Source: Squalus acanthias (taxonomy: Eukaryota). From it: DNA of 64,000 bases. The stretch spans positions 110,796,001 through 110,860,000 of the forward strand of contig CM059431.1 of assembly GCA_030390025.1 (NCBI GenBank). The letters run 5' to 3'. Below the pieces are notes generated by a model. That model was not told the origin of the DNA. It did not search any database and was given only the letters and a program-made list of their open reading frames with translations. The stretch's first letter is position 1. Each line of letters starts with the position of its first letter. Shown piece after piece: positions 1 through 64,000 of the stretch. Made by a program: the position numbers and the translations under genes.

Positions 1-439
1 TTTAAACTGTCAAGTGAAGGGAAAAGACGGTCATTAATTTTATTGACTGCCCCTACACTCCTGGAGCTAGAATGAGCTCCTGTGCACTAGCTTCCTCTGC
101 TTGTCTTGCATACAAGGTGTTTTCCTCCTTTTGAAAGCAGACTTCTTCAAAAGGTCCTCATTTGGCAAGCAAAGCAGCTATGATAGTTAACTCTGATTGT
201 CAGCGGTTAGGAATTGTCAAGTCAGCGTTAAAAATCTTTTTCCCATCCATTTCTTTTCACAATTTTCTTCTTCTTCTCTTCTGAAGTTCTGGACTCTTTG
301 TTGGGGTACAGTTTTACAGGTTCCGGTTACCCTGGAAAATCTCATTCAAATAGACAGTATTCATGTTTAAGGAACACACATCTTTCTCTAGTTTCTCTCC
401 TATCTCCCCTCATGTCCTCTCTAAACTCATCTTGTCCTT

Positions 440-850
440 GAGAACTCCCTCCTCGATTTTAAAATTCTCTTCCTTATTTTCAAATCACTCCATGGCCTCG
501 CCCCCTCCCCAGTTCTGTAACCGCCTCCACCCTCCGAGATATCTGCGCTCCTCCAATTCTGACCTCTTGTGCATCCCCGATTTCCTTCGCTCCACCATTG
601 GCGGCCGTGGCCTTCAGCTGCCGAGGCCCTAAGCTCTGGAATTCCCTCTCTAAACCCCTCCGCCTCTCTACCTCTCTTTCTTCCTTTAAGACACTCCTTA
701 AAACCTACCTCTCTGACCAAGCTTTTGGTCATCTGCCCTAATATCACCTTAAGTGGCTCGGTACAAATTATTTTGATAACGTTCCTGTGAAGAGCCTTGG
801 GACGTTTTACTATGTTAAAGGTACTTATATAAATGCAAGTTGTTGTTGTC
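440..850 (+). mobile_element. L2 3' end (similar copies at 5940-6385 +, 22825-23240 -, 24845-25290 +, 59895-59990 +)
   Basis: Shared 3' sequence ending ATATAAATGCAAG(TTG)n. Confidence 0.82.
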
Positions 851-1239
851 AGCTTTGACGATGAGTGGCAGCAAGATGTTTGACTGTAGGGATATCATAT
901 CCGAGGCCAAACCTCTTCTCACTGGACATCCATACGCACACTCTTTTGGTGGGGATTGCTGGATAGTGATCCAAAGCCAATTTCATCCTTCTTAACCCAA
1001 CACCAAGGTGCTGAGACCAATTGCAGTGTCCTTATTGCCACAACCCTGAAGCTGAGATCAGCTCACTCAGCACAAGCTAGGAGTCAACTTGGGGACTTCT
1101 CTGGCCTGTATGGCTCAACTACTTATTGGATAAATTCACCGAGCCATCAAGGGAACTGTGATTAATTTTTAGCTGTATGGTGTTCAGAAATGAGTGCCTA
1201 TTTGCTGGCCAGTGCTCTGAGTGGGTCTGAGTCTCAGGT

Positions 1240-2026
1240 TGTAAGATTAGGATCACAGATCACACACAGATTACCCAAAGGGTCTTAGGAGTTGTAAGGC
1301 ATTTTATTAAAGAGCTACAGTTTTAAAGCAAAATGAGATATTACATGTGGTTTAAGCCAAGCCTAATAGACATACAACCCGTGACAGTAGAGCGCGAACT
1401 ACGACTCCCAAAGCAGAATGCCATGACCGGACGGATGGTGAGGCAATACGGTGGTCTCAGATTGGGTGGATTCCTGCAGTCTGCTGCAACGGTCACTTCC
1501 ATTGGGTCATCCCTCGAGCTGTTGGAGGTGTTAGGTCGTCAGCCACCTCAGAGGCTAAACTTGACAAAGGTGTTAGGCCGCAGCCACCTCGGGGAAGCCT
1601 TCGCCTCTAACAGCCTGATTTCCTCTCTCGGTGGTCTATATTTATAGTTATTTCGGTGGACTGGTGGATACCTGGTGTCAATCATTTGTTCCCCATCCTA
1701 TTGTACAATTACAAGGGGAGAGGCTACCTATGACAGCCCCCTCCCAGCCTCATGAGGTAATTTTCCTCCTTATCTCTGTTCTAAAGGTCTTATTGCCCTC
1801 TTTGTAGACAGCTTGTTTATCCTAAAGCTCCTTGCTGCATCCCGTATCAGGCCTAGTTATACCCACTCAAAGGCCTGTTTTTTGTGTTCTGACCTTGTAA
1901 TTCAACTTTCTGTGCAGCGATTTTTCTGACGTGACTGGAATCTTTCTGTGTCATCAACTTAGGCAAACTGCTGATCTAGGGAACCCGTAACAGACTATTA
2001 TTTCTTTCAATCCACAATTTCTTACA
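1240..2026 (-). mobile_element. Solo LTR (787 bp) of an unrelated LTR family
   Basis: TGTAAGA...TCTTACA inverted termini and a 4-bp flank AGGT/AGAT. AATAAA (~1303-1308) and a TATA-like box (~1640) lie on the minus strand. Confidence 0.75.
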
Positions 2027-2189
2027 AGATCAAGATCTGTTGTAGGCTCTAGCTAATTTGGAGTCTCCCAATGTTTAGCATTCACTTGGTTTCGTCAGAA
2101 TTAGCAGGCAAACCAGATGTCCATTTGCTACTCTAAATGGGGCATTTGCCATACTAGTAAATACACTCGGCATTGTCTAAATTCCTTCC

Positions 2190-2958
2190 TAGAACATAAG
2201 AACATAAGAAATAGGAGCAGGAGTAGACCATTTGGCCCTTCGAGCCTGCTCCGCCATTCAATAAGATCATGGCTGATCTTCTACCTCATCCCCACTTTCC
2301 TGAACTATTCCCATATCCCTTGATTCCCTTAATATTCAAAAATCTATCGATCTCTGTCTTGAATATACTCAACGACTGAGCCTCCACAGCCCTCTGGGGT
2401 AGAGAATTCCAAAGATTCACCACCCTCTGAGTGAAGAAATTTCTCCTCATCTCAGTCCTAAATGGCCGACCCCTTATTCTGACACTGTGACCCCTGGTTC
2501 TAGACTCCCCAGCCAGGGGAAACATCCTCCCTGCATCTACCTTGTCAAGCCCTGTAAGAATTTTGTATGTTTCAATGAGATCACTTCTCATTCTTCTAAA
2601 CTCCAGAGAATATAGGCCTAGTCTACTCAATCGATCCTCAGAGGACAATCCCCCCATCCCAGGAGCCAGTCTGGTGAACCTTCATTGCACTCCCTCTATG
2701 GCAAGTATATCCTTCCTTAGGTAAGGAGACCAAAACTGTACACAATACTCCAGGTGTGGTCTCACCAGGGCCCGATATAATTGCAGTAAGACGTCTTTAC
2801 ACTTATACTCAAATCCTCTTGTAATAAAGGCCAACATACCATTTGCTTTTCTAATTGCTTGCTGTGCCTGCATGTTAACTTTCAGTGATTCGTGTACAAG
2901 GACACTCGGGTCCCTTTGAACACCAACATTTCCCAATCTCTCACCATTTAAAAAATTC
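2190..2958 (-). mobile_element. CR1 3' fragment
   Basis: RPHLEYCVQFWSPY..RNFFTQRVVNLWNSLP and TTCTTATG tail. Confidence 0.9.
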
Positions 2959-3349
2959 TTCAACTCTGCCATTAAACCTTGGAATTTCCTTCCCAATTCT
3001 ATTATTGATTCAGACACAGGCGGAAGGTTCAAATGTTCCTTTCACAAACAGTAGCATGATATGTTCTCCCAGTTATTTTTTTTTCTGTCGCCTCTGTTCA
3101 GTAAACTGCTTAAATAGATTCCAGGCTGGTTGATTTTCCAGGATCAAGTTTTTTACATTCTGATGACCAATCTTAATTGAGCTGATTGGGTTGCCACACT
3201 TTAGTAGGGCTTTTCATACTGCACCTTGGATTTCATGATGTTAGCTACTTTGCTTACCCTCAGAGGGATAGCACATGACTCCGTACTTCTCAACAGGAGG
3301 TATAGCTTGCATTGGTAATCTACAGCCCCTGCATGTGCTTAAAATCCGT

Positions 3350-3470
3350 TACGTCTCTAACTTTTTTCCAGTTCTGACGAAAGGTCATCGACCTGAAACG
3401 TTAACTCTGTTTCTCCCTCCGCAGACGCTGCCCGACCTGCTGAGTGTTTCCAGCATTTTCTGTTTTTATT
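3350..3470 (+). mobile_element. Probable Penelope-like element terminal fragment
   Basis: CTGACGAAAGGTCATCGACCTGAAACGTT...CCTGCTGAGT...TCCAGCATTTTCTGT pattern, recognised by eye only. Confidence 0.5.
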
Positions 3471-6400
3471 TCTCCCAGTCTACCAAGCAAGTTTTACTTT
3501 TCCGTTAAAGTTGTTGCATAATTACATCAGGGCCTTGGTATTGACGCAAATGCTTTGCTGCTTAGATAGAACATGGTGTTCTGCTGTGCTAAATATGATA
3601 TGCTTGGTCTGAGCCAAGATGACGTTTGAATCTTTTGATTGGTAGATCAAATGTCAATTTAGGGTAGCAACTTCCTGCTTGAGACTGTTCCAATTGGCCC
3701 AGTCATACAGCCAAACCTTGTGCTTGGTGTTTCTTTAACACACCAATGAAAGAAAGGCTGGTTGGATGTAGACCAAGTGGTGCTTTGTTGAGTGGTTTCA
3801 GGTGATCAGAGGAGTCAGTTAATGCTAGAACTATGTAGGTATTAAGAATTGTGAAAGAGCATTTGCTTGCACTTGGTGTTCTGTTTTTGCTTTCTATCCA
3901 ATGTTCACATTACTAATTGAAGTTGCAAATCTACATTTAAAAGTATAGATCAATAGTATTTGATGAGGGAGCAAAATGGTATCATTACAGATGATATGCG
4001 ATTTGAAATCTGGCCTGTGGAAATTTTCTGATCTAAATGTAAAAGAGAGGGTAACTTAGCTATCATCTGTGCCACAGTTCTGTTGAAAAAGATCTAGCCC
4101 AGGTTAAATATAGTATTCTTCATCTCCTGCCCCATTAAGAATGAATCAACGAATGCTGGCTTGTCAAGATAATCAGAAACTGCATCATCAGCCAAACATG
4201 AGTGATTGGCCTAAAGTCCATGAATGTTTGTAAAAAGTAAAGTAAATTTGTGATTTGTGCCCATAAACAGCTAAGAGTTTGTTAATGGTTATAGTCAGCT
4301 ACAGCTGAAGCCAGATGCTAGTTTGGACAGTGTAACAAGTAGAACCCCTCTTTTTTACCATTCTACAGCTTCTGAGGTTGGAATCTGATAAACCTCAGAC
4401 AGGATTTTAGACACATCCACAGCCACCCCATCACCATTGGGATCACTCTTTAAGTAGTTAGCTGCTTAGATGATCAGGCTGTTGAACTTGGTGCTGTCTG
4501 GTAAGATACTTGATTAGGTTCATGCAAACTATTCATCACAAATTTGTAACCTACTGCAGTCCGTTGCTATCTCTAGCAACTAAATCATTTCAAGAATAGC
4601 ATACTGTAGGAGTCCAGTGTGACCACTCAAGATATGTTGCTGTAGTTCCACATATAAGCAATCAGCATTATTTTACTCTTCTCCCCAAAAACAACTACTT
4701 GGCAGTACGGGGTAAGAATTCTTCCAAAATCATTGTGTTCTTTTAGAAAGCACTTATCCATACAGATATAGGTTGGGCTTTACCTTTAATTAAAAGAGCA
4801 GGGGAGTTATCCCCGGTGTCCTGGCCAATATTTACCCCTCAATCAACATCACTGATACAGATTATTTTATCACATTGCTGCTTATGGGAGCTTGCTGTGC
4901 GCAAATTGGCTGCCGCTTTTCCTACATTACAACACTTCAAAAAGTACTTCATTGGCTGTAAAGTGCTTTGGGATGTCCAGTGGATGTGAAAGGCACTATA
5001 TAAATACAAGTCTTTCTTTCTTCTTTTTAATTCCAGCCCTTTTCAGAGGATGCAGACACACTTTCTATCTTTCATCTCTTTACAGGCATGCGCCTTCACA
5101 AATGGTCAAAGTCCCTTCTTCCACCTTCCCACCTCCCTCCCTATCCAAAGCCAATCCCTTCAGATCTCATAAATAAATGAATAAAGATGCAGGGTCTTAC
5201 TGGAAATAAATTCTGATTAGAAATCCACATTAAAATGGCAATAAAGCTAAGCATCATCCAAGAAGTAAAACAAGGAAACACTTTGTAGAATTCTCGTGGG
5301 AGTCATCCTGACTGTCTGCTGTAACTTCAGCAGAAGATTGGCAGAAACTCTGGAGAAATTGCTAAACAGATGCTTACGCCGTTCTGAAGGGTTTCTGCCG
5401 AAGTTACAGCAGTCGGGACAACCTCTACGGACGTGTTTATAGAAGTATTGGATTCCTGCCTATTAGAGCATGACTTCAAGTCCTCTGACTGCCTGCCACT
5501 TCAACTTGCTCACCTTAGTTTGGTGAGGTTGCTGTTTGGTCTGCTGTGGGGAACTAAGGTGTTTCTTCTCAGCAAGAGGAAAATCTGATCTCAGTCAGGT
5601 CACCCTGTTTCCAGTGAACTTTAAGTCAGCCAATCAGATGAACAAGATAATTGCTGTAAGAAGTACCTGGACAGGTGTATCTTGCCCTTGTGTTGGTTGG
5701 ATATGTAATGATGAGTGAAGGAGGCACAACTGAAGGAAATTGTGGGGTAAATTTTGGGTAGGTCTTGGAAGCAGAGCAGGTCCAATAATTCACCCTCCAC
5801 TCTTGGGCCCCAAAACATATACCACAAAACAACTTGATACATGCAACATATGCATATCCATGCTATTATCACCTTTGTAATTGATTTCTGCAACACCCTA
5901 CTCACCTGCCTCTTGACCTTCACAAGCTCCAAATTGTCCAAAACTCCACCCGCACTGGGTCCCAGTCACTAATCACCTCCATCTTCACTGACCTACACTG
6001 TATCTTCCAGTACATTGAATTGAAGTTAGAATCTTTTCCTTGTCTACAAATATCTCCATGGCCTAGTGCCACTCTACCTCTGCAACCTCCTCCAGCCTTG
6101 TGTCCCATCCTATGCCTTTTATGGCTCTGACTCTGGCATCCTGTCCACTATCTCTCCCTCTACTCCACCATTGGTGGCAGATCCTTCAACCATTTCAGCC
6201 CTGCTCTCTGGAGCTCGTTCTTCAAACTTCTCCACTCCGCTTCTATCTCCGCCTGAAAACCCATCTCTTTGAGAAAGCCGCTGGTCTTTTAATTCCCCTG
6301 CAAAGGCTCAGCATCTATTCCTTTCTATGAAGCACCGTGGAACATTTTTCTATGTTAAAGGCGCCACATAAATGCAATGTTATAACCATTAATAGGACAG

Positions 6401-8779
6401 CAACAATTTCATTATAACGAAGAGAATAGACTTCTTTAAGTACGCTTTTTATACTCTTCATTGAGACACTGTAAAACATAAGTGTATTTTGAAGGGAGTG
6501 CTTACTCATATTTTCATTGGCACCTTTCCATGACCTTTCTTTAGTTGTCCCACCCGGCAGCCCCACCTTCAGCTTTCAGTAGGACATAAAAAAAAAACGA
6601 ATGAATGGAATCCAGTTCCGTGATACCAACCCATGCAGTTCCCAGTGTTCTGGATTTGAAACTCTGCATCACTTGTGTATCTATCTTTACTTGTATATAA
6701 TTTCTGGACAAGTGGTGCAAATTAGATATAATAGAAGGTACAACATACTGTAATATTTTATTAAACATTACAGCATAACATTTGTGCAGTTAAGAAAAAA
6801 AGGTAGTTTCAGTGAGTTTATTTCAGTAATACTCCTGATTAAATGCTTTGGCTTTTAAAATTGAATTTAAAGAAGAACGCCATCACTAGTAGAATTTCTG
6901 GGCTTTTAGGGTATATCGCCAGTAATTTCCTTGGTGCATCCCTGATGTCCTCCCCTAAGTTTGGCAGAAGATCAGTGGAAATCGCAGTGAAATGCCGTTT
7001 CTCTAGGGTTTCGACTGATCTTCCGCCAAGGTTATGGCAACAGATTAGAGAACCCCGCCCGCCCCCTGCTCCCCCCTGAAATTCTACCCCCTATATCTCT
7101 CTTAACAGAGCATATGCCTCCTTTCTCAAATTTTCCTCCTCTCATTGGTCTGTCCGAAGCCATGTTTTTGATGCATCCAAGAAGGCAAGGTGGTCAAGCA
7201 ACTCCCAGGCCCTTGTCTATCTTGTCCCTAACTGGATGTAGGAGACACACAAGATTGAGATTGTGGAAACGTCCCATCTGATTTTTGCCACCTTCTTTCC
7301 CGGTGACAAGATGTCCAATCTTTGTTATCCCATCTTAGAGCTACCATGTGTGGGACCACATCCCTATAATTTTTTCTATTGTGATAATTAGACCCTTTGG
7401 AGGAAGAGTCTGTAGGCCCTGAAGAAACTGGTGATGATCAATCTTACATGCGAGCCAATATATTGTCCACCATGACTTCTGTGCAAGGATAGATCCAAGG
7501 AGGAAGAAACTGGGGAGCACCCTTCTGGGGTTGACCAGGAAATGTGTCATCTTAGCTTGGGTGAAAAAGAAGTCTCTCATATTTAAGATATAGCTCAAAT
7601 GAACTTGAGGGAAACCATCTATAGTTTAAGATCAGGACTAATTTATTTCAGAATTTATTTTATTTATTCATTCACGGGATCTGGGTGTCGCGGGCAAGGC
7701 CAGCATTTAGTGCCCATCTGTAATTGCCCTTGAGAAGGGGGTGGTGAGCCCCTGCCTTGAGCCTCTGCAGTCCGTGTGGTGAAGGTACTCCCACAGTGCT
7801 GTAATGAGGTCTGGAGCCAAGTGGTCCTGGTGGTACTCAAACTGGGCAATATACTACCGTACCCATTGATGGGAAGTAATCGTTGTCAGAAATTACAACA
7901 TCGTGGAATCCATAATACTGCAATGCCACACAATGTGCCGGATGTTGGTGCTTCTCTGGGTGTATAGCCTTCACTTCCGACTATATTCCTTTGAGTGTTG
8001 TGGTAGTACTTGTGATGATATATGTTGTTGTAGTTGCAGCACATGGCATGCTACACACTTGCCCAGGGATGTAGCACGATGAGTGGACCACATCTGATCA
8101 CTGGCACAGACTGAGCAATGATAGTTTTGTACAGTAAGAAGATTTTTTATCTTGAATATTTGTACAAAGTGTATGTTATTGTATTAAATAATATTTGTTC
8201 TTTCACAATTGACTGGTTCTGGACGCAGAATTTAGCAAGTACTAATGAATTTTAATTGAGTTAAACTTTGGCTATTCTCCACTCCCCGAAAGGGAAAAAC
8301 ATTGCAGGGCGATGGGGGAAGGAGCAGAGCAGTGGGACTAATTGGATAGCTCTACCAAAGAGCCGGCACAGGCACGATGGGCCAAATGGACTCCTTCTGT
8401 GCTGTACCATTCTATGATTCTATGATTCTAAAGAAAGCCATTCATAGTAAGAACTGCTTGTTTGATTACATAAATGAACCATGAAATTCTGCTCCTTCTA
8501 GGGGTGTAATTTGGGTATAGAGTCAGCGGGGGCACTGGGGTTTGAGACAGAACCCGAATTTGCTGGGTTTCTGTCCCTTCAGTTTAACCACAGCAAATTC
8601 CAAGATGGCAGCGAGCACTTCTTCTGTCCCATTGCCCCTATAGCAGTTTTGGGACGTGTCTGGGGTACCCCGGGAATTCTGCCAGACATGCCACTGACAG
8701 GTCCAGTGCCACATACATCTGTAAAAGGGTAGAACTGCCCTTGCCAAATCCCATTCTTATCTATCAAATCATAGCCAGA

Positions 8780-9720
8780 AAATCACCTGCAATGGCCTCT
8801 CTTCTCACTCCTGCACCGTTACCTCTGGAGTCCCCCAAGGATCTATTCTTGACCCCCTTCTATTTCTCATCAAATGCTGCCCCTTGGCGATACCATCCAA
8901 AAACGCAATATCAAGTTCCACATGTACGCTGACGACACTCAGCTCTATCTCACCATCATCTCTGCTGACCCCTCCACTGTCTCGGATTTGTCACACTGCT
9001 TGTCCGACATCCAATATTGGATGAGCAGGAATTTCCTCCAGCTAAATATTGGGAAGACTGAAGCCATTGTCTTTGGTCCCCGCCACAAACTATAACCACC
9101 GTTTCCATCCCTGGCAACTGTCTGAAGCTGAGCCAGACCATTCGCAACCTTGATGTTGTGTTTGACCCTGAGATGATCTTCCGACCACATATTCGCTCCA
9201 TCACCAAGACTGCCTACTTCCAACCCTGTAACATCATCTGACTCCGACCCTGCCTCAGCTCATCTGCTGCTGAAACCCTCATCAAAGCCTTTGTTACTTC
9301 TAGACTTGACTATTCCAATGCTCTCCTGGCCGGCCTCCCATCTTCCACCCTACATAAACCTGTGCTCATCCAAAACTCTGTTGCCCGTATCCTAACTCGC
9401 ACCAAGTCTTGTTCACCCGTTATCACCCCTGTGCTTGCTGACCTACATTGGCTCCTGGTCCAACAATGCCTCAGTTTTAAAATCCTCATCCTTGTTTTCA
9501 AATCCCTCCATGGTCTCGCCCCTCCCTATCTCTGTAACCTCCTCCAGTCCTACAAGCCTTCGAGATCGCTGCGCTCTTCCAATTCTGGCCTTTTGCGCAT
9601 CCTCGATTTCAATCGCTCCACTATTGGCAGCCATGCTTTTAGCTGCGTTGCCCCATAGCTCTGGAATTCCCTCCCTAAACCTCTCTGCCTCTCTACCTCT
9701 CTCTCCTCCTTTAAGATCCT
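8780..9720 (+). mobile_element. L2-clade LINE 3' fragment
   Basis: FHMYADDTQLY..LQLNIGKTE and PVLADLHWL motifs. Confidence 0.88.
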
Positions 9721-9815
9721 CCGTTTTCCAGTGGGCAGGTTAGATTAAAATTGCCCCCCCTAGTGTTTTTAGGTTAATAATGTTAACATGTTATACCCCA
9801 CTGATGCAGTGCTGT

Positions 9816-10105
9816 GTGTCAACCGTGGCTCAGTTGCACTCTTGCCTCTGAGTCAGAAGGTTGTGGGTTCAAATCCCACTCCAGAGACTTCAGCACAAAA
9901 AATCTATGCTGACAATCCAGTGTAGTACTGAAGGAGTGCTGCACTGTCGGAGGTGCCGTCTTTTGGATGAGACGTTAAATCAAGGCCCCATCTGCTCTTT
10001 CAGGTGGACGTAAAGAATCCTTTGGTACTATTTCGAAGAAGAGCAGGGGAGTTATCCCCGGTGTTCTGGCCAATATTTATCCCTCAATTAACATCACTAA
10101 AACAG
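9816..10105 (+). mobile_element. tRNA-derived Deu-domain SINE (SacSINE1-like); other copies or fragments at 4795-5025, 18678-19115, 45688-45840 (-), 55265-55495, 57440-57540
   Basis: A-box-like TGGCTCAGTTG and B-box GGTTCAAATCC, core GGAGTGCTGCACTGTCGGAGGTGCCGTC, and an L2-like tail. Confidence 0.78.
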
Positions 10106-10114
10106 ATATATATT

Positions 10115-10697
10115 CAGTGAATTGGCCTCCACAGCTGGCTGTGATAGAGAATTCCACAGGTTCACCACCCTCTGAGTGAAGAAATTTCTCCTCATCTCAG
10201 TCCTGAGACTGTGACCCCTCGTTCTAGACCCACCCCAGCCAGGGGAAACATCTTCCCTGCATCCAGCCCTGTCAGAATTTTATACGTTTCAATGCGATCC
10301 CCTCTCATTCTTCTAAACTCTAGTGAATACAGGCTTAGTCGACCCAATCTCTCCTCATACGACAGTCCTGCCATCCCAGGAATCAGTCTGGTGAACCTTC
10401 GCTGCACTCCCTCTATGGCAAGTATATCCTTTCTTAGGTAAGGAGACCAAAACTGCACACAGTACTCCAGGTGTGGTCTCACCAAGGCCCTGTACAACTG
10501 TAGTAAGGCATCCTTGCTCCTGTACTCAAATCCTCTTGCAATGAAGGCCAACATACCATTTGCCTTCCTAACTGCTTGCTGCACCTGCATGTTTGCTTTC
10601 AGTGACTGGTGAACAAGGACATCCAGGAGCCCTTTGTACATCAGCATTTCCCAATCTATCACCATTTAAATAATACTCTGCCTTTCTGTTTTTCCTA
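10115..10697 (-). mobile_element. CR1 fragment interrupting a SINE
   Basis: ORF 10192-10665 encodes the CR1 ORF2 C-terminus. Confidence 0.85.
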
Positions 10698-10870
10698 CCT
10701 AAATGCAAGTCTTTCTTTTATTTTCTTTTATAAATAGGGGTAGTGTATCTGCCTCTGGAGGCACTGTCAATATAACATAAGAACATAAGAAGTAGGAGCA
10801 GGAGTGGGCCATACGACCCTTTGGGGCTGCTCCGCCATTCAATAGGATCATGGCTGATCCGAACCTAGAC

Positions 10871-13850
10871 TCACGTCCACTTCCCTGCCCGCTCCCCATA
10901 ACCCTTAATTCCCTTATCAGCTAGGAAACTGTCTATCTCCGTTTTAAATTTATTTAATGTCGCAGCTTCCACAGCTCTCTGAGGTAGCAAATTCCATAGA
11001 TTTACTACCCTCTGAGTGAAGAAGTTTCTCCTCATCTCAGTTTTGAAACGGCAGCCCCTTATTCTAAGATTATGTCCCCTAGTTCTAGTCTCACCCATCA
11101 GTGGAAACATCCTCCCCGCCTCCACCTGATCAAGCCCCCTCACAATCTTATATGTTTCGATAAGATCGCCTCTCATTCTTCTGAATTCCAATGAGTAGAG
11201 GCCCAACCTACTCAACCTTTCCTCATAAGTCAACCCCCTCATCTCTGGAATCAACCGAGTGAACCTTCTCTGAACTGCCTCGAGAGCAAGTATATCTTTT
11301 AAATATGGAAACCAAAACTGTACGCAGTATTCCAGGTGTGGCCTCACCAGTACCTTGTATAACTGAAGCAAGACTTCCCTGCTTTTATACTCCATCCCCC
11401 TTGCAATAAAAGCCAAGATTCCATTGGCCTTCCTGATCACCTGCTGTACCTCCATACTAACCTTCTGTGTTTCATGCACCAGGACCCCCAGATCCCTTTG
11501 TACTGTAGCACTTTGCAGTTTCTTTCCATTTAGATAATAACTTGCTCTTTGATTTTTTCTGCCAAAGTGCATAACCTCACACTTTCCAACATTATATTCC
11601 ATCTGCCAAATTTCCGCCCACCCACTTAGCCTGTCTATGTCCTTTTGCAGGTTTTTTATGTCATCCTCACTCACTGCTTTTCCTCCCATCTTTGTATCGT
11701 CAGCAAACTTGGATACGTTGCACTTGGTCCCCTCCTCCAAATCGTTAATATAGATTGTAAAGAGTTGGTGTCCCAGCACTGACCCTTGCGGAACACCACT
11801 AGTTACTTATTGCCAACCCGAGAATGAACCATTTATCCCAACTCTCTGTTTTCTGTTAGATAGCCAATCTTCCACCCATGCCAGTATATTACCCCCAATC
11901 CCGTAATTTTTTATCTTGTGCAGTAATCTTTTGTGTGGCACCTTATCAAATGCCTTTTGGAAGTCCAAATACACCACATCCACTGGTTCCCCTTTATCCA
12001 CCCTGTTTGTTACGTCCTCAAAGAATTCGAGCAAATTTGTCAAGCATGATTTCCCCTTCATAAAACCATGCTGACTGTCTGATTAAATTATGCTTATCCA
12101 AATGTCCTGTTACTGCTTCCTTAATAATGGACTCCAACATTTTACCAACCACAAGTGTTAGGCTAACTGGTCTATAGTTTCCAGCCTTTTGTCTACCTCC
12201 CTTTTTAAATAAGGGCGTTACATTAGCAGTTTTCCAATCTGCTGGGACCTTTCCCAAATCCAGGGAGTTTTGGAAAATTACCACCAATGCATCCGCAATC
12301 CCTACTGCTGCTTCTCTCAAGACCCTAGGATGTAAGCCATCAGGTCCAGGGGATTTATCCGCCTTAAGTCCCATTATCTTACCGAGTACCATCTCCTTAG
12401 TGATTTTAATCGTGTTTAGCTCCTCCCCCCGATAGCCCCCCGTTTGTCCAGTGTTGGGATATTTTTAGTATCCTCTACTGTAAAGACTGATACAAAATAT
12501 TTGTTCAGCGTATTTGCCATCTCCGTGTTCCCCACTACTAATTTCCCGGTCTCGTCCTCTAAGGGACCAACATTCACTTTAGCCATCCTTTTTCTTTTTA
12601 TATAACTGTAGAAACTCTTGCTATCTGTTTTTATATTTTTTGCTAGTTTACTTTCATAATCTATCTTCCCCTTCTTAATTAATCTTTTAGTTATTCTTTG
12701 CTGGCTTTTAAATGCTTCTCAATCTTCTATCCTCCCACTAGGTTTGGCTACTTTATATGCCCTTGTTTTCAGTCGGATACTATCCTTTATTACTTTACTT
12801 AGCCACGGATGGCTGTCTTTTCTTTTACGCCCCTTTTTCCTCAGTGGAATATATTTTTCTTGAAAGTTGTGAAATACCTCCTTGAATGAACACCAATGCT
12901 CCTGTACCGTCTTACACCTTAATCTATTTTCCCAGTCCACTTTAGTTAACTCTGCTTTCATACCCATAGTCTCCTTTATTTAAGCTTAGTACACTGGTTT
13001 GAGATCCAACTCTCTCACCCTCCAACTGAATTTGGAATTCAACCATGTTATGGTCACTCATTCCAAGGGGATCCTTTACTAGGACATTTTTTATTAATCC
13101 TGTCTCATTACACAGGACCAGATCTAAGATTGCCTGCCCCCTGGTTGGTTCAGTAACATACTGCTCAAGGAACCCGTCCCTAATGCACTCTATGAACTCT
13201 TCCTCAAGGCTGCCCTGCCCAATTTGATTTGTCCAGTCAATATGAAAGTTAAAATCTCCCATGATTATAGCTGTTCCCTTATTACAAGCCCCAACTATTT
13301 CCTGATTTATACTCCGACCAGTAGAGTTACAACTGTTAGGAGGCCTATAGACTACGCCCACTAGTGACTTTTTCCCTTTATTATTCCTTATCTCCACCCA
13401 AACTGTTTCACTATCCTGATCCTTTGACCCAATATCATTTCTCACTATTGCAGTGATTCCATCCTTTATTAACATAGCCACCCCACCTCCCTTTCCTTCC
13501 TGTCTGTCCTTCCTAATAGTCAAATACCCCTGGATGTTTAGTTCCCAGTCATGGTCACCTCGCAGCCATGTTTCTGTAATGGCCACCAGATCATACCCAT
13601 GTGTAGTTATTTGTACCGTCAACTCGTCTATTTTGTTACGAATGCTGCGTGCATTCAGATAAAGAACTTTTAAACATGTTTTGTGACAATTTATTCCTGC
13701 TTTTACCCCCTTTACTACTTTACCTTTATCTTTATATATTCTGTCCCTTCCTGACATGCTCTGGTTTTTAATTTCCCCACTGCTAGTTTGCTCTATTGCC
13801 TTCTCCGCTGACATTTTTATTCTTCGCTCTCTTGAAACCTCCCCCCCCAC
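10871..13850 (-). pseudogene. CR1 ORF2 (APE endonuclease + RT), frameshifted
   Basis: YLNARS, ITETW, GDFN, SDH endonuclease motifs; PGPDG, YRPVSL, LDFQKAFD, FADD RT motifs over five ORF pieces. Confidence 0.95.
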
Positions 13851-13853
13851 TAA

Positions 13854-14810
13854 TTAGTTTAAAGCCCTCTCTACAGCCCTAGTTATTCGATTCGCCAGGA
13901 TTCTAGTCCCAGCACTGGCCAAGTGAAGTCCATCCCAACGGAACAGCTCTCTCCCATCCCAGTACTGGTGCCAGTGTCCCAAGAAGCAAAACCCATTTCT
14001 CCCACACCAGTCTTTGAGCCACGCATTTAACTCTCTGATTTTATTTACCCTAGCCAAATTTGCTCGTGGCTCAGGTGGTAATCCAGAGATTATTACCCTT
14101 GTGGTTCTGCTTTTTAATTTGGCCCCTAGCTGCTCATACTCCCTCAGCAGAACTTCTTTCCTTGTCCTATCTATGTCGTTGGTACGAACATGGACCACGA
14201 CAACTGGATCCTCCCCCTCCCACTCCAAGTTTCCCTCCAGCCCAGAGGAGATGTCCTTAACCCTGGCACCAGGCAGGCAACACAACCTTCGGGACTCTCG
14301 CTCTCGGCTGCAAAGAACGCTATCTATCCCCCTTATGATACTATCCCCTACCACTACAACATTTCTTTTTACTCCCCCCACTTGAATGGCCCCCTGTTCC
14401 ATGGTGCTGTGGCCAGGTTGCTCATCCTCCCTGCAGTCCCTGCTCCCGTCCTCACAGGGAGTAAGAGCCTCGAACCTGTTGGACAAGAGCAAGGGCTGCG
14501 GCTCCTCCAACACTACCTCCTGGAGCCCCGTACCTGCCTCACTCATAGTCACACCCTTCTGTCCTTGACCACGGACTACATCTGAATTAGTTAATCTAAT
14601 TGGTGTGACTACTTCCTGGAACACAGAGTCCAGGTAACTCTCCCCCTCCCTGATGTGTCGCAGTGTTTGAAGCTCGGACTCCAGCTCATCAACATGGAGC
14701 CGGAGTTCCTCGAGCAGCCAACACTTACTGCAAATGTGATCACCGTGAGCATCAATGGTGTCCACCAGCTCCCACATATTGCAGCAGTAACACATCACCT
14801 GCTCTCCCAT
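13854..14810 (-). CDS. CR1 ORF1: Zn-finger/leucine zipper plus SGNH esterase domain
   Basis: CYCC..HICSKC, coiled coil, GDSIIRG, LPGA, HVRTND (G>R) and DGLHL blocks; open for 318 aa. Confidence 0.9.
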   Translation of the reverse strand: MGEQVMCYCCNMWELVDTIDAHGDHICSKCWLLEELRLHVDELESELQTLRHIREGESYLDSVFQEVVTPIRLTNSDVVRGQGQKGVTMSEAGTGLQEVVLEEPQPLLLSNRFEALTPCEDGSRDCREDEQPGHSTMEQGAIQVGGVKRNVVVVGDSIIRGIDSVLCSRERESRRLCCLPGARVKDISSGLEGNLEWEGEDPVVVVHVRTNDIDRTRKEVLLREYEQLGAKLKSRTTRVIISGLPPEPRANLARVNKIRELNAWLKDWCGRNGFCFLGHWHQYWDGRELFRWDGLHLASAGTRILANRITRAVERALN

Positions 14811-17154
14811 TCTATGTAATTAATTAAATTTATTAATATTTTTTAAATACCCTCTGCCCCGCCTGATGAATATCACACCTTAGAAACTATAAACCACGGA
14901 GTTTAAGTTTAAAAAGAGAGAAATACTCACCAACCAATGACTTACCTGCTTTCTGGTGACATCACACCTCGATTATTTTTTACCTCTCTCCCTCCCTCCG
15001 AGTTCGGAGACTGGTCCCGCCTTACCTGGTCTCTGGAGCCTTTTAAACCCTCTGCCGCCGCCTCGCCTCACGCAGGTCCGCCGCCGCACCAGGAAGCTGA
15101 CAAAGATGGAAAAAGGAAGGAACACCTCCCTCCCCGCACTCCCTCACTCACTCACCAAACTCGCAGCTTAACACTCTGTTCCAATCTGCACGCCATGACA
15201 AACTGCACTCTAGTCTCCCTTATTTATACTGCTGAGATTTAAATAAGTGAGCTCTCTGGCAGTTACAGAACCAGATTAGACCAGTTAATTAATTAATTAC
15301 TCTCACCTGCTCTCCAGCACAGAGCTTGCTTAGCCCTGCCCAAGCCTGGAAGAAACTTAAAACTTGAAACAGTAAATTTAAATGCTAATTGCAAGCACAC
15401 AAGACTAGAATTTATAAAAATAAGAGATTAACCTTTAAGATTTACTCCCTCACTCACCAAACTCGCAGCTTAACACTCTGTTCCAATCTGCACTCCAGTC
15501 AACTGAGCACGGTGAGAAGTGAGCCACATCCTTTGGACATAATTCAGGCAATTTTCCCCTAGCTCCCCGGCCTCGGCGCAAGTCAGCAGGAGTGGGCCTG
15601 ATATGCACTCAACTTGTCCTCACCCTGCCTGTATTTGTGGGTTCAGTTCATTACTGTAAGTCTAATGTACCCGAAGCACAGGCCAGCCCCTTGGCAAGGT
15701 CTTGTGCCTTGAACTGGATAAGAAACATGGGGCGGCTTGCAAGAAGGGTAATGGCTACAAAGCCTCTGGTCAAAATCAGCAGGCAGCTCTGATCCATTTG
15801 TTTCCTGATCTGCAAAAGAAAGGGCTTCTGAGCGGAGCTGGGCACTTCTTCTGCGCACTCCTCCAAATGGGTGTCTACCCATTGTTGAGAAGGCAAAATG
15901 AGGCAGGAAGTGCCCTTACGTTAGTCCCATCTCATTTTGTACTTGATTTGAAGGCTTGCGCCTATTGCAAAACAAGCACTCCACACCCCTTCGGGGGAAA
16001 CCAAGGAAATCTCAAAGGGATTTGAGCCCCAGCACCGTGTGTCTTCACCCCTTTTTCCTTTCCCTTGCTCCCGGGAACTGGGAAACTTTCCCCAGGATAT
16101 GAATGAGATATTAATTGTTCTTCAAAAAGGAATATACTGTGCAACTGTTTTAATCAACTACTAGCCAAAATATATCTAGAATTGCCTTTTCATAATAAAG
16201 CCCCCACAGAAGTCAGATTCTATAGTAATGTTTGACCAATCTAACAATTTACTGGAAAGATCCCTACCTATTTGTAGAAAGATGAACCGTGAGTACAATT
16301 GTCACTCTCTTGGGGCCTGTCGTTAACATTTACAATGATTGTATGATATCAATCATATCAGTAATTTATGTTCACAAGTCAATTATGAAGGTCTTTCATC
16401 TGAATGTAAGAACATCTGGGATTTACTGTCGCTGCTCAGATACTCTGCCGATATGATAAAAACAAGGAATGATCCCTATAACAGTCAATGGCTTTCACAT
16501 TCATTTTAATTACAGTGCCACCAATTAAGTGCAGATTTACACATGTGTTACTAGTTTTATTTTTAGTGTGAAGGATTGCAGCGATGGGAAGTGAAATGTT
16601 CATCCTTCCACAAAATCAATGAAGTTATGTCTTCAGAAATTTCCGTGCGGGTGGAGATCTAATTTTTATAACGAACAAACAAAACGGAATTGATGTAGCT
16701 TTTGCCTGGTGGTCAGCTCAATGGGATAAGAATGCTTTGAACAATAGGTGAGGAAATCCAAATGCAGTCCATCCTGAACATGTATCAAATCTAGCCTTCA
16801 TTTAATGACTAAGGAATATAATGAAAGAAATGAAACATTGGAAGCATTTGGCATTAACATGCACTTGTAGGGAGTTACTGTGAGCTTCAAATTTGCCACT
16901 GATGCTGCATTTATATTACATCGCTGTCCCTGGAACCATGCCAAACCTGATGATAACTGAGATGGCACCTCAAGGGGTGTTTTTTTCCATGTGCTGCCTG
17001 ATGGGCAGAAAAATTGGTGCGTGAATGGGGAGGGTGTGGAGAATCACCCTGGATTTCTTGGGAAACCAGACATCCCGCCCCCCGCTAGATCCCTTGAGAA
17101 CCGGATCGTATCTCCCTCCTCCCAGAGGGCAAAAATTCTTCAATGAGGTGATCC

Positions 17155-17560
17155 CATTGAATGAGAGGTGATCTGATTGAAACATACAAAATTCTTACAG
17201 GGCTTGACAGGGTAGATGCAGGGAGGATGTTTCACCCTGGCTGGGGTGTCTAGAACCAGGGGTCACAGTCTCAGAATAAGGGGTCGGCCATTTAGGACTG
17301 AGATGAGGAGAAATTTCTTCACTCAGAGGGTGGTGAATCTTTGGAATTCTCTACCCCACAGGGCTGTGGATGCTCAGTCATTGAGTATATTCAAGATAGA
17401 GATCGCTAGATTTTTGAATATTAAGGGAATCAAGGGATATGGGGATAGTGCAGGAAAGTGGAGATGAGGTAGAAGATCAGCCATGATCTTATTGAAGGCT
17501 CGAAGGGCCAAATGGCCTACTCCTGTTCCTAATTTTTATGTTCTTATGTTATGTTCTTAT
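17155..17560 (+). mobile_element. CR1 3' fragment
   Basis: TRGHSLRIRGRPFRTEMRRNFF and TTATGTTC tail. Confidence 0.88.
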
Positions 17561-19612
17561 TAAACAAAATTAAAATAATGCATTTTGACCTCGATATTAC
17601 AGCGTATGAATGCTTAACCTGTGTGTGTGAAATTCCCTTTAGTGCTAACTTAACAGCGGCGATAACCTGAGCAAAGTAAGTGGATCAACGTGTCTGCTAA
17701 CACAGTCAACAAGGAAATTTCATATGAGCCTATTAAGTATTTATACACTCTTTCACACAGTGTCATTTCAAAGTCCTACTCTTTGAATTTCTTTATAGTT
17801 GCCTTCCTTTGTCACTAGGCTACAGAGCAGAGAAACATTTGGCAGTAATTTGAAAATGGTATTGAACTTGTATATAAGAGGTTAATGCCATAAATCTCTG
17901 TTGGCGCTGGTAAGACACCATAGGGCAAAAATTCCAGCATGACCTCATTCCAATTAACAGAGACTGGATCGTTAACATATTGGAGGCAGTCACCCACACC
18001 AGTAGTGGCACAATCTTACCACTGGAATCTTGGAGCGGCACCTGTCCACTCTGAGAGTGGGGGAAGGGAACCACACACCTGGTTAGGCTAAAAATATAGG
18101 CCCGGAATTTGCGGGCAGCGGCGAAGCAACGGCGATTGCCACTGACCTCGAAGAAAGCTGCCCACACAGATCTCGCGATCTCTGTGGTGAAAACTTTAGC
18201 TTTCTTGACCTTAATTTGATTGTAGCACTGTCAAAAGGGGAGCCCCAGCGTATAGCAGCAGTAATATCATCAATATGTCTAAGCAGCCAATCACATTGAA
18301 GAATACTCACAGACAGCAAACCAGGAAATAAAAAGCACTGATTATCAATTCACTTTTAAAATTCTTTACATAGAGCAAATTAAAGATTGGAACATACACA
18401 TGGAGTTAAGGTAAAAGCTGAAGTATCATAAACAAACTTTAAACAAAATTAAAAAAAAATTATAATTATTTTAAAAATCTAGTAATTTTGATCATAATGC
18501 AGAAATTTGACATTCCACAAATATAAAAATCGTTTTTCAGGGCCAGAACAGTTGTTCAACAGTCAATATAGCATCTTAAATAAGACCGGAGAGTAATATT
18601 GGGCGGGGTGTAAAACCGGCGTTCCACCCGATCCCGTGGTTTTCCTCGATCATCGAGTTCGTAAAAATTACACCTTTGTGTCAGCCTTGGTTCAATGGTT
18701 GCCCTCTTGCCTCTGAGTCAGAAGTTCTGGGTTCAAGTTGCTCTCCAGGGACTTGAGCACATAATCTAGGCTGACGCTTCAGTGCAGTAGCGAGGGAGTG
18801 TTGCTCTGTCAGAGATGTCGTCTTTCGGATGAGACGTGAAACTGCACCCTAGCTGCCCTATTAGATAAACTTACAAGATTCCATGGTACTATTTGAAGAA
18901 GTACAGGGGAGTTTTACAAGTGTTCTGGCTAACACTTACTTCTCAACCAACATCTGGTCATTTATCTCATTGATATTTGTGTGATCTATCTGTGCAGAAA
19001 TTGACTACCATGTTTCCCTACATTATAACAGTGACTACATTTCAAAAGTACTTAACTGGCGGTGAAAGTCTTTGGGACATCCTGAAGTCATGAAAGACAT
19101 TATATAAATGAAAATTATTTCATTGAGAAATATTTGGTTAATGTTCTGCATGTAATATGAACCACATTCAGTCACATATTTCAACTAATACTTATTCATA
19201 TTAAGGTTTGACACATGAACAGTTAATATCAGCATATGGTTAGGTGTGAAATGATTTATACAGACTCTAAATCCAGTGCTGATACATTATTTGCTTTCTG
19301 ATCCCTATTAATGTCACGTGTGTATCCGATTCTCTTCAGACGATACTAGTGTAAAACACCTTACTGTTGGATTGCTTAATATATTTTGTTACAGCGTGGA
19401 ACAGATTTTGTTTTCTATCTTATACTATCCATTTTATGCATTAAAGAACCAAGGTGGTGGAGATAAATAACATATTAAACAGACCATATCACTCACTATG
19501 TTGAGCTCTGTGGTTGCGTGTCATCTCAGCAGTTTCGATCTTAATCTTAAAACATCAAAAGAGGAAACAGCACTATGTCAGGAGTAAACAGAATTCCACC
19601 ACTACACATTTT

Positions 19613-20370
19613 GGGGGAAAATTCGGTTGGTTAGCGCCTCCCATTAGTGCCTCTGGGGGGGCAATAACGGGGTGCTAGGAACTTAGCGCCCAAGTGTGGC
19701 GATTTTAGCGCCTGCTCGCGAAATTGACCAGTCGTTTTGCGGCGGTGCTAAACAGTACCGCCACGATCTCCTGCACCCCCAGATCATGACGTCAGTCGAG
19801 CGTGCAACGCCCCGGTAGCACCCCAGACCGGATATTAGTCGCGCCCCCTGCCTAGCGCCTGCCGCTAGGAACGACAGATAGAGGGCAACGTTTTCAAGTC
19901 GGGAAGGGGCTGGGGGAGCGCTATTTAAAGGCGGGTGCTTCCTGCCTTTTCTTGTCGGCAAAATTTTTGGTTTTAACATTGTCCTAAGGAGTTTTGGCCC
20001 TCAGCACCACTTTTGAGGTTCCTAAGCGCCGAGCTCTTTCCCTGGGCCTATCCATTAGTGCTTCCAACACAATTGCTTTAGAGGTCTCTCCAGGCCGAGA
20101 TTCAAGGCTTTAAGAACTGGATGGCGCCAGTCTGTCTGGCTTCCATGGTAACTGACATCGCCTGAGCTTCGGTAGCGTTCTGAGGTAGCGCCTCGCTCCC
20201 TGACGTTTGCACCTTAAGAGAGGTGTGTAGCGCCTGATTTCGCGCTCAAATCACCTCCAGGGGCGATAGAGGCGAATTTTGCAGTCGGAGGCGATAATTA
20301 GCGTCGGGTGCTAAACTTTGCGCCCGGCCGATATTAGCGCCCCAAAATGGGCGATACCCAATTTTCCCCC
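19613..20370 (+). mobile_element. Harbinger-type MITE (758 bp)
   Basis: TIRs GGGGGAAAATT / AATTTTCCCCC, TTT TSD. Shares TAGCGCC arrays and CTCTCCAGGCCGAGATTCAAGGCT with the 40183 and 49571 elements. Confidence 0.88.
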
Positions 20371-20462
20371 TTTATTTATTTCTTATTCTCACCTCTTTAA
20401 GTCGTCTCGTGCCATTCCTTAACTCAGGGCAGTCTGTTCCCAGATTTCTACTGCCAATTATT

Positions 20463-21228
20463 GGCCCAGAAATTGGACCTCGATGGTTGCCGCGGGGGTA
20501 AGGATCCCCCGCGATATCGCACTCCGCGCCTACCTTTATGGTTTTGGCCCACACGAACTTCAGTTCCTGGGCCTCTCCCTGGTGCTGGCGCGCAGTGTGT
20601 GCATGTCCCAGAGGCGCAGTTAGTGCGATGCTACCTCTGGGATCACGTGGGCCAGTTAGAGCCAATGGCAGCACACCATCTTTCATTCATAGTTTTGACA
20701 GGAAGAGCTGTCAAAACTATGAATACAACAAGCCCCCAAAAGAACAGCTAAACCTCAATTAAATTTAAAAAAAAAGCCATCACATTAATAAAATAACTAT
20801 AGTTAAATAAATTAACCACTTTAAACAAAAATTTAAATTTTTGAAAAAATTTAAATTCTTTTTAAAAGTTATAAAAATAAACTTACCTTTCTTTAAAGTC
20901 TCTAAAAAAGATAAACCTGTTGAAATTTTTTAAAAATAATACTTGATTAACTACTTACCTTGTTAAAAGGGGGTCTTACGCCTGCTTTCTTTATGTGTAA
21001 AATCTTCAACACTTACCTGCGCGTTCAAACCTGAAAAAAAAACTAAGTGCGCTGCGTGTGCACAACCTGTAGCGTGCACGCAGTTCACTTAGGAACCGCC
21101 CCCTTCGCAATACCCGAAGTGCCGGTTTCCCGCGCATGCGCAGTGCATGCAGGAAACCGGCAATTCGGGATCTAATACGCGAGAGTACACAGTGCGTAAT
21201 CTCCCGTATTAGGTCTAATTTTCGGGCC
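20463..21228. mobile_element. TIR non-autonomous element, second Harbinger-like MITE family
   Basis: GGCCCAGAAATT / AATTTTCGGGCC termini; imperfect TSD (ATT/AAT). Internal blocks shared with 57824-58512. Confidence 0.7.
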
Positions 21229-21528
21229 AATATCTTCACTGAGACAAAATTAAACTTGAACATTTGGTGAATCTGTTGAGTCGAATAAAATCAATAAGCT
21301 GCGAGAAAAATAATGTAAGAACGTTAGCTAATTTGCACGACTTGATTCCCCAATTGATTCTTCCTCCTTCCCTTTGTAAATGCACCTCAATCCTGCTCTA
21401 CAGCATCCCAATCAGACTGGTTCAGATTGACAGTTCAATGAGTGGGATATTATGTACGTCTATCTTCTAAAAATGTTTTATGTTTATTTATTTTCCTGAA
21501 TATTTCCTCCTGGCAGGTCACTTGCAAC

Positions 21529-21676
21529 CAATGTTCCCTCTAATTCTTTTTTTGGGTGCGCGATCCCTTTAACGGTCCACTCAAAATTTTGCGTGAGCGC
21601 AAACTCTCCCATTCAAAAACTGGTAAGCAGCTTGCACGGGACCTTCAGACAGCCGCGCGGCTTAGCGGGAACGTTG
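21529..21676. mobile_element. hAT-type MITE (148 bp)
   Basis: 15-bp TIRs CAATGTTCCCTCTAA / TTAGCGGGAACGTTG and a perfect 8-bp TSD CTTGCAAC. Confidence 0.88.
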
Positions 21677-21702
21677 CTTGCAACCAGCCAATTTCCTCTA
21701 GA

Positions 21703-22280
21703 TAGAAGTCATAGAGTCATACGGCACAGAAGGAGGCCATTCGACCCATCGAGTCCGTGCCGGCTCTCTGTAGAGCAATCCAATAAGTCCCATTCCCCCG
21801 CTCTATCCCCGTAGCCCTGCAAGTTTATTTCCCTCAAGTGCCTATCCAGTCTCCCCTTGAAAACATTGAGTGTCTCCGCTTCCACCACTTCCGTCGGCAG
21901 CGAGTTCCAGGTCCTCACCACTCGCTGCGTAAAAAAGTTTTTCCTCACGTCCCCCCTGTATCTCTTGCCCAAAACCTTAAATCTGTGTCCCCTAGTCCTT
22001 GTACCATCAACTAGTGGGAACAGCCTTTCCCCGTCTAGCCTATCGAAACCCGTCATAATCTTGTACACCTCTATCAAATCACCCCGCAACCTCCCTTGCT
22101 CTAATGAAAACAAATCCAACTTCTCCAACCTGTCCTTGTAGCTAAGATCCCCCATCCCCGGAACCATTCTGGTAAATCTCCTCTGCACCCTCTCAAGGGC
22201 CTTCACATCCTTCCTAAAGTGTGGTGACTAGAACTGGACGCAATGCTCCAGTTGTAGCCTAACTAGCGCTTTATAAAGCT
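21703..22280 (-). mobile_element. CR1 3' fragment (CTATGA-tail subfamily)
   Basis: ORF 21709-22206, ERVQRRFTRMVPG. Confidence 0.88.
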
Positions 22281-23309
22281 TTATAAAGTGGGACATTCTG
22301 GGCTGAGTAAACTATTCATAAGAACTTCCAAATAGCATTGCAAATCAGAGTTATCTGTGCTGAGCTTTTTGCATGTAATTGAAATAACTCTCTCCAACTG
22401 CGTTTGCAGATTGGCGTAAAGTAGCAGAGGGTAGGAATTGAAGGACAAAGGAGATATTACTAGATAAAAAATGATTTTGGTAACATCACTTTAAAAAAAT
22501 AGATAGGGGGAAACAATCAAAGGGGTGCCACTGAAGAGCATCCTCTGTAATTTGGATAACATTTTACTATCATACTATTAAACAAAGAATTTCAATGGAT
22601 TGAAATTGCACTGTTCAATATTAATAGCAAATGAATTAACACGGTCATATGAAATTCCTCTATCCTCTATTTTAACAAAGCTGTCAAGCTTTTTAATAAT
22701 AAAATTGCCTTTTCATTAATATCATACAGTGTGATTTCAACCCACAAATAGTTACATCTAGGTTTCACTAGGATAGAGTTTCATCCTCACTCCCTGGGCA
22801 TGGTGTATCATCTGCCCTTTATAGAACAACAACAACGTGCATTTATATAGCGCTTTTAATGTAGTAAAATGCCCCAAGGCGCATCACAGAAGCATTACCA
22901 GACAATGTTTCACACCGAGCCACAGAAGGAGATATTAGGATATTAGGACAAGTGAGCAAAAGCTTGGTTAAAGAGGCAGGTTTTAAGGAGCGTCTTAAAT
23001 TGAGGGGAGAGAGGAGGAGAGGTGGAGAGGCTTACGGAGGGAATTCCAGAGCTAGGCAGCTGAAGGCACAGCCTCCAGTGGTGGGTCAAAGAAAGTGGGG
23101 GATGCGCAAAAGGCCAGAATTGGAGGAACGCAGAGATCTCGGGGGGTTGTGGGGCTGGAGGAGATTACAGAGATAGGGAGGGGCGAGGCCATGGATAGAT
23201 TTCAACGTAAGGGTGAGAATTTTGAATTTGAGGGAAGCCTGCCGGATGGTCACTCCAGTGATTTCAATGGTATAGAAATTGGAAGCGTTCAATAACAAGC
23301 AGGCGATCA

Positions 23310-24720
23310 GCTCTTCAGAGGGATTTGGAGGTCCTTGTACACAAATCACAGAAAGTTAACATGCAAGTACAGCAAACAATTAGGAAGGCAAATGGTATGC
23401 TAGCCTTTATTGCAAGAGGGTTGGAGTACAAGAGAAGTCTTGCTGCAATTATATAGGGCTTTGGTGAGACCACAGCTGGAGTATCTGTGTACAATTTTGG
23501 TCTCCTTACCTAAGGAATGATATACTTGCCTTAGAGGGGATGCAATGAAAGTTCACCAGATTGATTCCTAGGATGAGAGGGTAGTCCTACGAGGAGCATT
23601 TGAGTAGAATGGGCTATTAGTCTCTTGGATTTAGAAGAATCAGAGGTGATCTCATTGAAATGCATAATTTTTTTTACAGGGCTTGACAGGGTAAATGCTG
23701 AGAGTATATTTCCCTTGGCTGGAGAGTCTAGAAACAGGGTTCATAATCTCAGGATAAAGAGTTGACCATTTAAGACTGAGATGAGGAGAAATGTCTTCAC
23801 TCAAAATGTTGTGAATCTTTGGAATTCTCTACCCCAGAGGGCTGTGGATGCTCAGTCATTGAGTATACTCAAGACAGAGATCGATAGATTTTTGGACACT
23901 AAGGGGAAAAATTGGGTCGCGCCCCCTTTGGGGCGCTAACTTCACCGGGGCACTAAAAAGTTAGCACCCCCCCTGCTGTAAATTGAGTGGTAGCGCCCCA
24001 AGCAGCAGGCGGGGGGCTCTACTGGAAGCGCTCCCCTTCCCTCTTGGGGTGCTACCATTCAATATTGCAGCACTACGTGCAACAGCGCCATGCGTGTCGG
24101 CACGAAGCACCGCGGTATTACAGGCCTCCCTCCCCGATAAAAGGGGAGGGGCCTAGAGCAGCGCGCACCGGAGCCCTGCTGGACCACCGGGGAGCGGGGT
24201 GCCGGGCTGACCGATCGCGGCCGGCAGCCCGCATGAGGAGGCGAAAGGGGACAGGTGCTGGCAGGCGGCCCCCCCAAAAAATGGCCGCCCGGCACCTGCC
24301 CTTTAATTCGCGCCGCCGCGGCCGCAAAAACACCACCCTGATCCTGTTGGACATATCGTCCGGCGGTAGGTCAGGGGGCGCGAGCAGGGCACTGCGCACG
24401 GTGATGACATCATCGGCGGAGGCGTAGCACCGTGGGGAGCTACCAGCTACTGCCACCGCTACCCTCTCGCTGAATTTCACGGAAGGTGTTAGCGGCACCG
24501 CGCCCGGGCGCTAGGTGCTTTGCGCCCCGTTAGTGTTCCCCTGGGGTGCTAACGGGAGGCGCAAAGCACCCCAATTTTTCCCCCTAAGGGAATCAAGGGA
24601 TATGGGGATAGGGCAGGAAAATGAAGTTGAGGTAGAAGATCAGCCATGATCTTATTGAATGGCAGAGCAGACTCGAGGTGCCGTGTGGCCTACTCCTGCT
24701 CCTATTTCTTATGTTCTTCT
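23310..24720 (+). mobile_element. CR1 3' fragment, split by a MITE
   Basis: Nucleotide similarity to the other CR1 copies; tail at ~24705. Confidence 0.85.
23903..24584. mobile_element. Harbinger-type MITE (682 bp) inserted in a CR1 3' end
   Basis: TIRs GGGGAAAAATTG / CAATTTTTCCCCC, TAA TSD. The CR1 sequence GGACACTAA|GGGAATCAAGG rejoins across it. Confidence 0.9.
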
Positions 24721-26110
24721 GCTATTCCAGATTACTGTTCAGGTTCGTGAAGATGAAAATCTACCCCACTTTGTTTACTCTCATATTGTTCCCTTTTGCA
24801 TCTTTGACTGAAATTGTCCAGGAAAACAAAAGATCAGCGTATATTGCTCGCTGACCTACACTGTCTCCCAGTTAAGCAACACTTAATTTTAAAATTCTCA
24901 TCCTTGTTTTCAAATCCCTCCATGGCCTCGCCTCTCCCTATCTCTGTAATCTCCTCCAGCCCCACAACCCTCCGAGAAATCTGCACTCCTCTAATTCTGG
25001 CCTCTTAAGCATCCCAGATTTTAATCGCTCCACCATTGGCGGCCGTGCCTTCAGCTGCCAAGCCCCTAAGGCCTGGCATTCTCTCCCGAAACCTTTCCTC
25101 CTCTCTACCTCTCTTTCCTCCATTAAGACGCTCCTTAAAACCTACCTCTTTAACAAAGCTTTTGGTCACCTGCCCTAATATCTCCTTATGTGGCTCGGTG
25201 TCAAATTTTGTTTTCTAACGCTCCTGAGAAGCGCCTTGGGACGTTTTACTACATTAAAAGGTGCTATATAAATGTAAGTTGTTGTTGTTGTGTATTAAAG
25301 CACCAAGAATATCTGTGATAGTCTGGGACTATGTAAACACAATTACAGTTTGACAAAGTGACAAAAGTATGTGGGTAGCATACGGAGATGAAAATTCTTT
25401 CATTCTGTGCCCAGAAATCAAATTGGAGACTTTTGATCACCACTGGATTTATCCTCTCTCCACGGAGCTTGCTGATCAAGATTTTGATTTTGTTATTGAA
25501 CTTCTATCTGAAGGTCTGACTTTAGTCACAGGCTATATAAATATTGAACAATGTCAATTTTCAAAGCTGAAGTTTGACTTCTCACACATGTAACCTGCTG
25601 CATTTGCTACATAAACAACTCTAGAATATCGCAGTGGCGCCAATTCTTTGTGAAAATACCTTCAGATAAAGTTCCACAATTCATGCTTTATGTTGTTTTG
25701 ATGTTTTTAATACAAAAAAAGAATAAATTACCTTGTCAGCTTCTAGTGATGGCTTCCTTGCAGTTTTATTCCTAAGTCCTAAGGGGGCGAAATTCATTAT
25801 TCTAACTTCTGAAAAGTGGCGCTAATGAATCTCGCTGCACGCAAAATTCAGTGTCATCTCTCAAAGAACGGACGGGAGCGTTAAATCAAACGCTAATGAC
25901 CGAGCTCAGTGGCGTTAGACTCAAAGCGCTAAGCAATTTCAGGTGCAGTGTAATCGCTCGTCATCATTGCCACAGGCTCTTTCCAGTTCTTAAAGGGGAG
26001 GTTCAAGCATGCTGCAGAACCTCATTCTCAGCATTGCTGGTTCTGCAGCTGTCTCAGCAAGAATCAGAAGGCCCAGGAGAAGGAACCGGACCACTGAAGG
26101 AGGTGTCATT

Positions 26111-27991
26111 ATGGCAGATCAACGGCCCAGGGAGAGAGCTCGCAGATTCTGTGACCAAGCATTGGAGGCCTTGGTCTTTGCTGTGGAGAGACGGAGGGCG
26201 GTGCTGTACCCGGCAAGTGGCAGGAGGCCCTCGCCGCAAGTCTTCCGCACCATGTGGAGGGAGGTAGCCCAGCAGGTCTCGGGCAGCAATGTGGTCCCCA
26301 GGACCCACACACAGTGCAGGAAGAAATTTAACAACCTCACTCGGGTGGTCAGGGTGAATCAATGCTTCAGCAAATGCTACATACCACCGTCTGGACCTCA
26401 GTCTGCACACACTGGCCAAAGCACTCACCCACCAAAAATCTCCACCTACCAACACTCACAACCACATCTCACACCTTGCACACAGTGACAGCTATTCAAC
26501 TATGGCAGGCACATCTCTCAAACACATTGCTCCACACTCACTCACACACTTTCCTCTCTCTTGCAGGCCAAGGTCGCTCACAACAGGAGGGAGCAGGAGC
26601 GCACAGGCAGGGGACAACCTGACACCCAACCACTGTCTGCGCTGGAGGAAAGAGTGCTGCAAAATCATTGGGTGCCAGGTGGTGGGTGCCGTGGCCACCG
26701 GCGACGTTGATCCCCTTGGGGACAACAACGGTATGTTCATCCCTACTCCTTCTTCTCACATCCCACTTCCCCCTCAGCCCACAATCATTTCTCACTTTCC
26801 AGCTAATCATGCTGTATGCATGCCTTTCTCCCTTCCTGCCCCCCTCCCCTTGCCTTAACCCGACTCTTGTGCCTTTATGCTTTCAGATAATCAGCAAGCA
26901 GCTGAGCAGCCTGCCCCATAGGGTACCATAGAAAGCAAAGCGGAAGAAGAGAAGGACGAAGAACACACCGCGTCACTGCATGTCTCACCCGCAGGCACCA
27001 GCTCAGATACTGGCACTACACATTCTTTAGAGGCTAGTATAGTATAGGGATCTGCACAGGGTGAGGCACCGGGGACGAGTGGGCTGCACCAAGGCCAGGG
27101 GGAAAGGGTAGCTCGGGAGCCAACTCCCCGGAGGGCGAGTTCTGCTGCACAGGACTCAGATGAGGACCTCGATGGGGAGGCCTTTAAAAGAAGGGTGATG
27201 GGCATGCACATGGAAATGATAGGTGCAATGGCAAGGGTGCCCGAGAGCTTCTCGGCAATGGTAAGGAGCATGGAGGAGACCGCCTCCAACATTGCACAAG
27301 GCTCTGTGCACACCATGGAGCCCATCATTTACAGTCTGTAAAGGATGGTGGACTCCCAGAGAGACCGTGGCGACCCAGACCTCATGCCACGTGTGATGGG
27401 CGATCTGGCAGCTTCCATTGCAGCACAGGCGGAAGCCACGTAACGTCTTAGTGCTGTAATTCAGTCTATGCTTGGTGCCATCGATTCTCAGACTGCTCTC
27501 ATGCAGTCTCAGCTTGATGCCATGCAAGCTCTGACTGCTGCCATCATGGCTGGCTCTACCACCACTGACAGGGCTTTCACGGTGCCGCAGCAGGCCAGCA
27601 ATCTGTGCTCCAACAGATTGCTAGGGATGCTGAGGTGCTGCCCCGGGGGAGTGTCAGTGGGTCAATGAAGCAGGAAGCTGCTGTCCTCTCTCAGGATGAC
27701 AGCATTCCTGCTCCTACCACTGGCACTCCGCCATTGCCCTTGTTGCTGCCTGTCATCCAGCCAGCCCAGACTGCTGCCGCCCATGCTGAGGTGATGCAGT
27801 CTACAGCCGGGCCTTCCAGGCCCAGAGCTGGTTGAGAGCGTCCTGCAAGGCCATCTGAAGTCTCCCGCACGGACACTCGGCAGCCTTCCACCAGCCCTGC
27901 TGCAGCCACTGGGCCAGCACTTCGTAGGAGCACTAGAGCAGGCAAAGGCACTGTAACGAGAGGCACTGAGGGATTGCACAAGGCTGAATAG
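26111..27991 (+). pseudogene. Harbinger Myb/SANT-like gene, 3 exons (26111-26353, 26567-26730, 26887-~27991), disrupted
   Basis: RFCDQALEALV..QCRKKFNNL motif. Same exon boundaries as the 51555-53320 copy; stops and frameshifts in exons 2-3. Confidence 0.82.
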
Positions 27992-28156
27992 CTAATATCG
28001 TTGTTGTAAATATATGTTCACTGATTATTGATAAATTTATTAATTGGCTTTGGATGATTTTGTGGTGTCTCTCATTTCAGCTTTGCGCTGTGATATGGCA
28101 TGCGACTGGGATGGAATGATGGGGATGTGGTGAGCAATGGAGATCTGGGGTTTAAT

Positions 28157-29350
28157 TTATTGGAACTGCAGTCTGATGAGGCGGTCACGGTCCACCCTTC
28201 CAGAAGAACGATTGAGTGGCTGCATCCTCCCTCGCTCCTGTTCCTCCTCCTCCTCCTCCTCCTCCTTGTCTTCCTCTTCCTCCTTGTCCTCCTCCTCCTC
28301 CTCTCTCTCTTCCTCCTCCTGAGCTGGTCCCGTAATCCCTGGTGGCAAGGGCTGGGCCCTCATGATGGCCAAGGTGTGGAGCATGCAGCAGACCACGATG
28401 AAATTGGCCCCCCACTCCGGCGAGTACTGGAGGGCTCCTCCCGAGTGGTCAAGGCAGCGGAACCGTTGCTTGAGCACCCAATGGTCTGCTCGATGATGTT
28501 CCTGGTGGAAGCTTGGCTCTCATTATATGAGTGCTGGGCAGGAGTGTTGGGGTTGCGGAGGGGAGTCATGAGCCAGGTGGAGAGCGGTAGCCCTTGTCTC
28601 CGACCAGCCAGCCGCGAGCTTGATGAGGCGGCTGGAAGAGTGCTGGCACACCGGTCTGGCGCAGGATGAAGGCATTGTGGCTGCTGCCAGGATAGCGGGC
28701 ATTGACAGTGAGGATTCGCTGTCTGTGATCGAACACCAACTGCAGATTAAGTGAGTGGTAGCCTTTGCGGTTATGGAAGACCTCAGGATTGTTATGCGGT
28801 GCCCGCAAAGCCATGTGGGTGCAGTCAATGGTGCCCTGCACCATGGGGAAGCCCGCTATCCTGGCAAACCCACATGCACATTCATCCTGCTTCTCTCTGG
28901 TGATGGGGAAGGAAATGTAGTCCCTTTATTGTAGAGAGCCTCTGTAACCTCCCGGATGCAACGATGGATGGCGAACTGTGAGATGTTCACCATATCTCCT
29001 GTTGCAGACTGGAAGGAACCGCTGGTGAAGAAATTGAGGGCGACGGTGACCTTGACTGCCACTGAGAGAGCCGTGGTCGCCCTGATCTGAGGCTGGAGGT
29101 CTGGTTGCAGGAGGTGGCAGAGTTGTGTGACCACCTCCTTGGTGAAGCGGAGCCTTCTAATACACTGCTCCTCGCTTAATTGGAAGTAGGAGAAGTGCTC
29201 TCGGAATACCCTCAGAGGGTAAGGCCTCCTGTTGAGAGTCCTGATGGCCCTCCTCCTCCCTCTGGCCACATGTTCCAATCTTTCTCGCTGCCTGCGCTCC
29301 CTCCGCAGTAGATCCTCGAGGGCGAGGTTGACTGCCAGTACAGCCCCCAT
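28157..29350 (-). pseudogene. Harbinger DDE transposase, several frameshifts
   Basis: FFTSGSFQ, GTIDCTH, YPGSSHNAF, VGDKGY and LKQRFRCL in ORFs 28856-29473, 28566-28844, 28360-28569 and 28157-28477; poly-Glu tail. Confidence 0.92.
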
Positions 29351-30439
29351 TAATGTAAGGAAGTGCAGCACTTTGATATTTTGTGAGAATAAATGTAACA
29401 CGTTTTTAGTAGCCACAACACTCCTGTTACTAAAGAACCTTTCAATGACTGAATTAAACTCTTGCACAATCACAAACTGACAAGGAAGCAGTGAAACAGC
29501 ACTGACCTGACACTGCGACTGATCCCTTTAAATATCGCCCCTGGAGTTGCCATCCGCCTGCTTCATGCCTCCTCTTCCTGTCATTGTCAGGGTGAGGCGC
29601 TAAGGCAGGCGGCGATAATCAATCTGACAGATCGGGCGCCTCACTGACATCACGATCTGCCTGGCGCTAAAGCCCCAGGCGCTAACAGTTAGCGACGGTG
29701 CTAAGGGGCAACTGGATTTGGCGTGCGGCGCTGGATTCACCTCGCCCCGGCGCTACTTAATTAGCGCCCCGTTAGCACCCCCGCCAGGCGCTAATGGGAG
29801 GCACTAACCAACCGAATTTCTCCCCCTAAGATTTCGAGGCAAGTGTGCTAGCAGCTGAGCCATGTTGGTACAATGTGCTATTGTACTGCTAAAGTGGAAC
29901 TCTGTCCTGTTCCCTTAAGGCCAATAGAGTTAATTTCCTGTATATTGGCGCATCCTCATTATAAACAGGGTGTATCTGAGAGTGTTTTCATGTTTCCCTT
30001 GGTAATTCCATCCTTTACCTCATCGATAGGCCTCCGTGGAGTTGATACAAGCTGAGAGCTGGCTTGAGTCCGAAGGAGGCTTGTATAAAGGTCCCAAACC
30101 TTGACCAGGAAAAGCTCATCGATCCTGGCTGATCCATTAGGAGCAGAAGAACCAAAGAGGACATGTTTCCTCAGGGCTTCACCAGGCCCCCTCTCCACCA
30201 TCGCAGCAGCATAGTGCTGCTCCAAAATTTCACTGTTGGTTCAGGCCAGCCTCTGCTGATGTGCCCTTATGGGTGAGGGTAGCTTGCCTCAGACCTTGTC
30301 CCTGAGATTTGGGATGAGTTCTCTGGCCCACGGCTAGAGCGGGAGAGGGTTCCACCTGACAGAGCGGACACGCAGGAATTTTTGGCCCTGTTGCCTCTGG
30401 TGGTAAATCAACAGTGACCAATTCCCAATGAAGCCCTAT

Positions 30440-31995
30440 TGCAGCACCAGGCGCACCAAAATATGAGGTGCCAACCTGGGGAAGCTGCAACACAGAACTA
30501 CATGCATGCTAAACAGCAAAAGCAGCATGCTACAGACAGAGCTAAGTGATCCCACACTCAACAGATCAGATCAAAGCTATCAAGCAGCACTTACTCACCA
30601 ATAACCGGCTCACTGATGCTCAGTTTGGGTTCCGCCAAGATCACTTGGCTCCCGACCTCATTACAGCCATGGTCCAAACATGGACAAAGGAACTGAATTC
30701 CACAGGTGACATGAGAGTGACTGCTCTTGACATCAAGGCAGCATTTGACCGAGTGTGGTATCAAGGAGCCCAAGTAAAATTGAAGTCAATGGGAATCGGG
30801 AGGAAAACTCTCCACTGGCTGGAGTCATACATAGCACAAAGGAAGATGGTTGTGGTGGTTGAAGGTCAATCATCACAGTCCCAGGACATCGCTAGAGGAG
30901 TTCCTCAGGACAGTGTCCTAGGCCCAACCATCTTCAGCTGCTTCATCAATGACCTTCCCTCCAACATAAGGTCAGAAATGGGGATGTTCGCTGATGACTG
31001 CACAGTGTTCAGCGCCATTCACAACTCCTCAGATAATGAAGCAGTCCATGCCCACAAGTTCTGGACGATGTTGAGGCTTGGGCTGATAAGTGGCAGATAA
31101 CATTCACGCCACAGATTCCCATTGACTTCAGTTTTACTATGGCTCCTTGATGCCTCACTCAGTCAAATACTGATTTGATGTCAATGGCAGTCACTCTCAT
31201 CTCACCTCTGGAATTCAGCTCCTTTGTCCATGTTTGGACCAAGGCTGTAATGAGGTCGGGAGCCGAGTGGTCTTGGCGGAACCCAAACTGGGCATCAGTG
31301 AGCAGGTTATTGGTGAGTAAGTGCCACTTGATAGCACTTTTGATGACACCTTCCATCACTTGCTGATGATTGAGAGTAGACTGATGGGGCAGTAATTGGC
31401 CGGATTGGATTTGTCCTGCTTTTTGTGGATAGGACATACCTGGGCAGTCTTCCACATTGTCGGGTAGATGCCAGTGTTGTAGCTGTACTGGAACAGCTTG
31501 GCTAGAGGTGCAGCTAGTTCTGGAGCACAAGTCTTCAGCACGATAGCCGGGATGTTATCGGGGGCCCATAGCCTTTGCTGTATCCAGTGCGCTCAGCCAT
31601 TTCTTGATATCACGTGGAGTGAATCGAATTTGCTGAAGACTGGCTTCTGTGATGGTGGGGTTCTCAGGAGTAGACCGATATGTATCATCCACTTGGCATT
31701 TCTGGCTGAAGATGGTTACAAACGCTTCAGCCTTGTCTTTTGCACTCACATGCTGGGCTCCACCATCATTGAGGATATTCCACCATCATTGAGGGGATAT
31801 TCATGGAGCGTCCTCCTCCTGTTAATTGTTTAATGGTCAACCAGCATTCATGACTGGATGTGGCAGGACTGCAGAGCTTTGATCTGATCCGTTGATTGTA
31901 GGATCGCTTAGCCCTGTCTATAGCATGCTGCTTCCGCATTTTAGCATGCATGTGGTCCTGTGTTGCAACATCCCCAGGTTGGCACCTCATTTTTG
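30440..31995. mobile_element. Two oppositely oriented fragments of one non-LTR (CR1/L2-group) RT family
   Basis: Plus copy 30440-31110 (LDIKAAFDRVW, GVPQDSVLGP, FADD). Minus copy 31115-31995 (KSNPANYCPISLL, QFGFRQDHSAPDL). Confidence 0.82.
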
Positions 31996-32354
31996 GTGAC
32001 TGAATAAATCAAATTCTATTTTAACATGGAGTTCTAGGATTTTTATTGGTGTTTTGGGGATTGCATACTGTCATTCATCCATTTATGATTAGAGTCAATT
32101 GTTTTTGGTAACAAATTAACTCAAATTCTGTTTTTATTATGTGGTTTTTTTCAGCATTCTTACTTTTGTTTTGGTGGCTCATTGTCTGTTATTCCGTCAT
32201 TTCTGTGTGAAAACCACAATTAAGTGGCCTTGCTAAGAATATTTACCATATGGTTGTGGGTGTATTCTCTCTGCTATTTTTTGCTTTTTATCTCAATGAG
32301 CCTGTGTTTTACAAGTGACATATAAATCAGAAACTTTGCTGACCCTCTGAATGT

Positions 32355-33977
32355 TGTAGAGTTTCGCAATTATCGCGATTCAAATAATATGAGAGAAGCA
32401 GATTCAATTGATCATTTTATTAAACGAAATGCTGTCCTGATAATAAAGGACACAGAAGCCTGTAAAATGGCCACCGCGCATCGTGGCAGAAGCTTCCAGA
32501 GACACAGTGGGCAGACAAGATGGCGTCGAATATACATTCAGTATGAGATCGGATCATACTCGGTACACATTGAAAAGGCAGGATGCAACCCGTTTGCATC
32601 CTGAACAATAGCAATGATATAAGTGCTGGAATCGTTTCCTACGCACAGTAAGGATCATTGAACTGGGCCATCGAGAACCCATCCAGACACATCAATACAC
32701 AAATACCCCCCCGGCTCAACAATGAGAGAGACATTGGCGGGTGATTAAGCCAGTATTCGGGGGGCCCCAAAACCAGTCGAGGAGACGATTCATACACATC
32801 CTGGCTGGCTCAACAATGGAGAAGGTATTAACGGATAGTTGACCAGTTTCAGGTGTTACCGAAACCCGTTAAGAAGATAATCGCCCCATGCTGGGAGTTT
32901 TTGGGCGCCAAAATCACACAAAGAATAAACGTTTAGATTTGAGCGGGAGATAAGGCCGACAAAACAGTATAACTATAGAGGACAAATGTCCATCGGTCTC
33001 TTGACTCTCTCTCTCTCTTCCTGGACTCTTCCTTGACTCTCTCTCTCTCGGGCTGGACCCTCTCGGGCTCGCTTGGCTCTTGACTCTTCGCCGTGCTGGT
33101 CGGTTATTCGAGTGTTGGGTGGAGCTCAATCGGAACGAGCCGCCTCGACAGGGCAAGTAACAGGATACACCATCCCGAGCGTCGGTAAACGGTGTCCGGA
33201 CCCAGGGGCCCGAGTAACCAGAAGAAAGACGAGAAGAAAGACGAGAAGAAATTCCACGTGCCGCCGCGGTCAGTAAACCCCGACCGCGCCCGAAGTTATA
33301 ACGACAGAATCCATCTTTGAATTCTACAGACTACTACACGAACCGTTTTCTTTGAATTCTACGGACTACTCCACGATCCGGTCTGAATCCATCGACCACT
33401 TCATGACATCAAGGAATCTGGCTTACCTTTCATGGCAGCGAGAGTAAACAAGTGGGGTGCAGAAACCCTTACAACCACGTGACAGTCAGGCGCTGCAGCG
33501 AAACGAGCTGAGTGCCTCACTTTAAATTTCCGAAGTGAGCCGAGTGGTGAGCATGTTTTCCGATCCTACAAATCCAGACGTAGTTTAGGTATATTGAGGG
33601 AGGGTGGTTTTTCTAAGGTTAATGTATAATGTGTTCCCCCTTTTACGATGTGTCGTGTGTTCCCCATTTCCATAGACCAAGTTTTATGAACGTGTGTATA
33701 CTTGTACTCTCTTTGATCTGCGCCTATGACATGTATTTCATGATTTTAGATGCCATGCAATAAAGACATTCATTTCGTGCTATTCAACCAGGTCTATTTG
33801 AGTCTTTTTTTCTCTGCATTACTGCTCCTTGCATCTAAGTCCAGGTGTCAGAACCGTAAGGGCGAGTGGGTCGAACCACTCACAGGTGCTTATTGCAAAA
33901 GTCTGGCCGGAGACCAGAGCAAGCAATAGTATAGGCAACGAAGGCCTCACCTCGCACCAGTACCGTGACCCCTTACA
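32355..33977 (+). repeat. 5' LTR (1623 bp)
   Basis: Starts TGTAGAG and ends CCTTACA. Direct repeat of 44028-45650 (offset 11673) with about 13 substitutions counted by eye. AATAAA at 33759-33764. Confidence 0.97.
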
Positions 33978-33981
33978 GAAA

Positions 33982-35804
33982 ATGGCGACCGCAGCAGGAC
34001 CCTGGCAGCAAGAGAGTAATGTCTTAGACCCAGGTTTGAATAAACTAAATGTAATGGAAGAAAAGGTAGCCGACTATGTGTTTGGGAAAGTAAACCTGAC
34101 CAAACAGTGGATATGTGACCTACTGACGGATAGGCGTCCGCTAGACGCCGCCATCAGATGGACAGGTAGCAAAGATCATAAGAAGTCGGTAGAGAAAGCG
34201 GTCTGGCTGATGTGCTACAAGAAGCAAGTCCAACTTTCGGACCAGGTCATTGCAGCACAGGCAGCTCAGATCAGGAATTAGAAACAGAGATGGAGGAAAA
34301 GGTTACGGGAGGACAGAGACTGATTGCATCACTGAATGCGTTGCATCAGGAACGCCAAATAGTAGCCAACCACCACGAGACTAGGATCGATTACTTAGAA
34401 TGTCAGGTCACGGAAGCAAAATTAAGTGAGGGAAGGATTAAAGAACGGTGTATCCGCCTAGCTAACCAGATAAAGGCCCAGGAAGAAAGTTTGAGGGGAG
34501 TTAGGGCGGCATACAAGATGGCTCTCGAGGATAGGCATGAGGGAGCCGACCACAGTGTTTGCCAGAGGGAGATAGAGAACCTGAGAGAGGCCCTGAATAA
34601 GGCAAACGGCTTGGTGTGTCTCATCAGCCCGTCAGCGAGCCAGCCACAGGTAGGTAGGGAATTCCCAAAATCCCTACCGGGAAAAGCAGATGTGGTATCA
34701 ACCACTAAGCCCTCCGCGCCACCCAGCTATACAGAAACCTGGGTAGGGGAGGAAGTGGTGGAAATAGAGAAGAAGGTTCCCGAGGTAGGACAATCCCCGG
34801 AGGTAGTGTCGAGACCGGGACCGATGTGTCCGGTCCGAGGTCATAAGAGAGGCCCGAATGGGAACAATGGGGAAGACGGGGACATCCTGAACCAACTTGT
34901 AGTGCCCCACAGCTCACAGCAGCTGAGGGCAATGATCAGCCATGTCCGGAAGCTGTCCGAGTCAGGAGACCCTTCCGTGCATTTTAGAGAAGTAGAACAG
35001 ACCGCAGCGGTTAATGGCTGCGACAACGAGGAAAAGACCAAGATGTTGCTGTTCTCTTTAGATAGCTCAATCCTTCAGTGTCTCTCCGATGAGAGCAAGA
35101 GGGGAGCTAAGGGCTATGGGGATTTACGGGACGAGGTCCTAGAAGTGTTGGGGGCGGATGACGAAGGTCCGTTCGTCAGACTGGGTCAGACCGTGCAGAT
35201 GGAGCGAGAACCCCCACGGGTTTTCGCCGAAAGACTGTGGCCAGTATACCAGCGTAGCTGCCCAGGTGCGCCAGAGCGCCGCTACCTGGACGGTACCGGG
35301 AAAGCTCATTGGCTCAGGTGCATAGTAGCCAACAGCTTGCCAGCCGTCAGGGAGCAGGCCAGAGCGTGGTTTGATCCCACCAACCCCGAGACAACGGAGG
35401 AGTCTGTCCTGAGTCACCTCACCATAGGGTATCGGAACACTAGAAGCACGGGAGCGCGTCCCCTTAAGGGAAAGGTGCATGAAGCAAAGACAACAGCTCC
35501 GGCTCAGAAAGAGTGGCATCAGGAGGGAAATCGCGCCCCACAAACCAGTAGTGTTTGTTACGGGTGCGGGAAGGCAGGTCACTGGCGTAAAAACTGTAGG
35601 AATCCCTGGAAGGACTCCAGGGAAAAAGCTCCCGCAGTCCGAGCCCAAACGCCTGTCTCTGAGAGAGGAGCTGGTGTGCCTATCCATCCCGACGCGATCG
35701 AATCAATGTTAGGAGCCATGCGGTCTATTATGATTTCGCACGGGAGAGTGGCAGTCTTTACCGGCCCCACAGATGCCACAACCCCGCCCACCAGTACCCA
35801 ATGA
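33982..35804 (+). pseudogene. gag: gag (one frameshift near 34275)
   Basis: ORF 33829-34281 (from ATG 33982 or 34054) joins ORF 34212-35804 by restoring one base (IR|ELETE). Coiled-coil N-terminus, PSAPPSY at 34710-34730, capsid-like region, CCHC knuckle CYGCGKAGHWRKNC at 35556-35597. Confidence 0.88.
33983..34000 (+). promoter_or_regulatory. Primer binding site, probably tRNA-Arg(TCG)
   Basis: TGGCGACCGCAGCAGGAC lies 5 nt after the LTR. It matches 17/18 to the complement of the 3' end of vertebrate tRNA-Arg(TCG) as I recall it (...GTCCTGCCGCGGTCG-CCA); the mismatch is at a CpG. Confidence 0.8.
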
Positions 35805-38800
35805 CTAAAGCCCGCGCAGCCCGTCTATCTGTGTCCGCTCAGCTATGATGTGTGGAAAAGACCCCTGGTGGAGATGGAGGTAGAGAAGCAGAAGGGTAGT
35901 TACTTGTTGGACATGGGAGCTTCATGCACCGTGATTCATACAGATAGCCCCTTTGACTCACCACTGTCTACCAAGGTCCCATTCACATTAGCAGGGTTCA
36001 CAGGAAAAGAGCAGGCTGGCGCATTCTCCATTCCGCTCTCCATTCATTTAGGAGCACTCCACACCACATGGAAGTGCATCCTGATGAAATGGCAAGAGGG
36101 GGGTGGCAAAGGTATCCTCGGATCGGATCTCCTAGCGGAACACGGGATCCTCGTGGACCTTAGGAATCACTGTCTCTGGGGAGCCAAGGGTGGGAAAGGC
36201 AAGGTAGTTGTAATCCCAGGGAAGGAAGGAAAAGGGGCCCTGTGTACCATGAAGCCATCCGGAGGTTACGACCTCGGGCTTATGGTCGCGGATGTCCCAA
36301 CGGACATGCAAACGTACGTGTCAGATAATATGCACGCGTTTGCAACCCACAAGCACGATTGTGGAAGGGTTACCGGGTTTGAGGTCAGCGTAGACGGGGA
36401 CCCCATGACCCGACCCCAAAAGCAGTATAACTTCCCCAAAGAAGCAGAACCCGACATGGAGACAGCAATGTCCTCATTGGTGCAGCAGGGCGTGTTGAGA
36501 CCGATAGCCACACACGTGAACTCCCCATTATGGCCGGTAAGGAAGCCGGATAATTCATGGAGGGCCACGGTGGACTACAGAGTCCTTAACAGTAACATCC
36601 CCGCCTGCGCGCCCACAGTAGCAGCAGTTGCTGACCTAATAGGGAGTATCCCAGCGTCCGCGACCACGTTCACGGTGCTGGATATCTCGAACGGTTTTTG
36701 GTCCATCCCGTTGCGGCGAGAGGACCAGTACAAGTTTGCCTTTACTTTCAAAGGACAACAGTACACATGGAACTGTTTGCCACAGGGTTTTCACAACAGC
36801 CCCAGTATTTTCCATCAGTGTATGGCAGGAAGTTTAAAGGAGTTTAGTCAGCCCAATCAGATAGTGCAGTACGTGGACGACTTGCTCCTGTTCACAGACT
36901 CAAGGGAGGAGCATGGACCACTGTTAGCCGAGTTATTGGAGCTGCTAGCGAGAAAGGGTTTTAAAGTTAACCCTAAGAAAGCACGGATCGGTCAGCAGGA
37001 AGTAAAATTCCTGGGTCTGACCATTCGCGCTGGGGAAAGAGCCATAGATAAGGCTAGGAGGGAGTCGGTGCAGGAGTTACCGATTCCCAACACCATAACG
37101 GGTGTGAGGTCCTTTCTGGGACTGACCAGGTACTGCAGAGACTTCATCGAGGACTATGCGGCCACAGCAGCCCCGCTGCTCCGACTCCTCCATAAGGGAG
37201 TGGAGTGGTCTTGGGACGAGGGTTGTCAGGCAGCATTCGAGAAGTTAAAAAGGGATCTGCAGACCGCGCCAGCTTTAGGGGCCATAGATGGGGGGAAGGA
37301 GTTTTTCCTGGAGGTAGCTGCCAGCGGAGACAGCTTGAGCGCCGTGCTGCTCCAAGAGCGTCACGGCAGGCTGAGGCCAGTTGTTTATTCATCCAGGGTG
37401 TTAACGGATGTGGAAAGGAGTTTTTCCAACTGCGAAAGGCATCTTTTAGCCACGCATTGGGCTGTGAAAAGATCAGCGATCTTCACAGGGCTCTCTCCCA
37501 TCACTCTCCTCACCCATCACACGCCAACCAAGATGCTTCTGGATGGGAGGATTAAGGATGGGACCGTAAGCAGCGCTCGCATTGCGCGCTGGACCCTTCT
37601 CCTTTGCCAGATAGATCTCAGAGTTAAAGGTCTTTGCGAGCCCAAGCTCGCGGCCAACCTGGTATACCCCGGAACAGCCCACCGGTGTTCGGTTGAAGGG
37701 GTGTGGGAGGTCAACATAGGTTTGTGGGCCGGGATACATCCCACGGGCCGCGAGATTTATGTCGATGGTTCCAGCACAGTGTCCGCTGGCGAACGACTCA
37801 CAGGGTGTGGAGTTTATGACCCTGCGGCAGACCTTGCCTTGGCAATTAAACTCCCCAGCACCATGAGCGCGCAGCAGGCTGAGCTGTCTGCGGTGGCGTA
37901 CATAGTTACCCACCCAGAGATCTTCCCAACTCCATACACGATTTGTTCGGACAGTATGTTTACGTACAATTCGTGTACGGAATACCTGGCCATTTGGTCC
38001 CGCCGTGGTTACACCTCCGCGGACGGGCGACCTTTAACGGTGAAGCCCTTGCTGGAAAAGATCCTAGCAGCAGTGGGGGAGGAAGGGGAGATTTTCATCC
38101 ACAAGGTGAAGGCTCACTCCTCCACCGAACCCCGCGGGGAGGGCAACCAGCAGGCGGATGCGCTAGCCAGGGAGGGTGCCCGTAACGGCATTTTCTGGGA
38201 CCCCTATGGACCCGGACCCGTGGCAGCGATCCAAGGCAGGGAAGGGAATCCCGGGAACACCAGGGTAGCACTGCCCCTAGACCTCAAGACCGTCCAGAGC
38301 CAGGATCCCGCCCTAAAGGCAGTTCTCAGAACTATTACTGAGGGCAAGCATGTAGAGGGCCCGTACAGTACGGCAACCCTCTCCGTTAAAGAAGGCATGC
38401 TGTTCCACGAGGAACAGTGGGTTGTGCCGCAGCAGCACAGGAGGGAATTCCTCCAGCTGGCTCATGAGGGGCCAGGGGCAGGACACCCCGGGCCTGAGGT
38501 TACCTGGCAACGGGTAGAGCAGGCGTGATGGTGGCCGGGACTCAGGGATCAGGTCCACGAGTTCTGTGCAAGCTGTCTTGTGTGCGCTGCCAACAACCCA
38601 GACCCCCAGAAAAGGAAAGTGCACATGGGGCACATCAGGAGGGTGGAGGGACCATGGCAGTCGATACAAGTCGATTAAATAGGGCCCCTGCCCACCACCC
38701 AGGGAGGCTATAAATACTGCCTCGTCCTGGTGGATGTGTTTTCCAAGTGGGTAGAAGCCTTTCCCTGTAGAACAGCTACGGCGCTGGGTACTGCCAAGAT

Positions 38801-40118
38801 CTTGGTCCGGGAAGTGTTCTCGCGGTGGGGACTCCCCCGTTTCATGGAGTCAGACCAAGGGAGTCACTTCACCGGCCAGGTGATGCAGAACACCCTCATG
38901 CTTTTGGGCATTGAAGGGAAGTGGCACGTAGCGCACAATCCCCAGTCATCAGGGATTGTTGAACGCATGAACCGGACCCTCAAGGAAAAACTGAGGAAAG
39001 AGACTATGAACTCGCCCCAAAAATGGGCGGAGGTCCTGCCTCTAGTCCTCATGGGAATCCGGGCCAGCCAGTCGAAGAGTACGGGGTATTCCCCGTACGA
39101 GGTGATGACTGGGAGGATCATGCGAACCCCCACCCATGTACTAGCCCCGGTGCTCACTGAGGATCAGCTCCAAGAGGTGAAACGGGACAAGTTTGTCCAG
39201 ACCCTCTTGGAACGCCTGAAGCAGGTTTACGAGCAGGCGGCTGGGAACATGGGAAGACAGCATCAGGGCAATCGCCTGTTGCTGGAACCCCGTAAGAAGC
39301 AGGAGTGGGAAGTCGGAGATCAGGTCATGGTTAGGAACTATGCCAGAGTAGGGAGTTTGGAGCCGCTGTATATGGGACCCTACAGTATTGTAGAGAAGGC
39401 GAGTCCCATGGTGTATGCCGTAAAGGTACCCCGGCGCACAAAATGGTTCCACATTAACCAGTGCAAGCTGTATAAACCGGGTGCACAGGGGCCAATCACA
39501 GGGGCCAAACCTGCGAGTGGGGACTCTCAGCCCCGGGTAGAACCGCAGGGCACACAGGCCGGTAAAGCAGCCTGCGTGAGGGGAGAGGACATTCTGGAAA
39601 AGTGTAGGATCTTTTCTTTTTCTTGGGATTCAGATGAGGAAGCGCTCGGAGGGCTCAACCAAGTTAGTGACCCGGTCGGAGAGGTGGTGGGGTCGGAGGA
39701 TGGAGGTTCCGCCCTCGACCCAAGCATAGGGGAGGTAGGGATTGCGAGCGGAGATCCACTTACTGTAGAAACAAGTAGGGTGGAGTCGGAAACCGCAGAT
39801 CCCGAGCCCAGGGGTGCGGAGCCAGGGGAGACAGAGCCGGCAGCTGTGGTGGGACCACAGGCTGTGACGGTGGGAGTCCCGGTCCCCGGTCCATCGGCCC
39901 TGGAGGCCTTGCCCAAGGTGGCCCTTCGCAGGTCGAGTCGGACACCCCAGCCCAGGAAGTTGTGGTCAGATCCCTCGTACACCCCCAGGCGTAAGTCCAA
40001 GGCAGCCCAGGGAGGTCCCAGTCCCCGCTCGGCAGCGACAGGCTGCGGCGGATCAAAGACAAGGGTCAGTGTCCCCCCGCCACGGGGAACAGCTCGTGGC
40101 AGCCTTTGCAGGATTTAG
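35805..40118 (+). pseudogene. pol: pol polyprotein: protease-RT-RNase H(degenerate)-RNase H-integrase; two in-frame stops (38526, 38676)
   Basis: One reading frame throughout. Motifs: LLDMGAS (protease, DTG>DMG), LPQGFHNSP and YVDD (36870-36881), YVDGSS..AQQAEL..SDS..KVKAH..GNQQADALA, HHCC (AHEGPGAGH..CLVC), VD*IGPLP..SDQGSHF..GIVERMN, GPY module. Confidence 0.95.
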
Positions 40119-40182
40119 CTAGGCCGCCCTGGGAACGGGCGGCGCTGTACAGTTATTTTAGGAGGATAAGTTTAAGTTTATA

Positions 40183-41076
40183 GGGGTAAAAATTCACTTG
40201 GTTGCGCCTCCCGTTAGCGCCTTAAGAGGGCGCTAATGGGGCGTTAAGCCGCTAACGCCCGGGCGCAGCGCTGTTTGCGCCGCTCGAGAACTTAACTTGA
40301 GATTGTGCGGCGGCGCTAAAACTTACCGCTGCGACCACCTGCGCGCGCAGATTGTGACGTCATTCCATGGTGCAACGCCCTTGGGGCGCCCCGTAGCGGA
40401 AATTGAGTGGCGCCCCCTGCCTTACCGCCTGGCGCTTCCAACGACCGGAAGACTGGAACGTTATCAATCGCTGTGGGGCTGGGGGGGGGCGCTATTTAAA
40501 GGGGGCCTCTTCCTGTCTTTTATTGTTGGTGGCATTTTTGAACTACGCATTCTGAGAGAGAGAGGGAGAGACTTCTGGAGAGATTCAACGTTGTGTGAAG
40601 GAGTTTTGGGTACTGAGCAGCACTTTGCAGGTTCATTTTGATTTGCCATTCCTTGTATCGATTTAGCAGAGACTGTGGGAGCTGCACTCTGAGCTCTTTG
40701 CCTGGTACTCTCCATTGTTCTTTCCAGCATATTTGATGTGCAAGTCTCTCCAGGCCGAGATTCAAGGCTGCAATGAACAGGATGTGGATGGAAAGCAAGA
40801 TTAACCATCCCCTTTAAGAACTGGCCCGTGCCATTGTGTGTGTGTTCCATTGCTGACTGACATTACATGAGCTTCGCCAGCGCTCCGAGTTAGCGCCTCA
40901 CTGCTCGGCCTTTGCGCCTTAAGAGAGGTGTGCAGCGCCTGCTTTAGCGCTCCACTCACCTCCCGGGGCGGTAAAAGTGAAGTTTCCTGTCAGTGCCGAT
41001 AATTAGCGCCAGGCGCTAATATTTGCGTCCAGACGATATTTGCGCCCCAAATGGGGCGCGACCTAATTTCTACCCC
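40183..41076 (+). mobile_element. Non-autonomous PIF/Harbinger element (894 bp) nested between pol and env
   Basis: TIRs GGGGTAAAAATT / AATTTCTACCCC, ATA TSD. Both ends closely match the ends of the 49571-53679 element. Confidence 0.93.
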
Positions 41077-41257
41077 ATAGTGTTTTAATATCAGGTTAAG
41101 ATTGTAGTTTAATTTCATAAGTAAATGGTAAAATGATGGGAGTTAGTGATAGGAATAGTTAAGGTCTATCCAGGATACATGTCTTGTACGTGAGACGAGG
41201 TCAAGGGACCCGCTCACCCTTCACAAAAGCCAGAGACTCTTGGGAGGCTGGCTACAT

Positions 41258-41275
41258 CATTTTATCTGATCACAG
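41258..41275 (+). promoter_or_regulatory. Candidate env splice acceptor
   Basis: CATTTTATCTGATCACAG|G ends 12 nt upstream of the env ATG. Confidence 0.5.
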
Positions 41276-41287
41276 GAACCAGGAGAT

Positions 41288-43640
41288 ATGGAAAGGATTC
41301 TGGTAGTGCTCGCAACGATCGGATATGGATTGGCCTCTCGGGGCCTCACCAAGGATGTCGTTGTGTTCGGTTGCTCCGGGGACACGGCCCCCATCGCGAC
41401 GGATGGGACCGGGGAGCGAGAGGCTGAGGAAACCGCCACTTATTTCCACAAGGGAAGGTGGCCGGGATGGCTGGGAACGAATTCAACGGAATACTCCAGC
41501 GCATCCGGGTTTGCGTACCAAGAGACTTCTTTACTGTGTCCCAGGGTGAGGATCGTTGCACCCAGAATCAGCGTCACCGTCGGCAAAAGGATTTGTTTGG
41601 TGTGCAATGGGAACGTCCCATTGAGCCGATGGTGGTGGTTACGGAAGTTAAGCAAGACTATGAGAAATTCCTCGGTCGAGTGGGAGCGATTGGGTAACAA
41701 TACCCATCGGACAATTACGGGGACTAACGGACAATTGAGAGTCTGTTGGGACAAATGGTGGGAGCCGGATGAGGGAATATATGTGTGTATGTGGGGATCG
41801 ACGTACGTTTGCCCCAAGGGTATATCCATATTTTTCCTACAACAGTGGCAGGATGCCAGGAAAGGGATGAGGTGGGACGTCAGCTCCTGGGGGTGCGGAG
41901 CTCCATTCTCCCCGATCCCGGTAAATGCCACTGAACTCATCACGCGCCCACGCAAGTCTCCGCCCACGATTCCGGTGGCTTTGGCTCAGGAGGAAGGGTG
42001 CCCTAAAACCACTAAGGGGCCCGGGAATGGTCTGGTACTGGTGCCAACAGATCAGATACTGTATCAAGGGGTACATTACGCGGTGGCCTCGGTGATTCTA
42101 AATCTCACCGAGGTGCATTTGCCAGAATGGTGCCCCAAAGAAACGGAAAAATTGTACCAGGTCCTGTTAACAAACATGTTCAGGCAGTTTTATGAGTTTG
42201 ATTTTGCAGAGGTTGACAAAACAAGCTTATACACCACACCACACGAAGTTTTGGGTCAGGTGGGGAGACAAAGAAGGGGTGCTGTGAACGATGTGTTCAC
42301 TGCTTTTAATACGGGAACATCTGTGGTCAACGCTCTAGATAATGTGGAGCTGCAGACACAGATCAACGGTTTAAAGACACAGTTAAAAAGCATCCTCACA
42401 AACGAGAACAAGGTAGTAGGGTCTGAGTTACATGAGGACCAGGCCATGACACTACACTTAAAAGAGATTATAGCAGAGCTGGAGAAGCATGCGAGAACGG
42501 TAAATGCCCTGATCAGGGAAGATCGAAATGCATCCGATCAAGCTGCGCAGAACGAGGTGTGCGTACTATACGGGGCGTGGTTACTGGGTGAGGGCCGCAG
42601 TAATTTGCAGGATTTAAAACAAGGTTTGGTCCCGTCCTGGATAAGCAACAAACACCTGCAGGCGCTCCACCCTTTTCAGAACGCATTAAGCCCGTGCCAG
42701 CTCAGGCTAGCCTCAGAGGCATACCCAGTCCCAGTGGACTGCGGACAGTCAAATCACACTATCATGGGTATAGTAGTACGGATGCCGGTGTTGGGCGACA
42801 CAGCAAAGCCCGCCCCGGTGTACAGGGTGGAGAACATTGGAGTCATTCAGGGGGGAGCCCACATTCGCTATGCAGCGGTCCCACCTTACGTCATCCGCTG
42901 GGAGCAAACGATGACAGGTACCGACCTCTCGGGTTGTCGTAGCAGGGGAGCACACATCATACTGTGTCCCCAGCACTTGAATGCCTTTTTAATACCACAA
43001 TGCGGGTTCAGAACGGCTGGCTGCGAAGTCCATGAATTGCACCATGGAAGCAATGACACAAGATCATGTGCCCCCACAGGTGGCATACATCGGGGGTGGA
43101 ACGTATTGCGTTACCACTGCAGCGCAACACTACCAGCATGGACAGCACAGCCGGTGTCCGGTGAGTGACAGCAGTTTCTGTTTTAAACCCAGGGCTGAAG
43201 TTCAAGTGGCACAACAGCGAATTGTCCCAATCCCTGAACCATCTACCGTTCACCTCACTGTAAAAGAGAATTTCACAGACTTGCAGCGATTCGTCGCGCA
43301 TTTCGGGTACATCATTCCCCCTCTCCCTGAACACCGCACCAAGATTTTAAAAGCCGTCATGGTATCACAGAAACATTTTTACACCCTGGAACAGAAGACT
43401 GTAGAGATAGGGGCAGAGGTATTGGACATAGTAACCCCACCGTGGTGGGATCTGTTCACTAATATTGAGGTCCCGTCATGGATCAGGATAGCCTCCCACA
43501 TTTTGGTAGTATGTCAAGTTGTAATTGTAGTGTACCTGTTGTTCGTGCACTGCAAAAGAGGCAAACGCCTCACGAGGCAGGAGAACACAGGGGAGTGGAG
43601 AGAATGTTACGTGCGCGTGAACGAGGAAAGTACCGCGTAA
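41288..43640 (+). pseudogene. env: env: signal peptide, Ig-like domain, class I F-like fusion protein, TM anchor; one frameshift near 43020
   Basis: ORFs 41288-43168 and 43032-43640. Hydrophobic N-terminus, furin site RQRR at 42266-42277 followed by heptad repeats, Cys-rich ectodomain, TM segment ILVVCQVVIVVYLLFV, basic cytoplasmic tail. Confidence 0.88.
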
Positions 43641-44015
43641 ACTGCCAGGATGACGCCCCTCCATTTTACTGTGTGTGTTTTTGTAGTTGTTGTAGTTATA
43701 AGTATTTGTGACTAAGTTTGGAATTTTTGTATTTTTAAAACAGTTGGTTTAATTGTTTTTCCTTTTGTAATAAAACAGGTAGTGCGAGAGGCATCGGCCT
43801 TTTGCACCTGGAAGGCGAATACGCAGTGTAAGTTTAAAGGCAATGCTGCCTACGATTTGTCCAAGATAGACAATGTGTTTTTCTCTGGGAAATGAGGACT
43901 ACATGTGTCATGGAGGCCATAGATAGTTTAATTACCGGGAGTGTTTGGATGTGGAGAATCGGGATAATTTGCTCACCAGCATTTAATTGATACGATAAGC
44001 GGAGTTATTCGCATC

Positions 44016-44027
44016 AACAGGAGGGAC
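44016..44027 (+). promoter_or_regulatory. Polypurine tract (short)
   Basis: AACAGGAGGGAC immediately 5' of the 3' LTR. Confidence 0.7.
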
Positions 44028-45650
44028 TGTAGAGTTTCGCAATTATTGCGATTCAAATAATATGAGAGAAGCAGATTCAATTGATAATTTTATTAAACGA
44101 AATGCTGTCCTGATAATAAAGGACACAGAAGCCTGTAAAATGGCCGCCGCGCATCGTGGCAGAAGCTTCCAGAGACACAGTGGGCAGACAAGATGGCGTC
44201 GAATATACATTCAGTATGAGATCGGATCATACTCGGTACACATTGAAAAGGCAGGATGCAACCCGTTTGCATCCTGAACAATAGCAATGATATAAGTGCT
44301 GGAATCGTTTCCTACGCACAGTAAGGATCATTGAACTGGGCCATCGAGAACCCATCCAGACACATCAATACACAAATACCCCCCTGGCTCAACAATGAGA
44401 GAGACATTGGCGGGTGATTAAGCCAGTATTCGGGGGGCCCCAAAACCAGTCGAGGAGACGATTCATACACATCCTGGCTGGCTCAACAATGGAGAAGGTA
44501 TTAACGGATAGTTGGCCAGTTTCAGGTGTTACCGAAACCCGTTAAGAAGATAATCGCCCCATGCTGGGAGTTTTTGGGCGCCAAAATCACACAAAGAATA
44601 AACGTTTAGATTTGAGCGGGAGATAAGGCCGACAAAACAGTATAACTATAGAGGACAAATGTCCATCGGTCTCTTGACTCTCTCTCTCTCTTCCTGGACT
44701 CTTCCTTGACTCTCTCTCTCTCGGGCTGGACCCTCTCGGGCTCGCTTGGCTCTTGACTCTTCGCTGTGCTGGTCGGTTATTCGAGTGTTGGGTGGAGCTC
44801 AATCGGAACAAGCCGCCTCGACAGGGCAAGTAACAGGGTACACCATCCCGAGCGTCGGTAAACGGTGTCCGGACCCAGGGGCCCGAGTAACCAGAAGAAA
44901 GACGAGAAGAAAGACGAGAAGAAATTCCACGTGCCGCCGCGGTCAGTAAACCCCGACCACGCCCGAAGTTATAACGACAGAATCCATCTTTGAATTCTAC
45001 AGACTACTACACGAACCGTTTTCTTTGAATTCTACGGACTACTTCACGATCCGGTCTGAATCCATCGACCACTTCATGACATCAAGGAATCTGGCTTACC
45101 TTTCGCGGCAGCGAGAGTAAACAAGTGGGGTGCAGAAACCCTTACAACCACGTGACAGTCAGGCGCTGCAGCGAAACGAGCTGAGTGCCTCACTTTAAAT
45201 TTCCGAAGTGAGCCGAGTGGTGAGCATGTTTTCCGATCCTACAAATCCAGACGTAGTTTAGGTATATTGAGGGAGGGTGGTTTTTCTAAGGTTAATGTAT
45301 AATGTGTTCCCCCTTTTACGATGTGTCGTGTGTTCCCTATTTCCATAGACCAAGTTTTATGAACGTGTGTATACTTGTACTCTCTTTGATCTGCGCCTAT
45401 GACATGTATTTCATGATTTTAGATGCCATGCAATAAAGACATTCATTTCGTGCTATTCAACCAGGTCTATTTGAGTCTTTTTTTCTCTGCATTACTGCTC
45501 CTTGCATCTAAGTCCAGGTGTCAGAACCGTAAGGGCGAGTGGGTCGAACCACTCACAGGTGCTTATTGCAAAAGTCTGGCCGGAGACCAGAGCAAGCAAT
45601 AGTATAGGCAACGAAGGCCTCACCTCGCACCAGTACCGTGACCCCTTACA
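44028..45650 (+). repeat. 3' LTR (1623 bp)
   Basis: Same length and termini as the 5' LTR. Preceded by the purine-rich tract and followed by the ATGT TSD. AATAAA at 45432-45437. Confidence 0.97.
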
Positions 45651-45916
45651 ATGTGTACATTTAACTTCATGTTTGAAGAAAAAGGGAACTTGCACTTACA
45701 GCGTCTTTCATGACCGCAAGATGTCCCAAAGCCAATGAAATACTTTTGAAGTGCAGTCACTGTTGTAATGTAGGAAATGCGGCAGCCAGTTTGTGCACAG
45801 CAAGCTCCCACTAACAGCAATATGATAATGACCAGATCCAATAAAGATGCACTGGTATGCAAATGTCATGCTCAGGGTGATGTGGGCGAGTAGTATGTTG
45901 GAGCATCAATGTGCTG

Positions 45917-46740
45917 AGCCATGGAGCAGTAATGTGCAGGGCCATGGAGCAGTAATGTGCAGGGCCATGGAGCGGTACTGTGCAGGGCCATGGAGCGGTA
46001 CTGTGCAGGGCCATGGAGCGGTAATGAGCAGGGCCATGGAGCGGTAATGAGCAGGGCCATGGAGCGGTAATGAGCAGGGCCATGGAGCGGTAATGAGCAG
46101 GGCCATGGAGCGGTAATGAGCAGGGCCATGGAGTGGTAATGAGCAGGGCCATGGAGTGGTAATGAGCAGGGCCATGGAGTGGTAATGAGCAGGGCCATGG
46201 AGCGGTAAAACATAGGGCCATGGAGCGGTAATGTGCAGGGCCATGGAGCGGTACTGAGCAGGGCCATAGAGTGGTAATGAGCAGGGCCATGGAGCGGTAA
46301 AACACAGGGCCATAGAGTGGTTATGCACAGGGCCATGGAGCGGTAACATGCAGGGCCATAGAGTGGTTATGCACAGGGCCATGGAGTGGTACTGAGCAGG
46401 GCCATAGAGTGGTTATGCACAGGGCCATGGAGTGGTAATGTGCAGGGCCATGGAGCAGTACTGAGCAGGGCCATGGAGTGGTTATACACAGGGCCATGGA
46501 GCGGTAATGTGCAGGGCCATAGAGTGGTTATGCACAGGGCCATGGAGCGGTACTGAGCAGGGTCATGGTGCGGTAATGAGCAGGGCCATGGAGCGGTAAT
46601 GTGCAGGGCCATGGAGCGGTAATGAGCAGGGCCATAGAGTGGTAATGAGCAGGGCCATGGAACGGGTATGTACAGGGCCATGGAGCAGTAACGCACAGGG
46701 CCATGGAATGGTTTAACACAGTGCCATGGAGTGGTTATGC
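45917..46740. repeat. 23-bp minisatellite, ~36 units
   Basis: Unit CAGGGCCATGGAGCGGTAATGAG with patterned variants. Confidence 0.95.
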
Positions 46741-46849
46741 TGCGCACGCCCCATCTGGTGAACTTCTGAATATCAGCCTTGCCATTCAGGGAGGCATTAA
46801 GTGGAGGGCAGATGGTTCACCCTGGGGAGAGTGAAAAAAGAATCAGTGG

Positions 46850-47245
46850 GATCTCTTGAGTACAGAAGATTAAGAGGTGATCTAATTGAAGTGTTTAAGA
46901 TGATTAAAAGACTTGATAGGGTAGATAGAGAGAAACTATTTCCTCTGGTGGGGGAGTCCAGAACAAGGGGGCATAACCTTAAAATTAGAGCTAGGCTGCT
47001 CAGGGGTATATCAGCTGGCACTTTTTCACACAAAGGGTAGTGGAAATCCTGAACGCTCTCCCAAAAAGAGGCTGGGGGTCAATTGAAAATTTCAAAATTG
47101 AAATTGATAGGTTTTTGCTAGACAAGGGGTATTAAGGGATATGGAACCAAGGTGGGTAAACAGAGTTAAGACACTGATCAGCCATGATCTAATTGAATGG
47201 TTGAACAGGCAAGAGGAGCTGAATGGCCTCATCCTGTTCCTATGG
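46850..47245 (+). mobile_element. CR1 3' fragment
   Basis: RRLRGDLIEVFK..RTRGHNLKI. Confidence 0.8.
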
Positions 47246-47374
47246 AAATAACCCAATGGACCTCCTAGTGGCCAACTCTGGAGCAGGAAAGGAAATCTCA
47301 AAGAGATGGTGTGGAGATAATGTAAAAAAAAAAATTCTTTAACTACGTGCATCTTACATCTCAGCACAGGACAA

Positions 47375-49570
47375 AGATGGACCTGGAAGTAAAGGTTCTA
47401 AATTGGGGGAAGGCCGATTTTAATATGATAAGGCAGGATCTGGCCAAAGTGGACTGGGATCAGCTACTTGTAGGAAAATCCACATCAGAGCAGTGGGAGT
47501 CATTCAGAAAGGAAATAGAGAGAGTACAGCGCCAACATGTTCCCGTAAAGGTCAAGGGTGGGACCAACAAGCCCAGGGAACACTGGATGTCAAGGAATAT
47601 ACGAGAATGGATTAGGAAAAAAAGGGAGGCTTTTGGCAGATACAAAGGACTAAAAACAGTGGAAGCCCTAGAGGACAATAGAAAGTGCAGGGGGGTACTT
47701 AAAAAAGAAATTAGGAGAGCGAAGAGGGGGCATGAAAAAACACTGGCAGGCAAAATAAAGGAAAATCCCAAGGTGTTTTATAAGTATATTAAGGGCAAGA
47801 GGATAACCAGGGAAAGAGTAGGGCCCATTATGGACCAAAGTGGCAATCTGTGTGTAGAGCCGGAAGATGTAGGTGAGGTTTTAAATGAATATTTTGCATC
47901 TGTGTTCACTATGGAGAAGGACGATGTAGGCATAGAAATCAGGCAGGAGGATTGTGATATACTTGAACAAATTAGTATTGAGAGGGAGGAGGTACTAACG
48001 GTTTTAGCGGGCTTAAAAGTGGATAAATCCCCAGGCCCAGACGAGAATGTATCCCAGGCTGCTGTGTGAGGCAAGGGAGGAGATTGCAGGGGCTCTGACA
48101 CAAATTTTCAGAACCTCTCTGGCCACAGGGGAGGTGCCAGAGGACTGGAGGACAGCTAATGTAGTACCATTATTCAAGAAGGGTAGTAGGGATAAACCAG
48201 GGAATTACAGGCCAGTGAGCCTAACATCAGTGGTAGGGAAATTATTGGAAAAACTTCTGAGGGACAGAATTAGTCTCCACTTGGAGAGGCAAGGATTAAT
48301 CAAGAATAGTCAGCATGGCTTTGTCAGGGGGAGATCATGTCTGACCAATTTGATTGCATTTTTCGAGGGGGTGACTAGGTGTGTGGATGAGGGTAGTGCA
48401 CTTGATGTAGTCTACATGGACTTCAGTAAGGCATGGGAGACTGGTCAAGAAGGTAAGAGCCCTTGGGATCCAGGGCAATTTGGCATATTGGATCCAAAAT
48501 TGGCTTAGTGGCAGGAGGCAGAGGGTGATGGTCGAAGGTTGTTTTTGTGACTGGAAGCCTGTGTCCAGTGGTGTACCGCAGGGATCAGTGCTAGGTCCCT
48601 TGCTGTTTGTAGTGTACATTAATGATTTAGATATGAATGTAGGAGGTATGATCAGTAAGCTCGCAGATGACACGAAAATTGGTGGAGTGGTAAATAGCGA
48701 GGAGGGAAGCCTCAGGCTACAGGATGCTATAGACGGGTTGGTCAGATGGGCAGAACAGTGGCAAATGGAATTTAACCCTGAAAAGTGTGAGGTGATGCAT
48801 TTTGGGAGGACTAACAAGGCAAGGGAATACACAATGAATGGTAGGACCCTAGGAAGGACAGAGGATCAGAGGGACCTTGGTGTGCATGTACATAGATCCC
48901 TGAAGGCAGCAGGACAGGTAGATAAGGTAGTTAAAAAGGCATATGGGATACTTGCCTTCATTAGCCGAGGCATAGAATATAAGAGCAGGGAGGTTATGAT
49001 GGAGCTGTACAAAATGCTAGTTAGGCCACAGCTGGAATACTGTGTGCAGTTCTGGTCGCCACACTATAGGAAGGATGTGATTGCATTGGAGAGGGTGCAG
49101 AGGAGATTCATCAGGATGTTACCTGGGCTGGAGCGCTTCAGCTATGAAGAGAGACTGGACAGGCTGGGGTTGTTTTCCTTAGAGCAGAGAAGGCTGAGGG
49201 GGGACCTGATTGAGGTGTACAAAATTATGAGGGGCATAGATAGGGTAGATAGAAAGGAACTTTTCCCCTTAGTAGAGGGTCAATAACCAGGGGGCATAGT
49301 TTCAAGGTAAGGGGCAGGAGGTTTAGAGGGGATTTGAGGAAAAAAAATTTCACCCAGAGGGTGGTTGGAATCTGGAGCTCACTGCCTGAAAGGGTGGTAG
49401 AGGTAGGAACCCTCACAATATTCAAGAAGCATTTAGATGAGCACTTGAAATGCCATAGCATACAAGGCTACAGACCAAGTGCTGGAAAATGGGATTAGAA
49501 TAGACAGGGCTTGATGGCCGGCGTGGACACGATGGGCTGAAGGGCCTCTTTCTGTGCTGTATAACTCTAT
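47375..49570 (+). mobile_element. 5'-truncated CR1 LINE (ORF2 RT remnant); tail resumes at 53680-53704
   Basis: YRPVSL, MDFSKA, GVPQGSVLGP, LADD and RPQLEYCVQFWSP motifs; (CTATGA)n tail split by the Harbinger. Confidence 0.93.
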
Positions 49571-50082
49571 GGGGTAAAAATTCAGTTCGTTGCGGCTCCC
49601 GTTAGCGCCTTAAGAGGGCGCTAATGGGGCGCAAAGCCGCTAACGCCCGGGCGCAGCGATGTTTGCGCCGCTCGGGAACTTAACTAGAGATTGTGCGGCG
49701 GCGCTAAACCTTACCGCTGCGACCACCTGCGCGCGCAGATTGTGACGTCATTCCATGGTGCAACGCCCTTGTGGCGCCCCGGAGCGGAAATTGAGTGGCG
49801 CCCCCTGCCTTACCGCCTGGCGCATCCAACGACCGGAAGACTGGAACGCTATCAATCGCTGTGGGGCTGGGGGGGGGCGCTATTTAAAGGGGGCCTCTTC
49901 CTGTCTTTTTCTGTGGTGGACATTTTTGCACCACTCGTTCTGAGAGAGAGAGAGAGATTCGGAGAGAGAGAAAGAGAGACTTCTGCATTGACTCAACGCT
50001 TTGTGAGGTAGTTTTGCCTACTGATCCTAACTTCGCTAGTACTTTAGTTGCTGTCCTTCATTACTTTGCTTGCAAAGAGACT

Positions 50083-51242
50083 ATGGGGGCTGCACTGATT
50101 GGGGGCGTCGTCCTGCTCCAGCTGAATCGGAGGACACAGAGACGCAGAGAGAGAGTGGCAATGATGGCCAGACGGAGGAGGGCCAACAGGCATATGTACA
50201 GGAGAGCTTACCCTCCCAGGGTATATCGTGAACAGCTCTCCTACCTTCATATGTCTGAGGAGCTGTGTTTGCGAAGGCTGCGATTCAGCAAGGAGGTGGT
50301 CACTGAGCTCTGCCACCTGCTGCAGCCAGATCTGCAGCCTCAACTGAGGTCCAGGACGTCTCTGTCGGTGGCAGTGAAGGTCACAGTGGCTCTCAACTTC
50401 TACGCTACTGGCTCATTTCAAGCTGCTGCTGGGGACCTCGCCAATATCTCCCAGTTCGCGGTGCATTGCTGCATCCGGCAGGTCACAAATGCCCTCTTTA
50501 AAAGGAGATGAGAGTTCATCTCTTTCCCCATGACCCCAGACAAGCAGCGTGACCGCGCTCTGGGCTTTGCGAGGGTAGCGGGCTTCCTCATGGTGCAGGG
50601 CGCCATTGACTGCACGCATGTGGCTTTGCGTGCTCCGCATGAGAATGCCGAGGAATTCCGGAACAGAAAGGTGTTCCATTCCTTGAATGTTCAGTTGGTC
50701 TGTGACCACAGACAGCTGATACTCGCTGTCAATGCCCACTATCCTGGCAGCTGCCACGATGCTTTTATCCTGTGCCAGACTACTGTGGCAGAACTTTTCG
50801 AGGCACCGCATCAGCCAGTTGGTTGGCTTCTCGGGGACAAGGGGTATCATTGAGCACCTGGCTGATGACACCGCTCCGTACGCCCAACACCCCTGCTGAG
50901 CTGCAGTACAATGAGAGCCATCAAGCTACCAGGAACATAATTGAGCGCACAATCGGCGTGCTGAAGCAACGGTTCCGCTGCCTCGACCATTCTGGAGGAG
51001 CCCTGCAGTACTCGCCTGAGCGAGTATCCAACTTCGTAGTTGTGTGCTGCATGTTGCATAACATGGCAATCCTCAGGACCCAGCCAATGCCACCAGGCCT
51101 TGGAGCACCACCAGAGGAGGAGGAGGAAGAGGAGGAAGAGGACGAGGAGGATGATCATCAGCAGCACCAAGGCGGGAGGGCGGCCCACAATGGTGAAACT
51201 GCAAGGGCCGTCCGTCAACGACTAATAGCAAGCCGCTTCTAG
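50083..51242 (+). pseudogene. Harbinger (HARBI1-like) DDE transposase; nonsense codon at 50509, frameshift near 50848
   Basis: FYATGSFQ, GAIDCTH, YPGSCHDA, LGDKGY and IERTIGVLKQRFRCL motifs across ORFs 50014-50511, 50530-50853 and 50772-51242. Confidence 0.93.
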
Positions 51243-51554
51243 GGCCCCTGCTGTGGAAATGGCTTCTGCCATTGCTAACAACATCAATGAACCCAGCACG
51301 CAACCCCTAAGCCGGCCAAGGCACCAATAATTCCAACCACCAACCATGTATATTTTGAATACAGAAACTTATTTATTTTACAAACTCTGTGTGTGTCAAT
51401 TCCTCATGACAAACTCATAGAAATAAACACAAAAAAACAGTCAATAACATAACTGGTTCTCACAACCTGGAGATAATGTCCAAAACACTAAACAAAAGTT
51501 GGACCATGAACCTCGACCTTTAATAAAAAAATGACCAGCATTTTGTCACACCTC

Positions 51555-53320
51555 CTACTTTTTGCCCTTCGAGGGTGATCTCCTTCCCTTGCGCACTTCC
51601 CCCCTTCTAACCCTACTGCTCCTCCGTAATGGGACCTCAGTGGCTGCAGCAAGGCTGGTGGAAGGCTGCTGCTCGTCAGACCCTGACACTGCAGATGCCC
51701 CTGAAGGACGGCCTCGACCAGTTCTGGGCCTGGAGGGCCCAGCTGCAGACTGCACCAACTCTGCATGGGCGGCAGCAGTCTGTCCTACAGGCGGTGGCAA
51801 GTGCAGTGGAGAAGTGACAGTGTTGGCAGCAGGAATGCTGTCATCGTGAGAGAGGACAGCAACTCCCTGCTCGCCCGACACACTGGCACTCCCACGGGGC
51901 AGCACTTCAGCATCCGGAGCAATCTGCTGGAGAACAGATTGCTGGCCTGCTGCGGCGCGGTGACAGCCCCGGGGACATGTGAACGAACCATCGAGGTTGG
52001 CAGCAGTCAGTGCTCGCGTGGCCTCAATCTGAGTCTGCATGAGAGCAGTCAGAGATGGGATCACGGCAGCCAGTGACTGAATTGCAGCACTAAGCGTTAG
52101 TGTGGCATCCGCCTGTGCTACAGCGAAGTGCTCCACACTCCTTGCCAGTGACTCAATGCATTCGGGCACCCTTCCCACTGCACCCATGAGCTCAGTGTGC
52201 ATGCCCACCGCCTGGGTGTTCATTTCTGCGATCAGCCGCTCCTCCTCTGCGTCCATTGCAGTAGGAGTCTCTGGCATACTCTCCCTCTGGGGAGAAGGCC
52301 CCCGTTCTTCCCTACCCCAATGGCATTGCTGCAGCCCGCTGGGTCCTGGAGCTTCACCCTCATCAGACCCTTCCCCCCTGCTCCCCTCCAGGGAAGGCGT
52401 GTTCCCAGTGTGGGCATGGGCTTCCTCGGGAGAGGGTGGCACTGATGCTCCGGCTTCCTCTTCCTCCTCGGCTGCAGCTTCACTCCCACTGGCAGCTTCA
52501 GGGCCCGTCTCCTCAGCTGGTGAATCACCATCTGAAAGCAGGGAGGTACAAGAGTGGCTTTAGCGTGAGGACAGGGTGGCAGTAAGGGAGGAATAAGTGC
52601 AGCGAGTTAGCAAGTTGGATTGAAAGTGTCAAAGGCTGGTGTTGTGAGGGACAAGTGGAAGGACAGAGGACAAAAAGGTGATGACCTTACCATTGCTGTC
52701 CAGAACGGGGTCGGCGTCTCCAGTGGCGACGGGACCGATCACCCGGCTTGCCACAATCCTGTGGACGCGCTCCTCAAGATCGCTGAGGGGTTGCAGCTGA
52801 GGCCGCCCTCCACCTGTCCGTTGCTGCTGTCTCCGATTATGCGCCAGCTTGGCCTGTAAGAAAAAGGACAGCATCTGAGTAAATATACAGCCATGGTCTT
52901 GCCTGATGTGCCTCCCATAGGTGAATAGCCCTTACTGTATGCAAAGTGTGGAATGTGTGTGTGTGTTTCATGAAAGGGCCATAGGTGTTGGATGAGTGTT
53001 GTGCATTGGGGTTTTAAGACCCTCTGGCCATAGAGTGAGGTTGAGATGGAGGGATGGAGAGGTATTGAGAAAAAGCCACTCACCCTGACGACCCGAGTGA
53101 GGTCGTTGAACTTTTTGCGGCATTGAGTATGGGTCCTGGGCACCATGCTCCTGGAGGAGACGCTCTGAGCCACCTCCCTCCACACTCTTCTGAACTCGCA
53201 TGGCAAAGGCCTCCTGCCACTCTCAGGGAAGAGTATACATCTTCTGCGCTCCACCGCGCCAACCAGAGCATCCAAGGCCCGCTCGGTGAAGCGATGAGCT
53301 CGTTCTCTCACCCTCTCCAT
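51555..53320 (-). CDS. Harbinger Myb/SANT-like DNA-binding protein, 3 exons (53320-53084, 52853-52691, 52531-51555), ~458 aa
   Basis: RFTERALDALV..W..VA..QCRKKFNDL Myb/SANT motif. GT-AG introns with compatible phases (0, 1) and no stop in the spliced frame. Confidence 0.8.
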
Positions 53321-56300
53321 CCTTGGCAGCAAAATGGATTCACAGGTCTCTCCAGGCCGAGATTCAAGGCTGCAATGAGCAGGGTGTGGCTGGGGAGCAA
53401 GTTGGCCCCCCCCGCTTTAAGAAGTGGCCGGCGCCAGTGTGTCTGTGTTCCCTCGCTAACTGGCAGCAGCTGCGCTGCGCTCGCGCGCTGAGTTAGCGCC
53501 TCACTGCTCGGCCTTTGCGCCTTAAGACAGGTGTGCAGCACCTGATTTAGTGCTCCACTCACCTCCCGGGGCGGTAAAAGTGAAGTTTCCAGTCAGTGGC
53601 GATAATTAGCGCCAGGCGCTAATATTTGCGTCCAGACGATATTTGCGCCCCAAATGGGGCGCGACCTAATTTTTCCCCCTATGACTCTATGACTATGACT
53701 ATGAGTGTAAACTTGTGCTTGGTCTGACAACACAGTTCATCTTTGTTCTCCCCTTTGTGTCTCAGTAATAAATTAAATCAGTGTGGCAGTAACATGATGG
53801 TATCAATTGGGTGAGCATGGTCACTTGCTGCATAACTATATTCCATTGAGGGCTGGCGTTAAAACAACGCAACCTGTCTGATTATACAGGTCCCTGAGCC
53901 AGTCAGGGGCCCCAAGAGGATCCATTGATTAATTTAAGGATTGAGATAAATCAATCTGGACTTTACCACTGTAAGGGCCCCCAAACCAAACCTTTGCATG
54001 GGCAGATATCTGAGACTTGCGCACGATAGTACAATTGAGGGAGACCTCAGGAGTGAACCTGTTATATTAGAGCTCACTCATGAATCTAATCTTGAGATAT
54101 GTGTAATCCCTTATTTATTGAAGATATTTTAATGGGGAAGGCTCTAAGCAAAGCCATCACTTGCTCAAATTTATCAGTTAAAGAGCTGTTGAATTAAGTG
54201 GCCATAAAATGGAGCAAAATTACATTTTCTTCTGACATGAGAATGGAAGGATTGTTTAATGCAAAGATGGGAACCAATTTTCTTTTCAATTAATCAATGG
54301 TTTGCACATACTAGTCCAATCTAGCTATAGAAGATTCATGGCTAATTAACTGCACTTGCAATTTATGGAAAACAAACAATTTAATGATGACATTTCCTTT
54401 TACACATGGCCCGAATGTGACAGTTAACCCATTTAGCAATTTTTTTCCACAGAGAATATAGTTTCCTTCACAGTGCAATGACAAATGATCACTATATAAA
54501 TACAAGTTTTAAGTGTGGGAATTCTCCAGGAGGTATAAGGTGTACTTGCTGTGAGGCATATAAAAGACGAATCTGTGTTACTTACCAAATTGTCTTCTGA
54601 CACTACATATACTTGCGTGTTTACATATTCTCTACATATTCTATCAGTATGTAACGTATATTCGAATGTCTAAAAATCTTCTAATTTCTCTAAATCAGCT
54701 CCCATTGCAGATGTCGTTCTCCCCTTGTTCACTTGTTCCCTATGCATTTGGCACAATTCCAACTCTATTTGCCCTAAATTATAAGCTGATGGAGCCTTCC
54801 GTTACTTACCTCAATGCACATTTCCACTGTAGAGTTGACTGGCAACTGGGTTTGATGTTTATGCTTATTGCCGGGAGCTGTAGTCTTACTTCCATATCTT
54901 ATTAACTTGCAATAGTCAGGGAACCGTTAGCTCCTCTATGGATAGAGTTACCTGTAGCTAATCCAGCAGAAGCAGCTTTTGCCTGTTTATGGTCAGATGT
55001 CTAAGAAAATCATCAGCCATTAGTTTCTCTAGCTGGTAAAGTGTAATGCTTTGTTGCTATTTGCTCCCAGGAAATGTTAATGTTAAGTGTAAGATTACTG
55101 AGTTGCTTTGTACAGGATGACTCTTTTTTAAATTGAAGGGCTAGCAAATAAATTAGCAAATCTTCTGTGGCATTACTCACAGAGAGATACATTGTTTTAT
55201 AAAGGGAGGGTTATTATGTAATTCACCTGCTGTGCAAAGCTTACAAAATTGTATCAGTCTTCCTTGAGTGCATAATCTAGGCTGACACTCCAATCCAGTG
55301 CTGAAGGAGTGCTGCATTGTCAGAGGTGCTGTCCTTCAGATGACTCTGATTTGAACTGCCTGTTTCTCACTATTCAAATAGATGTTAGATATCCCACGGC
55401 ACGATTTGAAGTCGAGATGGGAGTTCTCCTGGTATCCTGGCCAATGTTGCTCCCTTAGCTAAACTCTCAAAAAAATAGATTAACTGGTCTCATTTCACCC
55501 TGAAAAGCACAATTGCCATGAAACAGGCGAAGGAGAAGAAGCAAACCTACCCTAAGCAATGGGAGAAGAGGATTCCAACGATCTACCATCTTATGACAGT
55601 CAGTGAATATGCAACATGCAGGTATCCTGTCTTGGCTGTGTGCTTACTGTTTATTCCTCGCCACATTTTATGGGGTACAAAGGAGATCCATTGAAATGAC
55701 AACAATACAGAGTTCCAGGCCAAAACATGGACAAGCCTGTAATATATGTTATAACACTCCAACAAGCTTGCAGTGCAATGCTGCTAAGATGCATTGTAGA
55801 ATTGAGCAAAATGTGAGCAGGCTTACCTTGACAACCTTTCTGAGACCAGTAAATGTCTTCCCTACCTGCTCCCAGGAACTGGTCACAGTTGAGATAGCAT
55901 TCATTGCTTCTGCTACTTTCATCCTGGTTACTTTTGTTCCCACATGCTATGACTAGGACCACCATTCTCTCCGGCACTTCTTATAGCAGGTTCTCCAAAG
56001 CTCCATCCTGCAAGGGTGCTATATAATGACCATGGTTTTGTTACCCATCGGTAACAGTACAGTTTTAGAATTAACAGCAGCCCTTTAAGAGCTGCTGGCA
56101 CTAGATAATTTTCTACTTTACTTCATGTGTGGTGTGCCTGGAGCACTGAGATATTTATGTAACTTGTGGTTCCAGCATAAGGTCAGCTCCTCGAACTCCA
56201 AGCCCATGTAGTGCCCAAAGAGCAGAACTACCAGTGCCAAAGCACTGGGATCGCATTATCGGCCCAATGCTTTACCAGGTTTAAGTAACGGAAACTTTAC

Positions 56301-57823
56301 TCAAGATAACCTGAGGCTGAGACACATTATGGGTTCATTTAAAGAGACTATTATTTCTGTGGTGAAAATATAGTAATTCAAGGAAACCTGGATTTCATTA
56401 ACTGAAGTCTGTCCACTTATCGCTGCCAACCAGCGAGTCTGTGTAAGTAAACAAAGTACAACTGGAACAGAGAGCAGCACGTGTTTTCCTGGTAGTCAAA
56501 CATTGTGTGCAAGTAAATAAAAGCCCGACTATTTCTGCTCATTGATCTAACACTTTGGTGATCTATTACTTTTTTAAAACAATAATAAAGCAGCAGGAAT
56601 CAACTAAGAAAAATCTCAGTCGAAGTAAAATGCCCAACAGTTGAAATTCCCAAACAGCAACTCACAAAACTATTTTTTTTAAAAAGTGTTTTGATCCAGT
56701 TATGGTTCCTGGAATTGCCTTGTCTCTGCGCTCAAGGGAATATCATCATCCTTGTTTTGATGTGCTTTGAGAAGTTAGAACATTTCTCAATGTGTATAAT
56801 TTATATTTTTTTCCACACGATTCCTCACCCCTAAAAGCAGGTAACCTGCAGTGATAACCAGAGCTTATGCTCGATAAATTTATTCTGTGTTTTTTTTATA
56901 TTTAGAATGTATATTTGTTTACAAAAGTGCTATATCTGTTCATGCTCATTATAGTCCTGCATTAATTTGATTATTTTAATTTTGCCTTACTTGGAGATTT
57001 CATTCCAAATAACAATTTCAAAACAGCATGCCATCAAAATGTCACACACCAGCACATAAGTACACAGCCAAGAGTATTTGAGCGATATAAGGTAGAAAGT
57101 AGGCCATTTCTGAGTATTATTACTAAAGTAACGCCAAAAGTACTATCCTTGGATTTTCTGGTTTTAAAGTTACTGTAAAAGATCACAGGGCAGCAGTTTC
57201 ATTGTGATTTGCGTACCACGGAGCAAACACTCTGACAGTTCGACTGGCCAGGATAACTAAATAACTCGACCCATTTTTTTTCTGCCGCTGTGTATACATT
57301 ACTCCGCTGCGAGACATGATCCTGCTGTCCCTGAACAGTGGCTGCAGACATACATTGTTGGGTTTATTTAAATTTAATATGGCAGAACTAACTCAAGAGG
57401 CCAGTGTTTTATTAATTGCTAGCATTGTGCTAAATTACAACAGTGACTACACTCCAAAAGTACTCCATTGGCTGTAAAGCGCTTTGAGACGTCTGGTGGT
57501 CGTGAAAGGCGCTATATAAATGCAAGTCTTTCTTTTCTTTAAACAACTGTGGGGGAGGGGTAAGGAGTTCCTGTGGTTGTGGCTCAACTCAATGGATCTT
57601 GGAAGGCATATCTTAAGTGTTTCATTCTTTTTCCTTTAAAGCATTTACCGTGTAGAGTGCATTGGTGCTATTTAGCTGTTGCTTATCCACAATTCTATTA
57701 ATCCTCCGACCTCCCTTCCATTTCTACGGGACTATCTCTATTTTTCTCAGGAATTAGCCATTGTATTCCCCCATGAGATGAACTGGATGTGTTGCTTGTC
57801 TTAGAAGGAATGTTTCCAATATC

Positions 57824-58512
57824 GGCCCAGAGGGGGGAGGGCTGCGATCTGGAAAAATCTGCGCCCTTACCTGAGGGCTCCCGGGAGGCGCACAGTTCCG
57901 ATGCTGGGCCTCTCCAAACTGCAAGTGCGCAGGGCCCACGTATCCCAGAAGCGCAGGTAGTTCGCAGCGTCCCTGGGATCACGTGGGCCATGGGGAGCCA
58001 ATCAGAGAAGGGCATCTCCCTTCATACATTTGACAGGAAGACCTGTCAAATATATGAATGGAGATCACCCCCAAAACATAGTAAAACTTCAAATAATTTT
58101 TTTTTTAAAATCACATTTTTAAAATGACTTGAAATTACATAAATTAACTATTTTAAACAAAAATTTAAATTTTTGAAAAAAATAATTAAAGTTTTTAACG
58201 GGGCTAAAAATAAACTTACCTTTCTTTAAAGTATTTTTAAATGATAAATCAGTGGAATTTTTTTTTTTTTACTTTTTTCAACTCTTATCCTGGTAAAAGC
58301 AGGCCTTACGCCTGCTTTTACCAGGCACAAGAATTGTAAGTGTTTTTTGCGGGCAGAGGGTCTCCAAAAAGCCGAACTATCCGCCCGCAGAGGCCCTTCT
58401 CCCGGGCAGCCGGAGGATCTGTCAAGAGCTTTCAGCGCATGCCTGAAACCGGCATTCCCTACAGGTGGGTACACAGCGCGTACCCACCCGTAGGGATCGG
58501 AATATCTGGCCC
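57824..58512. mobile_element. MITE related to 20463-21228
   Basis: GGCCCAGA / TCTGGCCC termini. Shares GGGATCACGTGGGCCA, TTTGACAGGAAG and AAATAAACTTACCTTTCTTTAAAGT blocks. Confidence 0.65.
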
Positions 58513-59139
58513 ATTGTTTTCTCCCAGGGTTTAAATCGCTCGAGGAATGCACTCTTGCATCTCATTGTTGCTTTCTTACCTTGACTTAAGTCCTTTTATT
58601 ATTTCTGATTTCCCTCTAACTCTAACCCTCCTGTAAGTTCATAAAAGGGTTCTTGCATGTTCTGCACTACTCGTAAGAGAAGTCTGTAAATTCCATAAGG
58701 CCGTTCTTCACTTGACAATTTTAGATTTGCTCAGCAGGGATTCTTGAGGTAGATGGGATGGTTCTTACCTGATTCATCAATTTGACATTCTCGGGGATAA
58801 TTTATTTTCTCCTGTTCGTCTTATCTGATTATTATCTGCCTAGCTGTGTCTATTATAAGCTCCCTTTTTACTGGATTGCAAGTTGAATCCTTCCATCTCT
58901 AGTATACTTTTATTTTTCCAATGCATCATAAGAATAAAGCAATCTGTAAATCAAGAAAAATCACGCTGAAAAGATTAACTTCAAGTAAACCCTGGTCAGG
59001 TACCATGCAGTAATGGCAATCAGTCCTCAACTAGTCCACATTTGAGGATTCATATTGACATTTCGAATGCAGTCCAGTAATGATCTACTGTTAGTAAGGA
59101 ATCTCCTACAGATGTCTAAGATCCGCTTCTCCAGCGTGA

Positions 59140-59510
59140 CTAAGGGCTTGACAGGGTAAATGCTGGGAGGCTGTTTCCCCCTGGCTGGGAAGTCTAGAAC
59201 CAGGGGGTCACAGTCTCAGAATAAAGGGTCGGCCATTTAGGACTGGGATGAGGAGAAATTTCTTCATTCAAAGGGTTGTGAATCTTTGGAATTCTCTACC
59301 CCAGAGGGCTGTGGATGCTCAGTCATTGAGTATATTCAAGACGGAGATCAATATATTTTTGGATACTAAGGGAATCAAGGGATATGGGGATAGTGCAGGA
59401 AGGTGGAGATGAGGTAGAAGTTCAGCCATGATCGCATTGAAAGGCGGAGCAGGCTTTAGGGACTGAATAGCCTACTCCTGCTCCTATTCTTTACGTTCTT
59501 ATGCTCTTAT
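59140..59510 (+). mobile_element. CR1 3' fragment
   Basis: Closely similar to 17200-17560. Confidence 0.85.
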
Positions 59511-61274
59511 CTGATTGTCACTGTCTTGGATTCACAGAATGTTTTGTTTGTTTTATTCCTGTGGTTGTTTTCCTGATGTGGATTTCTAAAGGTGCAGTTA
59601 TACTGTAACTGTTGGCCTCAAATCAATAGCTACATATCCATTTGCAGTTGTCACTAATCTGCTTATACTGCCTGACTGCAATTTGGACTGTTAGATGCTT
59701 GAGTAAGCTCTGCACATGCGTTGTTCCACACATACACAAAACTCAACACCCGGTTGCTTAGTTTTAGATGTTTTGAGAGTTGAGGCAGGAGCATGCATGT
59801 TTACAGTAGATCTAAATAAACTCTCGGTATGTTTATAAAAGTGGTCAGGAGGTCCAATGGACCTACCTGTGCACTTTGTAATCCCACACTGCGCAGCTGT
59901 CAAATTATGTTTGATAATACTCCTGTGAAGCGCCTTGGGACGTTTTACTACGTTAAAGGTGCTATATAAATGCAAGTTGTTGTTGTTGCTGTTGAGTTAA
60001 ACTCTGGTGCAATACCCAAGTGTTGTGAGACTGTCTCTTCCTGAGGGTCTCACAAAGTGCCCCTCAGGAGTTAGTCAAATCCAGCGCAATATTTGCATTG
60101 CAGCAAGGCGGAAATAAAGTTGTAATATAAACACACCCAAAGACTCTGTTCAAACTCATTTAATCTGAATGTTACTACGTTTACCAAGAACTTTATCTAT
60201 TGTGTACTTTTTTGCAAACTGAGAGAGGTTTCCTGTAGAAATTTCGTCACAGTTTTCAGTAAATGATATTTTAAGTTATTACATGGTAACGTCCTTGCCT
60301 CATGTGCACCCTCCACGTGTCTTTTGAACTGCACCTTTGTCAGGATGCCAAGCGGTATGAAATTATGTTTTCATTTTATAACCTTCGCACTTATTACTTT
60401 CATAGTTATTAGATGCTTTAATATCCAAACATATATTTCATTTTATAAAAGCAAAGGATAAAGGTTAATTGGCTTGTAATCGAACAATGGCACTGATGTT
60501 ATCTATGCTCAGGAGTAGAACTAATTCCATTGAATGACCACCTGTTAGGCACACATATCTGTTCAAGTTGCAACATCTCGCAAATGGGTAAAGAGCAAGT
60601 TGCACAGGGACCTTTCATCATAGCGAAAAAAGTACACAATAGATAGATTTCCTGATAAACACTGATTCGCATACATTAAGTACAAGCTAGTCTACTGAAG
60701 AGTAAATCTTGTAAGAACAAGTTTTATTTAAGGGAAGTTTATTCAGTGTGTAGCTTTTCCCTCATTCATTTCTACCAGACTGCTTTCTGTTAAACTAACG
60801 TAACCTTATACCCTTTCACCGTCACATTCTGTTTAATTAATCACTCATCAATTAACCACAGTTACATTACAAAAGAATACGTAATTATTGGCAAGGGTAT
60901 GGTGATAAGCAATCTTTCTTATATAGTTCAGATATATCTATATATTTTAATAATTATGCAAATTTAATTTGTTTTTGTAAATGCACTGGGCCATTTGCTA
61001 CCAACTAGAATCATTAATCCCCACAAAATCATTAGTAAAAGTGGAAAGGGGAGTATTTAATAATAAAGATTTCAGACAAAGATATACTTTTAATTAGAAA
61101 ATTCTAATTGCCATTGATTGAATGCTTTTCATTGAAGATAATTATACTTTCATATGTCCCAATGCACTGTGTGATTGCTGAGAAACATCAGTTAGTGTCA
61201 GCCACAGTGATACTACATTTCTCAACCAGCCATAAGGCAACTGATTCCCATGTGTAATATGTGCCCCTGAATTT

Positions 61275-63820
61275 GGATACGGGCAGCAGAATTTTGGATG
61301 AGCCAAGTTTAAGGAGAGTGGAAGTTAGGAGGCCAGCCAGGAGAGTGTTGGAATAGGCAAGTCTAGGGGTAACAACAGTATGGATGAGGGTTTCAGCAGC
61401 AGATTAGATGAGGTGGAAGTAGGTGGCCTTAGTGATGGCGCTGATATGTGGTCGGAAGCTCATCTCGGGGTCAGGTACGACACCAAGGTTGTGAACGGCC
61501 TGGCTCAGCCTCAGACAGTTGCCAGGGAGAGGGATGGAGTTGGTAGCTAGGGAACGGAGTTTGTGGCAGGGACCAAACACAATGACTGGAATTTTCAGGG
61601 GTCAGCGGGCGGGATCGGTGGCAGGTCGGGTGGGAAATTTGATTTTTTTGACAGCGGGTCAGGGAACCCGCTGTCATCCCACCGCAACGCGCCTTTCCCA
61701 ATAGCACGTCTGTGATCTCGGATCGGACCCGACCCGCAGAGCCAGGCGACCCTATTAAAGCAATTATTGGCTTGTTGACAGACCCTTAATAATGGTTTTA
61801 ACCTTACCTTTTCACTTTAACTGCTCGCCCACAGGGTCCACACTGCTCGTGGACCACGTCTGTTAACCTGAGGCGGGAGTTGACTAGCCACTGAATCAGC
61901 TGATTAGTTGACAGCTTGAAATGTACTATAAAACCTCCCACCTCACAGCTGTTCACTTTCCAAGCGCAGAAGCGGTTGCTTACTTCATTTGGAAGACAGA
62001 TTGAGCTTTATGCAGGTTGAAAGTGTTTGGAGCAAACTCTCCATCCAGTGTCACCTCATTGGAACAACCTCTCTCACCACTGACAGATTGCTTCTGTCCT
62101 CTCAACTTCACCTGCCATCTATTCCATCAGCCTGGGTACCATTTATACCCTCCCACCTTGGTCTTCAGAATCTGACCATGATCAGCCCCAACACCAGCAG
62201 CACCAGGCACACCAGCAGCACCAACAACAACAACAACCTTCTCAACTGTTGATGCACAGGACAGAGGGCATCAGCACCCGACCACATTGCCGTCCGGGAG
62301 GCCAGGGATGACCTCACCATGGCCAGATTTACTTCACTTGATGCTGTACACCCTGGCTGCCACATGATGCGCCAGGTTGGCAGCACCCCACACCAACACC
62401 ATAAAGCATCCCTACAATATCCAAGACATTCTTTTCACACTCATCACCATTGCGGGGGGTACCGTTATGTCTCACCATTCACTGCAACTCATTAAGCCAC
62501 TTCCAAAGGTGCACACAAATCAGTCCAAGAATGCAAAGTGTTGAAAATAAAGGTTTCAATATTTGACAACATATTAACAGAAACTTTACATGAACATTGC
62601 ATAGAACACCCAAGTGGCTACCCTTGTGTGTTGTTAGTTGGTATGATTGCACTCGGATGATGGTGAGTGTGAGGGGTGGCTAGTGAGATGGGGAAGTGAT
62701 AACGTAGAGAGAGAGCGATGGGTGGAGGTGTAAGGTAAGTTGGTGTGAGTAAGGATGTGCAGGAACAGGGTAGGGAAGGCAGAGTGATGGGGATGTGATG
62801 AGAGGCACAGCAGGATGAAGGTGAGTGTGGTTTTGTATTCACGTTTCCTGATCTAATGAGATCATTGAAAGGTTTGCGGCACTGCATCCAGGTCCTCCTG
62901 ACCACATCCCTGCTTGTGCCCCCTCTGCAATGTGCAACCAGGCTGTGTTGGTCTCCTGGGGAGTTCTCTTCTGCCCATGGGAAGGGAAGAGGACTTCCCT
63001 GCTTGCTGTGACTCCCTCCATAAGCATATGGAGGGAGTCATGGGAGAACCTGGGTGCAGCCCTGTGCCTCTGTGCAGTGATTGTCAGTGTTTGCAGCACT
63101 TCAATGTTGTAGAACACTGACAGCACAAATGTCAAAAGTAAGGTGGCCATGGTCCCTTTAAGGAAACTGGCTCAAGATGCGTCATGAATGATGTCACCAG
63201 ACCCGCTTCATCTAATTGGACCGGGAAATCCACTGGACGGGCTTCACAAACCCCATTGAGGTAAGTTCATTTTAGGCGGCGGGATGGAGCCAGCAGCAGG
63301 GCCGTGACCCGTCACCAACACCGGCTGCACCGGATCCGCTGAGGTGGGCAAAATCTCAGCCAATGGCTTCGGTCTTACAAATATTTAGTTGGAGGAAATT
63401 TCTGCTCATCCAACCTGCACGAAGTTCCATTCACCCATCACCCCGTGCTCGCTAACCTACCTCGCTAACTCCCGGTCCAGGAACGCCTCAATTTAAAAAT
63501 TCTCATCCTTGTTTTCAAAACCCTCCATGGTCTCGCCCCTCCCTATCTCTGTCACCTCCTCCAGTACTACAACCCTCCGAGATCTCTGCGCTCCTCCAAT
63601 TCTGGCCTCTTGCGCATCCCCGCTTTTAATTGCTCCACCATTGGCAGCTGTGCTTTCAGCTGCCTTGGCCCTAAGTTCTGAAATTTCCTCGCAAAACCTC
63701 TCCGCCTCACTACCTTTCTTTCCTCCTTTAAGATGCTCCTTAAAACCTACCTCTTTGACCAAGCTTTTGGTCATCTGTCCTAATATCTCCTTATGTGGCT
63801 CAGTGTCAAATTTTGTTTGA
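61275..63820 (+). mobile_element. L2 with an inverted 5' segment, interrupted by a Harbinger-like element
   Basis: 61275-61583 plus 63362-63412 are the reverse complement of the equivalent of 9018-9392. 63413-63820 continues forward from the equivalent of 9393. Confidence 0.8.
61584..63361. mobile_element. Internally deleted Harbinger-like element with Myb/SANT remnant (minus strand, ~62840-63070)
   Basis: AAT TSD splitting an L2; TIRs GACTGGAATTTT / AAAATCTCAGCC. PRFSHDSLHMLMEGV and QCRKPFNDL remnants. Confidence 0.8.
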
Positions 63821-64000
63821 TTTTTTTGACATCCCGCTACAACGCGCCTTTCCCAATGGCATGTCTATGATCTCGGATCAGACCCGACCCGTAGAGCCAG
63901 GCGACCCTATTAAAGCAATTACTGGCTTGTTGACAGACCCTTAATAATGGTTTTAACCTTACCTTTTCACTTTAACTGCTCGCCCACGGGGTCCACGCTG
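63817..64000. mobile_element. Partial second copy of the 61584 element family (runs off the window)
   Basis: Matches 61639-61850. Confidence 0.75.

Follow-up and report, generated by a model that had tools for sequence, protein, structure and literature searches.

The window analysed here, that is, the whole 64,000-nucleotide stretch of DNA, holds at 32355-45650 an almost intact provirus of retrovirus type. With a probability of roughly three in four, it is our belief that this is a defective copy from a deep-branching, non-lokiretroviral lineage of retroviruses, which carries a Loki-like F-type envelope protein (Env) and sits in a probable cartilaginous-fish genome. Finding a canonical-type polymerase together with an F-type Env in one young ERV bears on how retroviruses gained their envelopes. 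The initial annotation of this DNA had seen a member or close relative of the lokiretroviruses here, and this stood in part: the Env family is nearest to the lokiretrovirus-type (Loki-type) Env, while the RT falls on the canonical side.

Anatomy, lesions and copy number

Every item that the initial annotation had listed for a near-complete LTR-gag-pro-pol-env-LTR provirus with a 4-bp target-site duplication (TSD) was found again (Table 1). The two LTRs, which run from TGTAG to TTACA, are 99.2% identical (13 mismatches, 0 gaps; K2P distance 0.0081), and the primer-binding site pairs at 18 of 18 positions, CCA added, with the 3' terminus of a tRNA gene in the host genome, assigned by ARAGORN to tRNA-Arg(tcg).

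Table 1. Features of the provirus in window coordinates
Feature	Position	Strand	Basis
TSD, 5' copy (ATGT, 4 bp)	32351..32354	+	flank sequence
5' LTR, 1623 bp, TG...CA ends	32355..33977	+	LTR-LTR alignment
Primer-binding site	33983..34000	+	complementarity to host tRNA 3' end
gag, frameshifted	33982..35804	+	ORFs, Pfam, other copies
pro-pol	35805..40118	+	ORFs, Pfam, motifs
MITE, 894 bp, secondary insertion between pol and env, foreign to the virus	40183..41076		comparison with other copies
env, F-type, frameshifted once	41288..43640	+	ORFs, homologues, fold, profiles
Presumed polypurine tract, 10/12 purines, abutting the 3' LTR	44016..44027	+	sequence; function inferred
3' LTR, 1623 bp	44028..45650	+	LTR-LTR alignment
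TSD, 3' copy (ATGT)	45651..45654	+	flank sequence

Pfam searches of the stop-to-stop frames recover zf-CCHC in gag and, in pol, RVP (weak), RVT_1 (E 5.7e-36), RT_RNaseH_2/RT_RNaseH in the tether, Integrase_H2C2 and rve, along with a second RNase H (RNase_H PF00075, E 1.1e-19), so that the two RNase H domains claimed earlier correspond to the tether and the PF00075 domain. Gag has an N-terminal stretch resembling a coiled coil (weak HAUS-augmin3 match in Pfam, E 0.021) and a single zinc knuckle, CX2CX4HX4C, at 35556-35597, and terminates at a TGA (35802-35804) in frame with pol. In pol, the RT lies at 36537-37025, with the YVDD motif already noticed in the initial annotation at 36870-36881, the tether, a degenerate RNase H, at about 37212-37604, and the RNase H at 37752-38180; the integrase (IN) starts at about 38424 and has its GPY motif at 39375-39383, and a low-complexity tail occupies 39500-40118.

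The lesions described earlier are likewise all present. Gag is broken across two frames, 33802-34281 and 34182-35804, with the frameshift inside 34182-34281, whereas in two other copies it is a single uninterrupted frame of 639-658 aa. The protease motif at 35904-35921 reads LLDMGA, with DMG in place of DTG; pol is interrupted in frame by stops at 38526-38528 and at 38676-38678, the latter yielding the 'QVD*IGPLP' of the integrase; and env is frameshifted near 43020-43030, where the reading of its homologues continues into the second frame. The MITE, whose terminal inverted repeats read GGGGTARAAATT and which comes with a TA/ATA duplication, is missing from the same site in two other provirus copies and occurs alone elsewhere in the genome, and contig depth is very high at it. 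With frameshifts in gag and env, two stops in pol, an aberrant protease motif and the MITE, the present copy is unable to replicate alone.

What is more, the host genome contains near-identical copies of both the LTR and env, at least 40 of each, which rules out a chance pattern. The search for intact copies that had been suggested was run: 29 of the 75 env copies scored (by our count; out of 9,984 candidates) keep the full-length 789-aa open frame. Members of the provirus family are very numerous in the 3.7-Gb host genome, after a recent and massive amplification. Many copies have the same layout, which makes it unlikely that an assembly artefact brought together gag-pol and env parts of different elements.

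Placement of the polymerase and the integrase

We built an RT tree (81 rows by 300 columns) and an RT+tether tree (66 rows by 388 columns), in which lokiretroviruses were represented by three Loki-type contigs of ray-finned-fish-like lineages, and lamprey, eel and frog Loki, Odin and the published foamy-like ERVs were left out. In the RT tree, a clade supported at 100/99 unites the window with all sampled canonical retroviruses and has the three Loki-type contigs as its sister group, and the identical 100/99 branch is recovered with the tether included. AU tests gave p 0.0015 against joining the window to Loki and p 0.027 against joining the window group to Loki, the latter being not strong and concerning a group named after the tree had been seen. 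The RT motifs of the window are canonical (LPQGFHNSP..., QYVDDLLL), and those printed for lokiretroviruses in the supplement of PMC7947760, CPFGY.NSPAEF and IYVDDIL, are missing from it. In other words, the RT is most probably non-lokiretroviral, branching deeply within the canonical half of the split between Loki and canonical retroviruses, and a place in the lokiretrovirus lineage did not, for the RT, survive the phylogeny that the initial annotation had itself set as its test. The canonical clade opens with a polytomy (supports 57-87%), in which the window group may be sister to all other canonical retroviruses, to snakehead retrovirus (SnRV) or to foamy viruses. RT+tether identity to the window is 50-52% for the frog and coelacanth relatives, 38% for SnRV, 35% for the Loki-type contigs, 34% for the gamma-sized isolate and 31% for foamy viruses, the lowest value among the non-class-II reference retroviruses compared.

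Could the provirus nonetheless be what was originally proposed, a genuine lokiretrovirus and the first in a cartilaginous fish? Its Env, most similar to that of Loki type, its dual RNase H, its integrase and the coiled-coil-like N-terminus of Gag, which recalls the Spc7/SMC part printed for Loki-Xtr, all point in that direction. However, the 100/99 branch, the AU tests and the missing motifs argue against it, as does the stop parting gag from pol, since Loki-Xtr is printed as a single Gag-Pol polyprotein. Moreover, a Loki-type RT query against the host genome gave only matches of 36-40% identity (105 scored), the best three with the window-type motif, so no Loki-type RT was seen among them. 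The earlier doubt about cartilaginous-fish hosts was well placed, as the same supplement gives 0 of 4 chondrichthyan genomes as positive for lokiretroviruses (Wang & Han 2020, PMC7947760). We regard this reading as very unlikely.

We give next to no credence to a Ty3/gypsy-type retrotransposon with an F-type env, similar to errantiviruses, membership of Ty3/gypsy being refuted by the RT trees, where a branch of 100/99 to 100/100 splits the window from 19 Ty3/gypsy proteins. F-type env is indeed described as widespread in invertebrate Ty3/gypsy elements (bioRxiv 10.1101/2023.10.26.564294), and the fold matches of our Env model include baculovirus F proteins. That said, the same preprint reports no vertebrate homologue of the invertebrate elements, and the dual RNase H with its PF00075 domain also speaks against it.

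The integrase behaves differently from the RT. Its identity is 43% to the Loki-type IN, 36% to SnRV, 35% to the gamma-sized isolate and 30% to foamy viruses, and in these comparisons it is nearer to the Loki-type IN than to those of the sampled isolates. In the IN tree, the window and Loki both sit in a polytomy at the base, and the frog and coelacanth relatives are likewise close to Loki (42-51%). One can therefore ask whether a canonical-type gag-pro-RT-RNase H portion was joined to an integrase-env half from a Loki-like virus. Such a recombinant, which we consider possible but on balance doubtful, is compatible with the anatomy and with an RT nearer SnRV than Loki, an IN nearer Loki than SnRV and an Env clearly nearest Loki. 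On the other hand, the IN tree is unresolved at this point, the host genome lacks a donor-type Loki RT among the 105 matches scored, and replacement of IN in other retroviruses, as argued in PMC7947760, would give a like pattern without any recombination here. What is more, the frog and coelacanth relatives share the closeness of IN to Loki, and any exchange would therefore be old.

Fold and kinship of the envelope protein

The initial annotation had described an F-protein rather than an SU/TM organisation of Env, and the modelling agrees. A signal-like N-terminus and a domain of about 240 aa without a confident model are followed by an F2-like stretch and then by a cleavage motif of furin type (RQRR, 42266-42277). 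Next come a stretch resembling a fusion peptide (42278-42337), a long heptad helix, several beta-rich domains and, at 43479-43547, the membrane anchor. An AF2 model, from which the first 242 residues were left out, has residues 243-310 and 390-570 at pLDDT 70-90 (mean pLDDT 53). Foldseek gave 176 PDB matches at E<=1e-3; all those listed are paramyxovirus or pneumovirus F, the best being hPIV3 F (E 7.9e-10). VIA-align gave Z 9.1 to NDV F and Z 8.0 to foamy Env (8rm0), the top BFVD matches are F-type glycoproteins of Mononegavirales, chu-like viruses and baculoviruses, and the Env profile run against PDB sequences has an F0 chain on top, weakly (E 0.001) and colinearly. PF00523 was absent at E<=1 from each of the 17 family members scanned singly and at E<=0.1 from the two env frames of the window, while the Loki-type contigs' own Env match it (E 1.2e-5 and 2.2e-3). 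As modelled, the window Env has the fold and layout of an F-type protein.

The closest Env relatives are in skate (78%) and sawshark (70-74%), and others occur in the frogs Pelodytes and Mantella. The skate and sawshark matches support a chondrichthyan host, but not specifically the shark of the initial annotation. A profile of the window Env's relatives has Loki-type Env as its best match (53.9 bits, E 2e-16), as against 39.6 bits (E 4e-12) with cartilaginous-fish sequences only and a weak 13 bits (E 4e-4, 346-sequence set) for the window Env taken alone. The profile is weaker on hPIV3 F and on foamy Env (18-22 bits, compared with 40-54 for Loki-type Env), and faint on the SnRV Env (1134-aa frame; E 6e-5, 338-frame set). 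At the sequence level, the Env family is thus most similar to lokiretrovirus-type Env.

Lokiretroviruses are not alone in having an F-type Env, since that of foamy viruses is F-like too (PMC11468914), and the provirus might be a foamy-like (class III/spuma-related) ERV of the kind known from sharks, with a very divergent foamy-type Env. The VIA-align score to 8rm0, the hhalign comparison with aligned foamy Env sequences (81.5% probability, E 1.1e-5) and the presence of all 12 foamy Env frames among the profile matches at E<=0.13 are in line with this, as is the integrase core, whose best solved match is PFV integrase (74 bits); in addition, the catshark 'ERV-Spuma' was named in 2023 from Pol alone, with no Env domain found there (PMC10699275). 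However, the Env profile favours Loki, PF03408 is matched neither by the window Env in Pfam nor in the scan of the Env family, and the RT stands apart from seven foamy isolates in every tree, besides its low identity to them. Foamy viruses, moreover, are not known to have either a Gag Cys-His zinc knuckle or gag and pol in one frame across a stop, and the window has both. We find a foamy-like origin unlikely.

Proposed mechanism and comparison with known systems

In our preferred reading, a deep-branching non-Loki lineage with a Loki-like Env, the LTRs would supply promoter and polyadenylation signals, and the host tRNA complementary to the primer-binding site would prime minus-strand synthesis. 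Pro-Pol would be made by read-through of the lone TGA between the in-frame gag and pol, which we infer because this layout is common to the SnRV record and gamma-sized isolate genomes. Pol would provide protease, RT, tether, second RNase H and an integrase making 4-bp duplications. Env would act as a class I fusogen built like paramyxovirus F, with its N-terminal domain presumably binding the receptor and the RQRR cleavage site lying ahead of an F1-like subunit that comprises the fusion peptide, the long heptad helices, the beta-rich domains and the anchor. As the RT is canonical, Env is nearest Loki and IN is nearer Loki than the sampled isolates, the lineage may either have retained an ancestral F-type Env or have swapped the 3' half of its genome with a Loki-like virus.

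Among known systems, lokiretroviruses share with the window the LTR-gag-pol-env layout, a dual RNase H, a similar IN type and an Env with furin-type site, fusion peptide, coiled coil and anchor that is kin to paramyxovirus and pneumovirus F. They differ in RT clade, in RT motifs and in the stop between gag and pol; moreover, Loki-Xtr Env as printed has only a short piece before the cleavage site, whereas the window Env has its some 240 extra residues ahead of the F2-like part. Paramyxovirus and pneumovirus F (PF00523) are the best structural matches (hPIV3, NDV, RSV, Nipah, Langya) and have the domain order in common, namely F2-like part, cleavage site, fusion peptide, HRA, beta domains, HRB-like part and anchor, although sequence identity in the structural alignments is 9-16%, no direct Pfam match exists, and the window Env bears a large extension at its N-terminus and is the product of a reverse-transcribing element. 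Foamy viruses resemble the window in IN core and, remotely by profile, in the central domains of the Env fusion subunit; their Env shares the F-type ('class Ib') architecture and extra receptor-binding mass, but its extra domain is described as inserted between the two subunits (Fernandez et al. 2024, PMC11468914), whereas the extra residues of the window Env are N-terminal.

The nearest Pol relatives outside cartilaginous fishes are frog and coelacanth ERV Pols (P0006-P0011, labelled 'NYNRIN-like' or 'Gypsy retrotransposon integrase-like 1'), which are 38-42% identical to the window across 96% of its 907-aa frame, have RT motifs in common with it and group with it at supports of 87/83 and 63/93. 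Among the virus isolates sampled, SnRV (locus L009, whose RT row is the SnRV row in the lokiretrovirus paper's alignment) comes nearest in PR-RT-RNase H (368 bits) and also ranks first in RT+tether identity. Its RT motifs resemble those of the window, its gag and pol occupy one frame, and its place in the trees is likewise deep and unsettled, although neither tree makes it the window's sister; beside it, as a near known system, we set the shark 'CmiERV lineage I' (Han 2015, PMC4422223).

Anatomy, copies and surroundings of the provirus

The element in the window carries all the parts of a canonical retroviral layout, namely TG..CA LTRs, a tRNA primer-binding site (PBS), gag-pro-pol-env and a short target duplication. 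The initial annotation had described it as a complete provirus with an LTR pair, a 4-bp duplication and two RNase H domains, and this description holds: the two 1623-bp LTRs, which end in TGTAG...TTACA, differ by 13 mismatches, 12 of them transitions, and no gaps, and the sequence ATGT is found on either side of the provirus. Plus-strand stop-to-stop frames cover gag in two overlapping pieces, pol in pieces of 907 and 479 aa in one phase, and env in two pieces. In gag, Pfam recognizes a zinc knuckle and, in pol, a retropepsin (weakly), RVT_1, an RT_RNaseH_2/RT_RNaseH tether, PF00075 RNase H, H2C2 and rve, with a GPY motif after the integrase. Tether and PF00075 are the two RNase H domains in question; being common to lokiretroviruses (Loki; Wang and Han 2020, PMC7947760) and canonical retroviruses, they do not discriminate between the two. 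Each of the lesions listed initially was likewise found: a frameshift in gag (a single frame of 639-658 aa in two other copies), DMG as the protease motif, two in-frame stops in pol, a frameshift in env, at a point placed by homologues that continue into the second frame, and an inserted MITE. The TGA stop of gag lies directly in frame with pol, leaving one frame with a single TGA in between, and this layout suggests read-through of the stop.

Features of the provirus and its surroundings (window coordinates)
Feature	Position	Strand	Remarks
Non-LTR retrotransposon	10871-14819	-	consecutive frames: GDSL-type esterase, AP-type endonuclease, RT fragment
5' LTR	32355-33977
First ATG of the upstream gag frame, with PBS	33982-34000	+	ATG overlaps the PBS by two bases; Gag may start here or at a later ATG
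PBS	33983-34000		18 bases past the 5' LTR spacer
Zinc knuckle of gag	35556-35597	+
Segment deleted in loci L108 and L109	35746-39499		both are copies on other contigs
First pol stop	38526-38528	+
Second pol stop	38676-38678	+	directly upstream of IGPLP
GPY motif	39375-39383	+
MITE insertion	40183-41076		894 bp; inverted ends, TA/ATA duplication
env frameshift	~43020-43030	+
3' LTR	44028-45650
23-bp satellite	45918-46707		consensus GCCATGGAGCGGTAATGAGCAGG, 34 copies, 85% matches; starts ~270 bp past the 3' LTR
Strongly G-skewed stretch	46-50 kb		downstream of the 23-bp satellite
Another RT fragment and Myb/SANT-like DNA-binding frame	48411-49286 and 52739-53416	+ and -

The inserted element has the hallmarks of a MITE: it is short and non-coding, its ends are inverted repeats, a short target duplication flanks it, and it occurs in many copies. 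It is absent from the same site in two other copies of the provirus, with L108 preserving the empty site, and a stand-alone copy is found at locus L110. In the contigs of four runs, whose label as RNA is a guess, its contig depth is in the thousands, and no contig there joins the leader to env. The PBS complements the 3' end of a host tRNA gene with CCA added, and ARAGORN calls this gene, which belongs to a tandem array on a different contig, a tRNA-Arg(tcg) of an unusual length of 92 nt. The array at locus L115 (contig C26) has a period of 1623 bp, each unit carrying a tRNA-Ser(gct) and the 92-nt tRNA whose 3' end matches the PBS. The complementarity is perfect in one unit and broken by a single base in most. 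That the period of the array equals the length of the LTR is presumably a coincidence. Among eight long frames outside the provirus there are no host genes, and one finds non-LTR retrotransposon and Myb/SANT-like frames instead; the whole window is repeat-rich in appearance.

Searching the S. acanthias assembly (3.71 Gb in 3882 contigs) revealed many further copies. The LTR gave at least 41 scored matches out of 4620 first-look candidates, 40 of the 41 at 92-100% identity; for env there were at least 40 scored copies at the DNA level (97-100% identity) and at least 75, out of 9,984 candidates, at the protein level (93-100%). As for intact copies, a search for which had been proposed initially, 29 of the 75 scored env copies keep a 789-aa open frame, stop-free across the match (a hand count from the table). 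With the mammalian rate from PMC7947760, the divergence of the LTRs (K2P 0.0081) translates into an age of some 1.8 My, and with a rate ten times slower, which Han assumed for the elephant shark (PMC4422223), into some 18 My. In other words, the family has seen recent, large-scale activity, and many of its env frames are still open. What is more, L108 and L109 lack most of pol, having kept its final 680 bp along with gag and env; since such copies exist, deleted derivatives have also spread, which implies mobilisation in trans.

The polymerase and group membership

The nearest relative of Pol is an unnamed 1145-aa protein with 84% identity, followed by frog and coelacanth proteins called 'NYNRIN-like' or 'Gypsy retrotransposon integrase-like 1' (38-42% over 96% of the frame). 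Against solved structures, the RT-RNase H region scores highest with gammaretroviral RT (212 bits), then with foamy PR-RT (165-175) and Ty3 (135), and the integrase (IN) core with the PFV integrase (74 bits), Ty3 (68) and HIV (41).

For the phylogeny, reference retrovirus genomes were taken from IMG/VR. Twelve foamy loci were found by an integrase pattern, one being confirmed via PF03408 and the other 11 having 50-91% identity to it, while class II reference viruses were retrieved from viral contigs by motif patterns (protein P0084, used as bait, gave one irrelevant locus). The labels gamma-, epsilon-, alpha/beta-, delta- and lentivirus-like, as applied here to isolates, are presumptive, being based on the genome sizes and motifs typical of each group and not on record names. 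Snakehead retrovirus (SnRV) was identified by an RT row identical to the SnRV row printed in PMC7947760. The supplement of that paper also provided a Loki RT motif, which, back-translated, located three Loki-type contigs in metagenomes and gave 0 matches in viral contigs. Of these, L113 has gag, a pol of 1745 aa and an env frame of 568 aa cut at the contig end, and L112 has gag, pol over two frames and an env frame of 413 aa; the RT rows of the contigs resemble the Loki rows printed in the supplement. Loki is thus represented in our trees by these three sequences only, and the trees were built without Odin, the published foamy-like ERVs of fishes and sharks, and ERV4.

The RT-core tree was computed from 81 rows and 300 HMM-aligned columns under LG+G4, with 1000 ultrafast bootstraps, and its root was set with 19 Ty3/gypsy proteins. 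In it, the Loki-type contigs form the sister group of a 100/99 clade of 59 rows which comprises all sampled canonical retroviruses and the window RT. At its base this clade is a polytomy, whose branches are SnRV, the foamy viruses, two proteins standing singly, a 97/87 clade and an 87/83 group. The 97/87 clade, outside which the window falls, takes in every gamma-, epsilon-, alpha/beta-, delta- and lentivirus-like row; the 87/83 group unites the window clade with three unnamed proteins and those of frogs and coelacanth. Forcing the window together with Loki costs 45 log-likelihood units (AU test, p 0.0015), and forcing the whole 12-row group, defined post hoc from the tree, costs 28 units (p 0.027). 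The 100/99 branch is recovered again in a tree of RT plus tether (66 rows, 388 columns; 45 rows in the canonical clade), where the window lies outside a 99/97 clade of gamma- and epsilon-sized isolates. The best topology of that tree places window, frog and coelacanth sequences opposite all other canonical rows with 59-66% bootstrap, as was also hinted by a quick tree without Loki. Over RT and tether, identity to the window is 50-52% for frog and coelacanth, 38% for SnRV, 35% for Loki-type, 34% for gamma-sized and 31% for foamy sequences. The window RT carries the motifs LPQGFHNSPSIFH and VQYVDDLLL, and most printed Loki consensus rows have CPFGY.NSPAEF and IYVDDIL (PMC7947760 supplement). Consequently, the membership in Loki proposed in the initial annotation is not borne out by RT, given the branch support, the two AU tests and the missing Loki motifs, as judged with three Loki-type sequences. 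The RT half of the proposed phylogenetic check gave an answer, namely the canonical side, neither Loki nor Ty3/gypsy; in the IN tree (72 rows, 237 columns), window, Loki-type and frog/coelacanth sequences all belong to the polytomy from which a 98/98 retroviral clade starts. By identity to the window IN, the Loki-type integrases come first (43%), ahead of those of SnRV (36%), a gamma-sized isolate (35%) and foamy viruses (30%).

No Loki-type RT was seen in the S. acanthias assembly among 105 scored matches (36-40% identity), of which the best three have the window-type motif. This agrees with the published Loki screen, in which 0 of 4 chondrichthyan genomes were positive (PMC7947760). The best matches to Loki-type RT in this genome, loci L119-L121 (38-39% identity), are sister families of the provirus lineage with the RT motif LPQGFHNSPSIFH / IQYVDDLL, and it seems that several families of this lineage reside there.

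Could the provirus belong to another named group? An errantivirus-like Ty3/gypsy element with an F-type env was rejected, as RT lies outside Ty3/gypsy and two RNase H domains are present. In foamy viruses, Gag is not known to have a Cys-His box, nor Pol to be made as a Gag-Pol fusion. A foamy assignment was rejected on the absence of PF03408, the zinc knuckle in Gag and the single gag-pol frame. In our trees the window RT is never sister to the seven foamy isolates, but the base of the canonical clade is a polytomy. Likeness to class I/ERV1 lies in the 4-bp duplication, the gag zinc finger and GPY/F after the integrase, all found in the provirus (table in PMC4299795); a gamma/epsilon placement within class I was rejected, the window RT being outside the gamma/epsilon clade. 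ERV4 (Chong et al. 2014), with a 5-bp duplication and neither gag zinc finger nor GPY/F (PMC4299795), differs from the provirus in 3 of 3 published features (4-bp duplication, zinc knuckle, GPY) and was rejected as well. By these comparisons the family appears to match none of the named groups tested, with ERV4 compared by description and not by sequence. Compared by description only, it may be the same as CmiERV lineage I near SnRV (PMC4422223), or the lineage of the catshark 'ERV-Spuma', in which its authors identified no Env domain (PMC10699275). It may also correspond to the endogenous foamy viruses of cartilaginous fishes of Wang et al. (2023, J Virol).

The envelope protein

Relatives of Env with at least 50% identity are found in cartilaginous fishes only, by both word-based and exhaustive protein searches. 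The closest are from the skate Rhinoraja (78%) and the sharks Pristiophorus (70-74%) and Scyliorhinus, and the more distant ones from Mustelus, Chiloscyllium and Heterodontus, and from the frogs Pelodytes and Mantella (20-22%); an alignment-based word search added close relatives only. As a pointer to the host, these relatives make a cartilaginous fish likely without singling out sharks. In the alignment, a conserved R-x-K/R-R site precedes a G/N/S/T-rich stretch resembling a fusion peptide, and then come heptad helices, conserved cysteines and, at the C-terminus, an anchor. We infer furin-type cleavage at a predicted site, class I fusion by an F1-like subunit and receptor binding by the N-terminal domain. 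One Chiloscyllium relative (P0136) is named 'Ig-like domain-containing protein' in UniRef, and the variable N-terminus may, in some lineages, include a captured Ig-like receptor-binding domain. In the public gene models P0126 and P0004, parts of such Envs are joined to a C2H2 zinc-finger protein and a 'Niban 1-like' protein; these are probably annotation chimeras across ERV insertions.

The F-type nature of Env, suggested initially, is supported by its fold. The first env frame (580 aa) was modelled with AlphaFold2 from a 19-sequence alignment; the mean pLDDT is 53, with residues 243-310 and 390-570 at 70-90 and residues 1-242 without a model. Foldseek against the PDB gave 176 matches at E<=1e-3, and all matches listed are paramyxovirus or pneumovirus F proteins, with hPIV3 F at the top (7.9e-10). 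Among 48,161 representatives, VIA-align ranked post-fusion NDV F first (Z 9.1, rmsd 4.2, 214 residues) and the prefusion foamy-virus Env third (Z 8.0, 197 residues), with helical proteins that match the long helix only in between. Among predicted viral structures, the top rows are lispi-, arli- and chu-like glycoproteins, paramyxovirus F0 and baculovirus F, with feline foamy virus Env at rank 41 and walleye epsilonretrovirus Env at rank 50; a search of the ESM Atlas gave no usable match. At the sequence level, the best PDB match of the 19-sequence Env profile is one F0 chain (E 0.001, colinear), the single Env sequence yielding chance matches only. A direct Pfam match is absent: neither PF00523 nor PF03408 was found in the window env frames (E<=0.1) or in 17 relatives (E<=1), and in the control foamy locus L036 PF03408 was found with E 0.

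Which F-type Env is nearest? The Envs of the Loki-type contigs match PF00523 at E 1.2e-5 and 2.2e-3, under the Pfam cut-off, and a value of 2.2e-7 has been reported for the salmonid Loki Env (PMC7947760). Kinship with Loki had been proposed from the start, and for Env profile comparison upholds it: over positions 37-419 of the window Env profile, two Loki-type Envs score 53.9 and 52.6 bits (E 2e-16, set of 346 sequences), and with the three frog sequences removed the match still reaches 39.6 bits (E 4.3e-12). The window Env alone matches weakly, at 13 bits. Against foamy Env, the profile scores 18-22 bits, with 12 of 12 foamy Env frames among its matches at E 1e-6 to 0.13, and hhalign, run between the Env alignment and one of 12 foamy Env sequences, reports a probability of 81.5% across 179 columns, a remote link. 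Judged by sequence, the Loki-type Env is closest, and foamy Env and F follow at a similar distance. Faint, colinear matches to the profile were also seen in the large Env frames of two IMG/VR isolate genomes, the SnRV record L009 (6131-9532, E 6e-5) and L023, a 12.7-kb fish retrovirus record (5962-9648, E 8e-4), in a 338-frame set; the envelopes of SnRV, L023 and the walleye epsilonretrovirus may also be F-type.

Origin of the envelope

Our results show a retrovirus-type provirus with an RT on the canonical side and a Loki-like F-type Env, present in many copies with open env frames. One can argue that the lineage of sharks, skates, frogs and coelacanth is a surviving intermediate between Loki and the other retroviruses, which has kept the original envelope, a tentative reading to which we give a probability of roughly 0.3. 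In this case, an F-type fusogen would already have been present in the common ancestor of Loki, the provirus lineage and foamy viruses, perhaps also of SnRV and epsilonretroviruses, considering their faint Env matches, and would have been inherited vertically from then on. The foamy Env would then be a further-diverged descendant of the same gene, and gamma-type and other orthoretroviral envelopes would be later replacements. If true, this would settle the four-scenario question of the lokiretrovirus paper (PMC7947760), and the 'unexpected link' between foamy Env and F would be one of descent, not of separate captures.

Another explanation is an old exchange, in which the IN-env half was taken from a Loki-like virus. 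The similarities lean slightly this way, or towards uneven rates, in that they form a gradient along the genome, RT being nearer to SnRV, and IN and Env nearer to Loki. The family makes it testable, with shark, frog and coelacanth sequences, whether retroviral envelopes go back to a single ancient F-type gene or to several captures. It bears on the origin of these envelopes and on retroviral diversity in cartilaginous fishes, where retroviruses with F-type envelopes are now found and the Loki screen had none. In the literature, we found no description of a non-Loki ERV with a Loki-type Env, and Wang et al. (2023, J Virol) may cover related elements.

Finally, two facts about known systems frame the provirus family. 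Outside the canonical retroviruses, the Env of Loki is similar in sequence to paramyxovirus F (PMC7947760); inside them, the foamy Env has an F-like structure without sequence similarity (PMC11468914). The family joins these facts, combining a canonical-side polymerase with a Loki-related Env, whose kinship is to the Loki Env at the level of profiles, more weakly to foamy Env and F, and to F at the level of the fold.

Follow-up and report, generated by a model that had tools for sequence, protein, structure and literature searches.

The fusion glycoprotein F works alongside a separate attachment protein, and we know of no paramyxoviral F that carries an N-terminal immunoglobulin (Ig)-like module. 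Foamy virus Env begins with a long leader and, to our knowledge, foamy virus gag has no CCHC knuckle. In MLV and FeLV Env, an N-terminal beta-sandwich head without canonical Ig motifs is followed by a proline-rich linker and sits on a gamma-type fusion subunit. The receptor-binding domain of this gammaretroviral surface subunit (SU) was reportedly found by Fass et al. in 1997 to be an Ig-like beta-sandwich. Lokiretrovirus envelope proteins (Envs) are represented by 23 consensus sequences (Wang and Han, Mol Biol Evol 2021, PMC7947760; Dataset S1), and lokiretroviruses were found in none of six cartilaginous-fish genomes (PMC7947760). According to PMC11468914, the F fold takes receptor-binding modules either N-terminally, as in the coronavirus spike, or inserted, as in foamy virus Env, while the Ig-like domain II of F itself is located in the C-terminal subunit. 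A preprint (10.1101/2021.11.05.467493) places epsilonretroviral Env outside the usual classes and describes it as having resisted modelling.

The stretch of DNA analysed here (the window) comprises 64,000 nucleotides of the Squalus acanthias genome (GCA_030390025.1, contig CM059431.1, positions 110,796,001 to 110,860,000, forward strand). It holds a complete provirus of a young, many-copy endogenous retrovirus, whose parts outside env are as follows, in window positions.

32355..33977, plus strand: 5' LTR, 1623 bp, TG...CA, direct repeat of 44028-45650
34182..35804, plus strand: gag, open frame with TGA at 35802-35804, frame shared with pol
35805..38528, plus strand: pol (protease region, RT, RNase-H-like tether, RNase H, integrase start), assigned by Pfam
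38844..40118, plus strand: remaining integrase in a separate open frame, pol being broken between 38528 and 38844
40184..41076, no strand: insert of about 0.9 kb nested between pol and env, a far more abundant repeat
44028..45650, plus strand: 3' LTR, pairing with the 5' LTR

The LTRs are flanked by a 4-bp duplication (ATGT). Since the two LTRs are 99.2 % identical and a full-length env frame of 783 codons is present in 16 of 47 fetched genomic copies (three of the 47 were not assessable), the clade appears to have been active very recently in this host. Gag contains a CCHC zinc knuckle (E=0.002), and the N-terminus of Env is by eye an ordinary signal peptide; on these grounds a foamy-virus-like identity was set aside. 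Pfam matches in pol were RVT_1 (5e-36), RT_RNaseH_2 (2e-21), RNase_H (1e-19) and Integrase_H2C2 (8e-5), and the closest solved chains were XMRV/MLV RT-RNase H (1.8e-69), foamy virus PR-RT (2e-63) and Ty3 (3e-41). Lokiretrovirus pol likewise has RT, tether, RNase H and Integrase_H2C2, with the dual RNase H (RT_RNaseH_2 plus RNase_H) also present in the window. In a comparison by eye, approximately half of some 66 integrase residues were the same as in a published lokiretrovirus consensus. The separate integrase frame matched the rve profile from profile position 71 onward only, and the SH3/C-terminal integrase domains weakly. The nested insert is missing from 41 of 47 other copies, in which its flanks overlap by 4 nt. 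In contigs of four runs, word depth over the insert was 2,000-23,000, as against tens to hundreds elsewhere; these contigs, of uncertain kind, span the provirus and cannot demonstrate transcription, and a leader-to-env joint was absent among the best 15 of 23 joints. Env is the sole glycoprotein gene between pol and the 3' LTR.

The env gene was divided into the following parts, with residues numbered from the Env start.

41288..43168, plus strand: env open frame of this copy, 626 codons
41288..41335, plus strand: signal peptide (aa 1-16), a hydrophobic N-terminus with a putative cleavage point
41336..41536, plus strand: conserved N-terminal segment (aa 17-83), fold without assignment, pLDDT below 30
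41537..41812, plus strand: Ig-like domain (aa 84-175), from profile, model and conservation evidence
41813..41998, plus strand: linker, Trp-rich then Pro/Thr-rich (aa 176-237), from composition
41999..42277, plus strand: F2-like start of the fusion-protein core (aa 238-330), from the C-P...G-L-V-L junction to the furin-type site
42266..42277, plus strand: furin-type cleavage site RQRR (aa 327-330), from motif, with a hydrophobic fusion peptide and heptad-repeat region next
42278..43021, plus strand: fusion peptide, heptad repeat A and body of the membrane-anchored subunit, ending at the frame break
43022..43022, plus strand: 1-nt length difference from 38 of 47 other copies
43032..43640, plus strand: C-terminal part of env in another frame, matching the P0001 C-terminus, with a membrane anchor at 43488-43559

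The frame of the window copy is lost from about codon 579. The conserved segment ahead of the domain holds 12 of the 18 columns that are invariant across seven relatives (P35 to Y77), centred on GRWPGWLG.NS..YSS. The linker had the highest dN/dS among the env parts (0.48, codons 176-227). The core-opening junction motif C-P...G-L-V-L occupies aa 238-251, and the C-P...G-L junction also occurs in the related Envs P0009, P0015, P0032 and P0035, in host locus L055 and in the eel protein P0058.

An Ig-like domain fused ahead of a viral fusion protein had been proposed from the letters of the sequence. The strings on which this rested (RISVTVGKRICLVC, WWWLR, GQLRV and DEGIYVC) are all present in that order, behind the hydrophobic signal peptide and ahead of the RQRR site. 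The interval 41537-41800 corresponds to codons 84-171 of the env ORF at 41288-43168 and includes the triad of Cys, Trp and D-x-G-x-Y-x-C, and the Pro/Thr-rich linker described after it was confirmed, with nine Pro and five Thr among the 41 residues of aa 205-245. Translated in six frames, the window contains a single match to C-x(9,16)-W-x(35,60)-D-x-G-x-Y-x-C, at the env domain, compared with a mean of 0.015 per window in 200 mononucleotide shuffles. C106 and C167 lie 61 residues apart, within the Ig core spacing of about 55-75, and would form the core pair of the domain; four additional cysteines (84, 103, 153 and 175) probably form two further disulfides. The domain also carries two N-glycan sequons, N127 and N137.

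The domain is not confined to this copy. Among 48 copies (the window and the 47 fetched copies), C84, C106, W115-117, C153, G163, Y165, C167 and C175 are kept in all 48, and C103 and D161 in 47, which answers positively the question of whether other copies carry it. A stop codon was found within the domain region in two of the 48. Over 41 copies, the domain had a pairwise dN/dS of 0.32, and env codons 1-575 had one of 0.22. The domain is therefore under purifying selection, which indicates that it was in use by replicating virus.

The part of Env behind the linker appears to be a fusion core of F-type class I build, with an F2-like part, furin site, fusion peptide, heptad repeat A, long body and anchor. 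The order read from the sequence was that of class I proteins (short N-subunit, basic cleavage site, fusion peptide, heptad repeat A, body, anchor). Paramyxovirus and pneumovirus F have the same order of parts, with no Pfam or PDB sequence match to the window Env. In language-model (ESM) comparisons, aa 228-578 fell nearest to the cluster Fusion glycoprotein F0 (score 0.94, 201 of 256 features shared), 47 % of whose members carry PF00523, with Baculo_F and gypsy Env clusters ranking after F0. PF00523 itself matched none of 25 Env family members at E≤10. The whole-Env profile matched no PDB sequence at E≤10, including those of the coronavirus spike and foamy virus Env, and none of the retroviral Env Pfam families was matched by the window Env. 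The likeness of the fusion module to paramyxovirus F is thus borne out by architecture and language-model features only, and not by the PF00523 profile.

Lokiretrovirus Envs resemble the window Env in having a signal peptide, basic cleavage site, fusion peptide, coiled coil, anchor and long membrane-anchored subunit. The core opens with P-G-P-x-x-G-[IV] in lokiretroviruses and with G-P-G-N-G-L-V-L in the window, a likeness seen by eye only. However, the window Env has approximately 220 extra residues between signal peptide and core. By eye, all 22 readable N-termini of the lokiretrovirus consensus set (the 23rd protein is partial and was left out of this count) run from signal peptide directly into P-G-P-x-x-G-[IV] without a module, with a basic cleavage-type motif about 90-125 residues past the signal peptide. 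The eel protein P0058 similarly passes from signal peptide directly into C-P...G-I-V. The domain is therefore not a universal part of such Envs, as the initial annotation had required for novelty, and because the clade's eel member and the lokiretrovirus Envs published so far do without it, the module is an accessory.

Taken together, we consider it probable that aa 84-175 form a genuine Ig-type beta-sandwich, inherited as an accessory module and most likely serving as a receptor-binding head on an F-type core. The domain would be the structured centre of the stretch of about 220 residues between signal peptide and core start, and this N-terminal glycosylated module, held on a flexible Pro/Thr linker, would bind a receptor and trigger the fusion core. 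The same combination of a minimal F-type scaffold and a receptor-binding module is described for coronavirus spike and foamy virus Env (Sci Adv 2024, PMC11468914). The foamy virus receptor-binding domain has its own fold and is inserted before the cleavage site, whereas the window module consists of just one small Ig-type domain and a linker. The module might instead be real and serve mainly as a glycan shield, as an aid to oligomerisation or, by mimicking a host Ig receptor, as an immune modulator. Such a role would suit the two sequons, the purifying selection (dN/dS 0.32, whereas receptor-binding heads often diversify) and the presence of the immune adhesion receptors CRTAM, CD47 and PVR among the nearest solved sequences. 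It appears unlikely, given that Env is the only glycoprotein gene, so that some part of it must bind the receptor, and that the module-free core is F-sized while F normally needs a separate attachment protein. The framework of PMC11468914, which puts receptor-binding modules at such a position, also favours receptor binding as the most likely function.

The Ig fold was assessed with profiles, language-model features and predicted structures. Pfam Ig_3 matched the window domain over profile positions 5-74 of 78 (E=0.042; 14.8 bits, below the cut-off of 30) and matched five of seven relatives (best E=0.0014). When the whole Env and eight relatives were searched at E≤1, Ig_3 was the only Ig or F0 family found (0.31 for the N-terminal piece and 0.0085 for relative P0008). 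A seven-sequence profile of the domain matched the IgV domain of CRTAM in the PDB over the whole domain length (E=0.015), with Ig proteins making up four of five matches. A joint profile of 13 sequences, built from the window clade together with N-terminal domains from further lineages of Env, matched 1157 PDB sequences at E≤10, and the best 60 of these all belonged to the Ig superfamily. Examples were VEGFR2 (2.3e-5), titin (8.4e-5), DSCAM (4.5e-4), SIRP-alpha (0.0094) and shark V-NAR (0.0095), the best of these E values coming from multi-domain chains with summed scores; per-domain values were weaker (0.34 for the best stretch). The ESM clusters nearest to aa 80-195 were ig, V-set, I-set and Ig_3 (scores 0.89-0.91), and nine of the ten best clusters with a family shared the family or clan of the top one.

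Structural models pointed in the same direction. Both AF2 models were all beta but of low confidence, with a mean pLDDT of 34 for aa 17-251 (seven sequences) and of 51 for aa 78-193. In the latter, strands fall where B, C, D, E and F are expected; the G strand was not formed in the models. With the shorter model, Foldseek returned Ig domains in all 50 listed rows (E=0.02-0.15, probability up to 0.98), and with the longer one the listed rows were mostly antibody V domains along with several unrelated chains. Antibodies crowd the PDB, which bears on these Ig matches, and neither model gave a match at E≤0.001. VIA-align against 48,161 chains, a comparison that does not lean on Foldseek, was non-discriminating and gave generic beta-sandwiches (best Z 5.3). 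In alignments with cellular V/I-type Ig domains (CRTAM IgV 4h5s/3rbg, VEGFR2 domain 3, CD47, SIRP-alpha and shark V-NAR), which span the whole domain at 18-28 bits, the common elements were B-strand L-x-C, a Trp 9-11 residues on, E-strand L-x-V and D-x-G-x-Y-x-C, and the C-strand W115-117 and F-strand D161-C167 share columns with the CRTAM and VEGFR2 domains. Unlike these cellular domains, the window domain has the four extra cysteines and a Trp cluster (WWW, and W-D-K-W-W before the F strand). No similarity to the MLV/FeLV SU receptor-binding domain was detected in the sequence and structure searches run.

The Ig HMM and structure-prediction checks proposed in the initial annotation therefore gave results that were each weak yet all directed to Ig. 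Many agreeing results, none strong alone, give weak support to the Ig fold of aa 84-175, and the segment behaves as an Ig-superfamily-type domain. The sub-threshold scores, the AF2 pLDDT of 34-51, the generic sandwiches from VIA-align and the unmodelled G strand could also be expected of a Cys/Trp-rich, beta-rich viral region of another fold, in which the motif arose by chance or convergence. This seems improbable since the Pfam HMM, both profile searches of the PDB, the language-model features and Foldseek with two models converge on Ig, the signal rises from E=0.015 to 2.3e-5 when distant Env modules are added to the profile, and the canonical motif spacing is maintained in the 48 copies and in relatives. 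An Ig-superfamily-type beta-sandwich with a V/I-like pattern and the core Cys-Trp-Cys set is the fold that these results suggest.

The distribution of the module among related Envs was then considered. The domain is present at 50-78 % identity in proteins of Rhinoraja, Pristiophorus and Rhincodon (skate, sawshark and whale shark). Ig-like modules occupy the same Env position in other lineages in this genome, in another shark and in two frogs. The other shark protein, P0015, is from Chiloscyllium punctatum (GCC29952.1, UniRef A0A401SHR0, automatically named 'Ig-like domain-containing protein'), and the frog proteins are P0032 (Pelodytes ibericus) and P0035 (Mantella aurantiaca). Their core-family E values to the window Env were 1.3e-20, 5.7e-6 and 3e-4, respectively. 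All three are full-length Envs with an Ig-like module before the C-P junction, as in the window Env, but their N-terminal parts are 50-90 residues shorter and their modules are not detectably similar to that of the window by profile comparison. The N-terminal pieces of these three Envs gave Ig matches of their own (PDGFR-alpha 0.0046, CD47 0.007), with 24 of 26 matches being named Ig-superfamily chains or antibody light chains. In Pfam, the P0015 piece matched Ig_3/Ig_2 (E=0.12), and no match was obtained for those of the frog Envs or P0009. The P0009-type Envs of Mustelus and Pristiophorus have a Cys-rich N-terminal region without family assignment, which as a query was not found in the host genome. 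The P0015-type module had 40 further matches in that genome; in the four longer frames that were read (L055, L056, L058 and L060) the module continues into the F2-like core, and two of these (L055 and L056) extend to the furin site and fusion peptide. A homologue search with the family alignment gave ten matches, nothing new in kind, and one for shorter proteins gave none.

A single origin of the modules across lineages is proposed. Profile comparisons (hhalign) between N-terminal modules of the Env clades gave E values of 0.73, 0.052, 0.022 (over 15 columns only), 0.54 and 0.19, none of them significant; the values of 0.73, 0.052 and 0.19 are those between the window clade and others. What supports a common origin is therefore position, fold type and a few motifs. 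The same lack of significance would be expected if the window clade, the P0015-type clade and the frog Envs had gained their modules separately, on an F-type core that readily accepts N-terminal domains, as would the different number of residues before the core (approximately 140-180 in the distant Envs versus approximately 237 in the window Env) and the single eel member without a module. We regard separate gains as improbable too, because the modules share their position from signal peptide to C-P junction and the joint profile is sharper than either profile alone. Furthermore, unguided MAFFT alignment of the two shark clades placed a G, the B-strand Cys and the C-strand Trp in register, within the motifs G...C-x(1,2)-C-x-G-N (B-strand) and W-x-x-[WF]-W-x(4)-G-x(3)-C.

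The initial annotation had also described the module as a captured host Ig domain, a claim that the searches did not sustain. Using phmmer against 1.84 billion representatives, no host protein was found at E=0.001. The whole Env had 37 matches at E≤0.001, all aligning as Env relatives (35 of the 37 were looked up by name), and among these neither ray-finned fishes at large nor the fish orders rich in lokiretroviruses contributed a protein, except for one eel cluster; the distant Envs align to the window Env only from aa 228-236 onward. The accompanying check for a donor found no such gene, the best cellular Ig matches being generic (18-28 bits). As the domain is common to skate and shark relatives and modules occur in distant Env lineages, any capture would be old. 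A recent capture of an Ig-domain exon from a cartilaginous-fish host gene, fused to the fusion protein, would fit a motif triad that is canonical for cellular Ig domains and the absence of the module from lokiretrovirus Envs and the eel relative, by which it was gained or lost at some point, but it is very unlikely given that the matches are Env relatives or generic, that skate, sawshark and whale-shark sequences share the domain at 50-78 % identity and that Ig-like modules are equally placed in Envs whose cores are just 20-26 % identical. The module would rather be a viral feature inherited within an Env clade of sharks, skates and frogs.

In the published literature, as far as the available main texts go (Env domain drawings may be given in supplements), no description was found of an Ig-like domain ahead of the fusion core of such an Env. 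A broader and more tentative proposal, which we hold at somewhat less than even, is that the provirus belongs to an unnamed retrovirus clade of cartilaginous fishes and amphibians, distinct from lokiretroviruses, in which an F-type Env carries an anciently acquired, host-derived Ig head and acts as a single-chain attachment-plus-fusion glycoprotein. The finding changes no principle. F-type proteins are seen as a minimal scaffold that different virus families fit with receptor-binding modules, and the window Env would be the simplest case of this, a retroviral F-type Env extended by one linker-borne Ig-type domain. With it, non-canonical retroviral envelopes are known from cartilaginous fishes as well, in which the founding lokiretrovirus survey found none; the family concerned is very young, has a high copy number and retains many open env frames. 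Together with the module-free Envs of lokiretroviruses and the eel, these proteins may offer a natural with/without series for the coupling of F-type cores to receptor binding.

The candidate domain lies in the env gene of a complete provirus, the two 1623-bp LTRs of which are 99.2 % identical to each other. The provirus has the following parts.

32355-33977, plus strand: 5' LTR; starts TG, ends CA, duplicated ATGT flanks
gag: CCHC knuckle (E 0.002); ends with TGA at 35802-35804
pol: RT, RNase-H-like tether, RNase H and integrase; interrupted between 38528 and 38844
41288-43168, plus strand: env
44028-45650, plus strand: 3' LTR; starts TG, ends CA, duplicated ATGT flanks

A single TGA closes gag and pol carries on in-frame with it; this sequence arrangement suggests that Gag-Pol would be made via stop-codon read-through, a feature of gamma- and epsilonretroviruses. 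The window copy is defective at two sites. The pol break falls inside the integrase core, and the env frame is lost at 43022, where 38 of the 47 other copies fetched from the host genome have a length that is 1 nt different; the membrane anchor is encoded in the frame of the ORF at 43032-43640. The provirus family is young and large. A first look at the 3.7 Gb host assembly gave 7849 candidates for Env aa 1-351, of which the 116 that were scored had 92-100 % identity, and a 783-codon env frame was present in 16 of the 47 fetched copies (three not assessable). Between pol and env, a segment of ~0.9 kb (40184-41076) was absent from 41 of the 47 other copies, and in copies without it the flanks share a 4-nt overlap at the junction. 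Its contig word depth in four public runs was 2,000-23,000 versus tens to hundreds across the remaining provirus, and in two copies (L019 and L028) the match to it was opposite in strand to that of the adjoining env-side flank. This segment looks like a separate, far commoner repeat nested in the window copy. A 23-bp tandem repeat array of at least 35 units (~45771-46900) begins ~120 bp past the 3' LTR, and the long minus-strand ORFs at 45811-46382 are repeat products, not genes.

The Env protein is organized as follows.

aa 1-16: signal peptide
aa 17-83: conserved segment of unknown fold
aa 84-175: candidate Ig-like domain; Cys 84, 103, 106, 153, 167 and 175; sequons N127 and N137
aa 176-237: linker, Trp-rich first, Pro/Thr-rich after
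aa 238 on: junction motif C-P, then G-P-G-N-G-L-V-L at 244
aa 327-330: furin-type site RQRR
aa 331 on: fusion subunit with hydrophobic fusion peptide, heptad repeat and long body

The initial annotation had placed an Ig-like domain at 41537-41800, followed by a Pro/Thr-rich linker. The observation is borne out: these positions correspond to env codons 84-171 and contain all of the quoted motif strings, and the linker is present within aa 176-237. Across all six reading frames of the window, the pattern C-x(9,16)-W-x(35,60)-D-x-G-x-Y-x-C was found a single time, versus an average of 0.015 per window in 200 shuffles. The preceding segment (aa 17-83; 41336-41536) is conserved at least as strongly as the domain, and 12 of the 18 columns invariant over seven relatives fall within it, around GRWPGWLG.NS..YSS; it had neither a predicted fold nor a match to anything.

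Pfam and structure prediction, suggested as checks of the Ig assignment, gave matches that point to Ig but a sub-threshold Pfam score and low pLDDT. Pfam Ig_3 aligned over profile positions 5-74 of 78 (E 0.078 or 0.042) with 14.8 bits, below the cut-off of 30, and was matched by five of seven relatives (best E 0.0014). A seven-sequence domain profile had five matches in total, with the CRTAM IgV domain matched full-length (E 0.015 and 0.026), followed by MXRA8 and DIP-eta; one was unrelated. By ESM features, the clusters nearest to aa 80-195 carry ig, V-set, I-set and Ig_3 (scores 0.89-0.91). Mean AlphaFold2 pLDDT was 34 for aa 17-251 and 51 for aa 78-193, with beta strands in both models at the expected B, C, D, E and F places and no G strand. 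Foldseek found nothing in the PDB at E<=0.001; Ig domains occupied all of the best 50 rows for the aa 78-193 model (E 0.02-0.15, probability <=0.98), while the matches listed for the aa 17-251 model were mostly antibody V domains, plus several unrelated chains. VIA-align against 48,161 representative chains was not discriminating, with generic sandwiches only (best Z 5.3); Z was 4.0 for obscurin Ig59 and 3.9 for catshark CD8-alpha.

A joint alignment was constructed from 13 sequences, comprising the window clade, the clade of a Chiloscyllium punctatum Env (P0015), further host-genome families and two frogs. MAFFT gave a single column to each of three landmarks, namely the Gly that precedes strand B, the Cys of strand B and the Trp of strand C, and W-x-x-[WF]-W-x(4)-G-x(3)-C was in register across the two shark clades. 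The joint profile found 1157 PDB sequences at E<=10, of which the best 60 were all Ig superfamily (VEGFR2, 2.3e-5; titin, 8.4e-5; DSCAM, 4.5e-4; SIRP-alpha, 0.0094; V-NAR, 0.0095); the top E-values come from multi-domain chains, in which scores add up, and Ig domains are abundant in the PDB. The joint profile is the most telling of the fold tests, each of which is weak alone, and Env aa 84-175 very probably has an Ig-type fold.

A phmmer search of 1.84 billion representatives with the 626-residue Env frame gave 37 matches at E<=0.001. Among the 35 looked up, those carrying an organism name were from cartilaginous fish (Rhinoraja, Pristiophorus, Mustelus, two Chiloscyllium species, Rhincodon, Scyliorhinus and Heterodontus), the frogs Pelodytes and Mantella, and one eel, Anguilla. 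A host Ig protein, sought as a possible donor, was absent from these 37 matches to the whole Env. Proteins of Rhinoraja, Pristiophorus and Rhincodon, as well as two further fragments, carry the window-type domain at 50-78 % identity. For four distant full-length Envs (P0009, of Mustelus/Pristiophorus type; P0015; P0032 from Pelodytes ibericus; and P0035 from Mantella aurantiaca), alignment to the query started only at aa 228-236. A profile built from three N-terminal regions, those of P0015 and both frog Envs, matched PDGFR-alpha (0.0046) and CD47 (0.007-0.013), and 24 of its 26 matches were antibody light chains or chains named as Ig superfamily; UniRef has automatically named P0015 'Ig-like domain-containing protein'. 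The P0009-type N-terminus is Cys-rich, with no assignment, and profile-profile comparison of modules from different Env clades gave no significant match. Two Pristiophorus japonicus gene models (P0005 and P0003), under the names 'zinc finger protein ZFP2-like' and 'protein Niban 1-like', start from or lead into Env-family pieces; such chimeras probably reflect misannotation of proviruses within or next to host genes.

The P0015-type module had 40 further matches in the host genome (33-79 % identity, many with stops). In four longer open frames (L055, L056, L058 and L060) the module is followed by an F2-like core, with a furin site and fusion peptide also present in L055 and L056. These two lie ~69 kb apart on contig C13 and have near-identical 310-residue open frames ending shortly past the fusion peptide. 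Matches L049-L064 represent at least two further, older host Env families whose N-terminal Ig-like module is of P0015 type, and the F-strand Cys is apparently lost in one subfamily of P0015-type host Envs.

The founding lokiretrovirus paper (PMC7947760) prints 23 Env consensus proteins in its supplement, of which Loki-Lch is partial. In all 22 readable N-termini, inspected by eye, the signal peptide leads directly into P-G-P-x-x-G-[IV], without the domain, and a basic cleavage-type motif follows ~90-125 residues past the signal peptide; three of these Envs have an additional stretch upstream of the signal peptide (PMC7947760 supplement). The Env model of that paper contains only sp, fp, cc, tm and RXKR, the words immunoglobulin, cartilaginous and shark appear nowhere in its text, and its survey recorded lokiretroviruses in none of six cartilaginous-fish genomes. 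The eel Env P0058 (Anguilla anguilla, 644 aa, full-length), a member of the window's Env core family, also passes from signal peptide directly to C-P...G-I-V without the module. The module is therefore accessory: Envs of sharks, skates and frogs have it in the interval from the signal peptide to the conserved C-P junction, and the others lack it. It is neither unique to the window copy nor universal for the envelope type. The proposal of an undescribed architecture apparently holds, as searches of the open literature, with targeted term searches within PMC7947760 and its supplement, PMC9040795, PMC13709493, PMC13524379, PMC12440569, PMC11468914, PMC9967133 and 10.1101/2021.11.05.467493, found no description of such a domain on a retroviral Env of either lokiretrovirus or F type. 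The initial interpretation is thus supported in part. An Ig-like module does precede an F-type fusion core, whereas its capture from a host, also proposed, stays hypothetical and would in any case have been an old event.

Domain core residues were retained in 47-48 of 48 copies (the window provirus and the 47 fetched), and two of the 48 had a stop in the domain region.

dN/dS by env codons (pooled pairwise Nei-Gojobori, 41 copies; pairs non-independent, CpG effects outside the model)
1-83: 0.27
84-175 (domain): 0.32
176-227: 0.48
228-351: 0.17
352-575: 0.16
1-575 overall: 0.22

Post-integration mutations are neutral, so values this low indicate that most divergence arose with Env, domain included, under selection. 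The module is present, conserved and was formerly under purifying selection.

PF00523 matched none of 25 Env family members, and the whole-Env profile had no matches in the PDB. By ESM features, the cluster closest to aa 228-578 was one of Fusion glycoprotein F0 (score 0.94; 201 of 256 features in common), and clusters of Baculo_F and gypsy Env came next. The part order and sizes of the window's Env agree with those of F protein, whereas sequence methods give no F-likeness. With a new, very simple module, this Env fits the scheme given in a cryo-EM paper on foamy virus Env (PMC11468914), in which the F fold takes up receptor-binding modules either N-terminally, as in coronavirus spike, or internally, as in foamy virus Env. 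Against solved structures, pol scored highest with XMRV/MLV RT-RNase H (1.8e-69) and foamy virus PR-RT (2e-63), followed by Ty3 (3e-41), and by eye roughly half of ~66 integrase residues agreed with a published lokiretrovirus consensus. A foamy-like virus is argued against by the Cys-His knuckle in gag, which foamy viruses are not known to have. The provirus may be a lokiretrovirus, or could be an epsilon-like virus with the window's Env type; epsilonretroviral Env is described in a preprint as unclassified and refractory to modelling (10.1101/2021.11.05.467493).

Envs with and without the module differ chiefly in its presence. A role in receptor binding is proposed because Env is the sole glycoprotein gene, because an F-sized core normally requires an attachment function and because the module occupies the position of known receptor-binding add-ons. 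A shield or immune mimic stays alive as a rival, in that the module resembles the immune adhesion receptors CRTAM, CD47 and PVR and selection on it was purifying, not diversifying. In the proposed mechanism, the module would be an Ig-type sandwich cross-linked through C106-C167, and perhaps also through C103-C153 and C84-C175, and would be held above the trimeric core by the flexible Pro/Thr linker. Binding of the module to a cell receptor would then release the metastable core after furin priming.
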